DNA from: Terriglobales bacterium
Lineage (GTDB): Bacteria; Acidobacteriota; Terriglobia; Terriglobales; Acidobacteriaceae
Assembly: GCA_025980765.1 (NCBI GenBank)
Contig: JAICXB010000018.1
Span: 1,155-65,154, forward strand
Reading direction: 5' to 3'
Length of the DNA: 64,000 nt
In this document: positions 1 to 64,000 of the stretch, piece after piece
Layout of the letters: the number at the start of each line of letters is the position of its first letter
Numbering within the stretch: position 1 is the stretch's first letter
The notes under the pieces: model-generated
The model's database searches: none
Told to the model about the DNA's origin: nothing
The model's input: the letters and a program-made list of their open reading frames with translations, nothing else
Translations under genes and position numbers: made by a program

Positions 1-56
1 CATCGCGGGCTTCGCAATCAACGATCAAAATTCAACATTCAAAATTATCCAGCTTT

Positions 57-92
57 CCTCTGTGCCCTCCGTGTCCTCTGTGGTGAAGATTT
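57..92. repeat. CTCCGTG-type heptamer-repeat arm, apparently half of an inverted-repeat element cut by the window edge
   Basis: cctctgtgccctccgtgtcctctgtggtgaag closely resembles the right arm at 55702-55731. No partner arm lies inside the window. Confidence 0.5.
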
Positions 93-99
93 TCGATGG

Positions 100-939
100 T
101 CACCGAATCTCGATTACGTTTTCCGTTTTGGCATTGTGCTCGGCGGCGCTTTGAGTGACTCTGCGCGCAAAGTCGAAGAAGGCTTTGGCGTGAGGAGAAT
201 TCTCCCCGCCGAGCACCGCCGGCAATCCGGAGTCTCCGCCCTTGCGAATGTCAGGATCAAGCTCCACCGCGCCCAGATACGGAACCCCAAATTGCTTCGC
301 TGTCCGCTCGACTCCGCCTTTCGAAAAGATATCAATCTCATGCTGGCAATGCGGACATAGAAAGTGACTCATGTTTTCGACCACGCCGAAAACCTCCACC
401 TTCACTCCGCGAAACATTTCGATGGCTTTGCGGGCGTCCTGAAGGGAAACGTCGGACGGGGTCGAGACCACCAGCGCGCCGGTAAGCGGCACAGTCTGGA
501 ACAGCGAGATCACCACATCGCCGGTGCCGGGCGGCAGATCGACGATCAGAAAATCAAGCTCGCCCCACTCCACCTGCTGCAGAAATTGTTTGATGATGGA
601 GTGCAGCATCGGCCCGCGCCAAACCAGCGGCTTGTCGCCAGGACTGATGAAGCCCACAGAAATCACCTTCACGCCGTGGTTGGTCAGCGGCGCGATACGG
701 TTCTCGCCGAGAACCTCCGGCTGGCGATTCACGCCCATCATCAGCGGAACGTTGGGGCCGTAGATGTCGGCATCGAGCAACCCAACTCTGTGGCCAATCT
801 TGGCTAAGGCAACCGCGAGGTTGACCGCGACAGTCGTCTTGCCGACTCCGCCTTTGCCCGAACCGACGGCAATTACATTCTGAACTCCAGGAAGCGGCAT
901 TGGCCCGGGCTGCGGCGCGCCCGCATGCATGTGTCCCAC
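100..939 (-). CDS. apbC: Mrp/NBP35/ApbC-type iron-sulfur cluster carrier ATPase
   Basis: 279-aa ORF with Walker A GSGKGGVGKTT and Mrp-type CPHC near the C-terminus. GTG start at 937-939 is preceded by AAGGAG. Confidence 0.85.
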   Translation of the reverse strand: MGHMHAGAPQPGPMPLPGVQNVIAVGSGKGGVGKTTVAVNLAVALAKIGHRVGLLDADIYGPNVPLMMGVNRQPEVLGENRIAPLTNHGVKVISVGFISPGDKPLVWRGPMLHSIIKQFLQQVEWGELDFLIVDLPPGTGDVVISLFQTVPLTGALVVSTPSDVSLQDARKAIEMFRGVKVEVFGVVENMSHFLCPHCQHEIDIFSKGGVERTAKQFGVPYLGAVELDPDIRKGGDSGLPAVLGGENSPHAKAFFDFARRVTQSAAEHNAKTENVIEIR

Positions 940-1039
940 GTGAACTCCTTTGAATAGTCGAACTCTTGATTATACGGATGCAATCGGGTGATCGGGTCAT
1001 CGAATGGAGTCGAAACACATCGCCATGACCCGATTACGA

Positions 1040-1804
1040 TTACCTCGCCGAATAGCCGCCGTCGATGGGAAACGCTGCTCCCGTGGTCCATTTGGATTCA
1101 TCGCTGGCGAGGTACACGGCCAGTTTCGCGATCTCTTCCGGAACTCCGAAGCGGTTCATGGGATGCAACGCCTCGCGCTCGCGCCGCGCAGACACCGGAT
1201 CGGGAACCTTATCGATGAACGGCGCGACCATCTCGGTATCCACGATTCCCGGACAGATGCAGTTCACGCGAATGCCTTCCGTGGCGTGATCGAGGGCCAT
1301 GGCTTTAGTCAGCAGAGTGACTGCGCCCTTGGAAGCGGCGTAGGCTGCGCGATTGCGCGCTCCGACCAGACCCAACACAGACGACAAATTGATGATCGAT
1401 CCTCCGCCGCGTTCGCGCATGGGCGCCAATACCGCGCGTGAGAGTTGCCACACCGCGCGAACGTTGGTGTCGAAGGTCTCTTGCCATTCTTCTTCGCTGA
1501 GCGTTTCTGCGGTACCGGCGATCAGCACGGCAGCGCTGTTCACCAACACGTCGATTCCGCCGAAATTTCGTTTGGCAGTCTCAACAATGGTTACGATGTC
1601 AACCGGCCGAGTGACGTCTGCCGGAAATGCCAGGGCGGCCGCACCGATTTGCCGCGACACTGCTTCCAATCGCTCGCGTCTGCGCGCCACCAGGAGGACA
1701 CTGGCGCCCTCCCGCGCGAATTCTACGGCACACGCACGGCCAATGCCCGTGCCCGCTCCGGTAATGATCGCAACCTTACCCGTGAGTCTTCCGTGCTCAG
1801 TCAA
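1040..1804 (-). CDS. SDR family oxidoreductase
   Basis: TGAGTGIG Rossmann motif and YAASK catalytic motif. TTG start overlaps the upstream stop (TTGA). Confidence 0.85.
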   Translation of the reverse strand: MTEHGRLTGKVAIITGAGTGIGRACAVEFAREGASVLLVARRRERLEAVSRQIGAAALAFPADVTRPVDIVTIVETAKRNFGGIDVLVNSAAVLIAGTAETLSEEEWQETFDTNVRAVWQLSRAVLAPMRERGGGSIINLSSVLGLVGARNRAAYAASKGAVTLLTKAMALDHATEGIRVNCICPGIVDTEMVAPFIDKVPDPVSARREREALHPMNRFGVPEEIAKLAVYLASDESKWTTGAAFPIDGGYSAR

Positions 1805-2322
1805 AGCTCAGCTCGCGTGAGTTGATTGTTGCGTTTGCGCTCTTGCTCACGCTGACGCAACTCGCGGCGGCGGCCCGCGTCTTCGTAGCGCTGCTTTTCC
1901 TCTTCCGTTTCGGGAATCACTGCTGGAACCGGCACGTGGCGCCCGCGATTGTCCACGGCGACAAACGTGAGGTATGCCGAAGCAATGTGCCGGCGCGTGC
2001 CGGCAATGTAGTTTTCCACCCAGCATTTCACCCCCACTTCCATCGAGGTGTGAAACGCGCGATTTACCGAGGAACGCAAAATCAGCAGGTCGCCGACATG
2101 CACGGGCGCCAGGAAATCAATATGGTCCATCGATGCGGTGACCACATAACTGCGGCTGTGCCGGTGCGCGGCCATAGCGCCGGCAATATCGATGAAATGC
2201 ATCAATCGTCCGCCGAGCATCGCATTCAACGGGTTGGCGTCATTAGGGAGCACCACTTCAGCCATCTCGGACACCGACTCCGAAACCGGCCTGGGCTGCA
2301 ACCGAGCATCAAGACTTTCCAT
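1801..2322 (-). CDS. acyl-CoA thioesterase (hotdog fold, YciA/BFIT-like)
   Basis: 173 aa with the VLPNDANPLNAMLGGRLMHFID pattern typical of acyl-CoA hydrolases. ATG start at 2320-2322. Confidence 0.75.
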   Translation of the reverse strand: MESLDARLQPRPVSESVSEMAEVVLPNDANPLNAMLGGRLMHFIDIAGAMAAHRHSRSYVVTASMDHIDFLAPVHVGDLLILRSSVNRAFHTSMEVGVKCWVENYIAGTRRHIASAYLTFVAVDNRGRHVPVPAVIPETEEEKQRYEDAGRRRELRQREQERKRNNQLTRAEL

Positions 2323-2385
2323 ATGTGAGTAGATTGGCAGGGCAGAGCAAATGATGCAAATCCGACCGGCTTGCTGCAGCTGCGT

Positions 2386-2844
2386 TCATTGTTGGAGCGG
2401 CAACTCCTGTGCGTTGACTGCCTGCCAACGACCATTGCGATACGCGAAGACGTCGGTGAATGCCGTGCGTATCGGCGGCTGCGAAGGGCGAGTTGCGCGA
2501 ACGATGCCATTGACGACGGCGACCGTTCCGTAGATGCGGGTTCGCATGCTTTCGAAGCTCTTCGCTCCCGAACTGAGCCGCGGGTGCGCCTTCATGTATG
2601 CGATCTGCTCGCGTTTCGTAATCATTCCCGAGGGCAGCACGTGAATAAAATCATCAGCTAAAATCGCTTCCAATGCCTCGGGCCGATCTTCATTTTCGAG
2701 CCATTCTTCCTCAAGAGCCTTGATCTTGGTTTGCGCTGAAGATTGCTTGTGCTCGGCCGCGAAGGCGATCAGCGGAATCGTGACGAGGATGACAAAAACG
2801 GATCGTACGAGGCGGGATTTCGCCAGCAAGGTAATCCAAGGCAT
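2386..2844 (-). CDS. SnoaL-like/DUF4440 (NTF2-fold) protein with an N-terminal hydrophobic signal
   Basis: The ORF track gives 160 aa. I prefer the internal ATG at 2842-2844 because GGGAGAA lies upstream. The hydrophobic N-terminus is followed by an NTF2-like core. Confidence 0.6.
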   Translation of the reverse strand: MPWITLLAKSRLVRSVFVILVTIPLIAFAAEHKQSSAQTKIKALEEEWLENEDRPEALEAILADDFIHVLPSGMITKREQIAYMKAHPRLSSGAKSFESMRTRIYGTVAVVNGIVRATRPSQPPIRTAFTDVFAYRNGRWQAVNAQELPLQQ

Positions 2845-2885
2845 TGAGCATTTTCTCCCGACGAGCAATCAAAGCAAATTAGCCT

Positions 2886-3425
2886 TCAGCGACGGCCGCT
2901 GATAATTGTTTGTATCTGCTTCAGGTGATTCAGGTCGTGTCCCGCGACCATCCGCACCATGTGGTTCACGCTTTCATTTCCTCGCTCCTGATGCACGCCG
3001 TAGTTTTCCCACAGCTTCCGGGACACCGCCTTCAGAAGTGCAATATTGCTCTCCCGCAGCACGCGAAACGTCTCTAACGACTGCTTTGGATCGCGATGAG
3101 CATAGTCAAAAGTCTTTGCCCACTGATCCTGATCGTAAGCCTGAATCGGAATCGCATTCGTGCCGAGAATCTGGCGCAAACGCCAGGAAATCGCGACTTC
3201 CGCATCGGCCAAGTGCGCCGCGATTTCCGCAATTGACCATTTGTTTGGAGCGGGCCGGCGTGTGAGCTGCTTTTTATTTTTGCCTTTCAGCAGGGCGGCC
3301 AACTTCCTGGGAGCAGCCATTTGCAGGCTGAGGGGCTCTCGTCCAGTGGTGTAACTCAGCAGACGCTCGGTATATTGCTGTGGGGTTTCAGGCATGGGAT
3401 CGCTCTCCATCGAGTGGTGTGTCAC
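2886..3425 (-). CDS. DinB family protein
   Basis: 179 aa with a DinB-like His pattern (IAAHLADAE ... AGHDLNH). The exact start is uncertain because there are three in-frame Met codons. Confidence 0.65.
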   Translation of the reverse strand: MTHHSMESDPMPETPQQYTERLLSYTTGREPLSLQMAAPRKLAALLKGKNKKQLTRRPAPNKWSIAEIAAHLADAEVAISWRLRQILGTNAIPIQAYDQDQWAKTFDYAHRDPKQSLETFRVLRESNIALLKAVSRKLWENYGVHQERGNESVNHMVRMVAGHDLNHLKQIQTIISGRR

Positions 3426-3542
3426 TGTGCAAACAAAACTTTCCGTACGAGAGTAGATTGACGCGGCAGAGGAAACGATGCAAATTGCAATTGCTGCGGC
3501 CGTGGAAATTTCAAATCAAGCGCAGTGTAGGATACGGCGATT

Positions 3543-4471
3543 ATGAGTGCTCGCCGTGTGACGGTTATGGGAAGCTTCGTCGCCGATCTCGCCTTTCGCA
3601 CTCCTCGCCTGCCTGGCTGGGGAGAGACGGTAATGGGATCGGCATTTCTGTTTGGACCTGGCGGCAAAGGTTCCAATCAGGCAGTGGCGATAGCCCGCCT
3701 CAAGGGCCAGGTGACTCTCATCACGAAGCTTGGTCGCGACACGTTTGGCGAATTGGCGCGCCGCACTTATCACGAAGAGGGAATTGACCCCGAGTTTATC
3801 TTTGACACTAGTGAGCACTCGACCGGCGGGGCTGCAGTGATTGTGGACCAGGTCAGAGGTGAGAACGCGATCGTGGTTGTCCCTGGCGCCGGCTTTCATC
3901 TCACGCCGGAGGAGGTGGATCGCGCGGCTACAGCAATCAAGGAATCCGCAATCTTCATGACGCAACTCGAGCTGCCCATTGCAATTGTGCAGCATGGGCT
4001 GAAGCTGGCGCGGGAGCTGCGAGTACCGACAATCCTTAATCCTGCGCCTGCGCAACATCTGCCAGAAGAATCTATCCACTTTGCGACTACCTCACACCCA
4101 ATGAAGCTGAGGCCGCGGAATTGGCGGGCCTGCACGTCTCCACAGTGAGCGACGCTGAGCGCGCTGCTGATGTGTTGCTCGAGCGCGGCGCCGGCAACGT
4201 GGTAGTCACGCTGGGCGCGCAAGGTGCGCTGGTGAAGAACGCCAGTCTCACCCAGCACGTTGCTGCATTCGACGCCGGCCCAGTGCTCGAGACCACCGGC
4301 GCCGGCGATGCTTTCAATGGCGGATTCGCGCTGGCACTGGCCGAAGGCATGAACATTGTCGAGGCCACCCGCTTCGGCTGTGCCGTTGCGGGAATATCGG
4401 TCACGCGTTTGGGTACAGCGCGTGCCATGCCTCGCCGCGCAGAAGTCGATGCTCTGCTAAAGCGCTGCTGA
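3543..4471 (+). pseudogene. rbsK: ribokinase / PfkB-family sugar kinase with the reading frame broken by a 1-nt shift (or an assembly error)
   Basis: ORF 3543..4148 carries the N-terminal two thirds (GGKGSNQAVA, NPAPA). ORF 4121..4471 in another frame carries the C-terminus (TTGAGDAFNGGFA). The expected DYLTPNEAEAAEL is readable only after a frame change near 4078-4086. Confidence 0.75.
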
Positions 4472-4544
4472 TATTAAATACGGCGACCTGTGCAATACCT
4501 TCTGCTATGATGTGCAACCGCATCTCCCAGAACCCAAATAGGCC

Positions 4545-5039
4545 ATGGAAAATTTATCCTCTAGTAGCCCCTGCCCAGCTGAGCCGGTCTCTCCTTTCCC
4601 GTTCTCTTATGCCCTGATCGCTGATTCCAAGGGTTCCGACACCTTTCGGCAGCGCCCATCAAAGAATGAACTGAATCAACGGACCACATCTGGCAATCGC
4701 GTCCTGCTGGTTGGGAGTATTCGGGAGTTGGCGCTGTATCGGGCAGAGGTGCTTGGCGCCTATGGTTTTCGAGTGCTCACGCCGCAAACCGCTGCCGATG
4801 CCTTGCGCGTGATTCGCCGCAATGAGTTCGATATTGCGGTGCTGACCTATACGCTTCCAACCGATTTGGTGGAAGAACTGGCTGAGCAGGTGCGACAGTC
4901 TTGTCCGAAATGTCCGTTGATCGTGATCTCCGATTCTAAACGCGCGGATCCGCGGATCTCGCCAGATCAGACAGTGTTAGCCGATGACGGCCCGGCAGCC
5001 CTCATTGCGGCGTTGCGCCAGGTTACCAGGCAGCCCTAG
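4545..5039 (+). CDS. stand-alone receiver-fold protein lacking the phospho-acceptor Asp
   Basis: CheY-like beta-alpha periodicity, but VLLVGS replaces the DD pocket and IAVLTY replaces the D57 position. Confidence 0.6.
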   Translation: MENLSSSSPCPAEPVSPFPFSYALIADSKGSDTFRQRPSKNELNQRTTSGNRVLLVGSIRELALYRAEVLGAYGFRVLTPQTAADALRVIRRNEFDIAVLTYTLPTDLVEELAEQVRQSCPKCPLIVISDSKRADPRISPDQTVLADDGPAALIAALRQVTRQP

Positions 5040-5181
5040 CTGTGCCGTTTCGCATTGGCTACTAGGTTTCAGCTTTGGGCTGAGAAGCAATTCGGCAGGC
5101 TTTCCCTGAACCCAAGACTCATGCCGTAACCTTTTCCTCTCCTCGTCCGTTTATCTTGTTGAGCGCCATGCGGAGATCTGG

Positions 5182-5718
5182 TTGAAGGCCCCGACGAACG
5201 ATGTCGACGAGCGGCTTCTGGTCGAGGCCGCCAAGCGCGACCCTGCCCGCTTTGCCGAACTTTACGAGCACAATGTGTATCGCGTGTACGCCTATGTATC
5301 GCGGCGGGTTAACAGTCGTGAAGAGGCCGAAGATATTACCGCGGATGTATTTCACCATGCCCTGGCGAACTTGAAAACCTTTGAGTGGCGTGGCGCCCCG
5401 TTTGCCGCCTGGCTCATGCGTATCGCGGCACATCGCATCATCGATCGTTGGCGGAGTTCGGCACGTGCGCAGGGCAGCCCGCTGACTGAAGATCCTCAGG
5501 ACCTGCACATGGAAGACGTCGAGCAACGCGCCGCCCTCTTCCAACTGGTGAAGCGGCTTCCTGAAGACCAGCGCCGGGTGGTGGTCTTGCGCTTCGTTGA
5601 GGAGAAAAGCATTCGAGAGATCGCCCAGGAACTCCGCCGCAGCGAAGGCGCGGTGAAGCAACTTCAGTTCCGCGCGCTGCAGAAGCTTCGCGACAGCATG
5701 GAGGTCGCCCATGCCTAA
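5182..5718 (+). CDS. ECF (sigma-70 family) RNA polymerase sigma factor
   Basis: Region 2 (FAELYEHNVYRVYAYV, DITADVF) and a region 4 HTH (SIREIAQELRRSEGAVKQLQFRA). TTG start. Confidence 0.85.
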   Translation: MKAPTNDVDERLLVEAAKRDPARFAELYEHNVYRVYAYVSRRVNSREEAEDITADVFHHALANLKTFEWRGAPFAAWLMRIAAHRIIDRWRSSARAQGSPLTEDPQDLHMEDVEQRAALFQLVKRLPEDQRRVVVLRFVEEKSIREIAQELRRSEGAVKQLQFRALQKLRDSMEVAHA

Positions 5719-7165
5719 GCTCTCCCGCTTCGAGCAACTCGACCAGGCAATCGAAAGGCTGCTCTCGCGCAGCGACACAGCGCAGTTCGAGGTCGACGCC
5801 GAACTTTCAACCCTGCTGCGTCTGGCAGGCGAACTTCGCGCGGCCCCACGCGAGCAATTTATTCAATCGCTTAAGAGCGATTTACAAAGGAGTACTTCAA
5901 TGGCAACCACAGCAGAGCCTGCAGCCACAGTCCGCACCCATGCGGCGCCCGCTTTGAGATTCAAGAGCGCAGCAAAGGCAATCGAATTCTACAAGCGAGC
6001 TTTCCATGCGCAGGAGGTCATGCGCTTCGAGAACGAAGGCGGCATTGGCCATGCCGAATTGATGATCGGCGGCTCGATGATCTTCCTGGGCGAAGAGTGG
6101 CCAGAAGGTGGCCGCTTCAGCGCCGAGACCCTGGGAAATACACCGATCAGCATCGAACTGGACGTGCCCGACGTCGATGCCTTCGTCGCCCACGCAGTCG
6201 CCGCCGGAGCCAAATTGATTCGCCCGGTATCCGACCAGTTCTACGGATACCGGCAAGGGACGTTGCTCGATCCTTTCGGCTACGTATGGGGGGTCTCGAC
6301 TCTGAAAGAGGAGATGCCGCTGCAGGAGATGCATCGCCGCTTCCGCGCGATGATGGGCCCGCAGCCGCAGCCGGCGAAACCGAAGGTCGATCCCGTTCCC
6401 GCCGGCTATCGCACGCTCACAGCCTATCCGGTGGCGCAGGATGCGCTCGGGCTGATCGAGTTTGTGAAGCGGGCATTTGGCGCTGAAGAGACATTCCGGG
6501 CCGTGGGCCCCGCCGGCGGAATCCATGCGGAGGTGCGCATCGGCGACTCCATGATGATGATGGGTGGCGGCGGTGCCGGACTCGCGTGGCGCGGAGAATC
6601 CATCCCCATGGCTTTTCACCTTTACGTGCCCGACTGCGATGCGACGTATCAGGCAGCGCTCGAGGCCGGCGGCATATCCATCGCGGAACCCGTGGATCAG
6701 TCCTACGGCGAGCGGTCCGCCAGCGTGAATGATCCCGCCGGTAACTTCTGGTACATCGCTACATACAAAGGCGAGAACTACAAGTGGGAAGGCGCGCCCG
6801 ACGTGCAGCCGTATTTGCATCCGTTGCGTGCGCTGCCGGTGATCGATTTCCTCAAGCGCGCCTTCGGCGCCGAGGAGCTAGGCCGCTACGCCTCACCCGA
6901 TGGAGTGATCCATCACGTGACCATGAAGCTCGGCAGCTCACATTTGGAAATGGGCGAAGCACATGGCGTTTATCAGCCAATGCCGGGCATGTTTTATCTG
7001 TACGTTCCCGACTGCGACGCGCTCTACCATCGCGCATTAGCGTCCGGCGCGACATCGATCGCCCCTCCGACCGACCATGATTACGGCGATCGCAGCGGAG
7101 GAGTGAAAGATGCGTTCGGCAACCAGTGGTACATTGCAACCCACATCAAGGACGTGAGTGGGTAA
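5711..7165 (+). CDS. anti-sigma-like N-terminal segment fused to three tandem VOC (glyoxalase/PhnB-like) domains
   Basis: The ATG overlaps the sigma gene stop by 8 nt. There are three internal repeats of the pattern (I/A)xF(Y/V/L)KRAF(H/G)AxE ... D..G(Y/N).W. No TM segment and no zf-HC2 motif. Confidence 0.7.
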   Translation: MPKLSRFEQLDQAIERLLSRSDTAQFEVDAELSTLLRLAGELRAAPREQFIQSLKSDLQRSTSMATTAEPAATVRTHAAPALRFKSAAKAIEFYKRAFHAQEVMRFENEGGIGHAELMIGGSMIFLGEEWPEGGRFSAETLGNTPISIELDVPDVDAFVAHAVAAGAKLIRPVSDQFYGYRQGTLLDPFGYVWGVSTLKEEMPLQEMHRRFRAMMGPQPQPAKPKVDPVPAGYRTLTAYPVAQDALGLIEFVKRAFGAEETFRAVGPAGGIHAEVRIGDSMMMMGGGGAGLAWRGESIPMAFHLYVPDCDATYQAALEAGGISIAEPVDQSYGERSASVNDPAGNFWYIATYKGENYKWEGAPDVQPYLHPLRALPVIDFLKRAFGAEELGRYASPDGVIHHVTMKLGSSHLEMGEAHGVYQPMPGMFYLYVPDCDALYHRALASGATSIAPPTDHDYGDRSGGVKDAFGNQWYIATHIKDVSG

Positions 7166-7227
7166 ACGGAAACGCCCGCCATTGCGGGCGGCGCCGTGTT
7201 CCACAAGGCGATAAAATCTTGTCACCG

Positions 7228-7965
7228 ATGAGCGCCCACTCGGCGGTGAAGCGCGTTTCAACTCTTGGTAGTTTGAAACGCGAACTCGCGCAGGCAGCCG
7301 ATCCCGAACGGGCGCGCAATCTCGCCTGGTTTTTCAAAACGGGACAAGGCGAATACGGAGAAGGGGACGAGTTCCTCGGCATCACCGTGCCGGCGCAGCG
7401 TGTCCTCGCGAAGAAATACCGTCACTTGGATCTCGCGGATATCGCGAAGCTTCTCCAGTCTGGCAAGCACGAGCATCGCTTCACTGCCCTGCTGATTCTG
7501 GTCGCGCAGTACCAATCCGGCGACTGCGACAAGCGGCAAGAAATCTTCGACCTCTATCTTGGGCACACCGCTTGCGTCAACAACTGGGACTTAGTGGATA
7601 CTTCCGCTACATACATTGTTGGAGAGCATCTAGTCTCGCGCCCGCGGCGGATTCTCTATCATCTCGTCAAATCGCCAAATTTATGGGAACGCCGCATTGC
7701 AATCGTCGCGACGGCGGCTTTCATCCGCAGAGGTGACCTCAAAGAAGCGTTTGCCATTGCCGGCCGGCTGCTCGCGGACAAGCACGATCTCATCCACAAA
7801 GCAGTCGGTTGGATGTTGCGGGAAGCGGGAAAGCATTCGCAAGCAGAGATGATCGACTTTCTCAAGCGTAATTACTCGCAAATGCCACGCACTACGTTGC
7901 GCTATGCAATCGAGCGCCTCCCCGCGGCCGAGCGAAAGAGGGCTTTGAAAGGAATGTTCCGCTAG
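7228..7965 (+). CDS. DNA alkylation repair protein (AlkD-like HEAT-repeat family)
   Basis: FFKTGQGEYGEGDEFLGI and WERR motifs. I chose the ATG at 7228 over the upstream alternative start in the ORF track. Confidence 0.7.
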   Translation: MSAHSAVKRVSTLGSLKRELAQAADPERARNLAWFFKTGQGEYGEGDEFLGITVPAQRVLAKKYRHLDLADIAKLLQSGKHEHRFTALLILVAQYQSGDCDKRQEIFDLYLGHTACVNNWDLVDTSATYIVGEHLVSRPRRILYHLVKSPNLWERRIAIVATAAFIRRGDLKEAFAIAGRLLADKHDLIHKAVGWMLREAGKHSQAEMIDFLKRNYSQMPRTTLRYAIERLPAAERKRALKGMFR

Positions 7966-7997
7966 CAGCCAGCAGCTAGTAGCTAGCAGTTCATATC

Positions 7998-10658
7998 TCA
8001 CTCAAATCGCAGCGCCGCCACCGGACTCACCCGAGTGGCACGTCTTGCCGGAATCCAAACAGCCACGAGTGCGACGGCGCTGAGCAACAGCAGGGTTGCA
8101 ATGAACGCCATTGGGTCCAACGCCTTCACTCCGAACAGGAAGCTGGCGAGGAAATGGGTCAGCCACAGAGCTCCGCCCACACCGATCGCAACGCCTATTG
8201 CAGCCAGAACCATACCCTGCCGGATCACCATGTTGCGGATCGTGGAAGCTTGTGCGCCCAGGGCCATGCGGATGCCAAGCTCCTGGGTGCGTTGCTGCAC
8301 GGAATAGCCCATCAGCCCATAGATGCCGATCGCTGCGACGAACAGCGCCGAAGCGCCAAAGATGACCAGAAGTAGCATGTTGAAACGCTGCCGCGAGGTA
8401 TTAAGCACGACGATTTCATCCATAGTGCGGACATGCGCAACGGGCAGGCCTCCACTGGCCTCGCGCAGCGCGACGGCAAGGGGCTTTACCAGAGGATGCG
8501 GGTCCACAGGACTGCGCACAATCCACATCAATGGCGCGATGCGCGAGTTAAGCGCTGTCACTTTATCCGGCATTTGCGCAATGGGGATGTACATCGCCGG
8601 AGATGGATCGCGATTCAGGCCATCACCGCGCATATCTCCAACAACGCCGACGATCTGCCGCGGCGGTTCAGCAAACACCGATCCCATATTCGCGCCGATC
8701 AACAAACGGTCATTTAGCGGATCGCCAGTGGGCCAGTATTTTCTGGCCATGGCTTGATTGATGATCACCACACCGGGGGCGGAGCCGTCGTCCTGCTCGG
8801 TAAAACTGCGACCGCGCAGAATCGGCACTTTGAACGCATCAAAGTAGCTCCACGAAATGGGCAGATAACCTGCGCCGCCGGAGTTAGGATCGTTGGTCTT
8901 CGGTCGACCAACGATGTCGAACGGCAGGCCAAAGCCGCCGTCCAGTGGCAGGCAGCAGGCAGCGGCCGCAGTTTCTACGCCGGGAATATTCTTCAGCCGC
9001 TCGGCGCCATCCCGGACAACCTGCGCAACGCTGGCGGTGTTTTGAAAACGCTCTCCACTGATCGACATTGCCATGGTCAGCACATTGTGAGTGTCGAAAC
9101 CAGGATCGACCGCCTGCAGCTTCAAGAAGGTGCGGATGAGCAGGGCAGCTCCAACAACCAGAACAAGAGCCAGCGCCACTTCACTGATCACAAGCAGCGA
9201 GCGCACTCTCCCGGTTCGGGAACCGACACCGGCCTGGCTGCTGCTCTCCTTAAGGGCCACAGCGAGGTTAACGCGCGAACTGCTAAGCGCAGGAAACAGA
9301 CCAAAGAAAATTCCCGTCAGTATGGAGACCGCAACAGTGAACAGCAGCACGTTGCCATCGAGATTCACTGCAGAACCGTGTGGCCCGATGCGGGGGATAC
9401 CCCCGGGGCTGATGGCCAGCAAAAGGCGAACTCCGACGAAACCGATGATCAGTCCCAGTAAGCCACCGACCAGCGATATGGCGAGGCTTTCTGTGAGCAG
9501 TTGGCGGATGATGTGGCCGCGTCCAGCGCCCAAAGCAGAACGTGTGGCGAGTTCCCTCTGCCGCGCCGTAGCGCGGATCAAGAGCAGGTTGGCCACATTG
9601 GCACAGGCGATGAGCAGGACAAACGTTACTGCGCCCAGCAGAACCAGAAGAGACAAGCGGCTGTCGCCGACCATAATTTCCTGCAGCGGCACCACCGCGA
9701 ATCCCGCCTTCGGTCCCATCGAACCGGGGTAGGTGTTGCGGAACTGGTCTGCCGCCAGCTTCAGCTCGGCATTCGCCATTGGCACCGTCACACCAGGTTT
9801 GAGCCGTGCCGCAACCTGGAAGTAATGGGCCATGTCCCGCGAATTGAGATTGAATTGATAAGGCAGCCAAAGGTCGGTAGGGGTCGCTGTAAAGAAGTCG
9901 CGGCCGATGATGCCAACCACGAGATAAGGCTGGCCGTCCAGTTGAATGTTGGTGCCGACGATGTTTGGATTGCCGCCCAAGCGACGCTTCCACAGGCCGT
10001 AGCTGAGCACGGTAACGCGACCGCCATTCGGGCTGTCTTCGGCAGCAGTGAAGGTTCGTCCTGCGAGAATGGGCGCGCCGAACAGACGAAAATAGTCGGC
10101 GGTGACGTGCACGCCCTCGAGCTGTTCCGGATCGTTGCCTCCAGTAAGGTTGAGTCCGGCGCCGGCTTGATCGTACCCGGCGACTGCCTCAAAGATCCCC
10201 GTCTGCCGATGCCAGATGTTGAACTTTGGCACGTTTGCGGCGGGGAACAATCCCTGCGGTCCGGTGTTTGCCAACATCACCAGAGACTGTGGATCGGGAT
10301 ACCTGAGCGGCTTCAGCAATACCGTGTTGATGACGGAGAAGACCGCGGTGTTCGCTCCAATCCCGACTGCAATCACCAGAATCGCAATGATTGCGAAGGT
10401 TGGCGATTTGGCAAGGGAGCGCAACGCGAAGCGAAAGTCGCGCCATGCGTCCTCAATCCAGGGAAGCGAACGGTATTCCCACACGCGTTCGCGTATGACC
10501 CGCGGATTGCCGAATTTCAGACGGGCGCGACGACGAGCTTCTTCCGGTGAGAGTCCTCGCGCGATATTTGCATCCACCTCGTGCGCAAGGTGCGCCTCAA
10601 TTTCGTCGGCGAGACGAGCATCTTTTTCGCTTCGCTGCGTGAAACGTCGGAATTTCAT
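7998..10658 (-). CDS. ADOP-family duplicated FtsX/MacB-type ABC transporter permease
   Basis: About 886 aa with two MacB-like periplasmic and FtsX TM modules. N-terminus MKFRRF..DEIEAHL is typical of this family. ATG at 10656-10658 lies 16 nt after the PadR stop. Confidence 0.85.
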   Translation of the reverse strand: MKFRRFTQRSEKDARLADEIEAHLAHEVDANIARGLSPEEARRRARLKFGNPRVIRERVWEYRSLPWIEDAWRDFRFALRSLAKSPTFAIIAILVIAVGIGANTAVFSVINTVLLKPLRYPDPQSLVMLANTGPQGLFPAANVPKFNIWHRQTGIFEAVAGYDQAGAGLNLTGGNDPEQLEGVHVTADYFRLFGAPILAGRTFTAAEDSPNGGRVTVLSYGLWKRRLGGNPNIVGTNIQLDGQPYLVVGIIGRDFFTATPTDLWLPYQFNLNSRDMAHYFQVAARLKPGVTVPMANAELKLAADQFRNTYPGSMGPKAGFAVVPLQEIMVGDSRLSLLVLLGAVTFVLLIACANVANLLLIRATARQRELATRSALGAGRGHIIRQLLTESLAISLVGGLLGLIIGFVGVRLLLAISPGGIPRIGPHGSAVNLDGNVLLFTVAVSILTGIFFGLFPALSSSRVNLAVALKESSSQAGVGSRTGRVRSLLVISEVALALVLVVGAALLIRTFLKLQAVDPGFDTHNVLTMAMSISGERFQNTASVAQVVRDGAERLKNIPGVETAAAACCLPLDGGFGLPFDIVGRPKTNDPNSGGAGYLPISWSYFDAFKVPILRGRSFTEQDDGSAPGVVIINQAMARKYWPTGDPLNDRLLIGANMGSVFAEPPRQIVGVVGDMRGDGLNRDPSPAMYIPIAQMPDKVTALNSRIAPLMWIVRSPVDPHPLVKPLAVALREASGGLPVAHVRTMDEIVVLNTSRQRFNMLLLVIFGASALFVAAIGIYGLMGYSVQQRTQELGIRMALGAQASTIRNMVIRQGMVLAAIGVAIGVGGALWLTHFLASFLFGVKALDPMAFIATLLLLSAVALVAVWIPARRATRVSPVAALRFE

Positions 10659-10674
10659 GATGCTTCTCTCCCTA

Positions 10675-11028
10675 CTATTGTGCTTCTCCAAGAATCAGGC
10701 CGATGGCGCGTGTCATGTGCTTCCAGCGATTGGTCTCGATCGTGAGCTGTTTCCGCCCCTTGGGAGTAAGCCAATAAAACTTTGCCTTGCGGTTGTTTTC
10801 GCTCACCCCCCATTCGGAAGCAAGCAAGCCGCGATCTTCCAGTCGATGAAGCGCCGGGTAAAGCGAACCCTGCTCGATTTCAAGGGCATTCTCCGATGTG
10901 TGCTCTATGACTTCTGCTATGGTGTGGCCGTGAGCGCGACCCGGGAGCAGTGTCCGGAGAATGAGGAGATCCAGAGTTCCCTGCAAAATCTCGCCTGCAA
11001 TGTGCGTGTCTTTGCGCGATATAGGCAT
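10675..11028 (-). CDS. PadR family transcriptional regulator
   Basis: 117 aa with a winged-helix pattern (LDLLILRTL..GRAHGHTIAEVIE..SLYPALHRLEDRGLL). Sits upstream of the ADOP permease in the same operon. Confidence 0.85.
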   Translation of the reverse strand: MPISRKDTHIAGEILQGTLDLLILRTLLPGRAHGHTIAEVIEHTSENALEIEQGSLYPALHRLEDRGLLASEWGVSENNRKAKFYWLTPKGRKQLTIETNRWKHMTRAIGLILGEAQ

Positions 11029-11268
11029 TTCACCTCGAATGTCTAGGTGTCCAAGCTTACTCCACTCGAATGCCTATTGGAAAACCTTTTCGTGAGCATC
11101 TGCTGCAGGAGTGGACATGGGGCGGTGCACATGGCCCAGCGCCAGATCCTTTGTGGATGCCAGCCGCTGACGGCGACCGTCGCTAAATTTGCGGGTTTTT
11201 GGAAAAAATCGGCTGCTCTATATTGCGAAAATGGAATGTGTGAGACTAGAGTTCGGGTTTCCGATTTG

Positions 11269-12099
11269 ATGGAGATGCTGACAAAAGTTACGGTTTCGAA
11301 AGAGGGCGCGATGCTGCCAGGACAGCAGCTTCGAATGCTGCGGGAACGCCTCGGCTTTACCCTCAGAGACGTCGAGCTCGCCAGCCTCGAGCTGGTGCAG
11401 AGATATGAAAACCCGAAATACTGGATCCCACAAAGCCGATTGTCCAATATCGAGAGCAAGGGAATCATACCCAACATCTACCGTCTTCAGGCCTTCGCGC
11501 TCATTTATCGCTGTTGCTTGCTGGAACTGCTGGGGTGGTATGGCATTCAAGCTGGAGCCGAGCCGGCTGGCGAGCCGCCGAACACTTACATCGCGCGAGA
11601 CCTGTCGCCGGAGTTTTGCGATGTGCCGGTCAGCCTCGATCCGCTCTTCGACCCCAGGCGGACCTCGCACTTACGGCGAATGATTCAGGAATGGGGCGCT
11701 CGAGCGTTTGTCAATCTCCGCAAACTCCAAGCGCAGGAATTTACGTACGGATATGTTGGTACCGAGGACTACACCTTATATCCATTGGTGCTGCCTGGAT
11801 CGCTTCTGCAGATCGACACCGCCAGAACGCGAATCGAACCTGGACCATGGAAGTCTGAATTCGAGCGGCCTATTTACTTTCTTGAGACTCACGACGGATT
11901 CCTATTCGGCTGGTGTGCCCTCTTGAGCACCAGAGAGCTACAGCTACAGGCGCATCATCTTTCCGGACTCGCGGCACGGGTATACAGACTTCCGGATCAA
12001 ATTGAAGTTGTCGGACAGGTAGTGGGCGTTGCCAGCAAACTGCGCAGCGCTACACTGAACGGGCCACGAGGGCCTGCAGCGCCGCGAGAACGTATTTGA
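11269..12099 (+). CDS. XRE-family HTH protein with a C-terminal LexA/CI (S24)-like domain lacking an obvious Ser-Lys dyad
   Basis: HTH LRMLRERLGFTLRDVELAS...SRLSNIESKG. The beta-rich C-terminus resembles the S24 fold. Start taken at ATG 11269, but this is uncertain. Confidence 0.55.
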   Translation: MEMLTKVTVSKEGAMLPGQQLRMLRERLGFTLRDVELASLELVQRYENPKYWIPQSRLSNIESKGIIPNIYRLQAFALIYRCCLLELLGWYGIQAGAEPAGEPPNTYIARDLSPEFCDVPVSLDPLFDPRRTSHLRRMIQEWGARAFVNLRKLQAQEFTYGYVGTEDYTLYPLVLPGSLLQIDTARTRIEPGPWKSEFERPIYFLETHDGFLFGWCALLSTRELQLQAHHLSGLAARVYRLPDQIEVVGQVVGVASKLRSATLNGPRGPAAPRERI

Positions 12100-12439
12100 A
12101 ATGCAGATAAATCTGCTCGCCCGATTTTCCAGGGTCAAGGCAGGGCGCCTCCAGGATCCTGCGGAACCATTCAGTGGCGGAGACGTTCTCGCCGTCAGCG
12201 TTAAGCCTGATTTCCATTAACAGCTCGGAAAAATCGGTTTGCAGTACCGTCTCGACGATCAACAGGTGCGCCGAGCGGAATGCGATGTGCGTCGCCTCTT
12301 CTCCGTAGTCCTTTTCCAATCCCCAGTGGCGATACACACCGGGCGCGGTTTGCAATTCCGCCAAATAGGCCAGCCTGGCCAGAGTGCCAGCTACTGCGGA
12401 GACGCTGCGAAAGGCTTCCTCGGCTGCGCTTCGGATCAT
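12050..12439 (-). CDS. hypothetical protein
   Basis: 129-aa ORF with protein-like composition and no motif I recognise. Its 3' end overlaps the convergent XRE gene by 50 nt. Confidence 0.4.
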   Translation of the reverse strand: MIRSAAEEAFRSVSAVAGTLARLAYLAELQTAPGVYRHWGLEKDYGEEATHIAFRSAHLLIVETVLQTDFSELLMEIRLNADGENVSATEWFRRILEAPCLDPGKSGEQIYLHFKYVLAALQALVARSV

Positions 12440-12544
12440 AACGAATTACGAATTTGTAAATTGTAAGCTGAATTTAGTTTTGCAACACATCATTCTTTTG
12501 CCATTGAGAATCGCGGTGCGACCTACATAAGGAGGGTTTGCACC

Positions 12545-12700
12545 GTGAAAAAACTTCGCGCACTAAGCCTCGCTTTTCTGCTTTTCGCTCCCATTGCCGG
12601 ACATCAATTCTCTTCCGGTCCATTTCCGATCCCGATCTGTCCACCCAGCCAGCCCGACTGCTCTCCGCTGCAGGCCCTCGGATCAGCGTTGCCCCGGTGA
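12545..12700 (+). CDS. small (51 aa) predicted secreted Pro/Cys-containing peptide, not in the ORF track
   Basis: GTG at 12545 lies 7 nt after a perfect AGGAGG. Translation is VKKLRALSLAFLLFAPIAGHQFSSGPFPIPICPPSQPDCSPLQALGSALPR, with stop TGA at 12698-12700. It has a signal-peptide-like N-terminus. Confidence 0.45.
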   Translation: MKKLRALSLAFLLFAPIAGHQFSSGPFPIPICPPSQPDCSPLQALGSALPR

Positions 12701-12728
12701 AATCTAGTGGTACTCTGTCCGGAAGGCA

Positions 12729-13469
12729 ATGCCGTCACTGATTTATATTCTGTCGCTGCTTCCGATTCCGGTTCTGGCATGTATAGCCATTGTCATGTAT
12801 CGGCGGAAGCAGCATCTTGTCTACCTTACGTTCTGGATGTACGTCTGCTTCCAATTCCTGAGAATTCTGGCGGAAGGTGTTGTCTTTCGAATTTCCTACC
12901 CTTTGTTTTTTTATTCGTATTGGATTTCTGAAGCGTGTAGTGTGATTCTCGGTTTGTTGCTGCTGCGAGGGATATTCACGGACGTGCTGCGCAATTACTC
13001 TTCGCTCACCAGGGTCCGCCAAATCGGGTATGAGGTTGCTCTCGTAACCTTCTGGAGTATTGGCGCTGTGCTGGTCCTGGCTCGACCCCTGGGCCACACT
13101 CTGCCGCGCATGATCACCAGAGCCGAAGAAGTGGTGAGCTTCACTGCAGTCGGAATGTTCCTGTTTGTGACCGGCGCTTCCATTGTGCTGGGTCTCAAAT
13201 GGACGGCAAAGATTTGCGGCATTGCCGCGGGATTGGGAGTGCTGGGTACCGTCGACCTGCTGGTCTATGCAGCGCTGTCGCGGAAGGTGTTGTCGTTTCC
13301 CACCGCGAGCTGGATAGAAACCATCGCTTTTGATGTTGCCGTCGGAATATTTGCTCTGTATTTCCTGCCGCGGGAAACCGAACCTCCGTCAAGCGACCCG
13401 CCGCCTCCGGGCGTGAGGATCGACTTGTTGCAGTGGGCGCAAAATGCCCGTGGAGCGATTCTGAAATGA
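12729..13469 (+). CDS. integral membrane protein with about 7 TM helices, function unknown
   Basis: 246 aa with seven hydrophobic stretches. Starts 28 nt after the small ORF. Confidence 0.6.
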   Translation: MPSLIYILSLLPIPVLACIAIVMYRRKQHLVYLTFWMYVCFQFLRILAEGVVFRISYPLFFYSYWISEACSVILGLLLLRGIFTDVLRNYSSLTRVRQIGYEVALVTFWSIGAVLVLARPLGHTLPRMITRAEEVVSFTAVGMFLFVTGASIVLGLKWTAKICGIAAGLGVLGTVDLLVYAALSRKVLSFPTASWIETIAFDVAVGIFALYFLPRETEPPSSDPPPPGVRIDLLQWAQNARGAILK

Positions 13470-14011
13470 TGTGGATCGCGATCATTCTCGTTGTCGCAGC
13501 AACGGCTTTATTCGCCATCTATGGGTTGCTGCGCGGCTCGCTTGAGCATCCCCGCAACTTGGCGGAGATGGTGGAGCGTCTGCGCCCGATTAACCCCGCC
13601 TCGCTGCAGCACCTGGCCTCCCGGCGCGAAGACGAATTCCTTCGCAAGCGCATTCCCAACCGGGAATATCGTCGCCTTCGGAATATGCGTATGCAGGCCC
13701 TGCGCGCCTATTACTCCAACGCACTAAAGAACTGTTCACTGCTTCTGGCCTATGGACAGTTGCTGGGCGCGCATGCCGATCCTGTCCATGTGCAATTCGG
13801 TCGTGACCTTTGTCGGGTCACCCTGCAACTCAGATTCGCCTTGTGGCGGGGCTTGGCAGGAGTTTTTTTTTGCGGGTTCGCCCCCTCCCTTTACCCGTAC
13901 CCGCGGGAAATTTTTGATCTATATCACGAAGTCGGCTTTCGTCTCAGCGCGTTCTCCGAGCAATATGCCCCCGGCCTGCACCTGATCATCTCCCAGCAAT
14001 TTTCCCTTTAA
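13466..14011 (+). CDS. single-pass membrane protein, function unknown
   Basis: ATGA start/stop overlap with the preceding gene. N-terminal TM MMWIAIILVVAATALFAIYGLL is followed by a helical soluble part. Confidence 0.5.
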   Translation: MMWIAIILVVAATALFAIYGLLRGSLEHPRNLAEMVERLRPINPASLQHLASRREDEFLRKRIPNREYRRLRNMRMQALRAYYSNALKNCSLLLAYGQLLGAHADPVHVQFGRDLCRVTLQLRFALWRGLAGVFFCGFAPSLYPYPREIFDLYHEVGFRLSAFSEQYAPGLHLIISQQFSL

Positions 14012-14112
14012 GCCGAGCTAATTCGGTAATTCCCTGTCCCTACGTGCGGGCGGCACGCCATCTCCTGAAACTCCGATGGCATCCACATGCTTTAGGCAGG
14101 GAGGTAAAGCGA

Positions 14113-14622
14113 ATGCCGGAAAAAGAGACTGTGGAACGTGCGCGGCAAGACGAACGCGAGGGAAAATCGCCAAGTACTCAGGCAGGCGAATTCGTTCGGG
14201 AAGAGATGCACCATATTCGTGAAGGCAAGCATGGCGCTCGCTCCACCAAGCAGGCCATTGCCATTGGGCTCTCAAAAGCGCGGCGCTCCGGTGTGAAGCT
14301 CGGCGCTCCCAAAAAAGGAAAAGCCAGCGCACAAACCCGCCAGAAAGCCCAGCGCGATCTTCGCAAAGGAAAGTCCGCTGGAAAAAAGAAGACCTCGGCG
14401 AGCCGCTCGCGGGCCACTTCGAAGGCGTTAAAGCGGGAAGGGCGCCAGGCGGCGTCGAAGAAGAATCTTGCGCGCCAGGCCCGGACTGCGGCCAGGACTC
14501 GCGGACACGCCGCTCGCCATCAAGCAGCGTTGAAGGCGGTAGGAACAAAAGGGAAGACCGGCTTGAAAAGAGCGGCGCAGAAAGCGGCGCGGACCCGCGC
14601 CAGCAACCGCCGTGCAGCATAG
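14113..14622 (+). CDS. small conserved N-terminal domain (resembles DUF6496) with a Lys/Arg/Ala-rich histone-H1-like tail
   Basis: ATG at 14113 follows GGGAGG. MPEKETVERARQDEREGKSPSTQAGEFVREEMHHIREGKHGARS is followed by about 110 aa of K/R/A-rich low-complexity sequence. Confidence 0.55.
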   Translation: MPEKETVERARQDEREGKSPSTQAGEFVREEMHHIREGKHGARSTKQAIAIGLSKARRSGVKLGAPKKGKASAQTRQKAQRDLRKGKSAGKKKTSASRSRATSKALKREGRQAASKKNLARQARTAARTRGHAARHQAALKAVGTKGKTGLKRAAQKAARTRASNRRAA

Positions 14623-14659
14623 ACCTGCCCTGGCGCGATAGTACAAAGGAGGCTTGGAT

Positions 14660-15007
14660 ATGGCGGATGATCTCAGGATTACGGTTGATGAAGTAAGAAG
14701 AAGGATGAAACACGGCGAAGATTTCGCATGGATTGACACGCGCAATCCGCAGGCCTGGGCACAATCGGACGTAATGGTGCCGGAAGCGCTTCGCGTTCCT
14801 GTGGAGAACTTTGAGGACCACCTCTATGACATTCCAAAAAACAAGCCGGTTGTCGCGTACTGCACTTGACCGAACGAAGGTTCAAGCGCCAGTTTGGCGC
14901 AAAAGCTTCGCGAGCGTGGCTACAAGAATGTCTGGGCGCTGAAGGGTGGCTTCGATGCCTGGCGCAATGCCGGGTTGCCGGTTGTTTCCAAACAGGAAGC
15001 CGCCTGA
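14660..15007 (+). CDS. single-domain rhodanese-like sulfurtransferase with an in-frame TGA (14867-14869), a candidate selenocysteine codon
   Basis: ATG at 14660 lies 8 nt after AAGGAGG. The ORF stops after VVAYCT, but the same frame continues as PNEGSSASLAQKLRERGYKNVWALKGGFDAWRNAGLPV to TGA 15005-15007, which completes the rhodanese fold. Confidence 0.65.
14875..14910 (+). promoter_or_regulatory. candidate bacterial SECIS-like hairpin
   Basis: Lower stem CGAAG 14875-14879 pairs with CTTCG 14906-14910. Upper stem GCGCCA 14886-14891 pairs with TGGCGC 14895-14900. The apical loop GUU begins 23 nt after the UGA. Confidence 0.4.
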
Positions 15008-15119
15008 GCACGCATCTGGAGAATTGATGTTCGAGGATCGCGAGAGAGTCCGCCTGGGGAAGCAGCGCACCCGAAGGTGGATGCTCTGTAGGGAGGGACC
15101 GCAGGAATTGCTCTGAAGT

Positions 15120-15513
15120 CTAATCTTCAGGTTCGCCTGCCAGTTTAGAAAGTGCCTCGATCAGGGGCTGTGAGACTCCATGCTCGGCGATCACAACTTC
15201 GTCTGCCAAGCTGCGGAATTGGGACTTTTCGTCGGCGGTACAGATCATAACCAAGGGAAGGTTCGGTTTCAGTTCCTTTAGCTCTCGCGCCATGTTCTCT
15301 CTCAGGTGTGCGGGGATCGAATTGCAGAGCACGACCGCATCGAAGTGCCGCTTTTGGGCTAGATCCAAGAGGACAGCTGACTCTTTGGGTTGTGACTACT
15401 TGATAGCCGGCAGCCTGAATCAGAGCATTGCGAGAGCGTAACAAAGCGGAATTGTGCCCCGCCGAAAGGATAGCCTTCTGGTTTTGGGCAATGGAGGGTT
15501 TAGGAGTGCTCAT
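15120..15513 (-). pseudogene. receiver-fold protein (paralog of 4545..5039) interrupted by a 1-nt frameshift, or an assembly error
   Basis: ORF 15145..15513 gives KAILSAGHNSALLRSRNALIQAAGYQVVTTQ. ORF 15120..15368 gives (ESAVL)LDLAQKRHFDAVVLCNSIP...LVMICT. The frames join at the AAA run at 15384-15386. Confidence 0.6.
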
Positions 15514-15522
15514 TAGGAGTGC

Positions 15523-15882
15523 TCATGCGGCTTTGCGCGGATCTCCGAAGAGTTCCCTAAGCGCATTCACCAACTCCTCCGGTTCATGGCTGGAGAGGTG
15601 GTATTCAGCAGCGCCGCAAGGGTAATTGCGATTGGCCGACAGCACGATGATCGGCAGTGAGGCATTGGTCGCCTTAGCCACCGCAACTGCTTTCTCACAA
15701 TCCTTGATCTCAGCAACGACGACCACTGCGTCCACTCTGGGAAAACGCCTGATCAGCTCACTGGCTTCCTGCGTGCTGTACGCGGTTATGACGTTAAATT
15801 TGGCGGTTTCCACCACCAGCTTGCGAACCGAGAGCGCCTCATTCGGCTCCGGTTCCACAATCAGCAGTGTGGGTCTTCCCAT
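15523..15882 (-). CDS. stand-alone receiver-fold protein without a canonical acidic pocket
   Basis: 119 aa. LLIVEPE, DAVVVVAEI and IIVLSA sit at the beta1, beta3 and beta4 positions. Confidence 0.6.
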   Translation of the reverse strand: MGRPTLLIVEPEPNEALSVRKLVVETAKFNVITAYSTQEASELIRRFPRVDAVVVVAEIKDCEKAVAVAKATNASLPIIVLSANRNYPCGAAEYHLSSHEPEELVNALRELFGDPRKAA

Positions 15883-16615
15883 GCTGTGTCCTTTGGTACA
15901 TGCCTTTCGATGCTGTGCTTCGTCATAAAGTGGTCGGATGTGAGCTCTCCATAGTTGCGCCTCGCAGGTCGCGTTGTCCTCGTGGCAGCGAATCCGCGTT
16001 TCAAAGAACCGTTTCTGTCTGTCGGCTTCCGGTCACCTCAACCCTGAAATTGGGAGATTCGGCTGGGCAGGTTCTAGGCTCTACGCGGCAGCTGGATTTT
16101 GCGGTAATGACTGCCCTCCAGCGAATAGCGACTCAGCCAGCGGCCAACCTCCGTGTTGAAGCGGTAATGAAGTTTGATATCGGATTCATCCAAGGCTCGC
16201 CAGGGGTCTTCGCCACTACGGAATTCAGCACAATCTCCCCGCAATCGATAATCGTTAGAGACGCTATTTTGGAAAAACAGACGAAGCGTGGGAAGGTAGT
16301 GCATGGAATTCCGTGGGCCGGAGATAGTAAGAAGATGCTGTGTTGGGCCACGAGGTTGGTCACAATGTGTGACCAGAGTAGCTGTAACTCTCTGCGCCGA
16401 TTCTGAGCTGCGGGGAGCGGTAAGAAGGCGCCTGTCTCATTGGCGAAGCCACGGGCGAGGGCGCCTGGGCTCGCCCGGAAATAAGTTCCTTGAGGCGGGT
16501 CTCGAAAGTGCGGTAGCACGGAAGACGAGATGGGTGATGCATTTAATTGCAGTTCAGGCCTTGAATGTGTCGAAAGCAAAGCGGCTGATCGACTCGACCG
16601 TTTCGGGCAAGTTGC

Positions 16616-16756
16616 GATCTCATCTCGATCTCATCCGGTTGATGAGATCAATCTCATCGAATCCCAAGTTGCTGGATGAGATGATCTCAATCTATCTCAT
16701 CGAAAAATTGAGATTCGATGAGACCTTGGCGTGTAAGTCCTTTAGATCATGAGATC
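16616..16756. repeat. array of about 10 copies of the 9-mer GATCTCATC / GATGAGATC in both orientations
   Basis: Copies start at 16616, 16627, 16641, 16650, 16675, 16683, 16693, 16709, 16717 and 16748. Several pairs form perfect 8-10 bp hairpins. Confidence 0.8.
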
Positions 16757-16786
16757 AAAGAAAAAAAGATTGTTTATTGTCTCGGG

Positions 16787-18478
16787 TCATTCGTGACCGA
16801 TCTTCACTGGCGCCGTGTTGTCCGAGCGGTCGGCTTCGGGAACGCTGCCATCATTGACCGATACCTCGGTGGGACGGCTCCCGACTTCAATTCTTGCGGC
16901 TGCCTTGCTCCTGGCCGGCACGCGCAGGCGGCTCATCACCTCCCCAGTGTCGGTCTGTACCAGAATGGGAACTTCCGCCGAGGCGCTTCCGCTGTTCTCG
17001 ATCGTCGCTGAAACCAGGTAGATGCCCTGCAGGCTGGGGCGCGCGTAGCCGTTGGTGATGGTGAACTCGGGCAAGCCTCGGTCCTGATACACCCAATCGT
17101 CGAAGAACCATTCCAGGTCTTTGTGCGAGGTCTTCTCCAACAGACGCTGCATGTATGAGGCTTCTTTGTCCGCCGCGGGATCATATTGCTGCAGCCCGTC
17201 GAGTAGGGCGCGCTCGCCAACGATCTCGCGCAGCATCCACCAGACGTACATCGCCTTGGTGCGATAAAAGACTTCATTCGTGGTGTTGATCAGGCTGTTG
17301 CTCTTGACCGATTCGGGACTTCCTGAATCCGCCAGCGCCAGCGGTAAGAGTCTTTGTTGCATGAAGTCGATGGCCGCGGCGCGCCGGTCTTGCCGCTCGC
17401 GCATCAGAACTTGCGCAAAGTGCGCCGCGCCTTCGTAAATCCAGGCGCGCGGAGACCAAAGCGTCGCATGCGCAAACTCGTAGGCGAGCGTCAGTTGCAG
17501 GAATTTGGTGTCGATGGTTTTTAGCGGCAGTAACAAAATCCCATCGCCATCGAAGGTAATGTCGCTGGCCTCGGGCAAATCCACCAGCGTTACGCGTCGA
17601 TGCTGTCTTCCGCCTAGTGTGGGCTCAGTTTCCGTAACCACTCGAGCATAGTCGGCGGCAGCATCGGCTGCAGCAGGGAAGTACGCCAGGCTCAACGATG
17701 CGGCGGTGGTTGTCTTGTAGTTGCCGGCGACCAGCACGGGCCCGGCGATGCCGATGTGAGGCCAGTCGAGTCTCACTCCAGCCTCGCCCAACGCCTGCGG
17801 CGCGGATTCGGAGTTGCTGAAAAGAGTCACACCGGAGTCGCCGGTTACCTCCAGTTTCATGCTGGAGAGAGAGTGCCGAACCTGCCACGCGCCGGTAAGC
17901 TCAAAGACGCGGTTGGCATCTCCAAGCACGGCCGGTTCAATCGAGACTGGAAACCAGATCACGTGACCAACGCCACGCAAGCAGGTAAACGTCGGCGTAA
18001 TGCGGTCATAATCAGTACTGACCCGTACCCCCAGCGGCACGCCGAGCTGCGCCAGGCGCGTCGTGTCGAGCGAGACGGTGCCGCTGTAGCCCACCTCTAC
18101 GTCAATTGAGCTTCCACTTGGAATTGGAGCCAACAGCGTCATCAACGCCTCTTGCACGTATCCGGTGTGATCAATGTCAGAACGAAGCCGAGTGTTCGTG
18201 AATCTCAGCGGCTCGCCACGCTCGCGGATCGCTGCCCAGTTCAACGAGGATGAGACTTGTAATGACAATTGCCGCTGCGGCTGCGGCGAGTCGTTGCGCA
18301 ATTGCATATGGCCGCGCACCGATAGGGATTCCTCCTGAGCGCCGATGCGCACGTTGAGGTCCCAGTTTGTGATGGTGAATGCGCCACGATCGAAGGAGGG
18401 AACACTTGTTGGCTGCTGTGCCCAAAATGAAACCGGCAGAAACAAGAGTATCGGAACGAGACGCAGCCAAAGTCTCAC
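16787..18478 (-). CDS. secreted M1-peptidase-like protein with a degenerate zinc motif (YEFAH)
   Basis: YEFAHATLWSPRAWIYEGAAHF aligns to HExxH-x18-E of the M1 family. The GTG start at 18476-18478 overlaps the rlmB stop (GTGA). It is followed by the signal-like VRLWLRLVPILLFLPVSFWAQQ. Confidence 0.7.
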   Translation of the reverse strand: MRLWLRLVPILLFLPVSFWAQQPTSVPSFDRGAFTITNWDLNVRIGAQEESLSVRGHMQLRNDSPQPQRQLSLQVSSSLNWAAIRERGEPLRFTNTRLRSDIDHTGYVQEALMTLLAPIPSGSSIDVEVGYSGTVSLDTTRLAQLGVPLGVRVSTDYDRITPTFTCLRGVGHVIWFPVSIEPAVLGDANRVFELTGAWQVRHSLSSMKLEVTGDSGVTLFSNSESAPQALGEAGVRLDWPHIGIAGPVLVAGNYKTTTAASLSLAYFPAAADAAADYARVVTETEPTLGGRQHRRVTLVDLPEASDITFDGDGILLLPLKTIDTKFLQLTLAYEFAHATLWSPRAWIYEGAAHFAQVLMRERQDRRAAAIDFMQQRLLPLALADSGSPESVKSNSLINTTNEVFYRTKAMYVWWMLREIVGERALLDGLQQYDPAADKEASYMQRLLEKTSHKDLEWFFDDWVYQDRGLPEFTITNGYARPSLQGIYLVSATIENSGSASAEVPILVQTDTGEVMSRLRVPARSKAAARIEVGSRPTEVSVNDGSVPEADRSDNTAPVKIGHE

Positions 18479-19254
18479 GATCCGAGCCCCTTTTGCCTGG
18501 GCGTTTTGAATGCTGGCTGTACGGTTGCCGAGCGGCGTTGGCGAGCGATCTCGTACATAACCACACCGCCGGCCACAGAGACGTTCAAGGAAGACACGCC
18601 TCCCAACATCGGGATCGAGACCAGGTAATCGCATTTCTTGCGCACCAGCTCATGCAGCCCATGCCCCTCCGCTCCCAGGGCAACTGCGCAATTCATTCGA
18701 TAGTCAACCTGATCGTAGCTCTGTTTGCCGCGCTCATCGAGACCAACGATCCAGACGCCCTGTTCCTTCAGGTCGTCCAGAGTGCGGGCGAGGTTCACTA
18801 CGCGCGCGATCCTGACGTGCTCGGTTGCGCCGGCCGAGATCTTCGCCACGGTTGCGTTCACAGCCGCGGCCCGCCGTTCCGGGATGATGATGCCATCCAC
18901 GCCCGCGCCGTCGGCAGTGCGAATGAGAGCGCCCAGATTGTGCGGATCTTCAATGCCGTCGAGCGCCAGCAGCAACAGGTGCTCGCCCTTTTTGTGCGCG
19001 ACGAGTTCTTCTACTTCCGAGTAGTTCTTGCCCGCAACCACCGCTACTGCGCCTTGATGAGACTTGCTGCGCGCCAAACGATCGAGCTGTTCGCGCGTGA
19101 CAAATCGCACCGAAACGCCCTGCTTGCGAGCAAGGTCGATCACGGATTGCAGCCGCTGGTCATGGCGCTCGCGGGCGACTTCCACGTGATCAAGCGATCG
19201 GTTGCGCGCGCGCAGCGCCTCCTCCACCGCGTGGATTCCAAAGAGAACGTCCAT
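18475..19254 (-). CDS. rlmB: TrmH-family 23S rRNA (guanosine-2'-O)-methyltransferase
   Basis: 259 aa with SpoU/TrmH motifs (ALDGIEDPHNLGALIRTA, SLNVSVAGGVVMYE). Confidence 0.8.
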   Translation of the reverse strand: MDVLFGIHAVEEALRARNRSLDHVEVARERHDQRLQSVIDLARKQGVSVRFVTREQLDRLARSKSHQGAVAVVAGKNYSEVEELVAHKKGEHLLLLALDGIEDPHNLGALIRTADGAGVDGIIIPERRAAAVNATVAKISAGATEHVRIARVVNLARTLDDLKEQGVWIVGLDERGKQSYDQVDYRMNCAVALGAEGHGLHELVRKKCDYLVSIPMLGGVSSLNVSVAGGVVMYEIARQRRSATVQPAFKTPRQKGLGS

Positions 19255-19329
19255 GCAATGAGTGTAGCGGGTGCTTTGTTAGACTGAAAATTCACCATCC
19301 GCTAGCGGACGGTACTGAGGAGCGATCTC

Positions 19330-20514
19330 TTGCAAGATGTCTTCATTCTTTCCGCCGTGCGCACGCCGATCGGCAAATTTGGTGGCTCGCTTGCCTCAAT
19401 GACTGCCGCCGATATGGGTGTGGTCGCGGCCCAAGGCGCACTGGAGCGCGCCGCTGTTTCGCCTGAGCAGATCGAGGAGACAATTATCGGCAACGCGCGA
19501 CAGGCAGGGGGAGGTCCCAATGTTGCTCGCCAGATCTCCATGCGCAGCGGCGTGCCCGAGACTGTACCCGCGTACACGGTGAATCAGGCCTGCGCTTCTG
19601 GTCTCAAGTCGATCGCGCTTGGTTTTCAGGAGATCGCGAACGGCAATCTGGATTGCGTGCTGGCAGGCGGGACAGAATCGATGTCCCGTCTTCCGTATTA
19701 TCTCGATGGCGCGCGCTGGGGGTTTCGGCTGGGCAATCAGGAACTCGTTGATGGTATGTATCGTGACGGCTTCTTCTGTCCGCTTGCCAAGATGGTGATG
19801 GGCGAAACCGCTGAGGTCCTTGCGCGCGAGTACAAGATTGGACGCGAGGAACAGGACAAGTACGCGCTGTGCTCTCAGCAACGCGCGGAGCGCGCCATTC
19901 ACGCCGGCCGTTTCGATGACGAGATCGTCCCGGTTACTCTCGCGAGCAAGAAGGGCAGTCAGCTTTTCTCGCGCGACGAGCATCCCCTACCGCAAGCGTC
20001 ACTGGAGAAGATGGCGAGACTTAAACCGGTCTTCGCAAGTGATGGCAGCATTACTGCGGGGAATGCTTCAGGGATCACCGACGGCGCAGCCGCGGTGGTG
20101 CTGGCGAGTGGAGACTTCGTTAAGAAAAGCAATCTGGCGCCGTTGGCGCGCATTCTCGCTGCAGCCGCCGCCGGAGTCGATCCTAAACGCATGGGCATTG
20201 GGCCGGTGCCTGCGTTAAAGAAGCTTGAGGCGCGCCATGGGATTAAGGCTGCCGATGCCGATCTCGTTGAACTGAACGAAGCCTTTGCCGCTCAGGTGCT
20301 GGCCTGCGATCACGATCTGCATTTCGATCATGACAAGCTCAACGTCAACGGGGGCGCCATCGCGCTGGGACATCCCATCGGCTGCACCGGCACGCGCATC
20401 ACCGTCACTCTGCTGCACGAGATGCTGAAGCGCAAGGCCAAGCTGGGCATCGCGACTCTCTGCGTCAGCGGGGGCATGGGCATGGCCATGGCAATCGAAA
20501 GCGCGGCGCTCTGA
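19330..20514 (+). CDS. acetyl-CoA C-acetyltransferase (thiolase II)
   Basis: 394 aa with [11 protein letters not shown], the active-site Cys region, [17 protein letters not shown] and CVSGGMG. TTG start. Confidence 0.9.
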
Positions 20515-20580
20515 AATTAACAACAATTTACAAACTCCCACCTGCGACTTTTGCTTACGACTGTGCGTAGTAACAGTCGA

Positions 20581-21174
20581 ATGTTTCAGACGGCAAGCCG
20601 CGTGGTGGAGTGCACTCTACGAGAGAACGTCGAGATTGCCCGAGGTCTACGTCGTCGTGACCCGGAGTTGCTCGACCGCCTGATCGAGCGATATCAGCAC
20701 CGTCTGCTGCGCTATCTCGTCTTCCTCACGGGCAATCGCGACCTCGCCGAAGACATCTTCCAGGAAACCTGGATCCGCGTAATGGAACGCGGGCGCCAAT
20801 ACAACGGGAAATCGAAATTCGACACCTGGCTCTTCGCCATAGCGCGACATCTGGTGATCGATTGGTCACGTAAGAAGACCACCACCAGCCTCGAAGCTCT
20901 CCAGGAGCAATATGGGAATGAGCACTCGTTCGACGTGCCCTCGACTGGACCTTCGCCCTTTGACGCCGTGACATCCAGCGAGAGCCGGGCAAGCGTGCAG
21001 GCGGCACTGAGGACGCTCGATTCTATGCATCGCGAGGTGCTGGTGTTGCGCTTCCATGAAGAATTGTCGCTGGAGGAAATCGCTACCGTAACAGATGCTC
21101 CGCTCTCCACGGTCAAATCGCGTCTCTATCGCGGTTTGGCAGCATTGAAGCCGGCGTTCGCGGAGGCGAGTTAA
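20581..21174 (+). CDS. ECF sigma factor
   Basis: Region 2 (LLDRLIERYQHRLLRYL, DIFQETWIRV) and region 4 (LSLEEIATVTDAPLSTVKSRLYRG). ATG at 20581 preferred. Confidence 0.85.
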   Translation: MFQTASRVVECTLRENVEIARGLRRRDPELLDRLIERYQHRLLRYLVFLTGNRDLAEDIFQETWIRVMERGRQYNGKSKFDTWLFAIARHLVIDWSRKKTTTSLEALQEQYGNEHSFDVPSTGPSPFDAVTSSESRASVQAALRTLDSMHREVLVLRFHEELSLEEIATVTDAPLSTVKSRLYRGLAALKPAFAEAS

Positions 21175-21677
21175 TGGTGCGCCGCTTCTCCGATGAGCAC
21201 GCACGCGCCGAGGAATTGGCTGGTTCGCGAATTGCGGGCATTATTTCCGATGCGGAGAGCCAATGGCTCGACAATCATCTGGCTGAGTGCCCTGCGTGTG
21301 TCGCTGAAGCGGAACAGATGCTGGCCGCCATCTCCGCACTGAAAACGGTTTCAATCAGCGCGCGCGCACAGTTGGTGCAGAATACGCAGAGACAGGTGCG
21401 CAATCTCTGCGTGCAAAGTCGGCAGCGCCGGCGTCGAATGCGTCCAGTGTGGGTTTCGTCCGCCTTGGCTTCTGCCTGGATGGCATGTGCCACGCCCTAT
21501 CTATGGCAGTCGTTTGATCTCACCGGGCACTGGCTGCATATTCCCGATTTGCTGTGGCAGATGGGATTTCTGGTGACATGGTTTACCCCAGCGCTGACCG
21601 GGGCCGCAGTGGCGCTGTGGCTGCGTCCACACGCCGCGGAGAAAGCACGGCCACAGATGAACCGGGCCACGGCCTAG
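21174..21677 (+). CDS. zf-HC2-type anti-sigma factor, membrane-anchored
   Basis: The start overlaps the sigma stop by 1 nt. HLAECPACVAEAE motif with hydrophobic segments in the C-terminal half. Confidence 0.7.
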   Translation: MVRRFSDEHARAEELAGSRIAGIISDAESQWLDNHLAECPACVAEAEQMLAAISALKTVSISARAQLVQNTQRQVRNLCVQSRQRRRRMRPVWVSSALASAWMACATPYLWQSFDLTGHWLHIPDLLWQMGFLVTWFTPALTGAAVALWLRPHAAEKARPQMNRATA

Positions 21678-21704
21678 TTCTCACGAAAGCAGTTTTGACC
21701 GGAA

Positions 21705-22235
21705 ATGGACTTTAACAACATCGACGAGCAGAAGCCGCAAATCAGCGACGAACTCCGCCTGATTCCAATGTGGTCTGTGGCATTGGCCGTGGCGCTCTTT
21801 GCCGCCGTGCAGGCGGTGGTCCATCTCTATTTGACGCAGCACCAGCACAATCTTCCGCCGCGCGGATTTCTCGTCTTCTGGAGCCTGGCGTGGGGCACAG
21901 TAATCGCCGTGTACACGCTAATGGTCGGCTATGTCACGCGCGACGCTAAACGGCGTGGCATGAACGTCGGGCTATGGACGCCGCTGGTGATCTTCATGCC
22001 CGGCGCAATCGGGCTGGTACTCTACTTCCTTCTTCGCCAACCACTGGTCACGAAATGTCCGCAATGCTCCGCCGGCATTTCGCCGGGAATAAACTTCTGC
22101 ACCCAATGCCGTTTCCAGCTAGTGCCGATTTGCCAGCAGTGCCGGCGCGCGGTTCGCATCACCGATGTGTATTGCGGCAATTGCGGCGAAGATCTCAACG
22201 TGAGTGAAGCGTTTCCAATGAGACGTTTCAGATAA
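21705..22235 (+). CDS. membrane protein with a C-terminal double zinc-ribbon
   Basis: Three to four TM segments followed by CPQC...CTQC...CQQC...CGNC. Confidence 0.6.
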   Translation: MDFNNIDEQKPQISDELRLIPMWSVALAVALFAAVQAVVHLYLTQHQHNLPPRGFLVFWSLAWGTVIAVYTLMVGYVTRDAKRRGMNVGLWTPLVIFMPGAIGLVLYFLLRQPLVTKCPQCSAGISPGINFCTQCRFQLVPICQQCRRAVRITDVYCGNCGEDLNVSEAFPMRRFR

Positions 22236-22272
22236 GGCGTTTCAAAGAGAGCGTTTCACGAGAGGCGTTTCA
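22203..22272 (+). repeat. five tandem 14-bp units, consensus GAGAGGCGTTTCAN
   Basis: CGTTTC starts at 22210, 22224, 22238, 22252 and 22266, an exact 14-bp period. The first two units overlap the last codons of the upstream CDS. Confidence 0.9.
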
Positions 22273-22296
22273 GGGCTCTGGCGAATGTTTTTTGGT

Positions 22297-22385
22297 TTTT
22301 GGAACGCCTTTCGTCAAAACGCTTTTCTTGAAACGACTCTCCTGACACGCATTACCTGGAAACGCCTTTCCGTCTCAAACGCTAT
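22297..22385 (-). repeat. six copies of the same 14-bp unit in reverse orientation (TGAAACGCCTTTC)
   Basis: The central C of ACG falls at 22305, 22320, 22334, 22348, 22363 and 22380 (spacing 14-17 bp). The array ends 18 nt before the LytTR regulator start. Confidence 0.85.
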
Positions 22386-22402
22386 ACTCTGAATAGCCGA
22401 AA

Positions 22403-23176
22403 ATGCCTATTTCCACCATCATTGTCGATGACGAGGAGCTCGCGCGCGAAGAATTGGGATTTCTATTGAAATCGGTTGCCGATGTGGACGTTGTGGCGCA
22501 GGGCGCCAACGGCGTCGAAGCCATTCAACTGATTCGCGAACATAATCCCGAACTCGTCTTCCTCGATGTGCAGATGCCTGGCCTGGATGGCTTCGCCGTA
22601 ATTAAGAAGCTGGTAGATAAGAAGCATCCGCTTCCGCAGATCGTCTTTGCCACCGCCTTCGACCAGTATGCGGTTCGAGCCTTCGAAGTAAATGCCGTTG
22701 ACTATCTCCTCAAGCCTTTCGATAAAAAGCGCGTTGCACAGTCGGTGGAGAAAGCGCGGCAAAAACTGTCGGCTCCGCCCAGCTCCAGCGAACGACTCGA
22801 ATCACTGATCAACTTACTCGAGCAGCAGCAAAAGCCTCAGCAGCAGAAGATACTGCTGCGTTCGGCAGGACGGCTGATTCTGGTGGACCAAAAAGACATT
22901 TGCTTCGCGACCATCGAAGAAGGCGTGATCACCGTAGTCGCGGGCAATATGGAAGGCCATTCCAACTGCCGGACATTGGAGGAATTGATCGACAGCCTCG
23001 ATCCGAATGTGTTCTGGCGCGCACACCGCTCGCATGTGGTGAATATTAACCGCATCAAGGAAGTTCTGCCCTGGTTCAAGAGCTCGTATCAACTGCGCAT
23101 GGATGACCGCAAGCAGACGGAACTACCGGTGAGCCGCGCGCAAACCAAGCGGCTCCGAGAATTGTTTGGGCTGTAA
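22403..23176 (+). CDS. LytR/AlgR family response regulator (REC + LytTR DNA-binding domain)
   Basis: IIVDDEELAREEL, VFLDVQMPGLDG and KPF in the receiver. LytTR-like C-terminus (FWRAHRSHVVNINRIKEV). Confidence 0.9.
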   Translation: MPISTIIVDDEELAREELGFLLKSVADVDVVAQGANGVEAIQLIREHNPELVFLDVQMPGLDGFAVIKKLVDKKHPLPQIVFATAFDQYAVRAFEVNAVDYLLKPFDKKRVAQSVEKARQKLSAPPSSSERLESLINLLEQQQKPQQQKILLRSAGRLILVDQKDICFATIEEGVITVVAGNMEGHSNCRTLEELIDSLDPNVFWRAHRSHVVNINRIKEVLPWFKSSYQLRMDDRKQTELPVSRAQTKRLRELFGL

Positions 23177-23214
23177 ACCATGGGTTAACACGGAGGCTGA
23201 AGAGAAGCTCGCCT

Positions 23215-23763
23215 TCAGTCTGCCTTAGTGGCCTTCATGTTTACCCCGGCTGCGAAACGCTTCTGACTTTCGATGATGAGGCTGCGAGCTTGCGATGCGT
23301 CAGTCCAGCCTTTCGTCTCCACGCGTTTGCCTTCAAGATCTTTGTAGATGGAAAAGAAGTGCACGATTTCGCGCAGCATGTGCGGGTAAATTTCTGAGTA
23401 GTTCCACACATCTTTGTATCGAGGATTACTCTTGCCCACTGCCAGGAGTTTCTCGTCCGGCGTGCCCTGATCCACCATTTGCAGAACGCCGATGGGCCGA
23501 ACTTCCATTACACATCCCGAGAAACTGGGATTGTCGACCAGCACCAACACATCCAGGGGATCGCCGTCGAGGCTCAGTGTGCTGGGGAGGAACCCGTAAT
23601 CGCCGGGAAAGTGGACTGGTGAGTATAAGTTTCGATCCAGGCGGAATACGTGCAGCGTCTTGTCATATTCGTACTTATTGACGGACTGCAGCGGGATCTC
23701 CACAACCATGTTGACCACTTCCGGCGCCTGGTCGCCCAGCGGAAGATTGAGGTAGTTGAGCAT
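23215..23763 (-). CDS. ppa: inorganic diphosphatase
   Basis: 182 aa with family I PPase motifs (NKYEYDK, DGDPLDVLVL). Confidence 0.9.
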   Translation of the reverse strand: MLNYLNLPLGDQAPEVVNMVVEIPLQSVNKYEYDKTLHVFRLDRNLYSPVHFPGDYGFLPSTLSLDGDPLDVLVLVDNPSFSGCVMEVRPIGVLQMVDQGTPDEKLLAVGKSNPRYKDVWNYSEIYPHMLREIVHFFSIYKDLEGKRVETKGWTDASQARSLIIESQKRFAAGVNMKATKAD

Positions 23764-23770
23764 CCCCGGA

Positions 23771-23859
23771 GGTTAACACGAAGGCACGAAGGCTGAACAA
23801 AGGTCGTAGAGCGCTGTTGGTAGTGATCTTATCTTCGCGTCGTGCCCTTCGCGTAAACC
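23771..23859. repeat. GGTTAACACGAAGG...CTTCGCGTAAACC inverted-repeat element in the ppa/purS divergent intergenic region
   Basis: Left arm 23771-23798 is ggttaacacgaaggcacgaaggctgaac. Right arm 23833-23859 is cttcgcgtcgtgcccttcgcgtaaacc. Same termini type as 54015-54119. Confidence 0.7.
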
Positions 23860-23880
23860 GGACAGCTATAATCAATATCA

Positions 23881-24126
23881 ATGAAGGCCTACGTTTACGT
23901 CACCCTGAAGAGCACCGTTCTTGATCCTCAAGGAAAGACGATTCATGGCGCTCTGCGCAAGATGAACTATCGCGGAGTGGGTGATGTGCGGCAAGGGAAA
24001 TACTTTGTTCTGAGTCTGGAGCCGAATTTGGGCAGAGAAACGGCAAAGGCCGAGGTGGAGCGCATTGCCCGCGAGGTGCTCACGAATCCCGTGATCGAGG
24101 AGTTTTCCTACAAGATCGAAGATTGA
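23881..24126 (+). CDS. purS: phosphoribosylformylglycinamidine synthase subunit PurS
   Basis: 81 aa. MKAYVYVTLKSTVLDPQGKTI...NPVIEEFSYKIE is the typical PurS sequence. Confidence 0.9.
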   Translation: MKAYVYVTLKSTVLDPQGKTIHGALRKMNYRGVGDVRQGKYFVLSLEPNLGRETAKAEVERIAREVLTNPVIEEFSYKIED

Positions 24127-24130
24127 GGTA

Positions 24131-24187
24131 CAGCTTCTAAGCTGCTGAGAGCAGCTTCTGAGCTGCTAAGCCTCTAAGCTGCTGAGG
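24131..24187. repeat. AGCTGCTGAG/CAGCTTCT low-complexity palindromic repeat cluster
   Basis: cagcttctaagctgctgagagcagcttctgagctgctaagcctctaagctgctgagg contains several overlapping 4-6 bp stem hairpins. Related motifs occur at 7961-7996 and 35100-35142. Confidence 0.7.
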
Positions 24188-24368
24188 TTGAAATCGACCG
24201 TTGCCGTTTGGCATGGCTTGGCAGCTCCCGTCGCGTAACTCAATCGCTACCGCTGGTAACTGCCGTGCCCGCCGAAATTCGGGTAAGCTCCATGTGAGGG
24301 GCTTACGAGCGCTCAGCGCTGCAGCGGAAACAAAGTTGAATCGCCGAGCTTAGAAGCTTAGGAGCTTT

Positions 24369-26240
24369 ATGTGTGGCATCGTCGGATATGTAGGTCATAA
24401 ACGCGTCGTTCCAGTAATTATCGAAGGGCTGAGGAAGCTGGAATATCGCGGCTATGATTCTGCCGGAATCGCTGTAGCGGGAAATGGGGACGGGCTCCAG
24501 GTGCGCCGCGCTGAAGGCAAGCTGCGCAATCTGGAAGAGGCGATTCGCTCCAAACCGCTGGATGGCACCTATGGCATCGGGCACACCCGCTGGGCCACGC
24601 ACGGACGTCCGACAGAAGAAAACGCCCATCCTCACCGGGACTGCACCGGCAAAATCGTCGTGGTCCATAATGGGATTGTCGAGAACTACCTTCCGCTGAA
24701 AAAGCGCCTCATCGATCAAGGCCACAAGTTCACCACCGAGACCGATACCGAGGTCATTGCCCACCTGATTGAGGAGGCATTCACGACCGGTAACGGAACT
24801 CGTCCGAAGTTGGAGGATGCCGTTCGTAAAACGGTGAAGCAACTCACCGGAGTGTTTGCGCTGGTAGTAATCAGTACGGAGGATCCCAACAAAATCGTCG
24901 CTGCGCGAAACGGTCCACCAGCGGTGATCGGACTAGGGAAAGACGAGTATTTCATTGCATCCGACATTCCCGCGCTGCTCGATCATACCCGCGATTTGTT
25001 TTTCCTGTCCGATGGAGACCTGGCGGTGATCACTGCCAGCGGTGTGCAGCTCACCGATTTCGATGGCAAGCCGGTGCAGCGCCAGGTGCAGCGCGTGACT
25101 TGGGACCCGATTCAGGCGGAAAAGGGTGGCTTCAAACACTTCATGCTCAAGGAAATTTATGAGCAGCCGCGCGCCGTTCGCGATACCACTTTGGGTCGCA
25201 TCTCGCAGGATTCAGGCAAGATTTTCCTGGAAGAGATGGCGATCGCGGAAGAAGAGTTCCGCCAGATCAAGAAAGTCAATATCGCGGCCTGTGGCACCAG
25301 TTGGCATGCAGGACTCGCAGGCAAGTTCATGATTGAGCGGCTGGCGCGCGTCCAGGTGGAAGTGGATTATGCCAGCGAATACCGCTATCGCGATCCCATC
25401 ACTGGGCCTGAAGCGCTGACGCTGCTGATTACCCAATCGGGCGAGACCGCAGACACGATCGCGGCGCAACGCGAAGCGAAGGCCAAGCATTCGAAGACGC
25501 TCGCCATCTGCAACGTCGTGGGCGCGATGATTGCGCGGGAAGCCTCGGGCACGATTTACACACACGCCGGCCCGGAGATTGGCGTGGCTTCCACCAAGGC
25601 ATTCACCGCGCAGCTTACGGCATTGTTCTTGTTCGCGCTCTTTCTGGCGCAGACACGCAATCAAATTGATGATGCTCAATCGTTAGCAATGGTGGGAGAA
25701 CTAACACGATTGCCCGGCAAGCTCGAGGCGATTCTCAATCATGATGAAGCCTGTGAGAATCTGGCAAAGCAGTACCAGCGCGCGCAGGATTTCCTTTTCC
25801 TCGGCCGCGGAATTCACTATCCCATCGCGCTTGAAGGCGCTTTGAAGCTGAAAGAGATCAGCTACATCCATGCGGAAGGCTATCCCGCCGGCGAGATGAA
25901 GCACGGGCCCAATGCGTTAATCGATGAAAGTCTGCCGGTGGTTGTGCTCGCCACACGCGATTCCAATGATCCCGATTCGGTACTGCGCTACGAAAAGACT
26001 GTCTCCAACATCAAGGAAGTAACTGCTCGTTCCGGCAAGGTCATCGCCATTGCGACTGAGGGCGACAAGCAAATCCAGGAGTCAGCCGACCACGTGCTGT
26101 ACGTTCCCGAAGCGCCGGAGCTGATGTTGCCTATTCTGGAGATCGTGCCCCTGCAGCTTCTGGCGTATCACATCGCCGTGCGCCGCGGGTGCGATGTGGA
26201 TCAGCCCCGGAACCTGGCAAAATCGGTAACCGTGGAGTAA
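24369..26240 (+). CDS. glmS: glutamine--fructose-6-phosphate aminotransferase
   Basis: 623 aa. [10 protein letters not shown]-terminal nucleophile, two SIS domains and a C-terminal ...KSVTVE. Confidence 0.95.
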
Positions 26241-26456
26241 TCGCCCGGCCAACCTATCGCTTACGGCCAGGACCATATTGGGCATTCCAGAACCGGTTCC
26301 GGCTACCCGGGTTGCCGCTTTTGAGGCGCGCTAACCATAAAGTAAACCAAAGTAATGAGCAATTTCCTTTCCAGTACCCATAAATTCAGAGTACATTTGT
26401 CCTCACCCCCCGAGGCCGCAGTCCAACTCCAATGAGCAGACAGGAGCACCCATCCC

Positions 26457-29400
26457 ATGGGCGCTAAGCCCAAAACTGCACGTGCGCCACGCGCGCGCAC
26501 GCCTTCTCGCGCTTCCAGAAATGGGAATGGAGCGTATTCCTACATCGATCCGGGCTCTGAGTTGTTTCGGAATATCGTCGAGAACGCCAACGATCTGATC
26601 TACACACATGACATGGATGGAAACCTCTCATGGGTGAATGTCTCGGTGGTGCGGCTCACCGGTTATAGCCGGGAAGAATTACTAACGAAGAACATTTTCG
26701 AGTTGGTTTCCGAAGATCTGGTTCCGACAATTCGTGAGCGGCAGGCAAGATGGCGTAACGGCGAGGAACTCCCGCCGTTTCAATCTGAGATTGTGACCAA
26801 AGATGGAATGCGCCGCGCCATCGAGGTTAGTTCCAAAATGCTCCGGGATCGCAGCGGCGCTATCACCATGCTGGGAATCGGTCGCGACATCACCGATCGC
26901 CTGTTTGCCGAGCGAGCGCTGCGCGAGAGCGAAAACCGTTTTCGTGCCTTTGTGGAACAATCTTCCGACATCATTTCGCTGCTCGACCCCTTGGGGAATG
27001 TCATTTATCAGAGTGAGTCCAGCGCTCGCCATCTCGGCTACAGCCCGCAAGAGTTGGTTGGCCGCCGATGCTTCGACTTTGTACATCCGGAAGATGTCGA
27101 AACCGCGCTGCAAGGCTTTCGCCAGGGCCTGGAAGATCCGGCCCAAGGCGATCCGATCACGGTCCGTCTGCGCCACAAGGCAGGACATTGGAAATCATTT
27201 GAAGCGGTGAGCAGCACATATGTGATCGCGGGCTATAAAGCGGGCTTGCTGGTCAGCTTTCGCTACGTCGCAGACCGCCACGAAACCGAAAAAGAATTGC
27301 GTCGCTCCGAGGAGCGCTATCGCCAGTTATTCCGGCGCAATCTTGCCGGAGTGTTCGTCAGCAAGGCCACCGGAGGTTTGATCGATTGCAACGATTCGTT
27401 CGCGCAAATGTTCGGATACGGTTCACGCGAAGAGCTGCTGCGACTCACAGAGTTCGATTGTTATTTCGAGCCCGGCGACCGGCAGCGCTTCATCCAGTTG
27501 CTGCAGCGGCTGAAAACAATTTCCAACGTAGAGAGCCGCCTCAAGCGTCGCGACGGTTCCGAGCTCTGGGTACTGGAGAATGCCAGTCTGCTGGAAGAAG
27601 GCATGATCGAGGGCACTCTGGTCGACATCACCGAGCGGAAGCGCACGGAGCAGGCCCTGGTGGAAAGCGAGAGCAAGTTTCGCGTGCTCGCAGACACGGC
27701 CACCACAGCCATCTACATTCATGATGGGAAGCGGTTTCTCTACACCAATCAGGCCTGCGCGGAGATAAGTGGCTACAGCAGCGAAGAACTGGCTGAGCTT
27801 GATCCTTGGCGTTTAGTGCATCCTTCCGATCGTCAACTGGCGCGCGACCGTGCAGAGGCGCGGTTGCGCGGCGAGTGCCGGTCAGAGCGCTACGAAATGC
27901 GCATTCAGACTAAGAATGGGGAAGAGCGCTGGCTGGATTTCTGCGCCAGTGCTACCCAGTTTGAAGGACAACATGCTGTTCTGTGCACGGCGTTCGACGT
28001 GACCGAGCGCAAACGCGCGGAGCGATTGCAGCAGGCGCTGTATCGAATCAGCGACTGTGCCAATACCGTGGAAGATCTGCAGCACCTCTATCGCGCGCTG
28101 CACGAGATTGTTGGAGAGTTGACCTACGCGCGAAATCTATATATCGGATTGCTCGACAGCAGCGGCGATTACCTGCAATTTCCGTACTTTGTTGATGAAA
28201 GCGATCCCAATCCGCCGGAGGGAAGGCCTCTGGGAAAAGGCCTTACGGAATACATTCTGCGCACAGGTAAACCGCTATTGGCCGATTTCAGCAAGATTCG
28301 CGAGCTCGAACAGAGCGGCGACATTGAACCCATCGGACCCGACTGTATTGATTGGCTGGGCGCCCCGCTACGCTCTGGAAATTCCGTTTTCGGCGTCATT
28401 GCGCTGCAAAGCTATGATCCCGCGATTCGCCACGATGAGCGCGACAAAGAAATTCTTACCTACGTTTCGCAGCACATCGCGGTCGCTATCGAGCGCAAGC
28501 GACAGCAGGAAGCGCTGCGAATCTCCGAGGCACGCCATCGCTCTCTGGTGGAAAGCGCGGTGTACGGGATGTATCGTTCCAGCATCGACGGCCGATTTCT
28601 GGATGTGAATCCTGCGTTAGTAAACATGCTGGGCTATACCTCGCCGGATGAACTCATCTCCGTGGATATGGCGCGCGACATTTATGGAGATCGCGAAGAG
28701 CGCGGCAAGATCCTCCAGAACTATTTCCATAATGGGAAGCTTGAGACGCAAGAGGTCCGATGGAAGCGCAAAGACGGTCGTCTCATTACCGTCCGGCTCA
28801 GCGGAAAACCGTTCAGGAATGAACGCGGCGAAACTCTGGGATTCGAGATGGTCGCCGAAGATGTCACCGAGCGCCGCACGCTGGAAGAGCAGCTACGCCA
28901 ATCGCAAAAGATGGAAGCGGTAGGGCGTCTGGCTGGCGGCATTGCGCACGATTTCAACAACCTGCTCACCGTCATCAAGGGGTATAGCGAGCTGATGCTG
29001 GGCGAACTCGATGGAGCTCACCCGTTGCGAACAGAGTTGGACGAGATCAGGAAAGCGGCGGATCGTGCGGCATCTCTTACCCGCCAGCTTCTTGCATTCA
29101 GCCGCCAACAGGTGCTTGCGCCCAAGGTTATCGACCTGAACTCGGTTCTCCATAACATGGATAAACTCCTGCGCCGGCTGCTGGGAGAAGACATTGATCT
29201 CTTCACCGTGTTGGAGGGCTCTCTGGGACGAGTAAAAGCCGATCCGGGGCAGATCGAGCAAGTTGTCATGAATCTCGCAGTCAATGCGCGCGATGCCATG
29301 CCGCAAGGCGGAAAGCTCACCATTGAGACCGCGAACGTCGATCTCGACAGCGAATATGCACGCGAGCACGTTTCGGTGAAGCCTGGGTCCTACGTGATGA

Positions 29401-30050
29401 TTGCCGTGAGCGACAGCGGCGTGGGAATGACGGAGAAGGTGAAGTCAAAGATTTTCGAACCATTCTTCACCACCAAAGATGTGGGCAAGGGCACTGGTCT
29501 TGGTCTCTCGACTGTGTATGGCATCGTCAAGCAGAGCGGCGGATACGTGTGGGTGTACAGCGAAGTTGGCATCGGATCCACCTTCAAAGTCTATTTGCCG
29601 CGGATTGATGCTCCCGCGGACGTGGCGCCTGAGCATTCGCCGACTTTGGTTTTTAAGGGAAGCGAAACGGTACTCCTGGTGGAAGATGAGGATGGCGTCC
29701 GCGCTCTCGTTCGTCAGGTCCTGCACAGGAACGGTTACAACGTTATCGAAGCCCGCCATGGCGGCGAGGCGTTACTCGCGTGTGAACGTCATCCGGGAAA
29801 GATCGATTTGTTGCTTACTGACGTCGTGCTCGAACAGATGAGCGGGCGCGAGCTGGCTGAACGACTGCTTCAGATCCGTCCCGAAATGAAAGTCTTGTAC
29901 GTCTCAGGTTATGCCGATGACGCGATCGTTCATCACGGAGTTCTCACCCCCGGTGCGGCATTCCTGCAAAAGCCATTTACCACGGAAGCGCTGGCAAGAA
30001 AGTTGCGTTGTGTTCTCGATGGAACGCTGGCTGCCGCCGCGTATTCCTAG
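26457..30050 (+). CDS. multi-PAS/GAF hybrid sensor histidine kinase with a C-terminal receiver
   Basis: 1197 aa. Repeated PAS/PAC blocks separated by ERK..E..L..SE..FR linkers, plus a GAF-like segment. H-box GGIAHDFNNLL, HATPase boxes NLAVNARDAM, DSGVGM and GTGLGLS. Receiver motifs LLVEDEDGVR and DLLLTDVVL. Confidence 0.9.
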   Translation: MGAKPKTARAPRARTPSRASRNGNGAYSYIDPGSELFRNIVENANDLIYTHDMDGNLSWVNVSVVRLTGYSREELLTKNIFELVSEDLVPTIRERQARWRNGEELPPFQSEIVTKDGMRRAIEVSSKMLRDRSGAITMLGIGRDITDRLFAERALRESENRFRAFVEQSSDIISLLDPLGNVIYQSESSARHLGYSPQELVGRRCFDFVHPEDVETALQGFRQGLEDPAQGDPITVRLRHKAGHWKSFEAVSSTYVIAGYKAGLLVSFRYVADRHETEKELRRSEERYRQLFRRNLAGVFVSKATGGLIDCNDSFAQMFGYGSREELLRLTEFDCYFEPGDRQRFIQLLQRLKTISNVESRLKRRDGSELWVLENASLLEEGMIEGTLVDITERKRTEQALVESESKFRVLADTATTAIYIHDGKRFLYTNQACAEISGYSSEELAELDPWRLVHPSDRQLARDRAEARLRGECRSERYEMRIQTKNGEERWLDFCASATQFEGQHAVLCTAFDVTERKRAERLQQALYRISDCANTVEDLQHLYRALHEIVGELTYARNLYIGLLDSSGDYLQFPYFVDESDPNPPEGRPLGKGLTEYILRTGKPLLADFSKIRELEQSGDIEPIGPDCIDWLGAPLRSGNSVFGVIALQSYDPAIRHDERDKEILTYVSQHIAVAIERKRQQEALRISEARHRSLVESAVYGMYRSSIDGRFLDVNPALVNMLGYTSPDELISVDMARDIYGDREERGKILQNYFHNGKLETQEVRWKRKDGRLITVRLSGKPFRNERGETLGFEMVAEDVTERRTLEEQLRQSQKMEAVGRLAGGIAHDFNNLLTVIKGYSELMLGELDGAHPLRTELDEIRKAADRAASLTRQLLAFSRQQVLAPKVIDLNSVLHNMDKLLRRLLGEDIDLFTVLEGSLGRVKADPGQIEQVVMNLAVNARDAMPQGGKLTIETANVDLDSEYAREHVSVKPGSYVMIAVSDSGVGMTEKVKSKIFEPFFTTKDVGKGTGLGLSTVYGIVKQSGGYVWVYSEVGIGSTFKVYLPRIDAPADVAPEHSPTLVFKGSETVLLVEDEDGVRALVRQVLHRNGYNVIEARHGGEALLACERHPGKIDLLLTDVVLEQMSGRELAERLLQIRPEMKVLYVSGYADDAIVHHGVLTPGAAFLQKPFTTEALARKLRCVLDGTLAAAAYS

Positions 30051-30328
30051 AGTGTTCAGTTTCGTCTTCCCCGATTCCACATTCGGACACCAGAATCCAT
30101 TTCCAGACATTGCCACGGGTGTAAGTTGCTCCAAAGTAAGCATTTGAGAGCGTCTCCTGCATGCGGCCACAGTTTCGGCAGATGGCCCCGGACGTGCTTT
30201 TGATCGAGGGCAGAGATGGGGCGCATATCCGGTCCCCTCGATGGTTCCAGAGGAATCCGGAAGACGTGGCATGCCGCGTCTCCAGGTAAAGTCAATGGCA
30301 CGAAAACCCGGAAGGAATTTGTGTTCAA

Positions 30329-31510
30329 GTGGACTGCTTAACTGAGTCGGAGAAGGCCGTGGGTGCAAGCGCAGGAGTGTTGGCGAAACCGAAGAGGATC
30401 CTGGTTGCGGACGACCAATCCGATGTTTTGCATGCGATTGCGCTCCTCCTCAAATCCGAAGGATTCGAATCGCAGACGGCGATGCATCCAGCAGCGGTAC
30501 TCGAGGCGCTCAAAGTTGCACGTTTCGATCTGCTGATCTTGGACTTGAACTACACCTTAGACACAACCTCCGGCACTGAAGGTTTGAATCTGATCTCCGC
30601 GATTCGCCAGATGGACGCGAATGTTCCCGTGCTGGTGCTTACCGCATGGGGAACCATCGAACTGGCCGTCGATGCGCTGCGGCGCGGCGCCTCGGACTTC
30701 ATCCAGAAGCCCTGGACCAACTCACAACTGGTGCAGAAGACGCGCGATCTGATCCTTCGCGCGGAACAGAACCGCAAAGCTCAGGTCGAGGCGCAGGAAG
30801 AGGAAGAGCAGTCGGTTGAGATCCAACGCAAGCTGCTCTCCCTGAATCTGCCGCCGCAACATGGAATTACTATCAGCGGCGATTCGCGGTCGATGCGCTA
30901 TGTGGGGGGCGACTATTGCCATCTCACCGCCCTGGGTTCTTCGAAGTTTGCTGTTTCTGTTGCGGATGTTGCCGGCAAAGGTGTGCCCGGAGCGCTGCTC
31001 ACCGCCAGTTTGCGCGGGCTGGAGCGTTCGATCGTCACCCATGACGTGCACCCACAACAGCTTTGCATTGCGCTGAACGAGTCCTTATGCGAGATCATGC
31101 CGGTGGGCAAGTTCGTCTCGTTTTTCTTCGCTGTAGTCGATGCGGAGTCACGACGGTTCACCTACAGCAATGCCGGACACAACCCGCCGTTGCTGGTCCA
31201 TGCCGACGGTTCCACTTTGGAATTGAGGACGGGAGGTGGAGTGCTGGGCTGCATTGCCGATTGGTCGTATGACCAGGCCGACCTGAGGCTAGAGGCGGGC
31301 GATCGCATTGTGCTCTTCACCGATGGCATTACGGAGAGTGAAAGTCCCAATGAGCAAGAGTTCGGAACCGACCGCCTGCGCGAGGTAGTGGTCGCACATC
31401 GCGCACAATCCGCAGATGACATTCAGCGTCAGCTCATGCGCTCAGTCAGCCAGCACTGCAACGATCGGTTTCAGGATGACGCGACTGTGCTTGTAATTGC
31501 AGTTCAGTAG
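30329..31510 (+). CDS. response regulator receiver fused to a PP2C/SpoIIE-type phosphatase
   Basis: REC motifs ILVADDQSDV, DLLILDLNY and VLVLTAWG. PP2C motifs GGDYCH, VADVAGKGVPGALL and FTDGITE. GTG start. Confidence 0.85.
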   Translation: MDCLTESEKAVGASAGVLAKPKRILVADDQSDVLHAIALLLKSEGFESQTAMHPAAVLEALKVARFDLLILDLNYTLDTTSGTEGLNLISAIRQMDANVPVLVLTAWGTIELAVDALRRGASDFIQKPWTNSQLVQKTRDLILRAEQNRKAQVEAQEEEEQSVEIQRKLLSLNLPPQHGITISGDSRSMRYVGGDYCHLTALGSSKFAVSVADVAGKGVPGALLTASLRGLERSIVTHDVHPQQLCIALNESLCEIMPVGKFVSFFFAVVDAESRRFTYSNAGHNPPLLVHADGSTLELRTGGGVLGCIADWSYDQADLRLEAGDRIVLFTDGITESESPNEQEFGTDRLREVVVAHRAQSADDIQRQLMRSVSQHCNDRFQDDATVLVIAVQ

Positions 31511-31627
31511 CGGTTCCGCCATCGATCCAGGGTTACGGCCTCCTTCCTAGACATTCAGTGAAATCAGGAAAAACACTGTTCTTTTTCATCAGTTTGGGGT
31601 TAGGTTCTGATAACCTGCTCGGTACCG

Positions 31628-33256
31628 ATGTCTGCCGTAACGCCAGTGTTTCGTGCTTTTTTCCGCCGTTGTGTTCGACATCTCCTCTTAGGGACCGCCG
31701 TTTCCGTCATCCCGGCTGCCGGCTTCTATCTTGTCACCATGCCGTTCACCACCGGGCAAATGCCGGCGGTGCTCGCGCTTGGAGCTTTGACGCTGGCCAT
31801 CGTCCTTCCGCTTGACCTCTGGTTGTTGCGGCGAACTCTGGCGCCCATTGCCGACGCGCTCGAAGAAAACGCCTCCAGGAATTCAGTTTTGCGCGGTTAC
31901 GCTCGATTGCTGGATCTACCGTGGCTGGTGCTGGTTCGCATTTTTGGGCCTCACGCCCTCATCGCGTCGGCCATCATGACGGGCTTGATCATCGCGGCAA
32001 AACGGCCAATGCAGCTCGAACTTGACTGGCACGATTATGCCGCATTCTGGTTCTTCAGTTTGACTATCGTTCCAATTGGGCATGTCGTGTATGAATTCAC
32101 GGCGGTGGAGCGCGACAGTCATACCCTGGCCAACCTCTTGGGAGAGCGGCTCTCGGAGATTCCCGCTCAGCCTGGGGAGCCCGCGGCGAATCCACGCAGC
32201 TTTACTTTGGCCACGCGGATGCGAATCTTCTTTCCCCTGCTTGCTATCGCTCCAGTGGCCGCCGTAATTCTCGCTGTGCTGAAGCGCAGTGAGGGCCTCG
32301 CGGACTTCAAAGAACATCTCCCCATGCTGATCGACATGGTCGTGATCGGCACCGTGGCGGCGGCTTTCTTTATCTTTCTGATGTACCGGCTGGGTAATGA
32401 GATTAGTTTTCAAACCAGGCAATTGACATCAGCGTTGGATCGGCTGGCGGTCGGCAATCTGAGCGCTCGGGTCGAGTTGCACGCTACCAGCGAATTCGGA
32501 CAAATTGCCGAACACGTAAATGCCATGGCGGGAAAATTGGCTGAACGGCAACATATCCGCGACCTCTTCGGCGCCTATATGACTCCTGAGGTGGCGGACA
32601 AGCTGCTTGAGATCGGCGCAAAAGGCGAAAGCGAAGTGCGCCATGTGGCCGTGCTGTTCGTAGATGTGCGCGGATTTACGGCATTCAGTCGCGGGCGCTC
32701 GCCCAGAGTGATCCTTGCGGTGCTGAATCAGTTCCTCGAAGAAGCCGTGGAAGCCGTAGCTCATGCTCGGGGCACGGTGAACAAGTACCTGGGCGACGGA
32801 CTGCTGGCGGTCTTCGGCGCTCCCATCGAGCTGGAGAACCCATGCGCATCGGCGTTCCAGGCTGGCCTGGAGATGTGCCGTCGCCTGCGCACGCTTAACT
32901 CCGAATTCGTCATTGCGGGAATTCCCGAATTGAGAATCGGCATCGGTATCCACGCCGGTGACGTGGTGGTCGGCAGCATCGGATCGGCAAAGTACAAGCT
33001 GGAGTACACGGTCATCGGCGACGCCGTGAATGTGGCTTCCCGAATTGAACAACTGACGAAGACTGTGGGCGCGGAGATGCTGGTTTCGGCAGAGGTCTTT
33101 GCCGACTTGACCGACAGCCAGAAAGCTCTTGCCGGTCCCGCTCTCGAAGAGCAGGTCAGGGGCGTCGAAAAGCCGGTCACGGTTCATGCCATTCAAACCG
33201 GCCTCTCTCACGCTCGATCCCTGGACGCAGGCGCGGCAGCCCCGATGTCAGCGTAA
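31628..33256 (+). CDS. membrane-bound HAMP-domain class III adenylate/guanylate cyclase
   Basis: Multiple TM segments and a HAMP-like linker. Cyclase core VAVLFVDVRGFTAFS, KYLGDGLLAVFGAP and YTVIGDAVNVASR. Confidence 0.85.
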   Translation: MSAVTPVFRAFFRRCVRHLLLGTAVSVIPAAGFYLVTMPFTTGQMPAVLALGALTLAIVLPLDLWLLRRTLAPIADALEENASRNSVLRGYARLLDLPWLVLVRIFGPHALIASAIMTGLIIAAKRPMQLELDWHDYAAFWFFSLTIVPIGHVVYEFTAVERDSHTLANLLGERLSEIPAQPGEPAANPRSFTLATRMRIFFPLLAIAPVAAVILAVLKRSEGLADFKEHLPMLIDMVVIGTVAAAFFIFLMYRLGNEISFQTRQLTSALDRLAVGNLSARVELHATSEFGQIAEHVNAMAGKLAERQHIRDLFGAYMTPEVADKLLEIGAKGESEVRHVAVLFVDVRGFTAFSRGRSPRVILAVLNQFLEEAVEAVAHARGTVNKYLGDGLLAVFGAPIELENPCASAFQAGLEMCRRLRTLNSEFVIAGIPELRIGIGIHAGDVVVGSIGSAKYKLEYTVIGDAVNVASRIEQLTKTVGAEMLVSAEVFADLTDSQKALAGPALEEQVRGVEKPVTVHAIQTGLSHARSLDAGAAAPMSA

Positions 33257-33272
33257 ATGGCGAGAAGTGCTT

Positions 33273-34592
33273 TTATACTTCAGTGACTGAAGAGCTTGAA
33301 GTTCTTGCCGGTCTTCTGAGAACTTCCGGCAACTGCTCGCGGCCCATGCTCTTCTGCTCCCCGTTTTTCAGGTCTTTGACTGCGAACTGGCCAGACGCGA
33401 CTTCGTTCTCACCCACAATGATCACCTTCGCGATCCCCAGCTTTTCGGCGGTCTCGAATGACTTCTTTAGTCGAAAGCTGTCATCACCGAGTTCCACTGA
33501 GACGTTTTGATCGCGTAGTTCCCGCGCCAGTTGCGCGGCCGCAGCATTCATCTTCGCTCCCAAGGGAGCAATGTAGGCGTGTGGAACTGAAGAGGATGGG
33601 ACTGCTTCTCCGGCGCTCAACGCCATGACAAACCGGTCTTCCCCAATTGCAAAACCAATTCCCGGCGCCTTGGGACCGCCGATTGCCTCCGACAATCCGT
33701 CATAGCGTCCGCCGCCCAGGATCGCATTTTGTGCCCCCAGACTGCCCTGAGTAAATTCAAAAGCGGTTCGCGTGTAGTAGTCGAGCCCGCGCACCAGGCG
33801 ATCATTCAGCGTGTAGGGGGTTCCCGTAGCCCGCAAGATTTCCAGCACTTCGGCGAAATGCTCCCGGCAGGGTTCGTCGAGAAATTCGCCGATGCGAGGA
33901 AGAGTCTCAATGGTGGGCTGGTCCTCCGGAACTTTGCAGTCGAAGACCCGCAGGGGATTGGTCTGCGCGCGCCGCTGGCAATCCACGCACATGCGATCGA
34001 CTACTCCGGCAAGCGCCTGACGCAATGCTTCGTTATATGCGGGGCGGCAATTCGCGCATCCGACAGAATTCAGTTGCAGGTTCCAATCTTTGATGCCCGC
34101 ACGCTGCAGCAACGAAACCAGCATTTGCAGCACCTCAGCATCGCGGGCGGGCGACTCGCTGCCGGCCGAAGGAGGTCCAATGACCTCGGCTCCAATCTGG
34201 TAGAACTGCCGATAACGGCCCTTTTGCGGACGTTCGCGGCGAAACTGCGGACCAATGTAATAGAGCTTCTGCAGCCCCGGCCTTTCCCACAATTTGTGCT
34301 CAATGTATGCGCGCACGACCCCGGCTGTGTTCTCAGGCCGCAGCGTCAGCGATTGCGCTTTCTCTGATTGTGCCCGCGCCCGATCTTCAAACGTATACAT
34401 TTCCTTGAAAACGATGTCGGTCGCTTCTCCTACGCCGCGAGCAAAGAGCTGCGTATCTTCCAAAATGGGCGTGCGGATTTCGTGAAAGTTGTACAGCGCG
34501 AACACCTCGCGAGCGGCTTGCTCCACCTGGTTCCACGATTCGGTTTCAGGCGGCAGTAGGTCGCGAGTACCGCGCACAGCTTTGATAGTCAA
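33273..34592 (-). CDS. hisS: histidine--tRNA ligase
   Basis: 439 aa with class II aaRS motifs (GTRDLLP, FRRERPQKGRYRQFYQ, GGGRYDGL). Confidence 0.95.
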   Translation of the reverse strand: MTIKAVRGTRDLLPPETESWNQVEQAAREVFALYNFHEIRTPILEDTQLFARGVGEATDIVFKEMYTFEDRARAQSEKAQSLTLRPENTAGVVRAYIEHKLWERPGLQKLYYIGPQFRRERPQKGRYRQFYQIGAEVIGPPSAGSESPARDAEVLQMLVSLLQRAGIKDWNLQLNSVGCANCRPAYNEALRQALAGVVDRMCVDCQRRAQTNPLRVFDCKVPEDQPTIETLPRIGEFLDEPCREHFAEVLEILRATGTPYTLNDRLVRGLDYYTRTAFEFTQGSLGAQNAILGGGRYDGLSEAIGGPKAPGIGFAIGEDRFVMALSAGEAVPSSSVPHAYIAPLGAKMNAAAAQLARELRDQNVSVELGDDSFRLKKSFETAEKLGIAKVIIVGENEVASGQFAVKDLKNGEQKSMGREQLPEVLRRPARTSSSSVTEV

Positions 34593-34749
34593 GATTGCAT
34601 CATCCTGGTTCGATCACAAGGTCGTGAGTTCGTTCCAATATATATGCGAACGCTGTTCAAGATGGCTTTAGGACCTATAGAAAAGGGAGGAGCCCCGCCG
34701 ATTAGCGAAGCTCGTTTGAGGAGTTCAAGTTTCGGTGTTTGCTCGGGGC

Positions 34750-35016
34750 TTAAGCTCTCAGTGGCACTGGCACAGTGATATATTGCACGCGCTTGGGTTT
34801 CGAGCCGTCGCTCTGTTTGAGGGACACGGCTTCGTCGAGCACGGTCAAATACATATTCGCCATCTGCAGGGCTGCTTCCTCGGTCGGCTCGTGCCCCCAA
34901 TAAATCACGTGGCTTGATCCTTCCCGTTGCAGCGTGTAGCGGTAACGCTGGTGTCGGGAGAGCGGATCCTGCATTTTTGCCACTTCCGCCAGATGTTTCT
35001 CGCCTTTGATGACCAT
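34750..35016 (-). CDS. hypothetical small protein
   Basis: 88-aa ORF with no recognisable motif and only a weak RBS. Confidence 0.35.
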   Translation of the reverse strand: MVIKGEKHLAEVAKMQDPLSRHQRYRYTLQREGSSHVIYWGHEPTEEAALQMANMYLTVLDEAVSLKQSDGSKPKRVQYITVPVPLRA

Positions 35017-35142
35017 GCTGTTCGTTTCCAGAGGATCAGATTCCCGCTACTCTGGTTGAGATGCAAGCGAAAGGGAAAAGATGTACCGGTGGAGTAAACG
35101 GCTTGCATAGCTTCGAAGCTGCGTAGCTTCTAGGCTGCGTAG

Positions 35143-35862
35143 CTATTTTGCCAGTGCCGCTGCGCGACGAAACCAGGGGCGTTCCCGCCGCTTCAGGAAT
35201 CCAGGCAAAGTGCGCTTCTTCGCTAGCACGCGTTGCGCCCAGTCCCGCGCCTCCGCATCTCGTCCCTGGGACTTAAGGAATTCGGCATAGTTCACCAGCG
35301 TCTCAGAGAACGTGGAAGTCTGCACCACGCACTCGAAGAGTTTTGCCGCTGCCTCGGACTGTCCAGTTTTTGCCAGCGCGTGTGCCAGCAAACCGGCTGC
35401 GCGGCCATAATCGTATTTCTCGTCTTTTTCTACGACGAATTGAAGATCGCCGACCGCGGCTGGATAATCGCCGAGCTTCAACTCGCAGAGCGCGCGTCGG
35501 TAGAAGGGATCGGGCGAATCCGTTCGGCTGGAGATCGAGCGGCTATAGCACTCTCTCGCTTGCGCATACCTGCCGTCTTCGAGATAGAGATCGGCCAACT
35601 CCTCATAATTCCCGGCAGAAGGATTGTCGATGACCACTGCCTGAAGCCGGCGGATTCGGCTGCGACGAGGGAAGACCTGGAAACCTTGCGCCAGCATTCC
35701 TGCTTCAGGAATGACTTCGAAGCAGATGTAGACAATAGCGCCGAGGCCTCCACCCAGGATGATGATCCAGAGCCAATAACCATCCGGACGGCGGCGGATG
35801 AAATGCACGATCGCGATCGCCTGCAGGATGATGCCATAGCCGAAAAATCCACCGATGCCCAT
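35143..35862 (-). CDS. membrane-anchored TPR repeat protein (two N-terminal TM helices, PLDc_N-like)
   Basis: 239 aa. The hydrophobic N-terminus is followed by TPR-like repeats (YEELADLYLEDGRYAQARECYSRSI...). Confidence 0.65.
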   Translation of the reverse strand: MGIGGFFGYGIILQAIAIVHFIRRRPDGYWLWIIILGGGLGAIVYICFEVIPEAGMLAQGFQVFPRRSRIRRLQAVVIDNPSAGNYEELADLYLEDGRYAQARECYSRSISSRTDSPDPFYRRALCELKLGDYPAAVGDLQFVVEKDEKYDYGRAAGLLAHALAKTGQSEAAAKLFECVVQTSTFSETLVNYAEFLKSQGRDAEARDWAQRVLAKKRTLPGFLKRRERPWFRRAAALAK

Positions 35863-35920
35863 CTAATTGCGTAGCATACCGTAACCAGCCTCCATTCATG
35901 CTGATGTTAAGATTGAGCTA

Positions 35921-36763
35921 GTGACGCCTAGCGTTCGTCTCATAGCGGTGGACATCGATGGCACCCTCATCGACTCCACGCTGGACATCCCTCAACCCAA
36001 TCTCAAAGCTCTTCGCCGCGCACACGAGGCGGGAATCCATGTGGTCCTGGTCACCGGACGTCGTCACCGATTCGCGATGCCGGTAGCCGAGCAACTCGGC
36101 TTCGAGTTCTGCCTGATCAGTTCGAATGGCGCCATTACCCGCTCTACCAACGGGACCTTGCATCACGCCGACATGCTGCCCAAATTCGTCGCGCACAAGC
36201 TCTGCCGGCATATGTCCGAGTTTAGCGGTTGCACCGTGCTGACCTTCGACAAGGAGGAGCGCGGAGCCATCGTGGTGGAGCGGGCCGACGAACTTGGCAG
36301 CAATATCCAGCGCTGGATTGACAAGAACCGGACGTACATCGAGGAAATTGCGCCGATCACGACAGCACTGGTGTGCGATCCCGTGCAAGCGATGTTCTGC
36401 GGCACCATCGAGCGCATGCAGCCTGCCGAACTCCGTTTGCGCGACGGCGCCCTCGCGAACGAAATCAGCGTGCTCAAGACGCAATACGATCATCGCGATC
36501 TCTGCATCCTTGATGTGCTCAAGCATGGCTGCTCGAAGGGTTCCGCAGTGGCGCGCTGGGCCGAGCATCTGGGCATCGCGCGATCAGAGGTGATGGCGAT
36601 CGGCGACAATTACAATGACGTGGAAATGCTGGAGTTCGCCGGCTATCCGGTGCTCATGGCGAATGCCAGCGACGATCTCAAGGAACGTGGGTGGCGGGTC
36701 ACCCTACACAATGAAGACTGTGGGGTTGCCGCCGCTGTGGAAGAGGTACTTGCGGGAGTTTAG
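35921..36763 (+). CDS. Cof-type HAD-IIB family hydrolase
   Basis: IAVDIDGTL motif I, VTGR, and GDNYNDVEMLEFAG motif IV. GTG start. Confidence 0.85.
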   Translation: MTPSVRLIAVDIDGTLIDSTLDIPQPNLKALRRAHEAGIHVVLVTGRRHRFAMPVAEQLGFEFCLISSNGAITRSTNGTLHHADMLPKFVAHKLCRHMSEFSGCTVLTFDKEERGAIVVERADELGSNIQRWIDKNRTYIEEIAPITTALVCDPVQAMFCGTIERMQPAELRLRDGALANEISVLKTQYDHRDLCILDVLKHGCSKGSAVARWAEHLGIARSEVMAIGDNYNDVEMLEFAGYPVLMANASDDLKERGWRVTLHNEDCGVAAAVEEVLAGV

Positions 36764-36880
36764 GATAAACCTGCTTTACAATCGCTGGCACAAATGCAAT
36801 GAGCCGAGCGATATGGCCCAGCACACCGTTCGACCGGACACATCAGCACAGAATCCATCCAACGGCGGCAACTAAAACGA

Positions 36881-37921
36881 GTGGACCGCAAGCGCCTCAT
36901 CGTTACTTCGGCTGTAGTTGTCGTCCTGGTGGTACTGGTCTATCTGCAGGCTCACGCATTCCGCAAGTTCGCCTGGTCCGCCTTCGGCCAGGAACTCGCG
37001 CAGGTGAACTGGTGGATGGTGTTAGCGGCAATCGTAGTGGTTCACCTGGCCGACGGACTGCGCGCATTGCGCTGGTCGATTTTCCTGAAACCGGTGCGAG
37101 CGATCAGTCCCTTTAAGCTACTGGCAGCGCAATACATTGGATTTGCAGGACTCGCTCTACTGGGCCGTCCCGGCGAGTTCATCCGGCCTTACATCATCTC
37201 TAAACGCGCGCGTTTGCCATTTGCATCGCAGGTTGCCGTGTGGACGGTGGAGCGCATCTTTGACACTTCCTCGGTTGCCATTATTCTTGCCGCCGATCTT
37301 CTTTTTGCGCAAACCTTGCGCACCTTCCCCCAGTTTGGAAGCATTCGCACCGGGGGCATCCTGCTGATCTGTCTTGTCAGCTTCGGCGGGCTGGTGATCT
37401 TCCTGATCTGGAAATACGGGGCACAGATGGCGACGCGGTTGGAGGCGGGTCATCATCCCTCGCACATTCGCCACCGCATTGCTTTTCGCATTCGCTCCTT
37501 CGGTGAAGGACTTCACACAGTTCATAGCCCGCTCGCGTTTCTCGGGTTGGCCGCGCTCTCCCTCGTCATATGGGGATTGATCGCCTGTGCGTACTGGTTG
37601 GTACTGCACGCCTACAGCGATCCGGAATTGACGACTCTGACGTTCGTGCATGCCGTGCTGCTCATGGCCGGAAGCGTCGCCGGAGGCATCCTGCAATTGC
37701 CACTCGTCGGCGGCGGATCGCAACTGGCCACCATCAACCTTCTGCTTTACCTCTTCAACGTGAACCCCGATCAGCCGGAATTGGCTACCAGCTGCGGCAT
37801 CTTGCTGTGGCTGGTCACCTTCATGTCGGTCACGCCGCTGGGAGTTGCGCTGGCGCGTCTCGAACATCTGTCCCTGCGCAAGATCACTGCCGAGAGCCAC
37901 CACGAAGAGGAAGAGATGTAG
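36881..37921 (+). CDS. UPF0104 / lysylphosphatidylglycerol-synthase TM-region (flippase-like) family membrane protein
   Basis: 346 aa with about 8 TM helices and the RALRWSIFLKP motif region. GTG start. Confidence 0.65.
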   Translation: MDRKRLIVTSAVVVVLVVLVYLQAHAFRKFAWSAFGQELAQVNWWMVLAAIVVVHLADGLRALRWSIFLKPVRAISPFKLLAAQYIGFAGLALLGRPGEFIRPYIISKRARLPFASQVAVWTVERIFDTSSVAIILAADLLFAQTLRTFPQFGSIRTGGILLICLVSFGGLVIFLIWKYGAQMATRLEAGHHPSHIRHRIAFRIRSFGEGLHTVHSPLAFLGLAALSLVIWGLIACAYWLVLHAYSDPELTTLTFVHAVLLMAGSVAGGILQLPLVGGGSQLATINLLLYLFNVNPDQPELATSCGILLWLVTFMSVTPLGVALARLEHLSLRKITAESHHEEEEM

Positions 37922-38071
37922 GCTGGCTCTGTTCCTATGACCATCGTCGCTTGAGGCGACTACCCTCAAGCTCCCGAATCCTGAGAACAGGGGAAAAATA
38001 CAGGGATTTTTCCTCTTGTTGCCTCAGAAACTCTGAAATAGCCCAAAATTCCCAAATTTTGCCTTCCCCCT

Positions 38072-38210
38072 GAGGAAAGGAACAGGAAAGAAACAGGAAA
38101 GCTGCTGAAACAGCCGTAAGTTGCTGCTGAAAATAGGCTTAGTCGCTAGAATTCCAAACCATTCAAGAAATTCTCAGGAAAGGAACAGGAAACGAACAGG
38201 AAAGGAAAGC
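38072..38210 (+). repeat. two copies of a ~31-nt purine-rich direct repeat (AGGAAAGGAACAGGAAAGAAACAGGAAAG)
   Basis: Copy 1 is 38072-38102 and copy 2 is 38175-38205, with about 28/31 identity. They are separated by about 70 nt. Confidence 0.8.
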
Positions 38211-38287
38211 AGGGCAAGTGTTTTTCCACAGCCCTGGCCGTGGATCTTCTACAGCGGTTTAAGAGTTGGTGTACACCGCGCTCGTTT

Positions 38288-38442
38288 CAGGGAAGGGCAC
38301 GGATTTATCCGTGCCGACGAGAGGCGATGGGGCACCCCTGTTTATCTTCAGCGGCTTCAGCCGCGGCTGAAGCCGCTGAAAACCGGAAGCTAAAATTGGA
38401 CTGACGGCTTTCCGGCAGGCATTGAATGCGTGCCCTTCCCTG
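38288..38442. repeat. nested palindrome cluster, including a perfect 34-bp palindrome
   Basis: Outer 14-bp inverted repeat: 38288-38301 with 38429-38442. Inside it: hairpin 38296-38315, a perfect palindrome at 38347-38380 (ttcagcggcttcagccg|cggctgaagccgctgaa), and hairpin 38383-38390 with 38407-38415. Confidence 0.85.
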
Positions 38443-38583
38443 GAAAGTGGTTTACAGCAACGATGAAAATGCCCTAGCCCTAATTCATGATTTGACCAGG
38501 AAAATAATCCCATCCAGCTCGGGGCAAGTTCAACACCTTGCTCCAAGAAACATGCCAGAGCATCTCATGATTACAATTGCATT

Positions 38584-39267
38584 GTGAGATCCCGAACAAA
38601 GAAAGCCGACAGCCAGTTTGGCTGTCGTGGCGATTTGCCAAAACCGGCCTTCGCCGACGGCTCAGGTGAAGCCGCGCTCGCGCATTTGCGCGCGGCTGAT
38701 CCCGTGCTTGCTGCTGTCATCGATCGTGTCGGCGCCTACGCCATGCAATATCACGAACCCACCTTCCGCGCGCTGGTGCGCTCAATCGTCTTTCAGCAAC
38801 TCCATGGTTCGGCCGCGCGCGCGATCTTCGACCGCCTGCTGAAGAAAGCCGGAGGAGAGATTACTCCAGATTCGATTCTGAAGCTGCGCCCTGCGCAAAT
38901 GCGCTCTCTCGGACTCTCCAAGCAAAAGCTCACTTACATCCGCGATCTTGCCCGCAAGACCCGCGACGGAGTCGTCGAATTCGGACGATTTCCGCGGATG
39001 TCGGATGAAGAAGTCATCGCCGAACTGACGCAGGTGAAAGGTATCGGCGAGTGGACCGCGCACATGTTTCTGATGTTTGCCTTGCGCCGCCCGAACATCC
39101 TGCCCACCGGCGACTTTGGGGTGCGCAACGCGATGCGAAAAGCGTATGGAATGAAGGTCATGCCGAAACCGGTCACCATGAAGCGTATGGCGAAGAACTG
39201 GCATCCCTACTGCTCGGTTGCAAGCTGGTATATGTGGCGTTCACTAGACGTGCCGGTGGAGCTGTGA
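38584..39267 (+). CDS. HhH-GPD family DNA-3-methyladenine glycosylase II
   Basis: 227 aa. HhH-GPD core (QQLHGSAARAIFDRL, LTQVKGIGEWTAHMFLMFAL, PTGDFGV). GTG start. Confidence 0.8.
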   Translation: MRSRTKKADSQFGCRGDLPKPAFADGSGEAALAHLRAADPVLAAVIDRVGAYAMQYHEPTFRALVRSIVFQQLHGSAARAIFDRLLKKAGGEITPDSILKLRPAQMRSLGLSKQKLTYIRDLARKTRDGVVEFGRFPRMSDEEVIAELTQVKGIGEWTAHMFLMFALRRPNILPTGDFGVRNAMRKAYGMKVMPKPVTMKRMAKNWHPYCSVASWYMWRSLDVPVEL

Positions 39268-39270
39268 GTG

Positions 39271-39408
39271 GTCAGTTGTCAGTAACCAGTTGTCAGTATT
39301 CAGTTATCAGTATTCAGTTTCTTGCGGTCCTGAATCCTTCTCGGCCGTGATGACGACTAACAACTGATTACTGAAAACTGTTCACTAAAACTGATTACTG
39401 ACAACTGC
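39271..39408. repeat. long imperfect hairpin with arms built from tandem CAGTTGTCAGTA-type units
   Basis: The left arm 39271-39317 has (cagttgtcagta)-like units. The right arm 39357-39408 has reverse-complement units (tactgacaactg). Confidence 0.75.
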
Positions 39409-39429
39409 ATTTATAATCACCAGTTCTCT

Positions 39430-39852
<423 letters not shown>

Positions 39853-39896
39853 AATAAAATCCCGGCCGGCGGTCAGGAGGGGATTGGCTTCTCAGT

Positions 39897-40310
39897 TCAT
39901 TCCCATGGATTGAGGACTGCAATTCCGCAGCCTTCAAAATCATTAATGTTCCGCGTGGCGAGGGTGGCTCCGTTGGCACGGACGATTGCCGCTATTTGCG
40001 CATCGAAGGGTGAAGTTGGACGTGCTGCGATGCGCCGCGCCAAAGCGATCTCCGGAAAGGCCATGGCTGCCACTGTGTCGAATGGCAGGATGCGCGGCTC
40101 AAGCTCTTCCTGCAGAGATTGCCATGCGCCGAGTAGAGCCGTCCTCCGCTTCCCGCGCGGAAGAAGCTGAATTCCATAGAGAATTTCGGCCTGTGTGATA
40201 GTTGTCGTGAATAGGGTACTTACCGGATTCCGTCGCATCCACTCTGCAACCGTTTTTGCCGGATCCGGTCGCATGGCTTCCGACAAGACGTTTGTATCGA
40301 GAACGATCAT
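39897..40310 (-). CDS. vapC: type II toxin, PIN domain (VapC/FitB-like)
   Basis: MIVLDTNVLSE N-terminus with the conserved acidic residues of PIN. ATGA overlap with the antitoxin gene. Confidence 0.85.
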   Translation of the reverse strand: MIVLDTNVLSEAMRPDPAKTVAEWMRRNPVSTLFTTTITQAEILYGIQLLPRGKRRTALLGAWQSLQEELEPRILPFDTVAAMAFPEIALARRIAARPTSPFDAQIAAIVRANGATLATRNINDFEGCGIAVLNPWE

Positions 40311-40555
40311 TTCGAAAAGTTTGGCGGTTCGCGCATCGGCTCTCGCGGAAGTTTCGGAAGCTCTACTCCGCCCAGCGGCTCAAAATATTTTCGAATGGAA
40401 TCATAGAGGTTTGTTTTGGCAGGATTGGTTTCGCTCAGCGCCTGCTTGAGAATTGCGCGCGCTTCCTCTTCCATGGAACGCCCATTTGTAGCGGCGCGCA
40501 AGCGCAGGCGCCGCTTTGTGGAGTCCTCCATCTTTCTGATCAAGATGCTCGCCAT
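40307..40555 (-). CDS. type II antitoxin (FitA/VapB, ribbon-helix-helix type)
   Basis: 82 aa. MASILIRKMEDSTKRRLRLRAATNGRSMEEEARAIL is the typical Arc/RHH antitoxin N-terminus. Confidence 0.8.
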   Translation of the reverse strand: MASILIRKMEDSTKRRLRLRAATNGRSMEEEARAILKQALSETNPAKTNLYDSIRKYFEPLGGVELPKLPREPMREPPNFSK

Positions 40556-40730
40556 ATAGCAATGATATCACATGCAGGCTACAGTTGCCCAAAGGCTGCC
40601 ATTAAGACTGCCACAACGAATTGTGGCAGCGCATGGCAGTCGTTACGCGAGGTTGCAGCGCGTAAATATTTGGCAGTTTAACCGCAAGCTTCATCGAGAG
40701 AAGTTAGGCCCCTCAGGTGGAACTGGCGTA

Positions 40731-41399
40731 TCAGGCGATAGCCAGTTCAAGCCCGTCTCCCACGACGGTCGATGTCGCATACTCAATATGAAGCCTCTCG
40801 CTCTGCGATTTTGAAGATGAGTGAATCAGCAGAGGCCGCATCGCCAGCACGGCCCCTCGCGCTGCGAGGCAATCGACGGATATTTTCTCAGTGCTCAACT
40901 TGGACACTTCATCATCGGTGAGTACGCCGAGCTTGTGCGTCCCCGGAATCACTCGTAAAGGGCCATTTTCTACTGTCGAATCGTCCAGATGAACTCGCAG
41001 CGCCACCACCTGATCTAAGGCATAAGTAGGAGCGTGGGCGTAGTTAATGCCTTCCTTCACCGACCACGGCCCCCAGCCTGTACTGTCTTTCTTAGAGCGT
41101 AATGGCAACGCCGTATCCTGGTGCCAGACCACAAGCCAGTTTGCATCCTGGGATTTGTCAAACAGTGTGGCGCGAAATGGGACTGGTTCGCTGCCGAAAA
41201 CCTCCCTGGCAATTGTCATCAATCGAGCATCGTGAGCCAGGGAGGCTACATGGGAATTGGACATCACGTGTCGAATACCGGCGCGACTGCGATGAAATGT
41301 GGGGAGTTGCACACGGTCGAGAAGGCTGGAGATTTCCTCCGGCTCCAGCACGTTAGGAACGACTGTAAATCCGTCCTCTGTGATCTCTGTCGCAATCAT
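40731..41399 (-). CDS. phytanoyl-CoA dioxygenase (PhyH) family Fe(II)/2OG oxygenase
   Basis: 222 aa with VVWHQDTA (HxD) and a distal His in IPGTHK. Confidence 0.75.
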   Translation of the reverse strand: MIATEITEDGFTVVPNVLEPEEISSLLDRVQLPTFHRSRAGIRHVMSNSHVASLAHDARLMTIAREVFGSEPVPFRATLFDKSQDANWLVVWHQDTALPLRSKKDSTGWGPWSVKEGINYAHAPTYALDQVVALRVHLDDSTVENGPLRVIPGTHKLGVLTDDEVSKLSTEKISVDCLAARGAVLAMRPLLIHSSSKSQSERLHIEYATSTVVGDGLELAIA

Positions 41400-41446
41400 A
41401 ACGCTTCATTACATCACATCCTGCACCATCGCCTGAGTCAGGGAAT

Positions 41447-41956
41447 TCAGTATCGTCGGCCGTTAATGATAGGTACGCGGCGATACACTCGCTTGGACTT
41501 ATTTTCCCTGCCATCACTGGATTTCTGAGTGATTTCGTCGGTTATCGTATTGCCGTCTTCCGACACCGTGGAACGTGCGTCGAATGAAGCATCTTTGATG
41601 TCGCCGTGCCGAGAGAGCGAACCATCAGCGTTTCGCTTGACGCTCTCCGTCCCAATCGGGGTGGAATCCTGCGTCTCAATCGGATGCGTGGTGCCATCGG
41701 TTGGACCACTCCAGGAGTACGTAAAGACGTTACCGTTTTGATCCACGCTCTGAGTACGCCAGGACAGCGTTTCTGAGTTGTCCTTTAAGATGGTGAGCAC
41801 CACTTGTTTCGGCGCAGCTTCAGCGCCTAAGTCGCTGTGCGTCAAATCCAGCTGCCAAGTGCCGACAGCAGACTTGTTGTTCTTTGTCTGCGCCGTTCCG
41901 TACACGGAAAAAACCAATACGGTTGCAAACACAACTAGCTTTTTCATCTGATTCAT
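41447..41956 (-). CDS. secreted hypothetical protein
   Basis: Internal ATG chosen. The signal peptide MNQMKKLVVFATVLVFSVYGTAQ is followed by a beta-rich sequence. Confidence 0.55.
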   Translation of the reverse strand: MNQMKKLVVFATVLVFSVYGTAQTKNNKSAVGTWQLDLTHSDLGAEAAPKQVVLTILKDNSETLSWRTQSVDQNGNVFTYSWSGPTDGTTHPIETQDSTPIGTESVKRNADGSLSRHGDIKDASFDARSTVSEDGNTITDEITQKSSDGRENKSKRVYRRVPIINGRRY

Positions 41957-42332
41957 GTAGATCATCCAGAAATGGAGTTTACAGCGGCCACAATCCCAAA
42001 CGGCAGTTGGAAAATATGTAAGCACACTCGGGGATTTTACGCCTTCAGTGTTGAGAAACATTGTTCGGCGATCCTGATAAAGAAAGCACAGTCCGAATAC
42101 TTTCAACTACCAGATTCGGCTGGAGCTTCTGGATGTAGTGGCTGCTCTTTGTCGCGCTGATCAATCTTCCTTCAAGAGAACGAGCTGACCCGATCAACGG
42201 CGCGCAGACTGCGAACAAATCCTCCGCGCGGCTACTTTTCATGAGCCAGTTTCTCCGGATCTTCCGCTTATGTGAATAGCGGCTCAATTAGGCGCGGACA
42301 AAGCAGGCAGCCAGTTGGCTCTGGAGGAGATT

Positions 42333-43403
42333 ATGAATCGCTTGAAGCGCAAGATTTTGGGAAGCGTTGCAGCTGGTTTCACTACGCTGCTCGACTCCAC
42401 TGTAATGGTAGGGCTGATGTTAGCTGTCTTCACTCTAGGCAGCGCTCTTGGTCATGCCCAAGTTAATATCGTCGCTGCGCAACACGTGTTCAAGAACGTA
42501 ACCGCCATCCCAGTCGCGTGCGATCCGTCGGACCCGGGGACGCACTGCTGGACCGTCGAAGGTATAGTCGCACAGCCTCAGCTATGTGTTGAGCCCGACG
42601 GTGCTGAGGGCGGCGCGAATGTGTTCATAATGGTTACGCGTCTCGAAGAGACAGGACTTGTCGTCGAAAGAGTCGGGCAAGGCGTCATTTCTCCCGCTGA
42701 TTGCTCATTCTCGTTTGGGCCAGTTCCAACTTTTGTGGCCCGCTTTGATGGTTTCGAGACCGGTGACGTCCCTGTCCCCGTGACGCAGGATGGCAACAAT
42801 TGGGGTCTCATTGTTGTGCAGAACTTATTCACAGGCACAGCATGGGAAAGCTGCACGGGGGGCCCCTGTGCAACTGCTTCATTTCCGAACGAGCCATCGC
42901 CGATCGCGAATGCCTACATCACTAATGCTGGTTCCAATACAGTTTCAGTCCTCGACACCAGCAGCAATTCCGTTACGGCAACTATCGCCGTGGGACCGAA
43001 CCCAGTCAGCGTCGCCGTTTCCCCGAGCAGGTCCATGGCTTACGTGACGAACGCAGGGTCGAACACCGTATCAGTGATTGACACCGGCTCTCTGACCGTC
43101 GTCAAGAATGTCACCGTGGGTGGTAATCCCGTGAGCCTCGCCATCACTCCAGACGGATCGCAAATCTACGTGGCCAATGCCAGGTCCAATTCCGTTTCCG
43201 TAATCAATACGGCCACGAACACAGTGACTGCAACGATTCCGGTCGGATTCGTCCCCCTGAAGGTTGCTGTCACACCGGACGGGGCCAGCGTCTATGTTGC
43301 GAACAGTGGCGCTAAGTCACTGTCCGTGATCGGTACGGCGAGCAATACTGTGGTCGCGACCGTGCCGGTCGGGTTACTACCCGAGAATATGGCGATCCAA
43401 TAA
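42333..43403 (+). CDS. YVTN-family beta-propeller repeat protein with a unique N-terminal domain
   Basis: ATG at 42333 follows GGAGGA. There are six or more repeats of the type (A)Y(I/V)(T/A)N.GSN(T/S)VSVI(D/N)T..N.V.ATI.VG..P..VA(V/I)(S/T)PDG. Confidence 0.8.
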   Translation: MNRLKRKILGSVAAGFTTLLDSTVMVGLMLAVFTLGSALGHAQVNIVAAQHVFKNVTAIPVACDPSDPGTHCWTVEGIVAQPQLCVEPDGAEGGANVFIMVTRLEETGLVVERVGQGVISPADCSFSFGPVPTFVARFDGFETGDVPVPVTQDGNNWGLIVVQNLFTGTAWESCTGGPCATASFPNEPSPIANAYITNAGSNTVSVLDTSSNSVTATIAVGPNPVSVAVSPSRSMAYVTNAGSNTVSVIDTGSLTVVKNVTVGGNPVSLAITPDGSQIYVANARSNSVSVINTATNTVTATIPVGFVPLKVAVTPDGASVYVANSGAKSLSVIGTASNTVVATVPVGLLPENMAIQ

Positions 43404-43577
43404 GCCCAGTCAGGCCTTTCGGAAATGGACAGGCAATTCGCCGGGTAACCATCTTCAGAACTTGATGAAGGGGTGCTCGGCGGTCTCCTGGCTGGTTTTG
43501 GCTCTGCTCAGGAGCTGGCCACGCACGGAACTTCTTGATGTTTGCGCTGTCGTTGACCTTTCGCCATTCCTTCCCCT

Positions 43578-43754
43578 ATGCTCTTCGTTGTGCCGGACGG
43601 GAAGGAAAAGACCGCAATCCTGGTTGCCGCCGCGATCATCTGCGCAGTCCGCACGGCACATGAAGAAGTGAGACCCTCGCCAAAGATTATGTCTGCGGTT
43701 TCCGATTCAATCCGGCTGGCGCGAATGCTGTGGGAGCGAATCAGTCGCGAGTGA
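43578..43754 (+). CDS. possible small protein (58 aa), not in the ORF track
   Basis: ATG at 43578 to TGA at 43752-43754. Translation is MLFVVPDGKEKTAILVAAAIICAVRTAHEEVRPSPKIMSAVSDSIRLARMLWERISRE. No clear RBS. Confidence 0.3.
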   Translation: MLFVVPDGKEKTAILVAAAIICAVRTAHEEVRPSPKIMSAVSDSIRLARMLWERISRE

Positions 43755-43922
43755 GAAATCTGGCACTTAAAAAAGGCCGCCTGGAGCGAACCTCAAAACA
43801 GCCACGTGTTAACCTATTGATGACAAAGGATAATCACAGTTCGGCGAAATGAAGTAATCTTGACGCCGGCTGAAACCAGCATGTAGTCTCAAGCGTCTAA
43901 CATTGTAACCAGGTAAAGCAAT

Positions 43923-44138
43923 ATGTCGCCCCAGGCTGAAGCCCGTTTGAACGCTCTCCGAAAAGCTCCACTCGATAGCTGGGTTGCACTGTCAGAAGAT
44001 GAGACCGCAATCGTCGCTACCGGAGAATCTTACGCGGAGGCAGCAGAGAAGAGCGATGCTGCCGGTTGTTCCGATCCCATCATTCTTAAGACGCCCAAAC
44101 AATGGGCACCGCTATCCGTCTTAAGCGCCGAACGTTGA
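43923..44138 (+). CDS. small protein resembling DUF5678 (antitoxin-like partner of retropepsin-like proteases)
   Basis: 71 aa. The WVALSEDETAIVATGESYAEAAEKS...PIILKTP pattern matches the family as I recall it. Confidence 0.55.
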   Translation: MSPQAEARLNALRKAPLDSWVALSEDETAIVATGESYAEAAEKSDAAGCSDPIILKTPKQWAPLSVLSAER

Positions 44139-44560
44139 AGCCGATCAAAGTCCCATATTCGGTGTATCCAGATCAATTCGGCGCATACGCATATTCGGTA
44201 AAACTCAACGTGCAACTGGCGCTTACGAGTCCGAATTCACCGCGCACGAAACGGTTCGAGGGGATCATCGACTCGGGAGCAATGCGGTGTCTCTTCGATT
44301 GGTCAATTGCTGAGTTTTTGGGAATCCAGAGAGATGCATGCAAAGTCGAAGTCACTACAGGTATCGGAGGGAGCGAAGACTCTTACCTGCATGACGTGAT
44401 GCTGTACATTCCAGGCGGTCCCGTCACAATTACGGCGGGCTTCAAGGAAAAGCTTCCGGTCGCCGGACTGCTCGGAATAAATGGTTTTTTTGAGCATTTC
44501 CAGATTCTGTTCGATGCCCCCGCCAAAGTTTGCGAACTGACTCGCATCTATCAGGCCTAA
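44102..44560 (+). CDS. retropepsin-like (clan AA) aspartic protease
   Basis: 152 aa with the IDSGA (D-S-G-A) active-site motif and GLLGINGF flap/dimer-like motifs. Overlaps the upstream gene. An alternative TTG at 44135 gives a TTGA overlap. Confidence 0.6.
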   Translation: MGTAIRLKRRTLKPIKVPYSVYPDQFGAYAYSVKLNVQLALTSPNSPRTKRFEGIIDSGAMRCLFDWSIAEFLGIQRDACKVEVTTGIGGSEDSYLHDVMLYIPGGPVTITAGFKEKLPVAGLLGINGFFEHFQILFDAPAKVCELTRIYQA

Positions 44561-44834
44561 GAATTGCGTAGCGTATAACAAACGTTCCAACCTGGCCTTG
44601 TGTGCTGGGTTCACAGACAAAAAGACGGACACTACTGCTTCGCATTTACACGAGGACCGCCCCATTGAAATCTGTTTTCTTTACTCGTGTACTGTCTCCC
44701 GGAGGATCAACAAACACAATCTTTCCGCTCCAGTCGCTGCCTTTTTCGCCTACGATGGGATGGGACAAAATAATGATGCGTTCCTCGATAAGCTCACCTT
44801 TTCGGACGGTGAATCTCTCGAACGGATACCGTAA

Positions 44835-45011
44835 TTCGCTGCTCCCTTTTGGATGTGCGCTAGAGTTACGGCGATAACTCAGACGCTCAGCACCGGACAA
44901 GTATCAATCCACTCCGCGAAAATGCTCTTTGGTCATGTCTCAGAGGTGCAGCGTCGCTATTACAAACCTGATCTTGAAACCCTGCACGCAGCGGTCAAAC
45001 TGCCCGATTAA
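44835..45011 (+). pseudogene. 3'-terminal remnant of a tyrosine recombinase (phage-type integrase) gene
   Basis: Open frame with no start codon. ...TGQVSIHSAKMLFGHVSEVQRRYYKPDLETLHAAVKLPD* matches the integrase C-terminal LGH..(x)..RY catalytic-Tyr box. Lies next to a tRNA gene. Confidence 0.55.
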
Positions 45012-45021
45012 ATTGGAACAC

Positions 45022-45058
45022 GCACAAAATGAAACGGCCACTGATCGCGAGTGGCCGT
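45022..45058 (-). terminator. rho-independent-type terminator downstream of tRNA-fMet
   Basis: 9-bp stem: acggccact 45034-45042 with agtggccgt 45050-45058. On the minus strand it is followed by TTTCATTTTGTG. Confidence 0.55.
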
Positions 45059-45074
45059 ATCTTTATGATTCCCT

Positions 45075-45151
<77 letters not shown>

Positions 45152-45207
45152 GATTTATCTTATCAGCCTGATAGGATTTCGCCAAAGTCCCGAGGTCGAT
45201 TAATCGC

Positions 45208-45765
45208 ATGAACGTGATCATCTCCATGCTGCGCGCGGTAAATGTTGGTGGCCACAATAAGCTGCCTATGGAATCTCTGCGGGAGCTTTATGCTTCTCTG
45301 AAGCTGCAGGACGTGCAGACCTACGTCCAGAGCGGGAACGTGGTGTTTCGAACCGAGGAGCGAGACCTGGATCGGCTGCGGGATCGCATTCAGAAGAAGA
45401 TAAAAAGCGGCTTTGGCTTTGCGCCTGAAATTATCCTGCGGAGCACCGCCGAGATGCGCGAGACGGTTGCCAGGAACCCGTTTGCCGCGCGTCGCGGAAT
45501 TGAGCCGAATAAGCTGCTGGTCACATTTCTTGCCACTCATCCTGGCGCGGAAGAACGCAAGAAAGCGCTCGAGATCAAAGCCGCTCCTGAGGAGATGCAC
45601 ATTCTTGGGCGCGAAGCCTACATCTATTACCCCAATGGGATGGGACGTCCCAAGCTTTTGTGGACGTCGGTGGAACGAATCCTGAAAACCGTCGGCACAG
45701 CGCGCAACTGGAACACCGTTACCAAGCTGCTGGAAATTGCCGAAAAGCTGGAAGCGATCGATTGA
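45208..45765 (+). CDS. DUF1697-like protein
   Basis: 185 aa. MLRAVNVGGHNKLPMESLRELY...VQTYVQSGNVVF is the family signature as I recall it. Confidence 0.7.
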   Translation: MNVIISMLRAVNVGGHNKLPMESLRELYASLKLQDVQTYVQSGNVVFRTEERDLDRLRDRIQKKIKSGFGFAPEIILRSTAEMRETVARNPFAARRGIEPNKLLVTFLATHPGAEERKKALEIKAAPEEMHILGREAYIYYPNGMGRPKLLWTSVERILKTVGTARNWNTVTKLLEIAEKLEAID

Positions 45766-45781
45766 TGCCCCAAGGGCGCTT

Positions 45782-46975
<1,194 letters not shown>

Positions 46976-46983
46976 AGTCGCTC

Positions 46984-47712
46984 TCAGCGATGCGTGCGCA
47001 GTTCGGGGGCGTTCAAGTGCGGTACAGCATTGAAGCTGAACAATCGCAGCTCCGTTCCGCGCAGGCGCATGATCGTGTACGAGGCGTTGTGCAGCACGCC
47101 AGCCAGCCGCAGAACGCGACTGTCGGCAATGTCGAGCGCCATTCCCGCCCAGATTCCGATTGGCGCTGCCGAGGTGAAGACAACAATATTACCGGCGGCG
47201 GGTTCGCTGCCATTCATGCGCTCGCGGCAGCTTCCGACGCGAGCACAAAAACTGCTCCAACTCTCGCCCGAATATGGATGCCGGCCCGAAATCCAGGTAT
47301 TCACGAGCGTAGTGTCGCAAGGCAACCACCGGCGATGGACGCCCGAATCTTGGCCACGCGTGGCGCGTACTTCCTCGCGCATCGATTCATATTGAGCGCG
47401 GAATTCGGCATCTTCTGCGCAAAGCACCGGAGCGAGCTCGCGATAGATATGGTCCAGGTTGAACTCGTTCCAGCGTTCTTCAATTTCAATATTGGGAAAC
47501 CCATGTTGCAATCTGATACAAGCGGCACGCACCTCCGCGGCGGTTTCGCGCTGCCGATGCATGGCCCCGGAATATGCGTGCGAGAAGCGGATTCCCTGAG
47601 CGGCAAAATATTCGCCCAGCAACCGGGACTGCTGTCGTCCAAGCTCGGAAAGCGTGTCGTAGGCATCGCGGGTCCCCGCCTGTCCGTGGCGCACGAGATA
47701 GATGTCGCTCAA
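46984..47712 (-). CDS. histidine phosphatase (phosphoglycerate-mutase-like) family protein
   Basis: LVRHGQ (RHG motif) at the N-terminus. The TTG start overlaps the kinase stop (TTGA). Confidence 0.8.
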
Positions 47713-48779
47713 CCTTGCTTCTCCAGCAGGGAAGCGGCCAGCCGAATCAGACCATGCACGCGCTTGTCGAAGTCGCGAAAACGGCAGTCTGAAGTCTGTC
47801 CGCGATGATAGCGGTAAAAGATTTGCTGCAGGACCACCGCCAGCTTGAAAATTCCCAGCACCTCGTAATAGGCGCTCTGCGATATATCGCGTCCGGTGCG
47901 CGCGGCGTAACGCTCGAGGAAACGACTGCGGTCATACCATCCTGGCCCGGCAGTGAATGCGGGAAGCGCCGCAGCGCGCAGTTCAGAAGCGCTCAACCAA
48001 CACCAGTAGCAAAGCGTGAGGCCAACATCTACCAAGGGATCGCCGATGGCACTCATCTCCCAATCGAGTACCGCTTCAATCTTCTCAGCAGACCCGTTTC
48101 GGAACATCACGTTGTCCAGCTTGTAGTCGTTGTGGACGATGGTGGAAGCTGTGGACTTTGGCATTCGCGTTGTGAGCCACGCAATCACGCGGTCCATCTC
48201 CGGTTCCTCTTCGATTTGCGCCCGGCGCCAGCGCTCGCCCCAGCCGCGCACTTGCCGTTCCAGGAAGCCTTCCGGCTTTCCCAGAGAAATCAAGCTGGTG
48301 GCGACAATGTCGATGGCATGCAGGCGGGCAAGGCAATCGATGAAAGCCTCACTGACGATCTGCGCATGATTTCGAATCGCCTCAATCTCGGGTGGGATTC
48401 GTTCGCGCAAAATGCTTCCACGGCGTCGCTCCATCAGGTAGAAGACCGACCCGATGACGGACACGTCCTCACACAGGTGATACACATCCGGAGCTTCGGG
48501 AAAGTGCGGATGTATGGCTTGCAGCACATGAAATTCGCGCGACATGTCGTGAGCTTTGGGCGCGACCGGACCAAGCGGACCGCGTCGCAGCACAAACTCT
48601 TTGTCGCCGCTTTGCAGCAGGTAGGTAAGATTCGAATGTCCTCCGGGGAACTGCTCGATCGAAATCGGGTGTGTGATGCCCTCAACTTTGCCGCGCAGAT
48701 ACTCGCCCAGAATTGCCGCGTTCAGTTCTTCGCCTTGGCGGACAGCGGCAGTATCGGAATGGGCAGAAGCGGAAATCAC
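47709..48779 (-). CDS. APH-fold phosphotransferase (ACAD10/11 kinase-domain-like)
   Basis: FPGGHSNLTYLL, VLRRGPLGPVAPKAHDMSREF and VHNDYKLDNVMF motifs. The GTG start at 48777-48779 overlaps the upstream stop (GTGA). Confidence 0.8.
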   Translation of the reverse strand: MISASAHSDTAAVRQGEELNAAILGEYLRGKVEGITHPISIEQFPGGHSNLTYLLQSGDKEFVLRRGPLGPVAPKAHDMSREFHVLQAIHPHFPEAPDVYHLCEDVSVIGSVFYLMERRRGSILRERIPPEIEAIRNHAQIVSEAFIDCLARLHAIDIVATSLISLGKPEGFLERQVRGWGERWRRAQIEEEPEMDRVIAWLTTRMPKSTASTIVHNDYKLDNVMFRNGSAEKIEAVLDWEMSAIGDPLVDVGLTLCYWCWLSASELRAAALPAFTAGPGWYDRSRFLERYAARTGRDISQSAYYEVLGIFKLAVVLQQIFYRYHRGQTSDCRFRDFDKRVHGLIRLAASLLEKQG

Positions 48780-49777
48780 GCCAGCTTCACAATCATCTTG
48801 CCGATATTGGCGCCGTGCAGCATGTCCAGAAACGCCTGCGGCGCGTTTTCCAGACCTTCGACTATCGTTTCTCTCATCTTCAGCTTGCCCGAGGACCAAA
48901 GCGGGACGACTTCCTTCTGGAATTCCGGTATGCTGCTCCCCCAATCCCTCACGATGAAGCCTTTCAACGTAAGCCGTTTGGAGACGAAAGCCATCATGTT
49001 GCGAGGCCCGGGCGGCTGCGTCTCCTCGTTGTATCCGGAGATTCCGCCACAGGCGATGATGCGTCCATTCACGTTCATCGCGGACAATGCCGCCTCCAGA
49101 TGTTCGCCGCCGACGTTGTCGAAATACACATCAATTCCGTCCGGCGCCGCTTTCTTCAACTGCGGATATACAGGCCCGTCCTTGTAATTGAAAGCAGCGT
49201 CGAAGCCGAGATCGTCAACAAGCCAATGGATCTTGGCTAGTGACCCGGCACTGCCGATCACGCGGCATCCGCGCAGCTTTGCCAACTGTCCAGCGACGCT
49301 GCCCACCGCCCCGGCCGCGCCGGAGATGAAGACGCGATCGCCTGCCTTTACGTCGACCAGATTCAGGCCGACCCAGGCGCTAAGACCGGGCATGCCGAGA
49401 AGTCCCAGATAAACCGACAGCGGCTGGATCTTTGAGTCCACGCGCTGCAGTGCCCGCGCTTCAGCGACGAAGCAATCACGCCAACCGAGCATGGAAGTAA
49501 CCACGTCCCCGCGCTGTAGCCCGCTGGCGCGCGATTCCATGACTTCTCCCACTGCGCCGGCCTCCATCGCCTTCCCAATTTGAAACGGGGGCACATAGGA
49601 CTTCATGTCGTTCATTCTGCCCCGCATGTAAGGGTCGACAGACATGAAGAGATTGCGGACCAGCACTTGCCCCTCGGCGACCGCAGGAAGCTCGATCTCA
49701 CCCAAGGCGAAGTTCTCCAGCGTGGGCCAGCCCTTGGGGCGAGAGGCCAGCCGGAATTCGCGGCTTTTTGCCATCAT
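48776..49777 (-). CDS. NADP-dependent MDR-family oxidoreductase (PTGR1/CurA/YncB-like alkenal/enone reductase)
   Basis: 333 aa with GAAGAVGSVAGQLAKLRGCRVIGSAGS and a typical N-terminus with the FRL..RP.G.P pattern. Confidence 0.8.
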   Translation of the reverse strand: MMAKSREFRLASRPKGWPTLENFALGEIELPAVAEGQVLVRNLFMSVDPYMRGRMNDMKSYVPPFQIGKAMEAGAVGEVMESRASGLQRGDVVTSMLGWRDCFVAEARALQRVDSKIQPLSVYLGLLGMPGLSAWVGLNLVDVKAGDRVFISGAAGAVGSVAGQLAKLRGCRVIGSAGSLAKIHWLVDDLGFDAAFNYKDGPVYPQLKKAAPDGIDVYFDNVGGEHLEAALSAMNVNGRIIACGGISGYNEETQPPGPRNMMAFVSKRLTLKGFIVRDWGSSIPEFQKEVVPLWSSGKLKMRETIVEGLENAPQAFLDMLHGANIGKMIVKLA

Positions 49778-49787
49778 GTCTGTCCTT

Positions 49788-51914
49788 TCACGCGGCAGTG
49801 GCGCCGGGCTCGCGAATGAAGCTGGCGAAAGTCCTGTTGGATTCAGCCAGCTTTTTCAGCAGCGGCGCGGGCGTCCAAAGCTCGCCGTGCTGCCGCTCAA
49901 ACTCGCAGATACGATCGTAAACGCGGCGCAGTCCGACGGTGTCGGCGTACCACATTGGACCACCCCGGTAAGCGGGGAAGCCGTATCCATTGATGTAGAT
50001 GATGTCGATGTCCACCGCGCGCAATGCGTAGCCCTCTTCCAGGATGCGAGCCCCTTCGTTCACCAGCGCGTAGATGCACCGCTCCACAATCTCCTGCGAT
50101 GGAATCTCGCGGTGAGGAATCCCCGCTTCCGCCGACCACCTGCGCACCAAGTCAGCGACTGCCGGATCCGGAATAGGACGGCGGTTCTCGTCGTACTTGT
50201 ACCAGCCGGCGCCGGTCTTCTGTCCGTAGCGTCCGAGCTCGCAAAGGCGATCGGCGGCGAAGGCCTGTCGCACGTCCGGCTTCTCCAGATGGCGATATTC
50301 CTTGCGAATGCGCCAGCCGACATCGAGGCCCGCGAGATCGCCTGTGGCCAGCGGTCCCATGGCCATCCCGAAATCGTAAAGCGCCTTGTCGACAGCTTCT
50401 ACACTGGCTCCTTCTTCCACCAGGAATGTCGCTTCACGAATGTAAGGATGGAACATGCGGTTGCCGACGAAGCCGCGACAGTTGCCGACCAGCACTCCGA
50501 CTTTTCCCAACTTCTTGGCCAACTGCATGCAGGTGGCAACCACTTCTTTGCTGCTGGCGCGCCCGCGCACAATTTCCAGCAGCCGCATCACGTTGGCCGG
50601 GCTGAAGAAATGGGTCCCAATTACGGACTCAGGACGCGAAGTAGAGGCGGCGATTTCGTCAACATTCAAGGTGGAGGTATTGCTGGCGAGAATTGCGCCC
50701 GGCTTGCACATTCGATCGAGTTCGGCAAAGACTTGCTTCTTCAGCGCCATCCCTTCGAAGACGGCTTCGATGACCATGTCAATCTGCGAGAACCCGTCAT
50801 AACTGAGCGTTGGCGTGATCAGCTGCATGCGCTCATCTGCAAACTGCTGAGTGAAGCGGCCGCGCTTCACCGAGTTTGCATAGTTCTTCTGGATCGTCGC
50901 GAGACCGCGATCAAGCGCCGCCTGCTCGGTCTCTTTGACCAAAACGGGAATGCCGGCATTGGCGAAAACCATGGCGATGCCGCTGCCCATCGTTCCAGCT
51001 CCCACCACCGCGGCGGTATTCACCGGGAGGGTTGGTGTTTCCTTAGGAATGTCCGGAACTCTGGCGACTTCGCGCTCGCCGAAGAAGACATGGATCAGCG
51101 CCTTGGACTGGTCGGAAAAAAGGCACTCGTTGAAAAGCCTTCGTTCCAAAGCAATGCCTTCGTCGAACGGCAGCTGGGTGGCAGCTTCAACGGCATCGAT
51201 CGCGGCCAGAGGAGCGATCAGGTTGCGCTGCTTTTTGCGAGCGGTCTCGCGCGCAGCGGCGAAGATCGCGGCATTCTGCGATGCGTCTCCAAGCTTCTCA
51301 GTTCTCTCTCGCGTTTTGGGAATGGATTTACCTGCGACCTCACGCGCGAAGGTGATCGCTTCCGCCACCAGATCTCCTCGAACCATTCCATCAAGAATGC
51401 CCAGCCTCGCCGCGTCTTCAGCTTTCACCGGATTGCCTTCGGCGCACATCTCCACTGCTTTGGCGACACCCGCCAGCCGCGGCAAACGTTGCGTGCCGCC
51501 GGCGCCAGGGATCAGACCGAGCTTGACCTCCGGTTGCCCGACCTGCGCGCCTGGATCGGCCAGCCGGTAATGACCAGCCATTGCCAGCTCCAATCCGCCG
51601 CCAAACGCAGTTCCGTGAATGGCCATGATCACGGGCTTGCGACAGTTCTCGACGCGATCAATTAAATCGAGCAATGCTCTTCCGCGTGACTGGCCAGAAA
51701 CAATCTTGCCGAATTCACGAATGTCAGCGCCGGCGATGAACGTCTTTCCCGCTCCGGTGAGCACGATGGCGTTCACTGTGTCATCGGCTTCGCTTTGCGC
51801 AAATGCCGCGAGCAGCCCTTCGATCACCGCAGGACTCAAGGCGTTTACGGGTGGGTTGTCGATTGTGATGACGGCGATTTCGTTGTGGTTCTGGAGGTGG
51901 ACTGAGTCGTTCAT
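49788..51914 (-). CDS. bifunctional enoyl-CoA hydratase / 3-hydroxyacyl-CoA dehydrogenase (FadB/FadJ-like)
   Basis: Crotonase N-terminus (NPPVNAL, FIAGADI, GGGLELA) and an HCDH Rossmann motif VVGAGTMGSGIA. ATG at 51912-51914 preferred. Confidence 0.9.
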   Translation of the reverse strand: MNDSVHLQNHNEIAVITIDNPPVNALSPAVIEGLLAAFAQSEADDTVNAIVLTGAGKTFIAGADIREFGKIVSGQSRGRALLDLIDRVENCRKPVIMAIHGTAFGGGLELAMAGHYRLADPGAQVGQPEVKLGLIPGAGGTQRLPRLAGVAKAVEMCAEGNPVKAEDAARLGILDGMVRGDLVAEAITFAREVAGKSIPKTRERTEKLGDASQNAAIFAAARETARKKQRNLIAPLAAIDAVEAATQLPFDEGIALERRLFNECLFSDQSKALIHVFFGEREVARVPDIPKETPTLPVNTAAVVGAGTMGSGIAMVFANAGIPVLVKETEQAALDRGLATIQKNYANSVKRGRFTQQFADERMQLITPTLSYDGFSQIDMVIEAVFEGMALKKQVFAELDRMCKPGAILASNTSTLNVDEIAASTSRPESVIGTHFFSPANVMRLLEIVRGRASSKEVVATCMQLAKKLGKVGVLVGNCRGFVGNRMFHPYIREATFLVEEGASVEAVDKALYDFGMAMGPLATGDLAGLDVGWRIRKEYRHLEKPDVRQAFAADRLCELGRYGQKTGAGWYKYDENRRPIPDPAVADLVRRWSAEAGIPHREIPSQEIVERCIYALVNEGARILEEGYALRAVDIDIIYINGYGFPAYRGGPMWYADTVGLRRVYDRICEFERQHGELWTPAPLLKKLAESNRTFASFIREPGATAA

Positions 51915-51952
51915 ACAGGTTCTCTCTAGATGAAGGGTGGAATCCAAAGAAT

Positions 51953-52415
51953 GTCATCCTGAGCGAGGGCGAACGCCCGAGTCGAAGGACCCCAACGCTG
52001 CTGATGCCCGATCCTGCCGCAGGAATTCTCCCGATGCGGCAATCTGTTTGTCCATGTGCGAATACAGATCCTCCCATCGCGGATTCTGCCGCTCAATCAG
52101 CGCGACTTTTTTCGATCTTCTCCAGCCCTTCAACTGTTTTTCCCGGCTGATCGCCCGGAATACGCTGTCAAACTCCTCTCGATAGACCAAACGCGTGCAC
52201 GAGTATTTTTTTGAAAAGCCCTCGAAGGCACCAGTTTTGTGCTCCCATACTCGCAGCTCCAGATCGCTGGTCACACGGATGTACAACGTGCCGCTCAGAC
52301 TCGACATGATGTATGCCCAGTATTGGTGTTCCATTCTCGAGATCAATCAGTAACTACCACTCTGCGAGAGTGCCGGGGTCCTTCGACCCGGGCGTTCGCC
52401 CTCGCTCAGGATGAC
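51953..52415. mobile_element. 463-bp element: a GIY-YIG gene bounded by 41-bp inverted repeats (40/41 match)
   Basis: Left IR 51953-51993 is gtcatcctgagcgagggcgaacgcccgagtcgaaggacccc. Right IR 52375-52415 is its reverse complement with one mismatch. The element sits between the ligase stop and the fadB-like start. Confidence 0.7.
51954..52334 (-). CDS. GIY-YIG nuclease family protein (UPF0213/YhbQ-like)
   Basis: YWAYIMSSLSGTLYIRVTSDLELRVWEHK (GIY...YIG equivalent), KQLKGWRRSKK and LIERQNPRWEDL. The C-terminal tail reads into the left IR. Confidence 0.75.
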   Translation of the reverse strand: MEHQYWAYIMSSLSGTLYIRVTSDLELRVWEHKTGAFEGFSKKYSCTRLVYREEFDSVFRAISREKQLKGWRRSKKVALIERQNPRWEDLYSHMDKQIAASGEFLRQDRASAALGSFDSGVRPRSG

Positions 52416-54001
52416 AACGGCATTAGTGTGCCCTGCCCCCAGTACTGTTTGCGCAAATCTTTCTTGAGTATCTTGCCGGTTCCCGTTTTAGGAAGCGATG
52501 CCAGGAATTCAACCGATCGCGGGCATTTGTAATGGGCGATGCGTCCTCGGCAAAATTCCAACAGTTGCTCCTCGGAAGCGCTTGCTCCCGGCCTCAACAC
52601 CACCAGCGCTTTCGGAACCTCACCCCATTTGGTGTCTGGCACCGGGACCACTGCCGTCTCATACACTGCGGGGTGCGCGGACAAGGCCTTCTCGATTTCA
52701 AGCGATGATATGTTTTCGCCGCCGCTGATGATGATGTCCTTCTTGCGGTCGACGACCAGAATATAGCCGTCCTCGTCCATGGTGGCCATGTCGCCGGTGT
52801 GAAACCAGCCGCCGCGCATCGCTTGCGCGGTGGCCGCGGGCTGCTTCCAGTATCCCTGCATCACACCGTCGCCGCGAGCCACTACTTCGCCGATGGACGC
52901 GCCGTCGTGGGGCACGTCACGCTCTTCGGCATCGACTACCCGCAGTTCCACTCCGGGAATCGCGTATCCGGTCATCGCCTGTCCATTCCAGCGTTGCTCG
53001 CCCTGCCACTCCGCTCCCGGCTTGCTCAATGAGACGGAGAGCACCGGAGAGGTTTCCGTCAGCCCGTACCCGGAATAGCAGGTGCATCCCAGTTTCTCCT
53101 CGATCTCCTTCACCAGCGCGGGAGACGATGCCGAGCCGCCGATGCTGATGCGGTCCAGGCTGCTCAGGTCATATTTCGGGCGTTCCGGGGAGTTCACGAT
53201 TGCGACTGCCATGGTGGGAACAATCCCAAAATGGGTGACCCGCTCCTGCTGGATGAGGCGGAAGATCTCGCTGCAATCCCAGAGCCGCAGAATCACGTGT
53301 TTGCCGCCGAGCATCGTGACCGTATGCGCAGCGCCCCAGCCATTCGCATGGAAAAGAGGGATGGTGTGCAGGATGACGTGCTCGATTCGAGGATCGGAGA
53401 CCATGGAGCTACTCAGCGCATGCAAATAAATGTTGCGATGGCTCAGCATCACGCCTTTCGGTTCGGCGCTGGTTCCGCTGGTATAGAAGAGTTCCGCGAG
53501 CGAGTCTTCATCGATCTGCATGATGTCGGCCTGATGCGGCTTGGCCGCAGACAGCAACTGGTCGTAGTGGTGAGGAGTCATCCAATCCGCCTGGGGAAGG
53601 GAATCGAGCGAGACGAATCGTTCGACGGAAGGAACGCTGCGACGAAACTGTTCGACAAAGGGAAGAAATTCCTTCTCGAAAAAAAGGATGCGCGCTTCGG
53701 AATCATTCAGGATGAAAGCGAGCTCCTGCGCAGCCAGGCGAAAATTCAAGGGCAGCAGCACCGCTCCCGCTTCGAGAACTCCAAAATAAGCTTCGAGCAA
53801 GCGATGGCAGTTCTTGCTGAGAAAGGCAACGCGATCTCCGGGCCCGATCCCGAGCTGCAGCAGCGCGCCGCCGAGGCGTGCGGCACGGTCCGCGAACTGC
53901 GCGTAGGTGAACCGTTCGCTGCCGCAGACGATTGCGGTGCGTTGTGGAAACTGCTGCTCAGCGTAGCGGAGGCAGCGCAGTGGGGTGAGAGGAATATTCA
54001 T
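52406..54001 (-). CDS. AMP-dependent acyl-CoA ligase (fatty-acid--CoA ligase)
   Basis: 531 aa with YTSGTSAEPKGV, the GYGLTET AMP-binding motifs and a C-terminal TGKILK. Confidence 0.9.
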   Translation of the reverse strand: MNIPLTPLRCLRYAEQQFPQRTAIVCGSERFTYAQFADRAARLGGALLQLGIGPGDRVAFLSKNCHRLLEAYFGVLEAGAVLLPLNFRLAAQELAFILNDSEARILFFEKEFLPFVEQFRRSVPSVERFVSLDSLPQADWMTPHHYDQLLSAAKPHQADIMQIDEDSLAELFYTSGTSAEPKGVMLSHRNIYLHALSSSMVSDPRIEHVILHTIPLFHANGWGAAHTVTMLGGKHVILRLWDCSEIFRLIQQERVTHFGIVPTMAVAIVNSPERPKYDLSSLDRISIGGSASSPALVKEIEEKLGCTCYSGYGLTETSPVLSVSLSKPGAEWQGEQRWNGQAMTGYAIPGVELRVVDAEERDVPHDGASIGEVVARGDGVMQGYWKQPAATAQAMRGGWFHTGDMATMDEDGYILVVDRKKDIIISGGENISSLEIEKALSAHPAVYETAVVPVPDTKWGEVPKALVVLRPGASASEEQLLEFCRGRIAHYKCPRSVEFLASLPKTGTGKILKKDLRKQYWGQGTLMPLSS

Positions 54002-54014
54002 TTAAGTGCGCCGG

Positions 54015-54119
54015 GGTTAACACGGAGGTCACAAAGGCAAAACCTCAAGGTCACGGAGAAAACATAATTACAAATCTCCGTGACCTTGAGGGGTTCACCT
54101 CGTGTCCTTCGTGCTAACC
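54015..54119. repeat. GGTTAACACGGAGG...CCTTCGTGCTAACC inverted-repeat element (about 44-nt arms)
   Basis: Left arm 54015-54058 and right arm 54076-54119. The inner part caaggtcacggag / ctccgtgaccttg is perfect. It overlaps the hydrolase stop. Confidence 0.75.
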
Positions 54120-55513
54120 AAATGGTGATCCACCGCATCGAACTCCCGCAAATACTGCGCGGGTTTGAAGTTGATGAAAGCCGGAGCAGTGGGAACGATT
54201 CCCTGCGAGGTAGCGAAGATGTTGAAGTTCGGCCCGAGTGCCGAGGCTGCAGCGTTCAGGTCGTCGGCATCCAGATCGTGCGGCCATTTGCCGGTGACCA
54301 GCCGAGTCAGCAAGGTTTCTACTGCCGCGATGGTCTCTGCCGGAGTGAAAGCGCAATGGCCGGCGCGAGCCACGTAGGTTTGCCGCAGGAACCGGGCATT
54401 GCCGCCTTCGTCGACCACGTCTTTGTATGCCGATTCGTTTTCGACCACAACCAGACCGTCTCCCTTGGTGTGCAGAGTGAGAACCGGAATATGGATCTGC
54501 CCATTGAAGATCAGGTTGTGCTCGAGATATTCGCGCGCATCTTCGTCGGCCTGGATACGCGGCGCATCTTCCAGCGCATCGAGATCGGCATCGAGATCGA
54601 GGTTCGCGGCCTCGTACAGCGCTCGAACTTCTTCGCGATCCACCGAGTGCTCCAGCTGTTTCCGATAATTGACGCCGGTATTCGATGAGGCATTGCCGCC
54701 GGCGCGCGCTTCCAACTCAGCGCGAAAAGCGAAGATGAACGGGAAATCAACTTGCTGGTCCCAGAGAAACTGGTTGGCCTCTTGCGAAGCGAAATCGTTC
54801 GCGGCGGGCTCGGGAGATGTCGGAATAAACCATCCCGGGACATCGCTCAGGGCGGCTACAAGCGCGAGGCGCGCGCGTCCTTGCGGTGTGGCCTGCGCCT
54901 GGGAAAGCAGAAACTCCGAAAGCTGGAAATTCGCCGTCGGATTGGCGATGTTGACCACCTGCAACGGTGTGTTTGCACCCAGCAAGGTCTTGAAGGCGAA
55001 CTCTCCGTCCAGCGCCGTGTTCCACGTGGCAACGCCGCCGGAGAGAACTCCGCACATGGGAAGAGCCGCATCAAAGCGTTCCGGGAAGCGCTGCATCAGG
55101 CCGGCAGTAATGATGCCACCGAGCGAGTGTCCCCAGGCGATCGTGGCCAGCGGATGTCCGACCAGCGTATTGAACTGATCGAGCACTGCGATCTGGTCCG
55201 GCAGCGCTTCTTGAATGGCCCATCCAGTGTGGGCGTACGAGGATCCTGCCAGCGCAAATCCGCTTGACAGCATAAACAGACGCGTAGCCGAATCGCCGAC
55301 ATCGACAGCAGGGTTCGGGCTGCCCGGTGTCACGTAGCCATGACTGTACAGAAACAGCGCCCCGTTCCAGTTTGCCGGAACTTCAATCAGGAAGGTCGCG
55401 CCGTCGGCAAGCGTACCGGTGTGAGTAGTGATCTGCGCGACGGCCGTGGAGATGGACAACAGCAGCAGAGCGATAATCCCAATAAGGGAATGGGCTTTGG
55501 CGATTCTATGCAT
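54095..55513 (-). CDS. secreted alpha/beta hydrolase (lipase/esterase-like)
   Basis: ATG at 55511-55513. Signal peptide MHRIAKAHSLIGIIALLLLSISTAVAQ and nucleophile elbow GHSLGG. Confidence 0.75.
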   Translation of the reverse strand: MHRIAKAHSLIGIIALLLLSISTAVAQITTHTGTLADGATFLIEVPANWNGALFLYSHGYVTPGSPNPAVDVGDSATRLFMLSSGFALAGSSYAHTGWAIQEALPDQIAVLDQFNTLVGHPLATIAWGHSLGGIITAGLMQRFPERFDAALPMCGVLSGGVATWNTALDGEFAFKTLLGANTPLQVVNIANPTANFQLSEFLLSQAQATPQGRARLALVAALSDVPGWFIPTSPEPAANDFASQEANQFLWDQQVDFPFIFAFRAELEARAGGNASSNTGVNYRKQLEHSVDREEVRALYEAANLDLDADLDALEDAPRIQADEDAREYLEHNLIFNGQIHIPVLTLHTKGDGLVVVENESAYKDVVDEGGNARFLRQTYVARAGHCAFTPAETIAAVETLLTRLVTGKWPHDLDADDLNAAASALGPNFNIFATSQGIVPTAPAFINFKPAQYLREFDAVDHHLVSTKDTR

Positions 55514-55549
55514 ACCTTTCTCCTCATGTGGAGCCCGAAAAAGCTTGTT

Positions 55550-55731
55550 CACCACGGAGGCACGGAGAGCACGGAGAAACGATTGTGTTGTGGAAGTTGT
55601 CATCCCGAAGTCCGCCGGGCCGGACGGAGGGATCTGCTGTTCGGTCCAAGAAGCAGATCCTTCGCTTCGCCTCGGGATGACAATTGGAACATCCTAAAGT
55701 TGTGCTCCGTGTCCTCCGTGCCTCCGTGGTG
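55550..55731. repeat. composite element: (CACGGAG)n / (CTCCGTG)n inverted arms enclosing a GTCATCCCGA...TCGGGATGAC hairpin
   Basis: Outer arms are 55550-55580 and 55702-55731. The inner hairpin is 55599-55681, with a sub-stem ggatctgct/agcagatcc. Confidence 0.8.
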
Positions 55732-55741
55732 AAATCGAACT

Positions 55742-58700
55742 TCAGAAACTGAACCTTATGCCCAACTGGATCTCGCGTTTCTGAAACGCTGATGTGAAGC
55801 CCAGAGGCTGGCTGGGCGACAGCCGGTTGGTTCCTTGCACGTTGAAGGTGGTAAATCCCGGCTGGAAGCCGAATGCCGGCCCGACTTCGTTGTTCACCGT
55901 GCCGTAGTTCGTGCGGTTGGTGATGTTGAATCCCTCCGCGATCAACTGCACGTTGCTGCCTTCGGTGATTTTGAAGGCGCGCGTCAGGCGCAGATCGAAC
56001 GTGGTGTAGTCAGGTCCCATACCGCTGTTGCGCGGAGCGCCGATGGCGCGATCGTTGGTCGAGTGGCGATCGCCGTTCACATCGGTTCCGCCTGCCAGCA
56101 GATTGAACGGGTGACCACTGTTGTAGCGAATGATGGGCGAGAGCTGGAAGCCGGTGAGGAAGCGATTTTCCGACGGACTGGCCAGCACCGCCGCGACCAC
56201 CACTTTGTGCCTCTGGTCGAAATCCGACAACGCACGCTCCTGCGCGAGATTGGTATTGTCCACCGGACCAAAGTCGCTGTTGAAATCTGTCGAAGTGTCG
56301 AAAGCCTTGCTGTAGGTGTAGTTGCCCATCAGCGTAAAGTGATCGCTGAAGCGCTTCTTGACTTCGATAATGCCGCCCTCGTACAGCGCGGACGCTTTCG
56401 AACTGTATTGGTCGGACTGGAGAATCAACGGGTTTACAAAGCAGCCGAGAATCGCCGCTCCCTGGCAGGGAGCGATACCCAGCGGGTCTTGCAGCGGGCT
56501 GGAATTCCAGTCACGATACGTGACTGTCTGTCCATTCGCCAACCTCGTGGTCACAAATGGGGCAGGCAGGGCATTGGTGTCGATCGCAACCGGCAGCCGC
56601 AGAGTGTGCGAATAGATGAAATTGAGAGAAACGGAAAATCCGGGAGAAATCTCGTTTTCAATTCCAAACGATGCCTGTTCCGAATAGGGATTTTGGTAAT
56701 TGGGTTGACCGCTGAAGAGCACAGTCAACGGCGGCAGCGGACCGGTATTGGCCACGCTGATGCCAAAGGGCGCCAGGTTCGCCGGGGTGATGCAAGCCGC
56801 GTTGCCGGCCGCCGGCGTGGTGCACTGGATCAGTCCCTGGGCGAATAGCGTTTGATAGATTGCGGCCGAGCTGACCGCCGGGTTCAGCGGATCACCGGTA
56901 AGCGGGACCAGCAGGTTCGCGATCTGGCGATTGCCGTTGACGTTGCCCAGCGTCTGCACCACATCGGCAATCTGACCGTACACCTGCGAGTAGAAGATGC
57001 CGAAGCCGCCGCGAATCACCGTCTTGTGGTTGCTAAAGGGATCGTAGGCGAAGGAGAAGCGCGGAGCAATATTGTCCGGATCGCTCGACAGCGCACCATA
57101 TTGGGAATCAAATTCGTAGCGCAAGCCATAATTCAGGGTCAGCTTGGGATTCACCTGCCATTGGTCCTGCGCGTATGCGGCGCTGAACGAGCGCGGATAG
57201 TTGTAGACCGGATTGCCGAAGCCCTGCTCGTAGAACTGCGGCAGTCCCAGCGATGCCGATTGCAGGGCGTTGATGGTGGCAGGGCTGGTGGTTGCCGAAA
57301 GTCCGCAGGCCGCGGGTACCTGCAGGCAGGGACTGACCAGCCCGCCGGGCAGGGAACCGAAGACAAAGCGTCCGGGAAAGAAGGTGTGCGACTCGGTGTG
57401 ATTGCCGCGCACCAGTTGCTCGCCTCCGAACTTGAGGGTGTGCTGCCCGTGGATCAGGGTGAAGTTGTCACTGACCTCGGGACGCCGCATGATGGTCAGG
57501 CTGGGCAGGAAGATGTTGGTTCCCAAATTGGCAAAGCCGGGAATGTCCAGCCCGGGTTCGGCGGGAACGTTGGGGATGACGTTGAAGTCGGTGTAGTTGT
57601 ACTGCCCGCGCAATTCATTCTGCGCCGAGACACCGAACTGGTGGAACCAACCGGCGGCCAGCGTGTGGTAGTACGAGTGAATGGAACTGCCGCGGGAGAA
57701 GCCAACCAGCGATTGCACGTCCGGAGACTCTTCCAAGTCGTGTGCGAAGTTATAGCGGAGCGTCACCAGGTTGGCGTCATTGAAGTGCTGGTCCAGCCGA
57801 ATCGAGGTCAGGTATTCGCGGGTGTCGAAGGGGAACAGTCCACCATTGCTTTCGAGTTGATTCACGAGGAACGGGTCGGAAGCCCTCTTGAAGAGGTTCA
57901 CAAAGGGATTCGCGCCGGGGTTTGGATTCACCGTCAAAATGCTCTGCAGGGCGAACGCGCAGGTTGCTGCCGGCAAATTAATGAAAGTTCCCGCAGGCGC
58001 CGGAGCAGGTGCAGCAAGGCAGGGAACCGTCGCCGCGCCCAGTCCGGCCAATCCTCCGAGAATGGCCGCTTGGTTGTTCTGCGGATCGGCTTCCGGCCGG
58101 AAGATGGCCGTGTTGGTCAGCAGCGGCACAGCGTTCTGCGCATCCTGACGCAGGCCTTCAAAGGCGCCGAACACAAATGTCTTGTCTTTCTTGATAGGAA
58201 AGCCAATGGTCCCGCCGTACTGCTGTCGGCTCAAGGAGTCCTTCACCGGCTGGCCGACGGAATCGGGAGCCAACGGATTGAAGGTTTGTCCTGGCGCCAA
58301 TGCCTGGCTGAAGGAAAACGGATTGCGGGCGTCCAGCGCGTCATTGCGGAAAAACCCGTACAAGCCGCCATGCACCTGGTTGCCGCCGCTCTTGGAGACG
58401 ATGTTGATCGAAGCTCCGCTGGCGCCACCAAGCTCCGCGGAATAGTTGCTGCGATTGACCTGAAATTCCTGCACCGCATCCTGGCTGAGCGTCAATCGAA
58501 CGCCGCCGGAATCGTCGTTAGCTTCGCCGCCATCCACGGTTACGCTGTTGCCGCGTCCATTGCTGCCGTAGAACGACAATCCGCTCTGCGGCGTCTGCTT
58601 CACGCGGAAATCCTGATCGTCGGCTAGCCGAGTGGAATCGGTGACGCCCGGCAGCAGCAGCGTGAAAGTCAGGTAGTCGCGACGGTCAATCGGCAAATCG

Positions 58701-59137
58701 GTGATGTAACGTTGCTCAATCGTGTCCGCCTGCTTGCCCTGGGTGGTGTCGATCACCGGCGCTTCGGCGGTGACGATCACCTCCGTCGAGGCCTGCGCCA
58801 CCTTGAGCTGAAAGTCGGAGGTGGTAGTTTGGCCGACGCTGACGATCACGCCCTTGCGCACTTCAGTCCCAAATCCGGAAACCTGGGCGGAGACATCATA
58901 GGTCGCGGGCGGCAAGTTGGGGACGCGGAATTGACCGGTGGCGTCCGTGGTGGCGGTGCGCTTTAGCCCGGTTTGCGCGTCCAACGCGCTCACGCTCACA
59001 TTCGGCAGCACCGCGCCGGAAGGATCGGTGATCGTCCCGCGAATGTCGCCCGACGCGCCCACACCCTGCGCGAAGGCCAGGGTGGCGCTCAAGAAGATCC
59101 AGAAAAAGGTTGATATCAGCTTCTGTCCGTAATTCAT
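55742..59137 (-). CDS. TonB-dependent receptor with an N-terminal CarboxypepD_reg-like domain
   Basis: 1131 aa. Signal peptide, then GTITDPSGAVLPNVSVSA...TGQFRVPNLPPATY, a plug, a long beta-barrel and a terminal aromatic (..IRFSF). Confidence 0.9.
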   Translation of the reverse strand: MNYGQKLISTFFWIFLSATLAFAQGVGASGDIRGTITDPSGAVLPNVSVSALDAQTGLKRTATTDATGQFRVPNLPPATYDVSAQVSGFGTEVRKGVIVSVGQTTTSDFQLKVAQASTEVIVTAEAPVIDTTQGKQADTIEQRYITDLPIDRRDYLTFTLLLPGVTDSTRLADDQDFRVKQTPQSGLSFYGSNGRGNSVTVDGGEANDDSGGVRLTLSQDAVQEFQVNRSNYSAELGGASGASINIVSKSGGNQVHGGLYGFFRNDALDARNPFSFSQALAPGQTFNPLAPDSVGQPVKDSLSRQQYGGTIGFPIKKDKTFVFGAFEGLRQDAQNAVPLLTNTAIFRPEADPQNNQAAILGGLAGLGAATVPCLAAPAPAPAGTFINLPAATCAFALQSILTVNPNPGANPFVNLFKRASDPFLVNQLESNGGLFPFDTREYLTSIRLDQHFNDANLVTLRYNFAHDLEESPDVQSLVGFSRGSSIHSYYHTLAAGWFHQFGVSAQNELRGQYNYTDFNVIPNVPAEPGLDIPGFANLGTNIFLPSLTIMRRPEVSDNFTLIHGQHTLKFGGEQLVRGNHTESHTFFPGRFVFGSLPGGLVSPCLQVPAACGLSATTSPATINALQSASLGLPQFYEQGFGNPVYNYPRSFSAAYAQDQWQVNPKLTLNYGLRYEFDSQYGALSSDPDNIAPRFSFAYDPFSNHKTVIRGGFGIFYSQVYGQIADVVQTLGNVNGNRQIANLLVPLTGDPLNPAVSSAAIYQTLFAQGLIQCTTPAAGNAACITPANLAPFGISVANTGPLPPLTVLFSGQPNYQNPYSEQASFGIENEISPGFSVSLNFIYSHTLRLPVAIDTNALPAPFVTTRLANGQTVTYRDWNSSPLQDPLGIAPCQGAAILGCFVNPLILQSDQYSSKASALYEGGIIEVKKRFSDHFTLMGNYTYSKAFDTSTDFNSDFGPVDNTNLAQERALSDFDQRHKVVVAAVLASPSENRFLTGFQLSPIIRYNSGHPFNLLAGGTDVNGDRHSTNDRAIGAPRNSGMGPDYTTFDLRLTRAFKITEGSNVQLIAEGFNITNRTNYGTVNNEVGPAFGFQPGFTTFNVQGTNRLSPSQPLGFTSAFQKREIQLGIRFSF

Positions 59138-59207
59138 AAAGACTCCCTATGCAGCCAGAATTGATAAAGCCCGGCCTTAAGGCCGGCATTCAATCGTTAC
59201 GCAAAAA

Positions 59208-59405
59208 CTGTCATCCTGACGAGTGACTATGTCCGCATCGCGGACGTAGTCGCGAGGAGGAAGGATCTCGGCGAAATGCTTCGGTTGCATTTTGTAGTGG
59301 GAACTCTTCGACCACGGATTCTGGTTGAGGAGCCTTGCACACACCAATTTCATCCGAAATATCCCAGGAGATCCTTCGCCCGCTGCGCGGGCTTCAGGAT
59401 GACAG
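59208..59405. mobile_element. 198-bp non-autonomous derivative of the GIY-YIG element
   Basis: Perfect 12-bp termini ctgtcatcctga / tcaggatgacag and an inner ggaaggatctc / gagatccttc pair. The interior encodes LLNQNPWSKSSHYKMQ on the minus strand, resembling LIERQNPRWEDLYSHMDKQ of the full copy. Confidence 0.6.
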
Positions 59406-59458
59406 CTCAAAGAACTTAGACTCTCGCCCACCTCGGCAATCCCCCCGTCTTGCGTCCT

Positions 59459-60184
59459 TCACGACGTCATTGACAACACCCGCGGCATCTTCCTGCGCGC
59501 GACCGGTGCCTTGCCATTGCTCCTCGATTTCAAAGAACGCGTTTCGTGCGAACTCCACAATCCGCCGGAAAGCAGTTGAATGAACTTGTCCATCGCCTGC
59601 TCGTCGGAGACGCCAAGATGACGATTGCCCTGCAGCAATTTCTCGATCAGGAAATAGGTGATGACGTGCAGATAAATCGTCGCAAACGCGAATGCCGGGT
59701 CCTGTCCGCACCAACCCGGTTGGCGCTTGGCCTTGCTCAGCACCGGCCCGAGGCGGCTGCGAAACTGTTCCGGCATGTTGTGGAACCACTCGGCAAAATG
59801 CTGGTTCTTGAACTCGATGGCATCGATATACATCAGCAGCCAGAATTCGGCGTGGTTATACACATATCCGCGAATTTCGCTGGTGAACTTCTTCAGATCG
59901 CTTTTGGAGAAGATGTCCTCCAGGCTGCTGAACATCTGGTCGCGCAACTGCTCCATATGCGCCTTGTAGTTGCGCACCAGCGTCACATAGAGCGCCTCTT
60001 TCGTCGGATAGTAGGTGTAAATCGCCCCTACCGAGACCTCGGCATGCTCCGCGATTTCGCGGATGTTGGTCCCGTGAAATCCCTGTTTCGTAAACAGTTC
60101 CAGCGCCGCCGTCTCGATGCGGCGCTGGTTCTCCAGAATGCGGTTTTGGGCAATCTTGGGCACGGAAAATGAATGTTTGTTCAA
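59459..60184 (-). CDS. TetR/AcrR family transcriptional regulator
   Basis: N-terminal HTH AALELFTKQGFHGTNIREIAEHAEVSVGAIYTYYPTKEALY. Confidence 0.9.
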   Translation of the reverse strand: MNKHSFSVPKIAQNRILENQRRIETAALELFTKQGFHGTNIREIAEHAEVSVGAIYTYYPTKEALYVTLVRNYKAHMEQLRDQMFSSLEDIFSKSDLKKFTSEIRGYVYNHAEFWLLMYIDAIEFKNQHFAEWFHNMPEQFRSRLGPVLSKAKRQPGWCGQDPAFAFATIYLHVITYFLIEKLLQGNRHLGVSDEQAMDKFIQLLSGGLWSSHETRSLKSRSNGKAPVARRKMPRVLSMTS

Positions 60185-60287
60185 AAAACGAGCGTTCGCC
60201 TTTTATTACAGTAGTATTCCCAAGTCAAGGAGTTTTTATGCACAGCGCGAGCTGAGGTGGGAGGAAGAAGCAAAAGCAACTGCCTTA

Positions 60288-60454
60288 CCACGGATTGCAC
60301 GGATGTCACGGATTCAGCGGATAAAGCCTGGGAGAGTGACAAATCATTTCCGGGCGTCGAAACAAAAGTCTCTTCCGCGACATTCAATCGGAAACGAAGA
60401 ATCACACCCGATAAAAATTCATCCGTGCGATCCGTGACATCCGTGTAATCCGTG
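60288..60454. repeat. (CACGGAT)4 ... (ATCCGTG)4 inverted heptamer-repeat element in the TetR/SDR divergent promoter region
   Basis: The left arm 60288-60322 is ccacggattgcacggatgtcacggattcagcggat. The right arm 60421-60454 is atccgtgcgatccgtgacatccgtgtaatccgtg. Confidence 0.8.
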
Positions 60455-60485
60455 ATAGAGCTTTTGCGTTTGATTTTGGAGGCAC

Positions 60486-61274
60486 ATGCAAATACGAGAC
60501 AAAGTGGTTGTAGTCACGGGCGGTGGGAACGGCATCGGACGTGCCTTGTGCCGGCGCTTTGCGGCTGAAGGCGCGCGTGCCGTTGTGGTCGCCGATCGTA
60601 AGAGCGCAGACGCGGAAGCAGTTGCGAAAGAGATCTCCGGAATTGCCCTTCCCACCGACGTTGCCGAGGAAGCCGCGGTCAAACAGCTGGTCCAGCGGGT
60701 CATCCAGCAGCATGGAGCCATTGATCTCTTCTGCTCGAACGCCGGTTTGGGTGTTGCCGGAGGCTCCGAAGCCTCGGATTCTGACTGGCAGAGAAGTTGG
60801 GAAGTGAACGTGATGGCGCACGTCTACGCCGCGCGTGCGGTGCTGCCGGCGATGCTGGCTCGCGGCGAAGGATATCTGCTGCAGACGGTCTCGGCAGCCG
60901 GACTGCTCACGCAAATCGGCTCAGCTCCCTACTCGGTCACAAAACATGCCGCGCTGGGATTCGCGGAATGGATCGCGATTACCCATGGCGATCAGGGCAT
61001 CAAAGTGTCTGCGCTATGTCCGATGGGAGTTCGCACCAACATGCTCTTTGAGGCGCAATTCGCCGGCGGCGCATTTCTGCTGGAAACTGCAGTGGAACCC
61101 GAGCGGGTAGCAGACGATGTGATCAAAGGCCTGGCGGAAGAACGCTTCCTGATTCTGCCGCATTCCGAAGTCGCAGAGTTCTTCCGTCGCAAAGCCAACG
61201 ACTATGATCGCTGGATTAAAGGTATGCGTAAGCTGCAGGCCAGCACGCAAGTGTTGCAGCCGAGCGGGAGATAG
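60486..61274 (+). CDS. SDR family oxidoreductase
   Basis: [12 protein letters not shown] Rossmann motif and YSVTKHA catalytic YxxxK. Confidence 0.85.
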
Positions 61275-61378
61275 CCGCTCCCGGCCCCTGCTGCCGGGGC
61301 AATTTCGACCTGTGTTGTTCCTGGTCCGCGCTCGTCGGATGCTAGACACGAGGAATACTTGAAGAAGCTGGTCGGCGT

Positions 61379-62068
61379 TTAGATGGCCAGAAGTCCTCTG
61401 CGGATCCCTATGCTTACCGCCTCGGTGCGCGAGGAGGCGCCCAGTTTTCCCAAAACGGAACTGATGTGGAATTTTACTGCGTTCTCCGAGATGGACATGC
61501 GGGCTGAGATTTCCTTGTTCGAGAGGCCTTCGGCCATGAGGACCAGCACCTGTTGCTCGCGATCGGTTAAATGTTCGGCTGGGATGGAGCTCGCGTGAGT
61601 GTCTTCGGTGAAGCTCTTGTGCACGACTTGCAGGCCGTTCTGGACGGCGCGCAGGGCGGATTCAAGTTCGTCGCCGCCAATATTCAGCGGAATTATGCCG
61701 GCAATTCCTGCTCGCAGTAGCCCGAAGATGGCGCTTCGGGGCATGTTCTCGACGCAACAGACCACGCAAAGGCGCTTCGCGAGCACTTCGAGCAACGTAA
61801 ACGGCAGCTTATCGGCGCTTATTAGCAGGATTTCTGCATCGATTTTGCGCTTAAGCAGCTCTTCCGGACACATTTCCAGCGGTATCAGGCGCAGCCAATC
61901 AAGTTTCTTTATCAGCGATTTGAGTCGAGAATGCGCTTGCGGCGAGCCTCCGGCGATCAAGACTGAGGGTCTTGCTGCGTGGAACGCCGTCAGAATGGGC
62001 CTGGTCTCGGCCTTTTCCGCTGCCAAATGCATCGACAGATCAGTCTCAATCACCGGAATCACCCGCAT
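61379..62068 (-). CDS. LuxR/NarL-type HTH regulator with a degenerate receiver-like N-terminal domain
   Basis: C-terminal LTDREQQVLVLMAEGLSNKEISARMSISENAVKFHISSVLGKLG. The N-terminal domain lacks a canonical DD...D pocket. Confidence 0.75.
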   Translation of the reverse strand: MRVIPVIETDLSMHLAAEKAETRPILTAFHAARPSVLIAGGSPQAHSRLKSLIKKLDWLRLIPLEMCPEELLKRKIDAEILLISADKLPFTLLEVLAKRLCVVCCVENMPRSAIFGLLRAGIAGIIPLNIGGDELESALRAVQNGLQVVHKSFTEDTHASSIPAEHLTDREQQVLVLMAEGLSNKEISARMSISENAVKFHISSVLGKLGASSRTEAVSIGIRRGLLAI

Positions 62069-62077
62069 TGGATGTGA

Positions 62078-62995
62078 TCAGCGCTGAGGACGGTCCGCGA
62101 CTTTCACCCTTGCGGTCGCGGTTTTGCCACCGCGAACATAGGTTAGATCGAGTGAATCGCCGCGTTTCAGCTCTCTTAGCGCTGCCTGCAGATGCTCAAC
62201 TCCGCTGATCTGGCTGCCTTTCACGCCGGTAATGATGTCTCCCAGCATGATTCCGGCTTGCGCGCTGGGGCTTCCGGGCTCCACGTTCATCACCATCAGG
62301 CCGATAGGGTTGATCTTCAGCTCGGATACCAGCGCTTGCGGCAGCTCAACCGGCTGCATCGCGATGCCTAAATAAGGGCGAAAGACGTGTCCGTGCGCCA
62401 GAATTTCGTCCACCACGCGATTAATAGTGGCTGCGGGAACGGTAATTGCGGCTCCGCGTGCCAGTGCCGAGGTGTTCATGCCGAGAAAACGGCCGCTTGA
62501 ATCCACCAATGCGCTGCCCGATTGCCCGGGATAGAGCGTAATGTCTGGGCGAATGAGGCGATCCAGATGTCCTCCGCGCCATGTTCGCCACTCAGAACCC
62601 AGCCGGGCGATGATTCCTGCGCTTGCGGCGAGGTCTCCGAGGCCGGAACGGCCGATTCCGAGCACCCATTGTCCTACTCGCAATGCGCTTGAGGACGCGG
62701 TTTCGATGCTTGCTGACCCGGATTTGCCTTCGATTTTCAAGATGGCGAGGTCCGTTCCGGGATCTCGCCCGGCAAAAGTGGCGGGAGATTCGCTCTTATG
62801 GGACATTACTAGTGTGATTTCTTCTGTTCTCCGCAGCATATGACTGGCGGTAATCACAATTCCCGCGCGCCACAAGATGCCAGAAGCGGCGAGCCGAGCG
62901 CCGCCTTGCACGGCGACAACGGATCTTCCTGCCTTCTCGGCTGCTTCGGCGAATTGATTTGATAGCGTGTCCCACTCTGTATATGCGCTTGCCAT
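62078..62995 (-). CDS. S1C (HtrA/DegP-like) serine protease with a C-terminal PDZ domain and no obvious signal peptide
   Basis: ATG at 62993-62995. Catalytic GQSGSALVD and a PDZ-like GIMLGDIITGV. Lies 9 nt upstream of the LuxR-type gene. Confidence 0.8.
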   Translation of the reverse strand: MASAYTEWDTLSNQFAEAAEKAGRSVVAVQGGARLAASGILWRAGIVITASHMLRRTEEITLVMSHKSESPATFAGRDPGTDLAILKIEGKSGSASIETASSSALRVGQWVLGIGRSGLGDLAASAGIIARLGSEWRTWRGGHLDRLIRPDITLYPGQSGSALVDSSGRFLGMNTSALARGAAITVPAATINRVVDEILAHGHVFRPYLGIAMQPVELPQALVSELKINPIGLMVMNVEPGSPSAQAGIMLGDIITGVKGSQISGVEHLQAALRELKRGDSLDLTYVRGGKTATARVKVADRPQR

Positions 62996-63218
62996 GATGA
63001 AATCACTCCAATTTCGAACTTCTGGGTGAAGTATTTCGCTTTGCAAGAGGCGGCACATCTGCCAAATGGGTGGGAATTTGCGCTTTAGCGAAGTGGAGTT
63101 TGTGCGCTTGGTGGACGTAGTGGTCGGCTTGCGAGATGGAATTTACGGCTAAAGTTCTCGCCGAAAGCCGCTGGCTGATAGCCGAAAGCCCGGTTCTCGT
63201 GTTGTATTCTGCCTTTGA

Positions 63219-64000
63219 GTGACATTTGAGCTCTTCATTGCGGCGCGGTATCTGCGGGCAAAGCGCCGTCAAGCGGTGATTGGAGTGGTCACCGCGATCT
63301 CAATTATTGGTGTTGCCGCCGGCGTGGCGTCTTTGGTTATCGCGTTAGCGATCAATAATGGCTTTCGGCAGGACCTGCAAAACCGGCTTTTGGGCTCCAC
63401 TGCGCACGTAAGTCTGGAGCGCGCGCAGGGAGATGGCATTCGCGATTGGCGTCCGCTGCTGGAAAAAATGCAGCACGAGCCGCATGTAGTCGCTGCATCG
63501 CCGGCTTTGTACGAGCAAGTGCTGGTTTCGCGGGGAGCACGGGCGCGTGGACTGCTGCTGAAAGGCATCATTCCGCGCTATGAATCGCGGGTGAGCGACT
63601 TCTTAAAGTCGGTCAACTACGGCTCCGCCGAGGCCTTGAGAGCTGATGAGGGATTCGTAAACGGCGCGCAAAACGCGCAGGAATCTCCTGAAAATTCGTT
63701 TCCGCCGATCGTGCTGGGCCGCGATTTAGCCGAGGATCTTGGCGCTACCGTGGGATCGGTGGTGCTGGTCACCAGCCCACAGGGCGAGCTTACGCCGTAT
63801 GGACTGGTTCCAAAATACAAACGTTTCCGCGTTGTTGGGCTGTTCAAGTCAGGTTTTTACGATTACGACAGCTCCTGGGGGCTCATCCGGCTGGAAGATG
63901 CGCAGGCGCTTTTCGGCCTGGGAGACATAATTTCGATTATCGAGATGAAGATTGACGACATCTACAAAGCCCCCCAAGTCGGTACTGAGATTGAGAATGC
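63219..64000 (+). CDS. LolC/LolE-family (FtsX-type) lipoprotein-releasing system permease, 3' end outside the window
   Basis: GTG at 63219. VTFELFIAARYLRAKRRQAVIGVVTAISIIGVAAGVASLVIALAINNGF... is the typical LolC/E N-terminus. The frame stays open to the window end, so it is not in the ORF track. Confidence 0.8.
   Translation, partial: MTFELFIAARYLRAKRRQAVIGVVTAISIIGVAAGVASLVIALAINNGFRQDLQNRLLGSTAHVSLERAQGDGIRDWRPLLEKMQHEPHVVAASPALYEQVLVSRGARARGLLLKGIIPRYESRVSDFLKSVNYGSAEALRADEGFVNGAQNAQESPENSFPPIVLGRDLAEDLGATVGSVVLVTSPQGELTPYGLVPKYKRFRVVGLFKSGFYDYDSSWGLIRLEDAQALFGLGDIISIIEMKIDDIYKAPQVGTEIEN

Follow-up and report, generated by a model that had tools for sequence, protein, structure and literature searches.

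A predicted leaderless member of the CxU selenocysteine-rhodanese family in a Terriglobales bacterium, with a SECIS-like hairpin embedded in its coding sequence

Rhodanese-type proteins with a selenocysteine (Sec) placed two residues after a cysteine form a known, computationally predicted selenoprotein family. They are listed in published selenoproteome catalogues (PMC13188914, PMC9312934), the second of which names them "COG0607 form 2 (CxU)", and their first report appears to date from 2005, a review crediting Zhang & Gladyshev 2005 (bSECISearch). The representative TKB26178.1 (supplement of PMC12013277) reads ...IVLYCAUPNEYTSARLAQKLIAVGYQNVYALKGGWNEW. The literature that we found reports no experimental selenium incorporation for any CxU family member, and we found no mention of a Terriglobia or soil distribution of the family in the selenoproteome literature. 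Other Sec-rhodaneses (form 1, UxxS, WP_010941598.1; form 2/4, UxxG, MBM9537886.1; TsoB, UxxxxU, NF045694) likewise carry Sec in the rhodanese loop but differ in having no Cys at position -2 (Y-U-A-I-G-G-R-S) or in being multidomain proteins. In fold and size, the thiosulfate sulfurtransferases of the Escherichia coli GlpE/PspE type (PDB 1GMX) are also close. As for the organisms concerned, Acidobacteria were credited with selenoproteins already in 2006 (PMC1794560), and three selenoproteins are reported in the Terriglobia isolate Occallatibacter riparius (PMC12013277).

The gene described here lies on the + strand of a 64,000-nucleotide stretch of DNA from a Terriglobales bacterium (GCA_025980765.1 JAICXB010000018.1:1155-65154), hereafter the window, and had been singled out in an earlier note, made from the sequence alone, as a rhodanese gene with an in-frame TGA in its active-site loop and a SECIS-like hairpin behind it. 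The ORF, the TGA, the 45-codon frame and the hairpin-arm coordinates of that note all agree with the sequence. The coding sequence spans 14660..15007 (115 codons and a stop) and would specify a one-domain rhodanese in which codon 70 is read as Sec. There are two candidate starts, TTG 14654 and ATG 14660; a Shine-Dalgarno-like AGGAGG (14647..14652, read from the sequence) stands 7 nt 5' of the ATG, which is therefore the likely start and preferred over the TTG. Furthermore, an in-frame stop sits 6 codons 5' of this ATG, which leaves the protein without an N-terminal extension or signal peptide. The ORF reads ...KPVVAYCT, with Cys68, the C of the C-x-U motif, encoded by TGC (14861..14863) and Thr69 by ACT (14864-66), and then meets the TGA of codon 70 (14867..14869), which is conserved in the orthologs. 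Beyond it a further 45 codons (PNEGSSASLAQKLRERGYKNVWALKGGFDAWRNAGLPVVSKQEAA) follow in frame up to the terminal TGA (15005..15007), a position at which the orthologs interchange TAG, TGA and TAA. We consider it very probable that the product of 14660-15007 is a rhodanese-type (seleno)protein of 115 residues, with one domain and no leader, for whose synthesis UGA70 is decoded as Sec.

When the TGA is read through, the product gives a complete match to the Rhodanese domain of Pfam (PF00581, profile 1-101/102, E = 1.3e-14, 54.9 bits vs a gathering cutoff of 22.2), and a complete match is obtained only in this way. In the AlphaFold model of a 68%-identical, full-length Cys-form homolog (mean pLDDT 85.5, pTM 0.80, TM 0.7-0.78 to the solved rhodaneses 3tp9, 6mxv and 3gk5), the residues beyond position 70 form a 13-residue helix, a strand and the GGxxAW helix, so that the downstream stretch does complete a rhodanese fold, as had been proposed, and a product of 69 residues misses approximately 40% of it.

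The best NCBIfam match of the read-through product is NF041203, "rhodanese_LYCAU, rhodanese-related (seleno)protein" (100 bits, E = 7e-29), the next-best family reaching 48 bits. The match spans profile positions 20-126 and leaves unmatched positions 1-19, which hold a signal/TM segment in the representative. Scored with C or X placed at position 70, the window protein obtains 100 and 93 bits, respectively, and so stays below the curated equivalog cutoff of 115 bits. The cutoff is straddled by the clade of Sec-type orthologs (hereafter the Sec clade), five of which score 96-119 with one passing (118.9), and the scores of five Cys forms lie at 94-101. Residues 69/70 fall on profile positions 84/85, and in a BLASTP alignment with TKB26178.1 (36% identity over 97 residues) position 70 falls on U109 with no local gap. 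Both proteins consist of a single rhodanese domain, with L-Y-C-A-U-P-N-E in the representative and A-Y-C-T-U-P-N-E in the window protein, and share the C-terminal pattern ...AQKL...GY.NV.ALKGG...W; Cys forms belong to this family too. Unlike the window protein, TKB26178.1 carries an N-terminal hydrophobic leader. The window gene is, as judged from its predicted product, a leaderless and slightly sub-threshold Terriglobia member of this computationally predicted selenoprotein family, and the statement in the earlier note that Sec-rhodaneses appear in selenoproteome surveys is borne out down to the exact CxU motif (PMC13188914, PMC9312934, NCBIfam NF041203). The likeness to other groups is lower, with 46 bits for the GlpE family (NF001195) and only 26 bits for TsoB (NF045694).

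The conservation of the TGA was followed in 83 homologous loci, namely three from Terriglobia and Sulfotelmatobacter genomes and the 80 best out of over 445 matches in soil metagenomes, the query of the genome-contig search being the 69-residue N-terminal part of the rhodanese. While these loci encode proteins with 62-96% identity to the window product, codon 70 is TGA in 84 of the 84 sequences (window included) and never TAA or TAG, and in all 83 loci it is followed by an open, conserved frame with a common end, two Ala codons and a stop. The orthologs are not assembly copies of one sequence, as they amount to 70 distinct coding sequences with a mean pS of about 0.7. In this set codon 70 is TGA in 70 of 70, and the terminal stop varies (TAG in 34, TGA in 24, TAA in 12). 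Mean pN/pS is 0.26 over codons 1-69 and 0.23 over codons 71-115, and rises to 0.97 over the 19 codons past the terminal stop. The orthologs thus bear out the earlier expectation of a conserved TGA followed by 45 codons under purifying selection and, as detailed below, by a conserved upper hairpin.

These data bear directly on the reading of the locus as a nonsense pseudogene, that is, a rhodanese gene inactivated by the TGA with its downstream codons decaying. Gene callers do stop at the TGA, as had been anticipated: a protein search returned 124 relatives and, among the 120 clusters listed, 89 are exactly 69 residues long and end in ...YCT, including GenBank MAG proteins of Candidatus Angelobacter and Sulfotelmatobacter. 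Moreover, searches of the window and the 83 loci (689 kb) found neither SelA, SelB and SelD (tblastn with E. coli queries) nor a tRNA-Sec among the 10 tRNAs detected by ARAGORN. A decaying remnant would, however, hardly keep its TGA, its frame and its end point across 84 sequences of such divergence, nor hold pN/pS downstream of the TGA as low as upstream of it and far below the value past the real stop. Purifying selection on codons 71-115 means that they are read by the ribosome and kept for the protein they specify. This excludes a pseudogene, and we accord this reading practically no probability. The only tRNA gene of the window itself is a tRNA-Met (CAT) at 45075-45151 (-).

Indirect support for Sec decoding in this group comes from a Sulfotelmatobacter contig (L002). 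The three Occallatibacter riparius selenoproteins were used as probes on the related loci, and L002 was found to carry, besides a Sec-rhodanese ortholog at 10001, a gene for the formate dehydrogenase alpha subunit FdhA (L002:810-4047, - strand) with a TGA at + coordinate 3435. This TGA occupies the canonical Sec site, between ...SNQARI and HSSTVPGLG..., the frame being open for 204 codons ahead of it and 874 behind it, and is followed by a hairpin (GUGCCC-GGUCU-GGGCAC) whose loop starts at +21. A putative Sec-FdhA on the same contig, together with the Sec trait already documented in Terriglobia, indirectly supports the decoding proposed for the rhodanese.

A further reading is that the TGA is translated as Trp, Gly or Cys, through reassignment of the genetic code or through near-cognate read-through independent of any SECIS. 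It draws on the fact that some database entries translate codon 70 as W, and that the assignment of Sec is itself deduced from sequence. The entry examined at the DNA level, P0002 (L087:335-682), nevertheless has TGA at this codon, and its deposited protein is not obtained under table 11, which points to an alternative code table having been applied to a short contig. TGA is furthermore the commonest ordinary stop of the window, closing 9 of the 18 longest ORFs and the rhodanese gene itself, as it does 24 of the 70 orthologs; since it serves as an ordinary stop, code reassignment is excluded. In the diverged homologs the only true sense codons at the site are Cys codons, and simple read-through has no use for a hairpin that is constrained at the nucleotide level and placed at SECIS distance. 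Translation of codon 70 as a standard amino acid is thus very improbable, and decoding as Sec remains our preferred reading. At the protein level, the JGI gene calls of P0003, P0004 and P0006 also give Trp at codon 70.

The Cys codons just mentioned come from four diverged forms (P0007, P0009, P0047 and P0059; 43-53% identical to the window protein), which have TGT or TGC at the site in a C-T-C-P-N/H-E context, so that the Cys/Sec pair that the earlier note expected from related rhodaneses is indeed found among them. Cys68 is near-invariant, being present in at least 90% of the homolog alignment rows. Three close homologs show another codon, TGC in P0001 (L086:564-917), TCA in P0005 (L088:163-510) and GGA in P0020 (L093:73-417). 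Each is one base away from TGA and lies on a singleton contig, one of them at 0.78x coverage. All three keep the stem of the hairpin; the loop is kept in the TGC and GGA forms, and its G is replaced by A in P0005. These single-base differences on singleton contigs with a retained stem suggest very recent conversions or sequencing errors, and the three homologs were not taken as evidence against Sec.

Bacterial SECIS elements are recognised by SelB through an apical GU, and the position of the window loop relative to the UGA would fall within the range that the earlier note gives for bacterial SECIS models. Downstream of UGA70, the candidate SECIS core is a 6-bp stem (14886..14900, + strand) formed by GCGCCA 14886-91 and UGGCGC 14895-900 and closed by a GUU loop (14892-94). 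The stem begins 16 nt past the UGA, and its loop opens with a G at the 23rd nt downstream of that codon, in keeping with the G-first apical loop described in the earlier note. A lower stem, CGAAG 14875-79 with CTTCG 14906-10, may flank this core (14875..14910, + strand) as a weak or accessory element. In a stretch this rich in GC, the folding energy of the window hairpin (MFE -17.2 kcal/mol vs -16.6 +/- 2.9 for shuffles, z = -0.2) makes a single-sequence hairpin no evidence by itself, and the case rests on comparative data.

These comparative data concern 60 distinct orthologous sequences, in all of which the upper stem is paired (60/60, 100% of cells). At the pair 14888/14898, 47 sequences have G-C, 9 have G-U and 4 have A-U, and none has A-C. 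On the protein side this pair appears as Ala...Ala, Ala...Val or Thr...Val and never as Thr...Ala, an amino-acid covariation that arises because the bases pair. The loop is GUU, with GUC in few orthologs. Third-codon-position entropy is 0 at codons 76-80 (AGC GCC AGT TTG GCG), which are the upper stem and loop; the other zero-entropy third positions are confined to the Met, Trp and Sec (TGA) codons. The codon of Ser75 varies freely as TCN, but AGC is the sole codon of Ser76 and AGT that of Ser78. The RNAalifold consensus of the 60 sequences consists of the upper stem alone. In the lower stem, 87% of cells pair, every one of its base pairs is broken in some cells and the double changes number two; it is weakly supported, as an accessory at best. 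The two-tier hairpin of the earlier note is hence upheld in its upper tier, by full pairing, a compensatory pair and synonymous suppression, and given up in its lower one, which shows no meaningful compensation. The covariance-model check that the same note had suggested did not bear the hairpin out: Rfam, including its curated SECIS models, gave no match for the window at gathering thresholds or for 14800-14960 at E <= 10.

The diverged Cys forms provide a control for the peptide that the stem encodes. The hairpin is lost in three of the four, P0007 retaining a degenerate 5-bp stem, and the invariant SASLA of the Sec clade is replaced by SAHVS, STRAA, SMRVA and SAGVA. Since SASLA is not kept in Cys forms without the hairpin, its conservation in the Sec clade is imposed by the RNA. 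The putative SECIS is embedded in the coding sequence, where the demands of the RNA fix the peptide S-A-S-L-A as well as the synonymous sites.

A conserved hairpin and a short ORF whose product is formally possible could also speak for regulated termination, with a functional 69-residue fragment and the hairpin serving as a pausing, attenuation or mRNA-stability element. Such a fragment would, however, be without the post-loop helix, the last strand and the GGxxAW end, while the downstream codons are under purifying selection at the amino-acid level in the same frame, and the family representative TKB26178.1 is annotated with U at the site. We regard regulated termination as extremely improbable and retain Sec insertion directed by the hairpin as the favoured reading. 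In comparison with the fdhF-type SECIS (E. coli fdhF and the FdhA gene of L002), the window element is likewise a stem-loop within the CDS a short way past the UGA; its apical stem is rich in GC and its apical loop contains G-U, the loop start being +25 in the window and +21 in L002 FdhA. It differs by a loop of only 3 nt (GUU/GUC), by having no bulged U in the conserved core, by a lower helix that is not reliably conserved in the orthologs of the window gene and by matching no Rfam model.

The surroundings of the rhodanese gene were also considered. Its neighbours encode a DUF6496 protein, a receiver-like domain protein, a thiolase, an ECF sigma factor and a MacB-type permease, and they are kept beside the orthologs only in the near-identical locus L004. 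As the neighbours are not conserved, the rhodanese gene appears to stand alone, and nothing in its surroundings hints at what it does. The gene directly upstream (14044-14622, +) encodes a Lys/Arg/Ala-rich protein of 192 residues, conserved only in L004, with a weak DUF6496 match (25.9 bits vs a cutoff of 24). Further downstream, a 615-codon ORF at 16787-18634 (-), 97% identical in L004, contains an HExxH-like segment (YEFAHATLW) and has no Pfam match at E <= 0.001. Two antisense ORFs overlap the rhodanese gene, 14018-14821 (-) and 14679-15011 (-), of 267 and 110 residues, with tblastn matches in 26 and 74 loci, respectively; they were rejected as shadow ORFs whose conservation is inherited from the sense-strand rhodanese gene.

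Scans of the window for further selenoprotein genes gave no accepted candidate. A scan by codon usage was not discriminative, the rhodanese itself scoring 0.13-0.17, and its other candidates look like antisense shadow ORFs. A hairpin-based scan returned one other site, TGA 38585 followed by an 8-bp hairpin (CGACAGCC-AGTTT-GGCTGTCG), whose open frame is an off-frame reading of the gene 38584-39267 (+) at a GTGA start/stop overlap; it was discarded. The 227-residue product of this gene is, by eye, presumably related to HhH-GPD DNA glycosylases.

The position of Sec70 in the rhodanese fold was examined from both sides of the loop. From the C-terminal side, Sec70 lies 31 residues before W101 of GGxxAW, which is the spacing of the catalytic Cys65 in E. 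coli GlpE, the W belonging to GGF(D/E)AW in this pair, and U-P-N-E-G-S of the window protein aligns gap-free with C65-Y-H-G-N-S of GlpE. The spacing to W also equals, without gaps, that of U in two published Sec-rhodaneses, among them MBM9537886.1 with U 31 residues ahead of the W of GGxxAW. From the N-terminal side, on the other hand, KPVVAYC matches the usual strand-Cys, and in the model the central beta-strand ends at Tyr, Cys68 is the first loop residue and the helix begins at Glu73. The PDB alignments are split, two gapped ones placing Cys68 at the canonical Cys. Taken together, the C-terminal spacing and the strand boundary place both Cys68 and Sec70 in the five-residue active-site loop. 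We favour Sec70 as the primary nucleophile and Cys68 as its resolving partner in a selenenyl-sulfide, although the strand boundary and the gapped PDB alignments favour Cys68. Relative to GlpE, the window protein would thus have Sec in place of Cys and an additional invariant Cys two residues upstream, which makes a CxU redox-type motif, and its strand side is offset by two residues.

In the decoding that we propose, the hairpin GCGCCA-GUU-UGGCGC, itself coding for Ser-Ala-Ser-Leu-Ala, would bind SelB carrying Sec-tRNA(Sec) as the ribosome nears the UGA, and SelB would bring the Sec-tRNA(Sec) to the A site, competing there with release factor 2. In the product, the active-site loop would then read C68-T69-U70-P-N-E, with selenium presumably incorporated at position 70, and Cys68, two residues before Sec70, could resolve a selenenyl-sulfide. 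The canonical catalytic spacing of Sec70 together with Cys68 suggests a chemistry with an Se-S intermediate, in which sulfane sulfur (or selenium) would probably be transferred or reduced.

A more far-reaching idea is that the Terriglobia clade forms a distinct leaderless, and hence cytoplasmic, subfamily of CxU Sec-rhodaneses, spread widely among soil Acidobacteriota (with over 445 metagenome matches), in which a Sec70 nucleophile and a Cys68 selenenyl-sulfide switch serve a role unlike that of the classical thiosulfate sulfurtransferases. We consider this speculative and rather unlikely. Were it true, the role might be, for example, the carrying or reduction of persulfide or selenium in the cytoplasm, and the curated NF041203 model and NCBI annotation would be missing most of the clade.

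The window gene appears, on the comparative evidence given above, to be a genuine selenoprotein gene, and it is not a new one: its family has been catalogued since 2005 and is held in NCBIfam, and no new mechanism is involved. Its value lies first in annotation, as both the gene and the majority of its relatives stand in the databases as "rhodanese-like" fragments of 69 residues. With clade scores of 96-119 against a cutoff of 115 bits, most of the Terriglobia clade is excluded from NF041203, and a selenoprotein apparently common in soil Acidobacteriota would be regained by lowering the cutoff or by adding a sibling model. The locus furthermore offers a textbook-quality example of a coding-embedded SECIS. 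Finally, the family is biochemically uncharacterised, and a C-x-U protein of 115 residues would be an easy target for studying the part that Sec plays in rhodanese chemistry.

What the first reader, a model, noticed from the sequence alone, without database searches (positions are those of the whole stretch)
22203..22385. Eleven copies of a 14-bp unit (5 forward, 6 reverse) immediately upstream of a LytTR response-regulator gene
Forward units (consensus GAGAGGCGTTTCA) have CGTTTC at 22210, 22224, 22238, 22252 and 22266, an exact 14-bp phase. A T-rich spacer of about 25 nt follows. Then six reverse-complement units (TGAAACGCCTTTC) are spaced 14-17 bp apart and end 18 nt before the ATG of the REC-LytTR regulator at 22403. 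The first two units are embedded in the last codons of the upstream zinc-ribbon membrane protein gene. Two explanations seem possible. It may be a multi-site operator, since LytTR domains bind short direct repeats and the unit shares a CGTT core with the LytTR consensus. Or it may be a roughly 70-bp hairpin that can pair in several 14-nt registers, acting as a terminator or attenuator between the two genes. The regularity is well beyond an ordinary terminator.
Basis: seen in the sequence. Interest (0 to 1): 0.65.

Follow-up and report, generated by a model that had tools for sequence, protein, structure and literature searches.

The report
Intergenic tandem-repeat hairpin, not LytTR operator
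The eleven 14-base units are real, but they are one copy of a common, fast-changing kind of intergenic repeat hairpin in these soil Acidobacteria (Terriglobia), found at many unrelated genes, and not a binding-site array for the neighbouring LytTR regulator.

Summary
There are 5 forward CGTTTC units in exact 14-nt phase, a T-rich loop, and 6 reverse units. Together they fold into a ~70-bp hairpin (-78.8 kcal/mol, z = -5.8) that still folds well when shifted by one unit.

The LytTR-operator reading is not supported:
- The array is absent upstream of 80 orthologous regulator genes, including a 91%-identical one.
- Many of those orthologues carry inverted tandem arrays with quite different units in the same position.
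- The 64-kb window holds four more such arrays, with other units.
- CGTTTCA arrays of the same 14-15-nt type lie beside cox1/cox3, cyaY and etfA/ETF-QO, with no LytTR gene detected nearby.

The feature is a lineage-specific member of a widespread class of heptamer-phased inverted tandem arrays. I counted 37 in 1.5 Mb of Terriglobia DNA against 1 in shuffled sequence. The closest description is the convergent GGGAATC repeat pairs of Xanthomonas.

The arms show no G·U bias on the sense strand. The arrays show no preference for gene 3' ends. There is no U-tract. A dedicated terminator role is therefore unproven.

I think it most likely arose by unit slippage as a tolerated DNA-level structure. 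Incidentally it separates the upstream operon from the regulator's own conserved promoter, and it has overwritten that promoter's -35 box. One unexplained rule emerged: the G-rich arm is almost always the 5' arm.

The parts
21705..22235 (+). Upstream gene: double zinc-ribbon membrane protein, last gene of an ECF sigma (20551-21174) / anti-sigma (21174-21677) / DZR cluster. Its last codons contain forward units 1 and 2.
   Evidence: ORF list. Pfam DZR, Sigma70_r2/r4 and zf-HC2. Same gene order in L081-L083.
22205..22273 (+). 5' arm: five forward units, each a heptamer core CGTTTC(A/C) followed by a purine-rich heptamer-like spacer, in exact 14-nt phase. This is the G-rich arm (G-C = +7).
22274..22299 (+). 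T-rich loop of the hairpin. It is not a terminator U-tract, because no adequate stem directly precedes it.
   Evidence: The loop sequence is entirely different in the L084 allele.
22300..22382 (+). 3' arm: six reverse units (G/A/C)(G/A)(A/C)ACG with pyrimidine-rich spacers, spaced 14-17 nt. It occupies the place where orthologues have the -35 box.
22383..22388 (+). TATACT, the conserved -10 box of the regulator gene's own promoter. The ATG follows 14 nt later with no GGAG, so the mRNA is likely near-leaderless.
   Evidence: Alignment of 69 orthologous upstream regions on this hexamer; sequence.
22403..23176 (+). Orphan REC-LytTR response regulator, highly conserved across Terriglobia.
   Evidence: Pfam Response_reg + LytTR. 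8000 homologues with E <= 1e-40. 80 orthologous loci with tblastn identity 70-91%.
24131..24367 (.). Another member of the class: an asymmetric inverted array (CTAAGCTGCT-type units) between purS and glmS, ending 2 nt before the glmS ATG.
39263..39407 (.). Another member: heptamer array TCAGTNN x6, a loop, then NNACTGA x4, starting at the stop codon of the HhH-GPD gene.
55553..55728 (.). Another member: CACGGAG x3, a loop, then CTCCGTG x3. The loop holds a nested dispersed palindromic element at 55599-55681.
60289..60455 (.). Another member: CACGGAT x4, a loop, then ATCCGTG x4, between divergent TetR and SDR genes.

Best explanation
The 22205-22389 feature is a lineage-specific copy of a widespread kind of intergenic element in Terriglobia. 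The element is an inverted pair of short tandem-repeat arrays phased on heptamers. Here the unit is a compound 14-mer: CGTTTCA plus a purine-rich heptamer. The two arms together form a long, imperfect, register-tolerant hairpin.

Shown:
- The architecture recurs with many unrelated unit sequences, across this window and across related genomes.
- It recurs with different units at this very position upstream of the regulator gene.
- The CGTTTCA type occurs at unrelated genes.
- The array is older than the split from a lineage with about 20% third-codon-position divergence, and since then it has changed by gain and loss of whole units and by replacement of the loop.

Inferred:
- It arose and is remodelled by slipped-strand mispairing on the repeated core. 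It may have been seeded by the CGTTTC-containing last codons of the upstream gene or by the GAAAACG-like promoter spacer.
- It is kept because intergenic DNA tolerates it, not because the LytTR regulator binds it.
- Its effects on the neighbouring genes are side effects. In read-through RNA from the sigma/anti-sigma/Zn-ribbon operon it would form a hairpin of about -79 kcal/mol just after the stop codon, which could hinder read-through or 3' exonucleases. At the DNA level it has replaced the -35 box of the regulator's otherwise conserved promoter.
For: Recurrence of the architecture:
- Four further inverted arrays with other units lie in the 64-kb window, against 0 in 30 Markov shuffles.
- There are 37 such arrays in 1.515 Mb of Terriglobia loci plus the window, against 1 in shuffled sequence. 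Unit spacings are 7 (37x), 8 (20x), 9 (11x), 14 (12x) and 21 (3x).
- There are 179 short tandem arrays against 24 in shuffles, and 67% of them lie in the 16% of DNA that is non-coding.

Same position, different units: orthologues L008, L011, L012, L013, L019, L021, L027, L030, L046, L061 and L075 carry other unit arrays directly upstream of the same regulator promoter.

Close relatives:
- The L084 type (regulator protein 99% identical, gene 92.5% nt identity, third positions 80%) has at least 7 forward and 5 reverse CGTTTCA units, other spacers and another loop, and still folds at -76.2 kcal/mol.
- L081 (98%) keeps 4 forward units but has lost the reverse arm.
- L001 (91%) has no array.
- Both alleles share some spacer variants across arms (for example CAGGTA), which indicates a common ancestral array followed by differential loss and gain of units.

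CGTTTCA 14-15-nt arrays at cox1/cox3, cyaY, etfA/ETF-QO and a Rieske-like gene.

No sign of RNA-level or 3'-end-specific selection in the class:
- Transition differences between arms are G·U-compatible on the sense strand 22 times and on the antisense strand 27 times. For this locus the counts are 5 and 5.
- The arrays fall in co-directional, convergent and divergent gaps 23/8/6 times, against 20.7/6.7/9.6 expected from gap length, p = 0.40.

Precedent: Xanthomonas GGGAATC heptamer repeats form 70-75 convergent inverted pairs per genome in intergenic DNA. Their length varies between species while the type is preserved (PMC4692102).
Against: - Within the forward arm the CGTTTC core is unchanged in every unit while the spacers differ by about half. 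This could mean selection on the core sequence, for example a protein that reads it, rather than neutral slippage.
- Arrays commonly start 0-15 nt after a stop codon and fill the whole gap, which would also suit a 3'-end function.
- The strong polarity rule (G-rich arm 5' in 26 of 34 scorable Terriglobia arrays and 27 of 29 metagenome arrays) is not predicted by simple slippage. It points to a directional mechanism or to selection that I cannot name.
- No transcript-end or binding data exist for this organism. RNA contigs for a related MAG stop inside such arrays, but assembly breaks at repeats would give the same picture.
Confidence: 0.62

Rival explanations
1. Dedicated RNA hairpin with a selected function. 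It would act as a factor-dependent or U-tract-independent terminator or attenuator, or as a 3'-end protective stem like REP sequences in E. coli operons. It would separate the sigma/anti-sigma/Zn-ribbon transcript from the regulator gene.
For: - Very stable hairpin starting inside the last codons of the upstream gene.
- Hairpin retained in the L084 allele despite sequence change.
- Most class members begin 0-15 nt after a stop codon.
- The regulator has its own conserved promoter right after the hairpin.
- Metatranscriptome contigs of a related MAG run from the regulator gene into the first arm and loop of its downstream array and stop there.
Against: - No U-tract after the stem, and the terminator scan found nothing there.
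- Differences between arms are not biased towards G·U on the sense strand (22 vs 27).
- Sense-strand folds are more stable than antisense folds in only 11 of 21 co-directional cases.
- Six or seven of the 37 arrays lie between divergent genes, and the overall distribution matches gap length.
- L081 and L001 do without the hairpin.
Confidence: 0.2
2. Multi-site operator bound by the adjacent REC-LytTR regulator (autoregulation).
For: - The unit contains CGTT, the core of the LytTR consensus.
- The proximal units overlap a promoter that lacks a -35 box. Class II activators such as LytTR regulators typically act at that position (own knowledge).
- The core is invariant in the forward arm.
Against: - Absent in 80 orthologues whose regulator and promoter are conserved.
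- The unit matches only 5 of 9 consensus positions.
- 14-nt phase and inverted arms, instead of direct repeats about 21 nt apart (own knowledge of AgrA, ComE and AlgR sites).
- Other-unit arrays occupy the same position in orthologues.
- Same-type arrays lie at cox, cyaY and etf loci, and no LytTR ORF was detected in 120 CGTTTCA-array loci.
- Reverse-arm cores are degenerate (GGAACG, AAAACG, GACACG, CAAACG).
Confidence: 0.05
3. Array of binding sites for a protein that reads single-stranded nucleic acid in heptamer steps (cold-shock or S1-type OB-fold proteins, or a CsrA-like protein). This was proposed for TAACTGA heptamer repeats in Beggiatoaceae. The hairpin would then compete with protein binding.
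For: - Heptamer phasing dominates the class.
- Each array has an invariant core and variable spacers.
- Several arrays end within a few nt of a start codon that lacks an SD: glmS in the window, ETF-QO in L192.
- The proposal, and the observation that CspB binds one protein per heptamer, are in PMC4679880.
Against: - Dozens of unrelated cores occur in one genome, and a sequence-specific reader for each is implausible.
- No strand bias relative to the genes.
- The inverted architecture is not required by this model.
Confidence: 0.06
4. Non-autonomous mobile element (MITE- or REPIN-like) whose inverted ends are made of sub-repeats.
For: - The same arm sequence recurs at non-orthologous loci of one genome. 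For example, AGATTGT(T/G)GATTTCAGATTGCAGATT occurs at two loci in both L013 and L019, with unrelated loops.
- Metagenome contigs match only the CACAGAG arms and then diverge.
- A different small palindromic element is nested in one loop.
Against: - Loops are unique and of variable length.
- No target-site duplications were seen.
- The arms are not themselves palindromes and have no conserved GTAG/CGTC head as REPs do.
- This array begins inside a coding sequence whose units are conserved as codons.
- Only one CGTTTC array occurs in 64 kb.
Confidence: 0.07

Closest known systems
Convergent inverted pairs of GGGAATC heptamer repeats in Xanthomonas (Rehm et al. 2015, PMC4692102)
   Same: - Intergenic tandem arrays of about 7-nt units with an invariant core and one variable position.
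- Two arrays on opposite strands close together, able to form a stem-loop.
- 'Convergent' orientation, meaning the G-rich array comes first on each strand. That is the same polarity as found here.
- Repeat length differs between related species while the type (single or paired) is preserved.
- Function unknown.
   Different: - Xanthomonas has essentially one G-rich unit with G-quadruplex potential. Terriglobia have dozens of unrelated units per genome, most without G-runs.
- The unit here is a compound 14-mer.
- The first two units here are codons of the upstream gene.
Cyanobacterial STRR heptamer repeats and TAACTGA heptamer repeats of Beggiatoaceae, Cyanobacteria and Bacteroidetes (MacGregor 2015, PMC4679880; Mazel 1990 and Elhai 2008 from my own knowledge)
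   Same: - Short tandem heptamers, overwhelmingly intergenic.
- Often they end a few nucleotides before a start codon or overlap the end of the upstream ORF.
- 'Split' sets alternate two related heptamers.
- The window's 39263-39407 array (NNACTGA) is close to TAACTGA.
- A small palindromic element is nested inside one array. From memory, Elhai 2008 described small dispersed repeats nested in heptamer arrays.
   Different: - Those arrays are almost always direct and oriented with the downstream gene (169 direct sets against 1 inverted set in the Beggiatoa genome). Here inverted pairs are frequent and show no gene-strand bias.
REP / BIME / REPIN elements of Proteobacteria (PMC3116915, PMC3733652)
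   Same: - Abundant intergenic hairpin-forming repeats.
- Often in inverted doublets with a variable spacer.
- Present between co-transcribed genes, where they can stabilise upstream mRNA.
   Different: - REP units are themselves 20-40-bp palindromes with a GTAG/CGTC head. They are near-identical genome-wide and are spread by RAYT transposases.
- These arms are non-palindromic simple-sequence arrays of many families, and no transposase link was found.
LytTR-family operator sites (AgrA, ComE, AlgR, BtsR/YpdB)
   Same: Short repeated motif with a CGTT-like core next to a promoter that lacks a good -35 box.
   Different: Known sites are two or three direct 9-bp repeats about 21 nt apart and are conserved with the regulator. 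Here there are eleven units at 14 nt in two inverted arms, and they are not conserved with the regulator.

Membership tests
LytTR operator | 9-bp motif [TA][AC][CA]GTTN[AG][TG] (own knowledge: Nikolskaya & Galperin 2002) | tested here: not met
   The unit GGCGTTTCA matches 5 of 9 positions, the CGTT core and the N only (sequence).
LytTR operator | Direct repeats with a 12-13-bp spacer (about 21 nt centre to centre) | tested here: not met
   Period 14 nt. The two halves are inverted with respect to each other.
LytTR operator | The site co-varies with, or is conserved alongside, the regulator in orthologous promoters | tested here: not met
   0 of 80 orthologous upstream regions have a CGTTTC array. 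No conserved columns lie upstream of the -35 box.
LytTR operator | Physical binding by the regulator | not testable with these tools
   Needs EMSA or footprinting.
Intrinsic (Rho-independent) terminator | Compact GC-rich stem-loop directly followed by a U-tract | tested here: not met
   The stem is about 70 bp. It is followed by CTCTGAATAGCCGAAAATG with no T-run, and the scan finds no site at 22200-22400.
Intrinsic (Rho-independent) terminator | Transcript 3' ends map to the structure | tested here: inconclusive
   Only one RNA contig covers the window (22289-22468). In the related MAG L025, RNA contigs stop inside arrays, but repeats also break assemblies.
Inverted pairs of intergenic heptamer-type tandem repeats (Xanthomonas GGGAATC kind) | Tandem units of about 7 nt or a multiple, with an invariant core and variable positions | tested here: met
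   The 14-nt unit is CGTTTCA plus a 7-nt purine-rich spacer. Class-wide spacings are 7, 8, 9, 14 and 21.
Inverted pairs of intergenic heptamer-type tandem repeats (Xanthomonas GGGAATC kind) | Two arrays on opposite strands in convergent (G-rich first) orientation, able to form a stem-loop | tested here: met
   The forward arm has G-C = +7. The fold is -78.8 kcal/mol. The polarity holds in 26 of 34 and 27 of 29 arrays.
Inverted pairs of intergenic heptamer-type tandem repeats (Xanthomonas GGGAATC kind) | Intergenic and present at many loci per genome | tested here: met
   Five loci in 64 kb and 37 in 1.5 Mb, nearly all between genes. This particular unit occurs once in the window and at unrelated loci elsewhere.
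Inverted pairs of intergenic heptamer-type tandem repeats (Xanthomonas GGGAATC kind) | Copy number varies between relatives while the position and type persist | tested here: met
   Window: 5 forward + 6 reverse units. L084 type: at least 7 forward + 5 reverse. L081: 4 forward + 1 reverse.
REP / REPIN | Each repeat is an imperfect palindrome with a GTAG/CGTC head and is near-identical genome-wide | tested here: not met
   The arms are non-palindromic tandem arrays. There is one CGTTTC array in the window.
REP / REPIN | RAYT transposase in the genome | not tested
   Only 64 kb of the genome is available.
MITE | Terminal inverted repeats, target-site duplication and a shared internal sequence among copies | tested here: not met
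   Loops are unique at each locus and allele. No flanking duplications were seen.
Rfam RNA families | Match to a curated covariance model | tested here: not met
   Only a tRNA reaches the gathering score in the window. In 22100-22480 there are only sub-threshold microRNA-hairpin matches.

The most novel reading that the evidence does not exclude
Terriglobia, and many other soil and water bacteria in the metagenome sample, carry an undescribed genome-wide system of intergenic hairpins whose stems are heptamer-phased tandem repeats of many unrelated sequences. All obey one polarity rule: the G-rich arm is 5' of the loop, whichever strand is read. Because a reverse-complemented inverted repeat keeps its arm order, this handedness cannot come from gene orientation. 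It implies either a directional generating mechanism, for example fold-back copying that works only when the nascent strand is the self-pairing G/T-rich one, or a function that works in both directions and needs G-rich RNA or DNA to appear first, for example a two-way transcription or supercoiling barrier. The Xanthomonas GGGAATC pairs would be a special case of the same thing.
Probability: 0.35. Interest if true: 0.65.

Novelty: new member of a known kind. Interest (0 to 1): 0.42.

Why it matters
For this locus: the array should not be used to infer a LytTR binding motif or regulon. It also explains why short-read assemblies break here.

More broadly:
- Heptamer-type intergenic repeats have been noted for decades in cyanobacteria, Xanthomonas and Beggiatoaceae without a known function or origin.
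- Terriglobia offer many independent unit families at orthologous positions, copy-number variants between close lineages, and a clear polarity rule.
- Together these make questions of origin (slippage or fold-back copying) and effect (transcript ends, promoter insulation, supercoiling) directly testable in cultivable acidobacteria.
- The arrays are also a practical hazard for MAG assembly and for motif-discovery pipelines.

Tried and rejected
- Rfam at gathering score and at E <= 1 gave no relevant family.
- The sigma-70 promoter and intrinsic-terminator scan of 21600-24500 found nothing at the array.
- I searched for other GCGTTTC clusters in the window and found none, 24 hits against 16.5 expected overall.
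- I tested for LytTR linkage of CGTTTCA arrays in 120 metagenome loci by phmmer with the window's LytTR domain and got no hit. A single-sequence search could miss distant LytTR domains.
- RNA evidence for the window organism is one 181-nt contig in an oligo-dT library covering 22289-22468, which is uninformative. Metatranscriptome contigs for MAG L025 end inside arrays, but assembly breaks confound this.
- Comparing sense and antisense fold energies (11 of 21) and counting G·U pairs in separate MFE folds at first suggested a sense bias at this locus (10 vs 3). A strand-neutral arm alignment removed it (5 vs 5 here, 22 vs 27 overall).
- I looked for arm-to-arm co-evolution between the window and L084 alleles as a sign of template switching. 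Shared 6-mers are not allele-specific, so I dropped that claim.
- The T-rich loop is not the U-tract of a terminator formed by the 5' arm alone, because the stem just before it is only 4 bp.
- CRISPR, MITE and REP readings were rejected on architecture.
- Literature searches for a description of such arrays in Acidobacteria found none. Elhai 2008 is not in the library.
Full report
OBSERVATION

CGTTTC occurs at 22210, 22224, 22238, 22252 and 22266, an exact 14-nt phase. TRF reports period 14 with 4.6 copies, and the repeat finder family D1 has spacings 14,14,14.

A T-rich stretch at 22274-22299 follows. Then come six reverse units: GGAACG 22301, AAAACG 22316, GAAACG 22330, GACACG 22344, GAAACG 22359 and CAAACG 22376. 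Their spacing is 15, 14, 14, 15 and 17 nt.

The upstream ORF (21705-22235; Pfam double zinc ribbon) ends with TAA at 22233-35, so the first two units are codons (..EAFPMRRFR*). The REC-LytTR ORF starts at 22403.

Five CGTTTC in 62 nt has P = 2e-10 given the window's own frequency. As RNA, 22195-22405 folds into one long hairpin of -78.8 kcal/mol, z = -5.8. As DNA the z-score is -4.3. With one unit masked on either arm the fold is still -69.8 or -58.5 kcal/mol, so pairing in several registers is real.

The same allele occurs in independent soil metagenome assemblies, spanned in one contig in X1 and X3 and with one extra T in the loop in X5.

One correction: the last 'unit' is the regulator promoter's -10 box, TATACT at 22383-22388.

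THE ARCHITECTURE IS NOT SPECIFIC TO THIS GENE

TRF output for the whole window already shows other places where a forward array is followed by its reverse complement:
- 39263-39407: TCAGTNN then NNACTGA.
- 55553-55728: CACGGAG then CTCCGTG.
- 60289-60455: CACGGAT then ATCCGTG.
- 24131-24367: CTAAGCTGCT-type units, ending 2 nt before the glmS ATG.
These are shown. A strict scan (at least 3 copies of a 5-mer, followed within 300 nt by at least 3 copies of its reverse complement) finds three of them in the window and none in 30 Markov shuffles.

The regulator is a highly conserved orphan REC-LytTR protein of Terriglobia. I fetched 80 orthologous loci. None has a CGTTTC array upstream. That includes L001, which is 91% identical, has the same Zn-ribbon gene upstream, and carries a different GC hairpin.

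Many orthologues have other inverted arrays in exactly this position:
- GTCGGACCTCGGAC / GTCCGAGGTCCGAC in L008, L011, L012, L013, L019, L021 and L027.
- GGTAATT x6 / AATTACC in L030.
- CACGAAGG / CCTTCGTG in L046, L061 and L075.
Others are listed.

Across 1.515 Mb (80 loci plus the window) the strict scan finds 37 inverted arrays against 1 in shuffled sequence. Two of the 37 lie in coding sequence and were set aside in the later per-locus analyses, and the two window arrays the scan had missed (22205 and 24131) were added by hand. Unit spacings are 7 (37x), 8 (20x), 9 (11x), 14 (12x) and 21 (3x), so phasing is heptamer-dominated. The 14-nt unit here is best read as the heptamer CGTTTCA alternating with a purine-rich heptamer.

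Short tandem arrays in general number 179 against 24 in shuffles, and 67% of them lie in the 16% of sequence that is non-coding. Almost all inverted arrays fill an intergenic gap, typically starting 0-15 nt after a stop codon.

CLOSE RELATIVES OF THIS LOCUS

Contigs encoding a 99%-identical regulator (L084-L092; gene 92.5% nt identity, third positions 80%) carry a CGTTTCA array at the same place. It differs from the window allele:
- at least 7 forward and 5 reverse units;
- different spacers (GGTAGAC, GGAGAAC, CAAGAAG);
- a different loop.
It folds at -76.2 kcal/mol, z = -6.1.

The 98% relative (L081-L083) keeps four forward units. Two of these are the conserved C-terminal codons EAFQMRRFK*. 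It has only one reverse unit, followed by about 230 nt of unrelated sequence.

Some spacer variants are shared between arms of different alleles, for example CAGGTA. The alleles therefore descend from one ancestral hairpin and have since gained and lost whole units. The element is old relative to this clade, lineage-restricted, and evolves mainly by unit indels.

All nine short-read contigs of the L084 type begin within three bases of the same position inside the array (eight at the same base). That is an assembly break at the repeat.

TEST OF THE OPERATOR IDEA

Orthologous upstream regions align on a conserved promoter, TTG(A/G/C)C-17/18-TATACT, with nothing conserved further upstream. A conserved autoregulatory site is therefore not evident.

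In the window the -35 position is occupied by an array unit (..TGGAAACGCC..). The ATG lies 14 nt after the -10 box with no GGAG.

A scan of metagenome contigs for CGTTTCA-N6-9-CGTTTCA-N6-9-CGTTTCA hit its 120-locus limit. No ORF in these loci matches the window's LytTR domain (phmmer, E <= 1e-3).

Most hits are heptamer arrays (CGTTTCA/CGCATCA), often as inverted pairs. Four are of the same 14-15-nt purine-spacer type as the window array:
- L124 lies between cox1 and cox3.
- L188 lies beside a frataxin/CyaY gene.
- L192 lies between etfA and ETF-QO, as a single arm ending about 10 nt before the ATG.
- L176 lies beside a Rieske-like membrane protein.
These are shown.

The 14-nt phase and the inverted arrangement also do not fit what I know of LytTR sites, which are direct 9-bp repeats about 21 nt apart.

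TEST OF THE TERMINATOR / RNA IDEA

No U-tract follows the stem, and the consensus scan finds no terminator there. No Rfam family matches.

If the stems were selected as RNA on the coding strand, differences between arms should favour G·U on that strand. In a strand-neutral alignment of the arms, transition differences are G·U-compatible on the sense strand 22 times and on the antisense strand 27 times. For this locus the counts are 5 and 5. Transversions number 107. Sense folds beat antisense folds in 11 of 21 co-directional cases.

The arrays fall in co-directional, convergent and divergent gaps 23, 8 and 6 times. From gap length I would expect 20.7, 6.7 and 9.6 (p = 0.40). REP-like 3'-end elements would be expected to avoid divergent gaps.

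RNA data are thin:
- One 181-nt contig from an oligo-dT library covers 22289-22468.
- In the peat MAG L025, metatranscriptome contigs run from the regulator gene into the first arm and loop of its downstream array and stop there. None spans another array at 6542-6652. Contigs from other loci share only the arms.
Repeats break assemblies, so this is inconclusive. A hairpin of this strength would hinder read-through or exonucleases if transcribed, but I see no evidence that it is maintained for that purpose.

WHAT IT MOST LIKELY IS

It is a lineage-specific member of a widespread class of intergenic, heptamer-phased, inverted tandem-repeat hairpins.
- Shown: recurrence with unrelated units, recurrence at this position, occurrence of this unit type at unrelated genes, and evolution by unit indels.
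- Inferred: origin and turnover by slipped-strand mispairing, tolerance rather than selection, and incidental effects on neighbours (a barrier after the upstream operon, and replacement of the regulator promoter's -35 box).

UNEXPLAINED

1. Cores stay intact while spacers diverge within an array.

2. There is a strong handedness. The arm 5' of the loop is G-rich in 26 arrays and C-rich in 8, with 3 ties, in the Terriglobia set. Collapsing orthologous positions gives about 19 against 7. In the metagenome loci it is 27 of 29. The 14-nt CGTTTCA family and the heptamer GTGAAAC family place the shared core in opposite arms, yet both put the G-rich arm first.

An inverted repeat reads the same on both strands, so this handedness cannot reflect gene orientation. 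The G/U-rich arm alone self-folds at -35 kcal/mol, against -19 for the other arm. That could matter for a fold-back origin.

COMPARISON WITH WHAT IS KNOWN

The closest description is the GGGAATC heptamer repeats of Xanthomonas. They form 70-75 'convergent' inverted pairs per genome in intergenic DNA. Their length varies between species while the type is preserved, and their function is unknown (PMC4692102). 'Convergent G-rich arrays' is the same handedness as found here.

Related cases are the cyanobacterial STRR repeats and the TAACTGA repeats of Beggiatoaceae, Cyanobacteria and Bacteroidetes. These are nearly always direct and lie just upstream of start codons. Cold-shock, S1 or CsrA proteins have been proposed as their readers (PMC4679880).

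REP/REPIN elements share the intergenic hairpin habit but differ in unit structure and uniformity (PMC3116915).

I found no description of such arrays in Acidobacteria.

VERDICT

The operator interpretation is not supported. The hairpin interpretation is supported as a structure but not as a function. This is a new member of a known but unexplained kind of repeat. Its main wider interest is the diversity of units and the polarity rule.

Noticed in passing
window 24131-24186 and 24343-24367: Asymmetric inverted array (CAGCTTCTAAGCTGCTGAG-type units, then AGCTTAGAAGCTTAGGAGCT) between purS (23881-24126) and glmS. The 3' arm ends 2 nt before the glmS ATG at 24369. No glmS ribozyme or other Rfam match.
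   Followed up: partly
window 39263-39407: Heptamer inverted array (TCAGTNN x6 / NNACTGA x4) starting at the stop codon of an HhH-GPD glycosylase gene and ending 23 nt before a B12-binding-domain gene. The unit resembles the TAACTGA heptamer reported in Beggiatoaceae and cyanobacteria.
   Followed up: partly
window 55599-55681 (inside the 55553-55728 array): A separate dispersed palindromic element, GTCATCC(C/T)GA...GGA(T/C)C..GATCC...TC(G/A)GGATGAC, is nested in the loop of the CACGGAG array. Full copies also occur in L006, L012, L025, L046 and L051.
   Followed up: partly
window 60289-60455: CACGGAT x4 / ATCCGTG x4 inverted array in the divergent promoter region between a TetR gene (start 60184, minus strand) and a short-chain dehydrogenase gene (ATG 60486). 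This shows that the class is not confined to gene 3' ends.
   Followed up: partly
window 38073-38101 and 38175-38207: Two direct (not inverted) copies of an AGGAAAGGAAC x3 array about 100 nt apart in an intergenic region.
   Followed up: no
window 22359-22405, and L001-L080 at about -40 to -7 of the regulator gene: The regulator gene has a conserved promoter (TTGNC-17/18-TATACT) in 69 of 80 orthologues. In the window/L084/L081/L001 clade the ATG lies only 13-25 nt after the -10 box with no GGAG, which suggests a near-leaderless mRNA. The window and L084 alleles lack the -35 box.
   Followed up: partly
All inverted arrays in L001-L213 and the window: Polarity rule: the arm 5' of the loop is G-rich in 26 of 34 scorable Terriglobia arrays and 27 of 29 metagenome arrays, independent of gene orientation. 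No explanation was found.
   Followed up: partly
L084-L092 (position 1 of each contig): Nine short-read contigs from different sequencing runs begin within three bases of the same position inside the repeat array (eight at the same base). These arrays systematically fragment metagenome assemblies.
   Followed up: no
L013 and L019, about 7124-7324 and about 10791-10889: The same 26-nt arm (AGATTGT(T/G)GATTTCAGATTGCAGATT) occurs at two non-orthologous loci of one genome with unrelated loops. This hints that arms can spread between loci.
   Followed up: no
window 26457-30050: Large PAS/GAF hybrid histidine kinase with a C-terminal receiver (1197 aa), 3 kb downstream of the orphan LytTR regulator. 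No LytS-type kinase is adjacent to the regulator.
   Followed up: no

Follow-up and report, generated by a model that had tools for sequence, protein, structure and literature searches.

What is a small nuclease gene, closely framed by inverted repeats, doing between a long-chain acyl-CoA ligase gene and a FadB/FadJ-like gene? This question was raised by a 64,000-nucleotide stretch of a Terriglobales contig (JAICXB010000018.1), which is hereafter called the window. A preliminary description of the locus, made from the letters alone, had suggested a unit that matches no known insertion-sequence family and may be self-mobilising or of a homing type. The features on which the following analysis relies are listed below.

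49788..51914, minus strand: FadB/FadJ-like gene, the downstream neighbour of the unit, with its start 37 nt beyond it; collinear with 11677-13803 of relative L089
51952..52416, minus strand: the entire hairpin-ssn-hairpin unit, 465 bp, with ends set by the 42-nt inverted arms
51952..51993, plus strand: gene-distal (3′) hairpin repeat, plus-strand reading TGTCATCCTGAGCGAGGGCGAACGCCCGAGTCGAAGGACCCC; its terminal bases make the TGA of the nuclease ORF
51994..52031, plus strand: "module 2", a semi-conserved segment after the hairpin in most copies, here AACGCTGCTGATGCCCGATCCTGCCGCAGGAATTCTCC and elsewhere gagaatg...gcaaggcattctc
51954..52334, minus strand: ssn-type single-domain GIY-YIG nuclease gene, 126 aa (ORF and Pfam PF01541)
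52335..52374, minus strand: 40-nt leader from the hairpin to the nuclease ATG, with a semi-conserved counterpart in L001, L109, and L143 (one subfamily)
52375..52416, minus strand: gene-proximal (5′) hairpin repeat, minus-strand reading TGTCATCCTGAGCGAGGGCGAACGCCCGGGTCGAAGGACCCC; holds the TGA that now closes the ligase ORF
52406..54001, minus strand: long-chain acyl-CoA ligase gene (NF004837, E 6e-175), its 3′ end replaced by the unit
55598..55682, unstranded: gene-less inverted hairpin pair, 85 bp, of the ATCCC/GGGAT variant, nested in CACGGAG-type inverted repeats (55548-55576 and 55705-55733)
59209..59404, unstranded: gene-less inverted hairpin pair, 196 bp, its interior being of a type that borders ssn genes at many Terriglobales loci

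A repeat search of the window placed the inverted repeat at 51952-51993 and 52375-52416, where the arms, of 42 nt each, are 98% complementary (41/42) and 381 nt apart. The pair had been given as 51953-51993 and 52375-52415 with 40 of 41 matches; it is real, and each end is one base longer. Both the ORF list and Pfam confirmed that the 126-aa GIY-YIG ORF is the sole gene between the arms. The ORF runs from 52334 to 51954, thereby crossing the left arm, and stops at a TGA within the terminal TGTCATCCTGA. The 14-nt terminus GTCATCCTGAGCGA was found at two sites only in the window, both of which are the arms of the unit, while TGTCATCC occurred eight times against 2.06 expected, with six of the eight occurrences being ends of the three hairpin elements. 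The recurrence of the arms is not a chance effect. Moreover, a 465-468 bp version of the unit was observed at L001 3445-3909 and L003 3916-4384 in different gene contexts, and the contexts in which units are inserted are unrelated (ligase/fadB, FtsX/adaptor, and AAA ATPase/rpsL). Thus, the earlier picture of a discrete, sharp-ended unit with a single-domain GIY-YIG nuclease as its sole gene holds, and its near-identical arms do recur in unrelated gene contexts.

The nuclease was analyzed at the level of its domain, relatives, and predicted structure. The sole Pfam match of the window protein was GIY-YIG (PF01541, E 2.9e-9, residues 5-76). The domain covers approximately residues 1-92, and residues ~100-126 are encoded by module 2 and the hairpin, into which the ORF reads through; the length of typical relatives is 106-112 aa. 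BLASTP against the 94-aa SsnA ortholog of Neisseria gonorrhoeae gave 47% identity over 86 aa (E 6e-25). The best match in the genome collection stood at 76%, and tblastn against the plasmid collection gave an E of 3e-15. The AlphaFold2 model (pLDDT 88.4) showed one GIY-YIG domain, a helix at the C-terminus, and a disordered tail whose codons lie in the repeat, with 1zg2, Slx1, and UvrC-N as the top structural matches. The nearest solved structures are the UPF0213 proteins 1zg2 and 1ywl, but the functional family is Ssn, and the label "UPF0213-like" is only approximate. No model of NCBIfam, PHROGs, or PADLOC matched the window nuclease. GIY-YIG being its sole domain, the unit encodes no recognised transposase class (DDE, HUH/Y1, or serine/tyrosine recombinase), and neither Pfam nor the AlphaFold2 model revealed a second, DNA-binding domain as in I-TevI.

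SsnA of Neisseria meningitidis is a site-specific nuclease for single-stranded DNA, and the arrangement of its gene between two hairpins (NTS/SRM-ssnA-NTS/SRM) was published by Chenal et al. (2025, Nat Commun 16:2388; PMC11893778). According to that study, the cut that SsnA makes in single-stranded DNA falls a few bases 5′ of a hairpin headed by (C/T)GTCA, in one hairpin orientation only, and the enzyme neither cuts double-stranded DNA nor binds RNA; mutations of Y6, Y17, and E64 abolish cutting, and homologs were accepted at E < 1e-10 to the N. meningitidis protein (PMC11893778). Here, the N. gonorrhoeae ortholog, whose gene is bracketed by canonical NTS hairpins, took the place of N. meningitidis SsnA in the homology test. 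Y8, Y18, and E65 of the window protein align with Y6, Y17, and E64 of SsnA and are invariant in the family alignment. R20 was found in the window copy only, whereas the Gly of the YIG motif was invariant in all other sequences inspected; the window nuclease may thus be impaired. The dN/dS between the window gene and the L001 copy was 0.046, and by this measure the nuclease gene is under purifying selection.

Next, we consider the hairpin. The Acidobacteriota variant reads TGTCA-TCCT-GA-(variable stem-loop)-GA-AGGA-yC, and the window hairpin is TGTCATCCTGA...GAAGGACCCC. Its parts are a yTGTCA head, a TCCT/AGGA short stem, a GA/GA tandem, a variable inner stem-loop, a conserved C, and module 2, which was recognised by eye in an alignment of 98 oriented copies and lies before the nuclease ATG in L098, L138, L150, and L160. 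In the head and tail consensus drawn from 222 hairpins, unpaired bases of both head and tail are conserved, and the C after the stem, which corresponds to the base on which SsnA binding reportedly depends most (PMC11893778), is conserved at 98%. When sorted by head, the matching tail was present in 34/40 copies with CCC, 22/29 with TCT, 27/27 with GCT, 20/21 with CTT, 11/15 with TCC, and 5/5 with GTT, and 715 of 750 stem cells were Watson-Crick pairs. Compensatory variants across copies thus back the TCCT/AGGA stem at the sequence level. As DNA, a single 42-nt arm folded no better than shuffled sequence (z 0.24 and 0.09), and the support for the stem is therefore covariation, not energy. Counts of wobble pairs by strand, used for RNA versus DNA structure, were without asymmetry (8 vs 10), a result that agrees with a DNA-level structure but does not tell the two apart. 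None of the hairpins matched an RNA family in Rfam, whether scanned at the gathering threshold or at E ≤ 10, so a ribozyme, which the CUGA...GA core had suggested, was rejected. Likewise, no hairpin qualified by terminator-like scoring, and none was followed by a T-run.

The published SRM search pattern, HGTCWYN(0-2)YYVSBRHN(0-5)WNVSBRGN(0-2)RNCYNB, was built by hand from 29 genomes (PMC11893778). It allows no interrupted stem and matched none of the six window hairpins. The same pattern matched the Neisseria and Sinorhizobium repeats and did not match those of Planktothrix and Novosphingobium, and the mismatch counts more against the reach of the pattern than against membership in the Ssn system.

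Linkage between gene and hairpin was analyzed in 80 loci picked via the protein alone. A hairpin lay within ~260 nt of the ssn gene in 74 of these loci, and on both sides in 45. Hairpin density was 2.4 per kb beside the ssn gene compared with ~0.05 per kb beyond 2 kb, which is a difference of ~50-fold. The ssn homologs of Planktothrix, Sinorhizobium, Neisseria, and Novosphingobium likewise have (C/T)GTC-headed hairpins flanking them. The hairpins are thus closely tied to GIY-YIG genes elsewhere, contrary to the unlinked terminator hairpins that had been named as a possible refutation. Protein clade and hairpin variant showed a partial pattern only, which is confounded by descent.

Taken with the homology, these results make it highly probable that the 465-bp unit belongs to the Ssn system, that is, a GIY-YIG ssn gene between inverted copies of the hairpin that its family recognises. 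On both sides of the gene lie inverted hairpins that have (C/T)GTCA as their head and a C behind the stem. Like the published members (PMC11893778), it has a single-domain GIY-YIG protein (~94-126 aa) with the catalytic Tyr/Tyr/Glu kept, a gene between inverted hairpin repeats, a repeat in which a (C/T)GTCA head precedes a stem beginning TYCC and a conserved C follows that stem, and gene-less copies by the hundred in intergenic DNA. The differences concern the phylum, as Acidobacteriota are without mention in the main text of that paper, and the repeat: the Neisseria repeat is 28 nt long with a continuous stem of 7-8 bp, whereas the hairpin here is 40-90 nt with an outer stem of 4-5 bp, a tandem GA, and a variable inner stem-loop. 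Module 2 after the hairpin, an ORF that runs through the repeat, and Arg in place of the YIG Gly in the window copy are further differences. The statement that the unit matches no known element is consequently superseded, since the architecture was published in 2025 (PMC11893778) and the window protein is a clear SsnA homolog.

The exact arm itself is usually found without a nuclease. The 42-nt arm was present with 0-2 mismatches in 83 metagenome stretches, and it was mostly gene-less, solo or paired; a gene was present in only ~11 of 80 metagenome loci. Because most arm copies carry no gene, the arms fit the description of REP-like hairpin repeats better than that of transposon ends. In their behaviour the hairpins resemble REP/REPIN sequences, occurring mostly as solo copies or gene-less inverted pairs and sometimes as tandem arrays, and a minority bracket the nuclease gene. 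The commonest architecture in Terriglobales has the ssn gene between two complete pairs rather than inside one, and gene-less pairs of ~215-260 bp abut ssn genes in L007-L040.

The two gene-less relatives within the window were placed correctly to within a base at each end by the preliminary description. Both have in common TGTCATCCYGA...GAAGGATCT / AGATCCTTC...TCRGGATGACA, and the 85-bp pair folds as a single long branched hairpin (z -4.2). The 196-bp element was first taken for a deleted gene on account of an NP-W-like stretch. This reading was rejected, as the interior is the conserved interior of the ~220-bp gene-less pairs by ssn genes, and true deletion derivatives look unlike it. Neither the 196-bp nor the 85-bp element is a simple deletion product of the gene-bearing unit.

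Orthologous junctions were then compared. As described before, the ligase TGA lies inside the right arm and the fadB-like gene starts at 51914; the claim that all other junctions of the row are tight failed, as 93 nt holding an inverted repeat (54015-54119) separate the ligase from its upstream gene. The window ligase ends ...YWGQGTLMPLSS, in contrast to the conserved ...T(I/L)RPE(L/F)... of orthologs; the RPE(L/F) tail is kept by all orthologous ligases and is missing from that of the window. Here the unit took the place of the last ~13 ligase codons and provided a new stop codon from its own terminus. Relative L089 is collinear with the window at 88-94% DNA identity (about 89%), with a ligase-fadB gap of 59 nt, and the unit is absent from the orthologous junction in L083/L089. 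At a second, independent orthologous junction, 589 nt with a unit in L001 stand against 7 nt in L179. The empty sites for which a search in relatives had been proposed therefore exist, and relatives do not all carry the insert at the same place. A comparison of the filled and empty ligase-fadB sites showed no clean insertion; ~54 nt of ancestral sequence were replaced, and the intergenic DNA has diverged, so that gain is not separable from gain plus deletion and the exact joints are uncertain. Presence and absence at the two junctions nevertheless support the gain or loss of the unit. The turnover extends beyond the unit: the three hairpin elements, which lie within 8 kb of one another in the window, all differ from L089. 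The 196-bp pair is absent there (TetR-to-receptor gap of 60 nt vs 321 nt in the window), and the junction of the 85-bp pair holds another hairpin pair, ATTCC/GGAAT.

These observations bear on the question of whether the repeats and the gene move by themselves. One reading, which we hold to be possible with about one chance in three, is an autonomous, selfish, REPtron-like transposon whose GIY-YIG enzyme uses a single-stranded intermediate to excise or copy segments bounded by hairpins. Its own gene and the gene-less pairs alike would have been mobilised in this way, which would make the present insertion a recent transposition and any role in the host secondary. The two presence/absence sites and the three changed elements in the window argue for it. 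So do the internally deleted gene derivatives at L098, L150, and L109, which are MITE-like with both ends kept, and the multi-copy and tandem ssn genes within genomes (L038, L058, and L074). The 5′ boundary at yTGTCAT is razor-sharp and near the position where SsnA cuts, and the authors of the Ssn study themselves remarked on an IS-like architecture, leaving gain/loss or mobility as a hypothesis (PMC11893778). Features of an insertion sequence or DNA transposon were indeed observed, namely terminal inverted repeats at several unrelated sites and empty sites in relatives.

Several results weigh against such a transposon. Strand-transfer activity is not known for a lone GIY-YIG domain. Across 91 inverted pairs, no target-site duplication of at least 4 nt was found, and 1-2 nt matches were below chance. 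Since SsnA cuts a single hairpin orientation, an inverted pair yields one cut per strand, whereas the chemistry of IS200/IS605 requires both cuts on one strand. The dS between copies in different contexts runs from 0.71 to saturated, so these copies are old, and some ssn genes keep their place upstream of a dnaJ-like gene across genera, as vertical inheritance predicts. No excision or insertion event was observed. The notion of a self-mobilising or homing-type element is thus unproven, as target-site duplications, sought as a check on mobility, were lacking and the junction is no clean insertion.

REP/REPIN sequences with their RAYT (TnpA-REP) genes, or REPtrons, similarly consist of short structured palindromes with a conserved unpaired 5′ tetranucleotide, occur as inverted pairs and tandem clusters, place a small nuclease gene between its own repeats, and have many gene-less copies per gene, with some gene copies vertically inherited. 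They differ in that their enzyme is an HUH/Y1 (IS200-like) transposase instead of a GIY-YIG protein and their head is GTAG instead of TGTC/CGTC; moreover, several diverged gene copies per genome occur here. The CGTC-tagged REPs, including Neisseria dRS3 (PMC3733652), which is CGTC-1 and also the NTS core, share an unpaired GTC-containing head, a hairpin, a short tail, and a prevalence of head-to-head dimers, whereas here the head is TGTC and the stem is interrupted. These REPs were reported without a dedicated enzyme, and no Acidobacteriota family was listed (Di Nocera et al. 2013; PMC3733652). IS200/IS605 "peel and paste" elements resemble the unit in having subterminal hairpins recognised in single-stranded DNA and no target-site duplications. 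Unlike here, their ends are not inverted repeats, both of their cuts are on one strand, and their enzyme joins DNA via a tyrosine intermediate, a chemistry of which no GIY-YIG counterpart is known. MITEs are also inverted-repeat-bounded units with short non-autonomous derivatives; here, by contrast, no known transposase family is encoded and the terminal repeats are themselves hairpins. As a tentative proposal, which we put at roughly one chance in three, the hairpin-ssn-hairpin units and gene-less pairs are actively mobile in Acidobacteriota, and the Ssn-type nuclease is the missing enzyme of the CGTC/TGTC-headed REP superfamily.

Alternatively, the gene may have spread by homing, a reading that we consider unlikely. 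In this case, dispersed hairpin pairs pre-existed and were moved by something else, and a break at or near a gene-less pair was repaired from a gene-bearing copy, with the arms of 40-90 nt acting as repair homology. The arms and module 2 are common to the gene-less pairs and the gene-bearing unit, and one architecture has module 2 immediately on one side of the gene and its inverted partner on the other. In addition, no more than 2 of 84 arm nucleotides differ even in comparisons with saturated synonymous sites, and such near-identity of arms around a diverging gene is what homogenising recombination would give. Against this, the gene in Terriglobales most commonly has a complete pair on either side of it, the ligase-fadB junction of L089 holds no hairpin pair that could be a landing pad, and SsnA leaves double-stranded DNA uncut (PMC11893778). 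The GIY-YIG catalytic fold is shared with free-standing homing endonucleases of the I-TevI type; unlike those enzymes, the window protein has no separate DNA-binding domain, and there is no conserved target gene or intron.

Finally, that the hairpins are host terminators or mRNA stabilisers that incidentally surround a GIY-YIG gene is very improbable: they do lie in intergenic gaps of co-oriented genes like REPs, for which such roles have been discussed by Di Nocera et al. (PMC3733652), but this is contradicted by their ~50-fold density beside protein-selected ssn genes, the lack of any T-run or terminator-like score, wobble counts that give no pointer to an RNA-only structure, the failure of SsnA to bind RNA (PMC11893778), and the conserved unpaired head and tail bases.

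With Ssn membership as the preferred reading, a course of events can be proposed. The unit has the orientation of the gene row and is probably transcribed together with it. By analogy with N. meningitidis SsnA, the window protein would bind the hairpin only in single-stranded DNA and in one orientation only, and would cut the hairpin strand on the 5′ side of the (C/T)GTCA head, at a distance of a few nucleotides; we infer both this nuclease activity and its cut position from the characterised enzyme. Cleavage of single-stranded DNA at the hairpins would then spread or maintain the repeats and the gene. A role for the host is also conceivable, such as the restriction of incoming single-stranded DNA, as in Neisseria.

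As an instance of a system published in 2025, the unit opens no new category. With it, the reach of the Ssn system extends to Acidobacteriota of the soil, whose hairpin is interrupted and of a different structure, and current repeat counts are likely underestimates because the published search motif misses this hairpin. The gain or loss of a gene-plus-hairpin unit and its gene-less partners between close relatives bears on the mobility of the module and on the spread of CGTC-type REPs; together with the deletion derivatives and the rapid turnover, the empty sites constitute, as far as we found, the first evidence from comparison that such units move. At the ligase, the 3′ end of a metabolic gene was rewritten by the unit, which supplied the stop codon. 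For enzyme discovery, every such gene-hairpin pair offers a new recognition site together with a candidate single-strand nuclease. If the proposed mobility is true, this would be a REPtron-like replicator in which a GIY-YIG single-strand nuclease stands in place of a Y1 transposase.

The repeat search returned a 42-nt inverted repeat with a single mismatch (41/42) and a spacer of 381 nt between its arms, and the following features were assigned.

Features of the unit and its surroundings in the window
51952-51993, left arm of the inverted repeat (repeat search)
52375-52416, right arm of the inverted repeat (repeat search)
52334 to 51954, minus strand, GIY-YIG ORF, 126 aa from ATG (Pfam GIY-YIG, E 2.9e-9), the single gene between the arms
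52406-54001, acyl-CoA ligase gene, upstream of the nuclease ORF on the same strand
start at 51914, FadB/FadJ-like gene, 37 nt beyond the unit
55598-55682, gene-less element with the same termini as the unit
59209-59404, gene-less element with the same termini as the unit
45078-45151, minus strand, tRNA gene, the sole Rfam match in the window at the gathering threshold

The nuclease ORF extends across the left arm, where the TGA of the terminal TGTCATCCTGA is its stop codon, and the ligase ORF ends at the equivalent TGA of the other arm. No second GIY-YIG gene was found elsewhere in the 64-kb window. The preliminary description of a single GIY-YIG gene bounded by inverted repeats, with gene-less relatives sharing its termini, was confirmed. 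Its statement that all other junctions in the gene row are tight was inexact, because 93 nt with another inverted repeat lie upstream of the ligase.

When plasmid and chromosome records were searched with the protein, homologs of 40-56% identity were found, each with (C/T)GTC-headed flanking hairpins: TTGTCATTCTGAGTGAAACGAAGAATCTC in Planktothrix, CCGTCATCCTCGGGCTTGACCCGAGGATCCA in Sinorhizobium, perfect 31-nt arms with a CGTC start in Novosphingobium and CCGTCATTCCCGCGCAGGCGGGAATC in Neisseria gonorrhoeae. In Planktothrix, the gene has an MmeI-type restriction enzyme gene on one side and DISARM drmA on the other. The repeat found in Neisseria is dRS3, which was placed among the CGTC-tagged REPs, a superfamily reported to be without a dedicated enzyme (Di Nocera et al. 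2013, PMC3733652). SsnA of N. meningitidis, a 94-aa single-domain GIY-YIG protein, binds the NTS hairpin CGTCATTCCCGCGMAVGCGGGAATCYRG only in single-stranded DNA and in one orientation, and cuts a few nucleotides upstream; cutting is abolished by Y6A, Y17A and E64A (Chenal et al. 2025, PMC11893778). The C after the palindrome is most important for binding, and the three bases before it for cutting (PMC11893778). Its homologs constitute the Ssn family (CDD cd10448), whose loci carry at least one related motif in 71% of cases and motifs on both sides in 42%; the authors likened the NTS-ssnA-NTS layout to an insertion sequence and to REP/RAYT, although movement was not demonstrated (PMC11893778). 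The window protein shares 47% identity with the N. gonorrhoeae ortholog (E 6e-25), its Y8, Y18 and E65 align with SsnA Y6, Y17 and E64, and its structure model has a GIY-YIG fold, the nearest matches being UPF0213, Slx1 and UvrC-N. Judged from this homology, the aligned catalytic residues and the predicted fold, the window unit is a member of the Ssn system. In its head, the first bases of its stem and its trailing C, the window hairpin corresponds to the functional map of NTS, whereas its stem differs in that GA/GA and an inner stem-loop interrupt it, which is why the window hairpins gave no match to the hand-built SRM search pattern of PMC11893778. That pattern also missed all Acidobacteriota hairpins and those at Planktothrix agardhii (locus L173, 1233-1942) and Novosphingobium aromaticivorans (L176, 1436-1856).

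Next, the hairpins themselves were analyzed. Alignment of the three window elements showed a conserved head (TGTCATCCYGA), a conserved tail (GAAGGAyC) and, between them, a variable stretch that folds into a small stem-loop of its own. Among 458 heads of the form TGTCATxyzGA in ~1.06 Mb of fetched loci, the tail varied with the head in a compensatory fashion, such that the matching tail was present in 34/40 cases for xyz CCC, 22/29 for TCT, 27/27 for GCT, 20/21 for CTT, 11/15 for TCC and 5/5 for GTT. Watson-Crick pairs accounted for 715 of the 750 stem cells in 250 distinct hairpins, the inner region folded better than shuffled versions of itself in 88%, and wobble pairs (8 versus 10 by strand) showed no strand bias. 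The consensus of 222 hairpins from protein-selected loci was yTGTCATCCTGAGCG...AGtCGAAGGAcCcC, in which the C two bases past AGGA was 98% conserved. The predicted stability of a single 42-nt arm as single-stranded DNA did not exceed that of shuffled sequence (z 0.24 and 0.09), so that support for the outer stem comes from covariation and not from energy; the 85-bp hairpin pair folded with z -4.2. The hairpins had no family match in the Rfam scan, and the idea that they are plain terminators was not borne out, as intrinsic-terminator-like features were absent from all of them.

The window protein has >1,287 relatives in a 90%-clustered collection and 11,818 among 50%-identity representatives (E <= 0.001), mostly of 106-112 aa with a common REKQLKGWRRSKKIALIE..NPRWEDL. 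From >587 loci of a one-genome-per-species scan, we used the best 80, selected through the protein alone and nearly all from Terriglobales or other Acidobacteriota MAGs. A hairpin was located within ~260 nt of the gene in 74/80 loci and on both sides in 45/80, and hairpin density, 2.4 per kb next to the gene, dropped to ~0.05 per kb past 2 kb, which contradicts the notion that the repeats are unlinked to GIY-YIG genes. Two layouts were observed: the window type, with hairpin, gene and inverted hairpin, and another in which a complete ~220-bp inverted pair ends 10-25 nt 5' of the ATG, often with a second pair directly after the stop codon. Diverged ssn genes also occur in tandem within 1-2 kb (L038 3268-4991, L058 4001-4651, L074 3327-4309), each with separate flanking hairpins. 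In several Acidobacteriaceae MAGs (L007, L010, L011, L012, L013 and L018, ~4300-4500), one ssn subfamily, with mostly CTT/AAG hairpins, precedes a dnaJ-like gene (KDYYGVLGV...), which points to long vertical inheritance of this copy.

An exact-pattern scan of metagenome contigs found the window arm in 83 stretches, from soil metagenomes of many projects, and a GIY-YIG homolog accompanied it in only ~11/80 stretches; the remaining copies were solo, in inverted pairs 100-450 nt apart or in direct tandems. Oriented copies had a razor-sharp 5' boundary at TGTCAT, preceded immediately by a pyrimidine in 85%. After GGACCCC follows a semi-conserved second module, gagaatg...gcaaggcattctc, which is directly 5' of the nuclease ATG in some copies. 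In the window unit, this module and the hairpin code for ORF residues ~100 to 126, which were modeled with low confidence. Gene-less pairs also form tandem arrays reminiscent of BIME clusters of REPs, with three 214-bp pairs repeating every ~343 bp (L009 4325-5224) and four 134-bp pairs repeating every 161 bp (L042 2168-2784). Deletion derivatives keep both ends: L098 (8090-8428) has lost ~50 internal codons and has a premature stop, L150 retains the gene's first codons alone, and in L109 (79-394), of the window's own subfamily, the gene is missing its 3' half. Short tandem heptamers (CACGGAG / CACGGAT type) make up a second repeat family, set as inverted repeats at 54015-54119, at 60268-60475 and at 55548-55576 / 55705-55733, the last bracketing the 85-bp hairpin pair. 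Analogous heptamers flank the L001 unit and adjoin hairpins in many metagenome loci (GATTGAC in L111, L139, L144; GTTTCAG in L141, L164; GTACCGA in L155, L163).

We then compared orthologous junctions. The same arms bracket the gene for a 93%-identical protein, which has FtsX permease and RND-type adaptor genes as its neighbors, and that for a 76%-identical protein, whose neighbors are an AAA ATPase gene and rpsL. Among the ligase orthologs, the closest (95% aa identity) is on a 16.9-kb contig collinear with window 48114-61279 at 88-94% DNA identity, where the ligase-fadB gap is 59 nt and the nuclease gene is absent. Every ligase ortholog ends in ...T(I/L)RPE(L/F) plus a few residues, unlike the window ligase (...GTLMPLSS, then stop), so that the filled state is derived, with ~13 ligase codons lost. 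The joint is not clean, ~54 nt of ancestral sequence being replaced. When window 52417-52433 was compared with the empty site (L083 6587-6676), CCTGAGC, the ligase's conserved Pro-Glu-Leu codons, stood exactly where one unit end reads TGTCATCCTGAGC, and GGATCAC where the other reads GGATGACA; this likeness may be chance or a hint at a target resembling the element's own termini. The relative also lacks the 196-bp element and the heptamer repeat at 60313-60448 (L089). In place of the window's 85-bp pair, it has a different hairpin pair (L089 8345-8425, TTATTCCGAAGCGCAGCGAGGAATCCC...GATTCCTCGCTGCGCTCAGAATGAA) with the compensated stem variant ATTCC/GGAAT, indicating independent occupation of the same intergenic gap. 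The FtsX-adaptor junction provided a second independent case: in L001, where the unit is present, it spans 589 nt, compared with 7 nt in L179 and 148 nt in L177 (orthologs at 83-84% protein identity). Thus, the empty sites in relatives that the preliminary description had proposed to seek were found at two junctions.

The nuclease domain differed from the L001 copy with dN 0.033 and dS 0.71 (ratio 0.046), which shows purifying selection on the gene, and synonymous sites were saturated against L003, another copy of the unit; the copies found in different contexts therefore did not arise from one another by recent duplication. No more than 2 of 84 nt in the two 42-nt arms differed among the three, a constancy far beyond neutral expectation that reflects either direct constraint, possibly from protein recognition, or homogenisation, possibly by concerted evolution. 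Codon 20 of the window nuclease (~52275-52277) is CGT for Arg, versus GGT in L001; all ~120 relatives inspected have TLYIG where the window alone has TLYIRVT. This Arg at the YIG-motif Gly may impair catalysis or mark the beginning of decay.

Most likely, the protein would bind single-stranded DNA at the TGTCA-headed hairpin and would nick just 5' of this hairpin, the point where homology between copies ends. Mobility of the unit is supported by the two empty sites, the fast turnover of gene-less pairs and the existence of deletion derivatives. Hairpin nicking may spread the repeats and the gene, or it may have a role for the host like the one proposed in Neisseria transformation. A classical transposon is disfavored, since target-site duplications, a check also proposed earlier, were absent in 91 inverted pairs, GIY-YIG is without known joining chemistry, an inverted pair gives one cut per strand, divergence between copies is old and some copies are vertically inherited. 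The earlier interpretation as a discrete, polymorphic, nuclease-bearing and hairpin-bounded unit therefore stood; its unknown type did not, the family having been published in 2025. Within that family, the unit is a new member, from Acidobacteriota and with a variant hairpin, and, as far as the searchable literature shows, the comparative evidence for its gain and loss is new.
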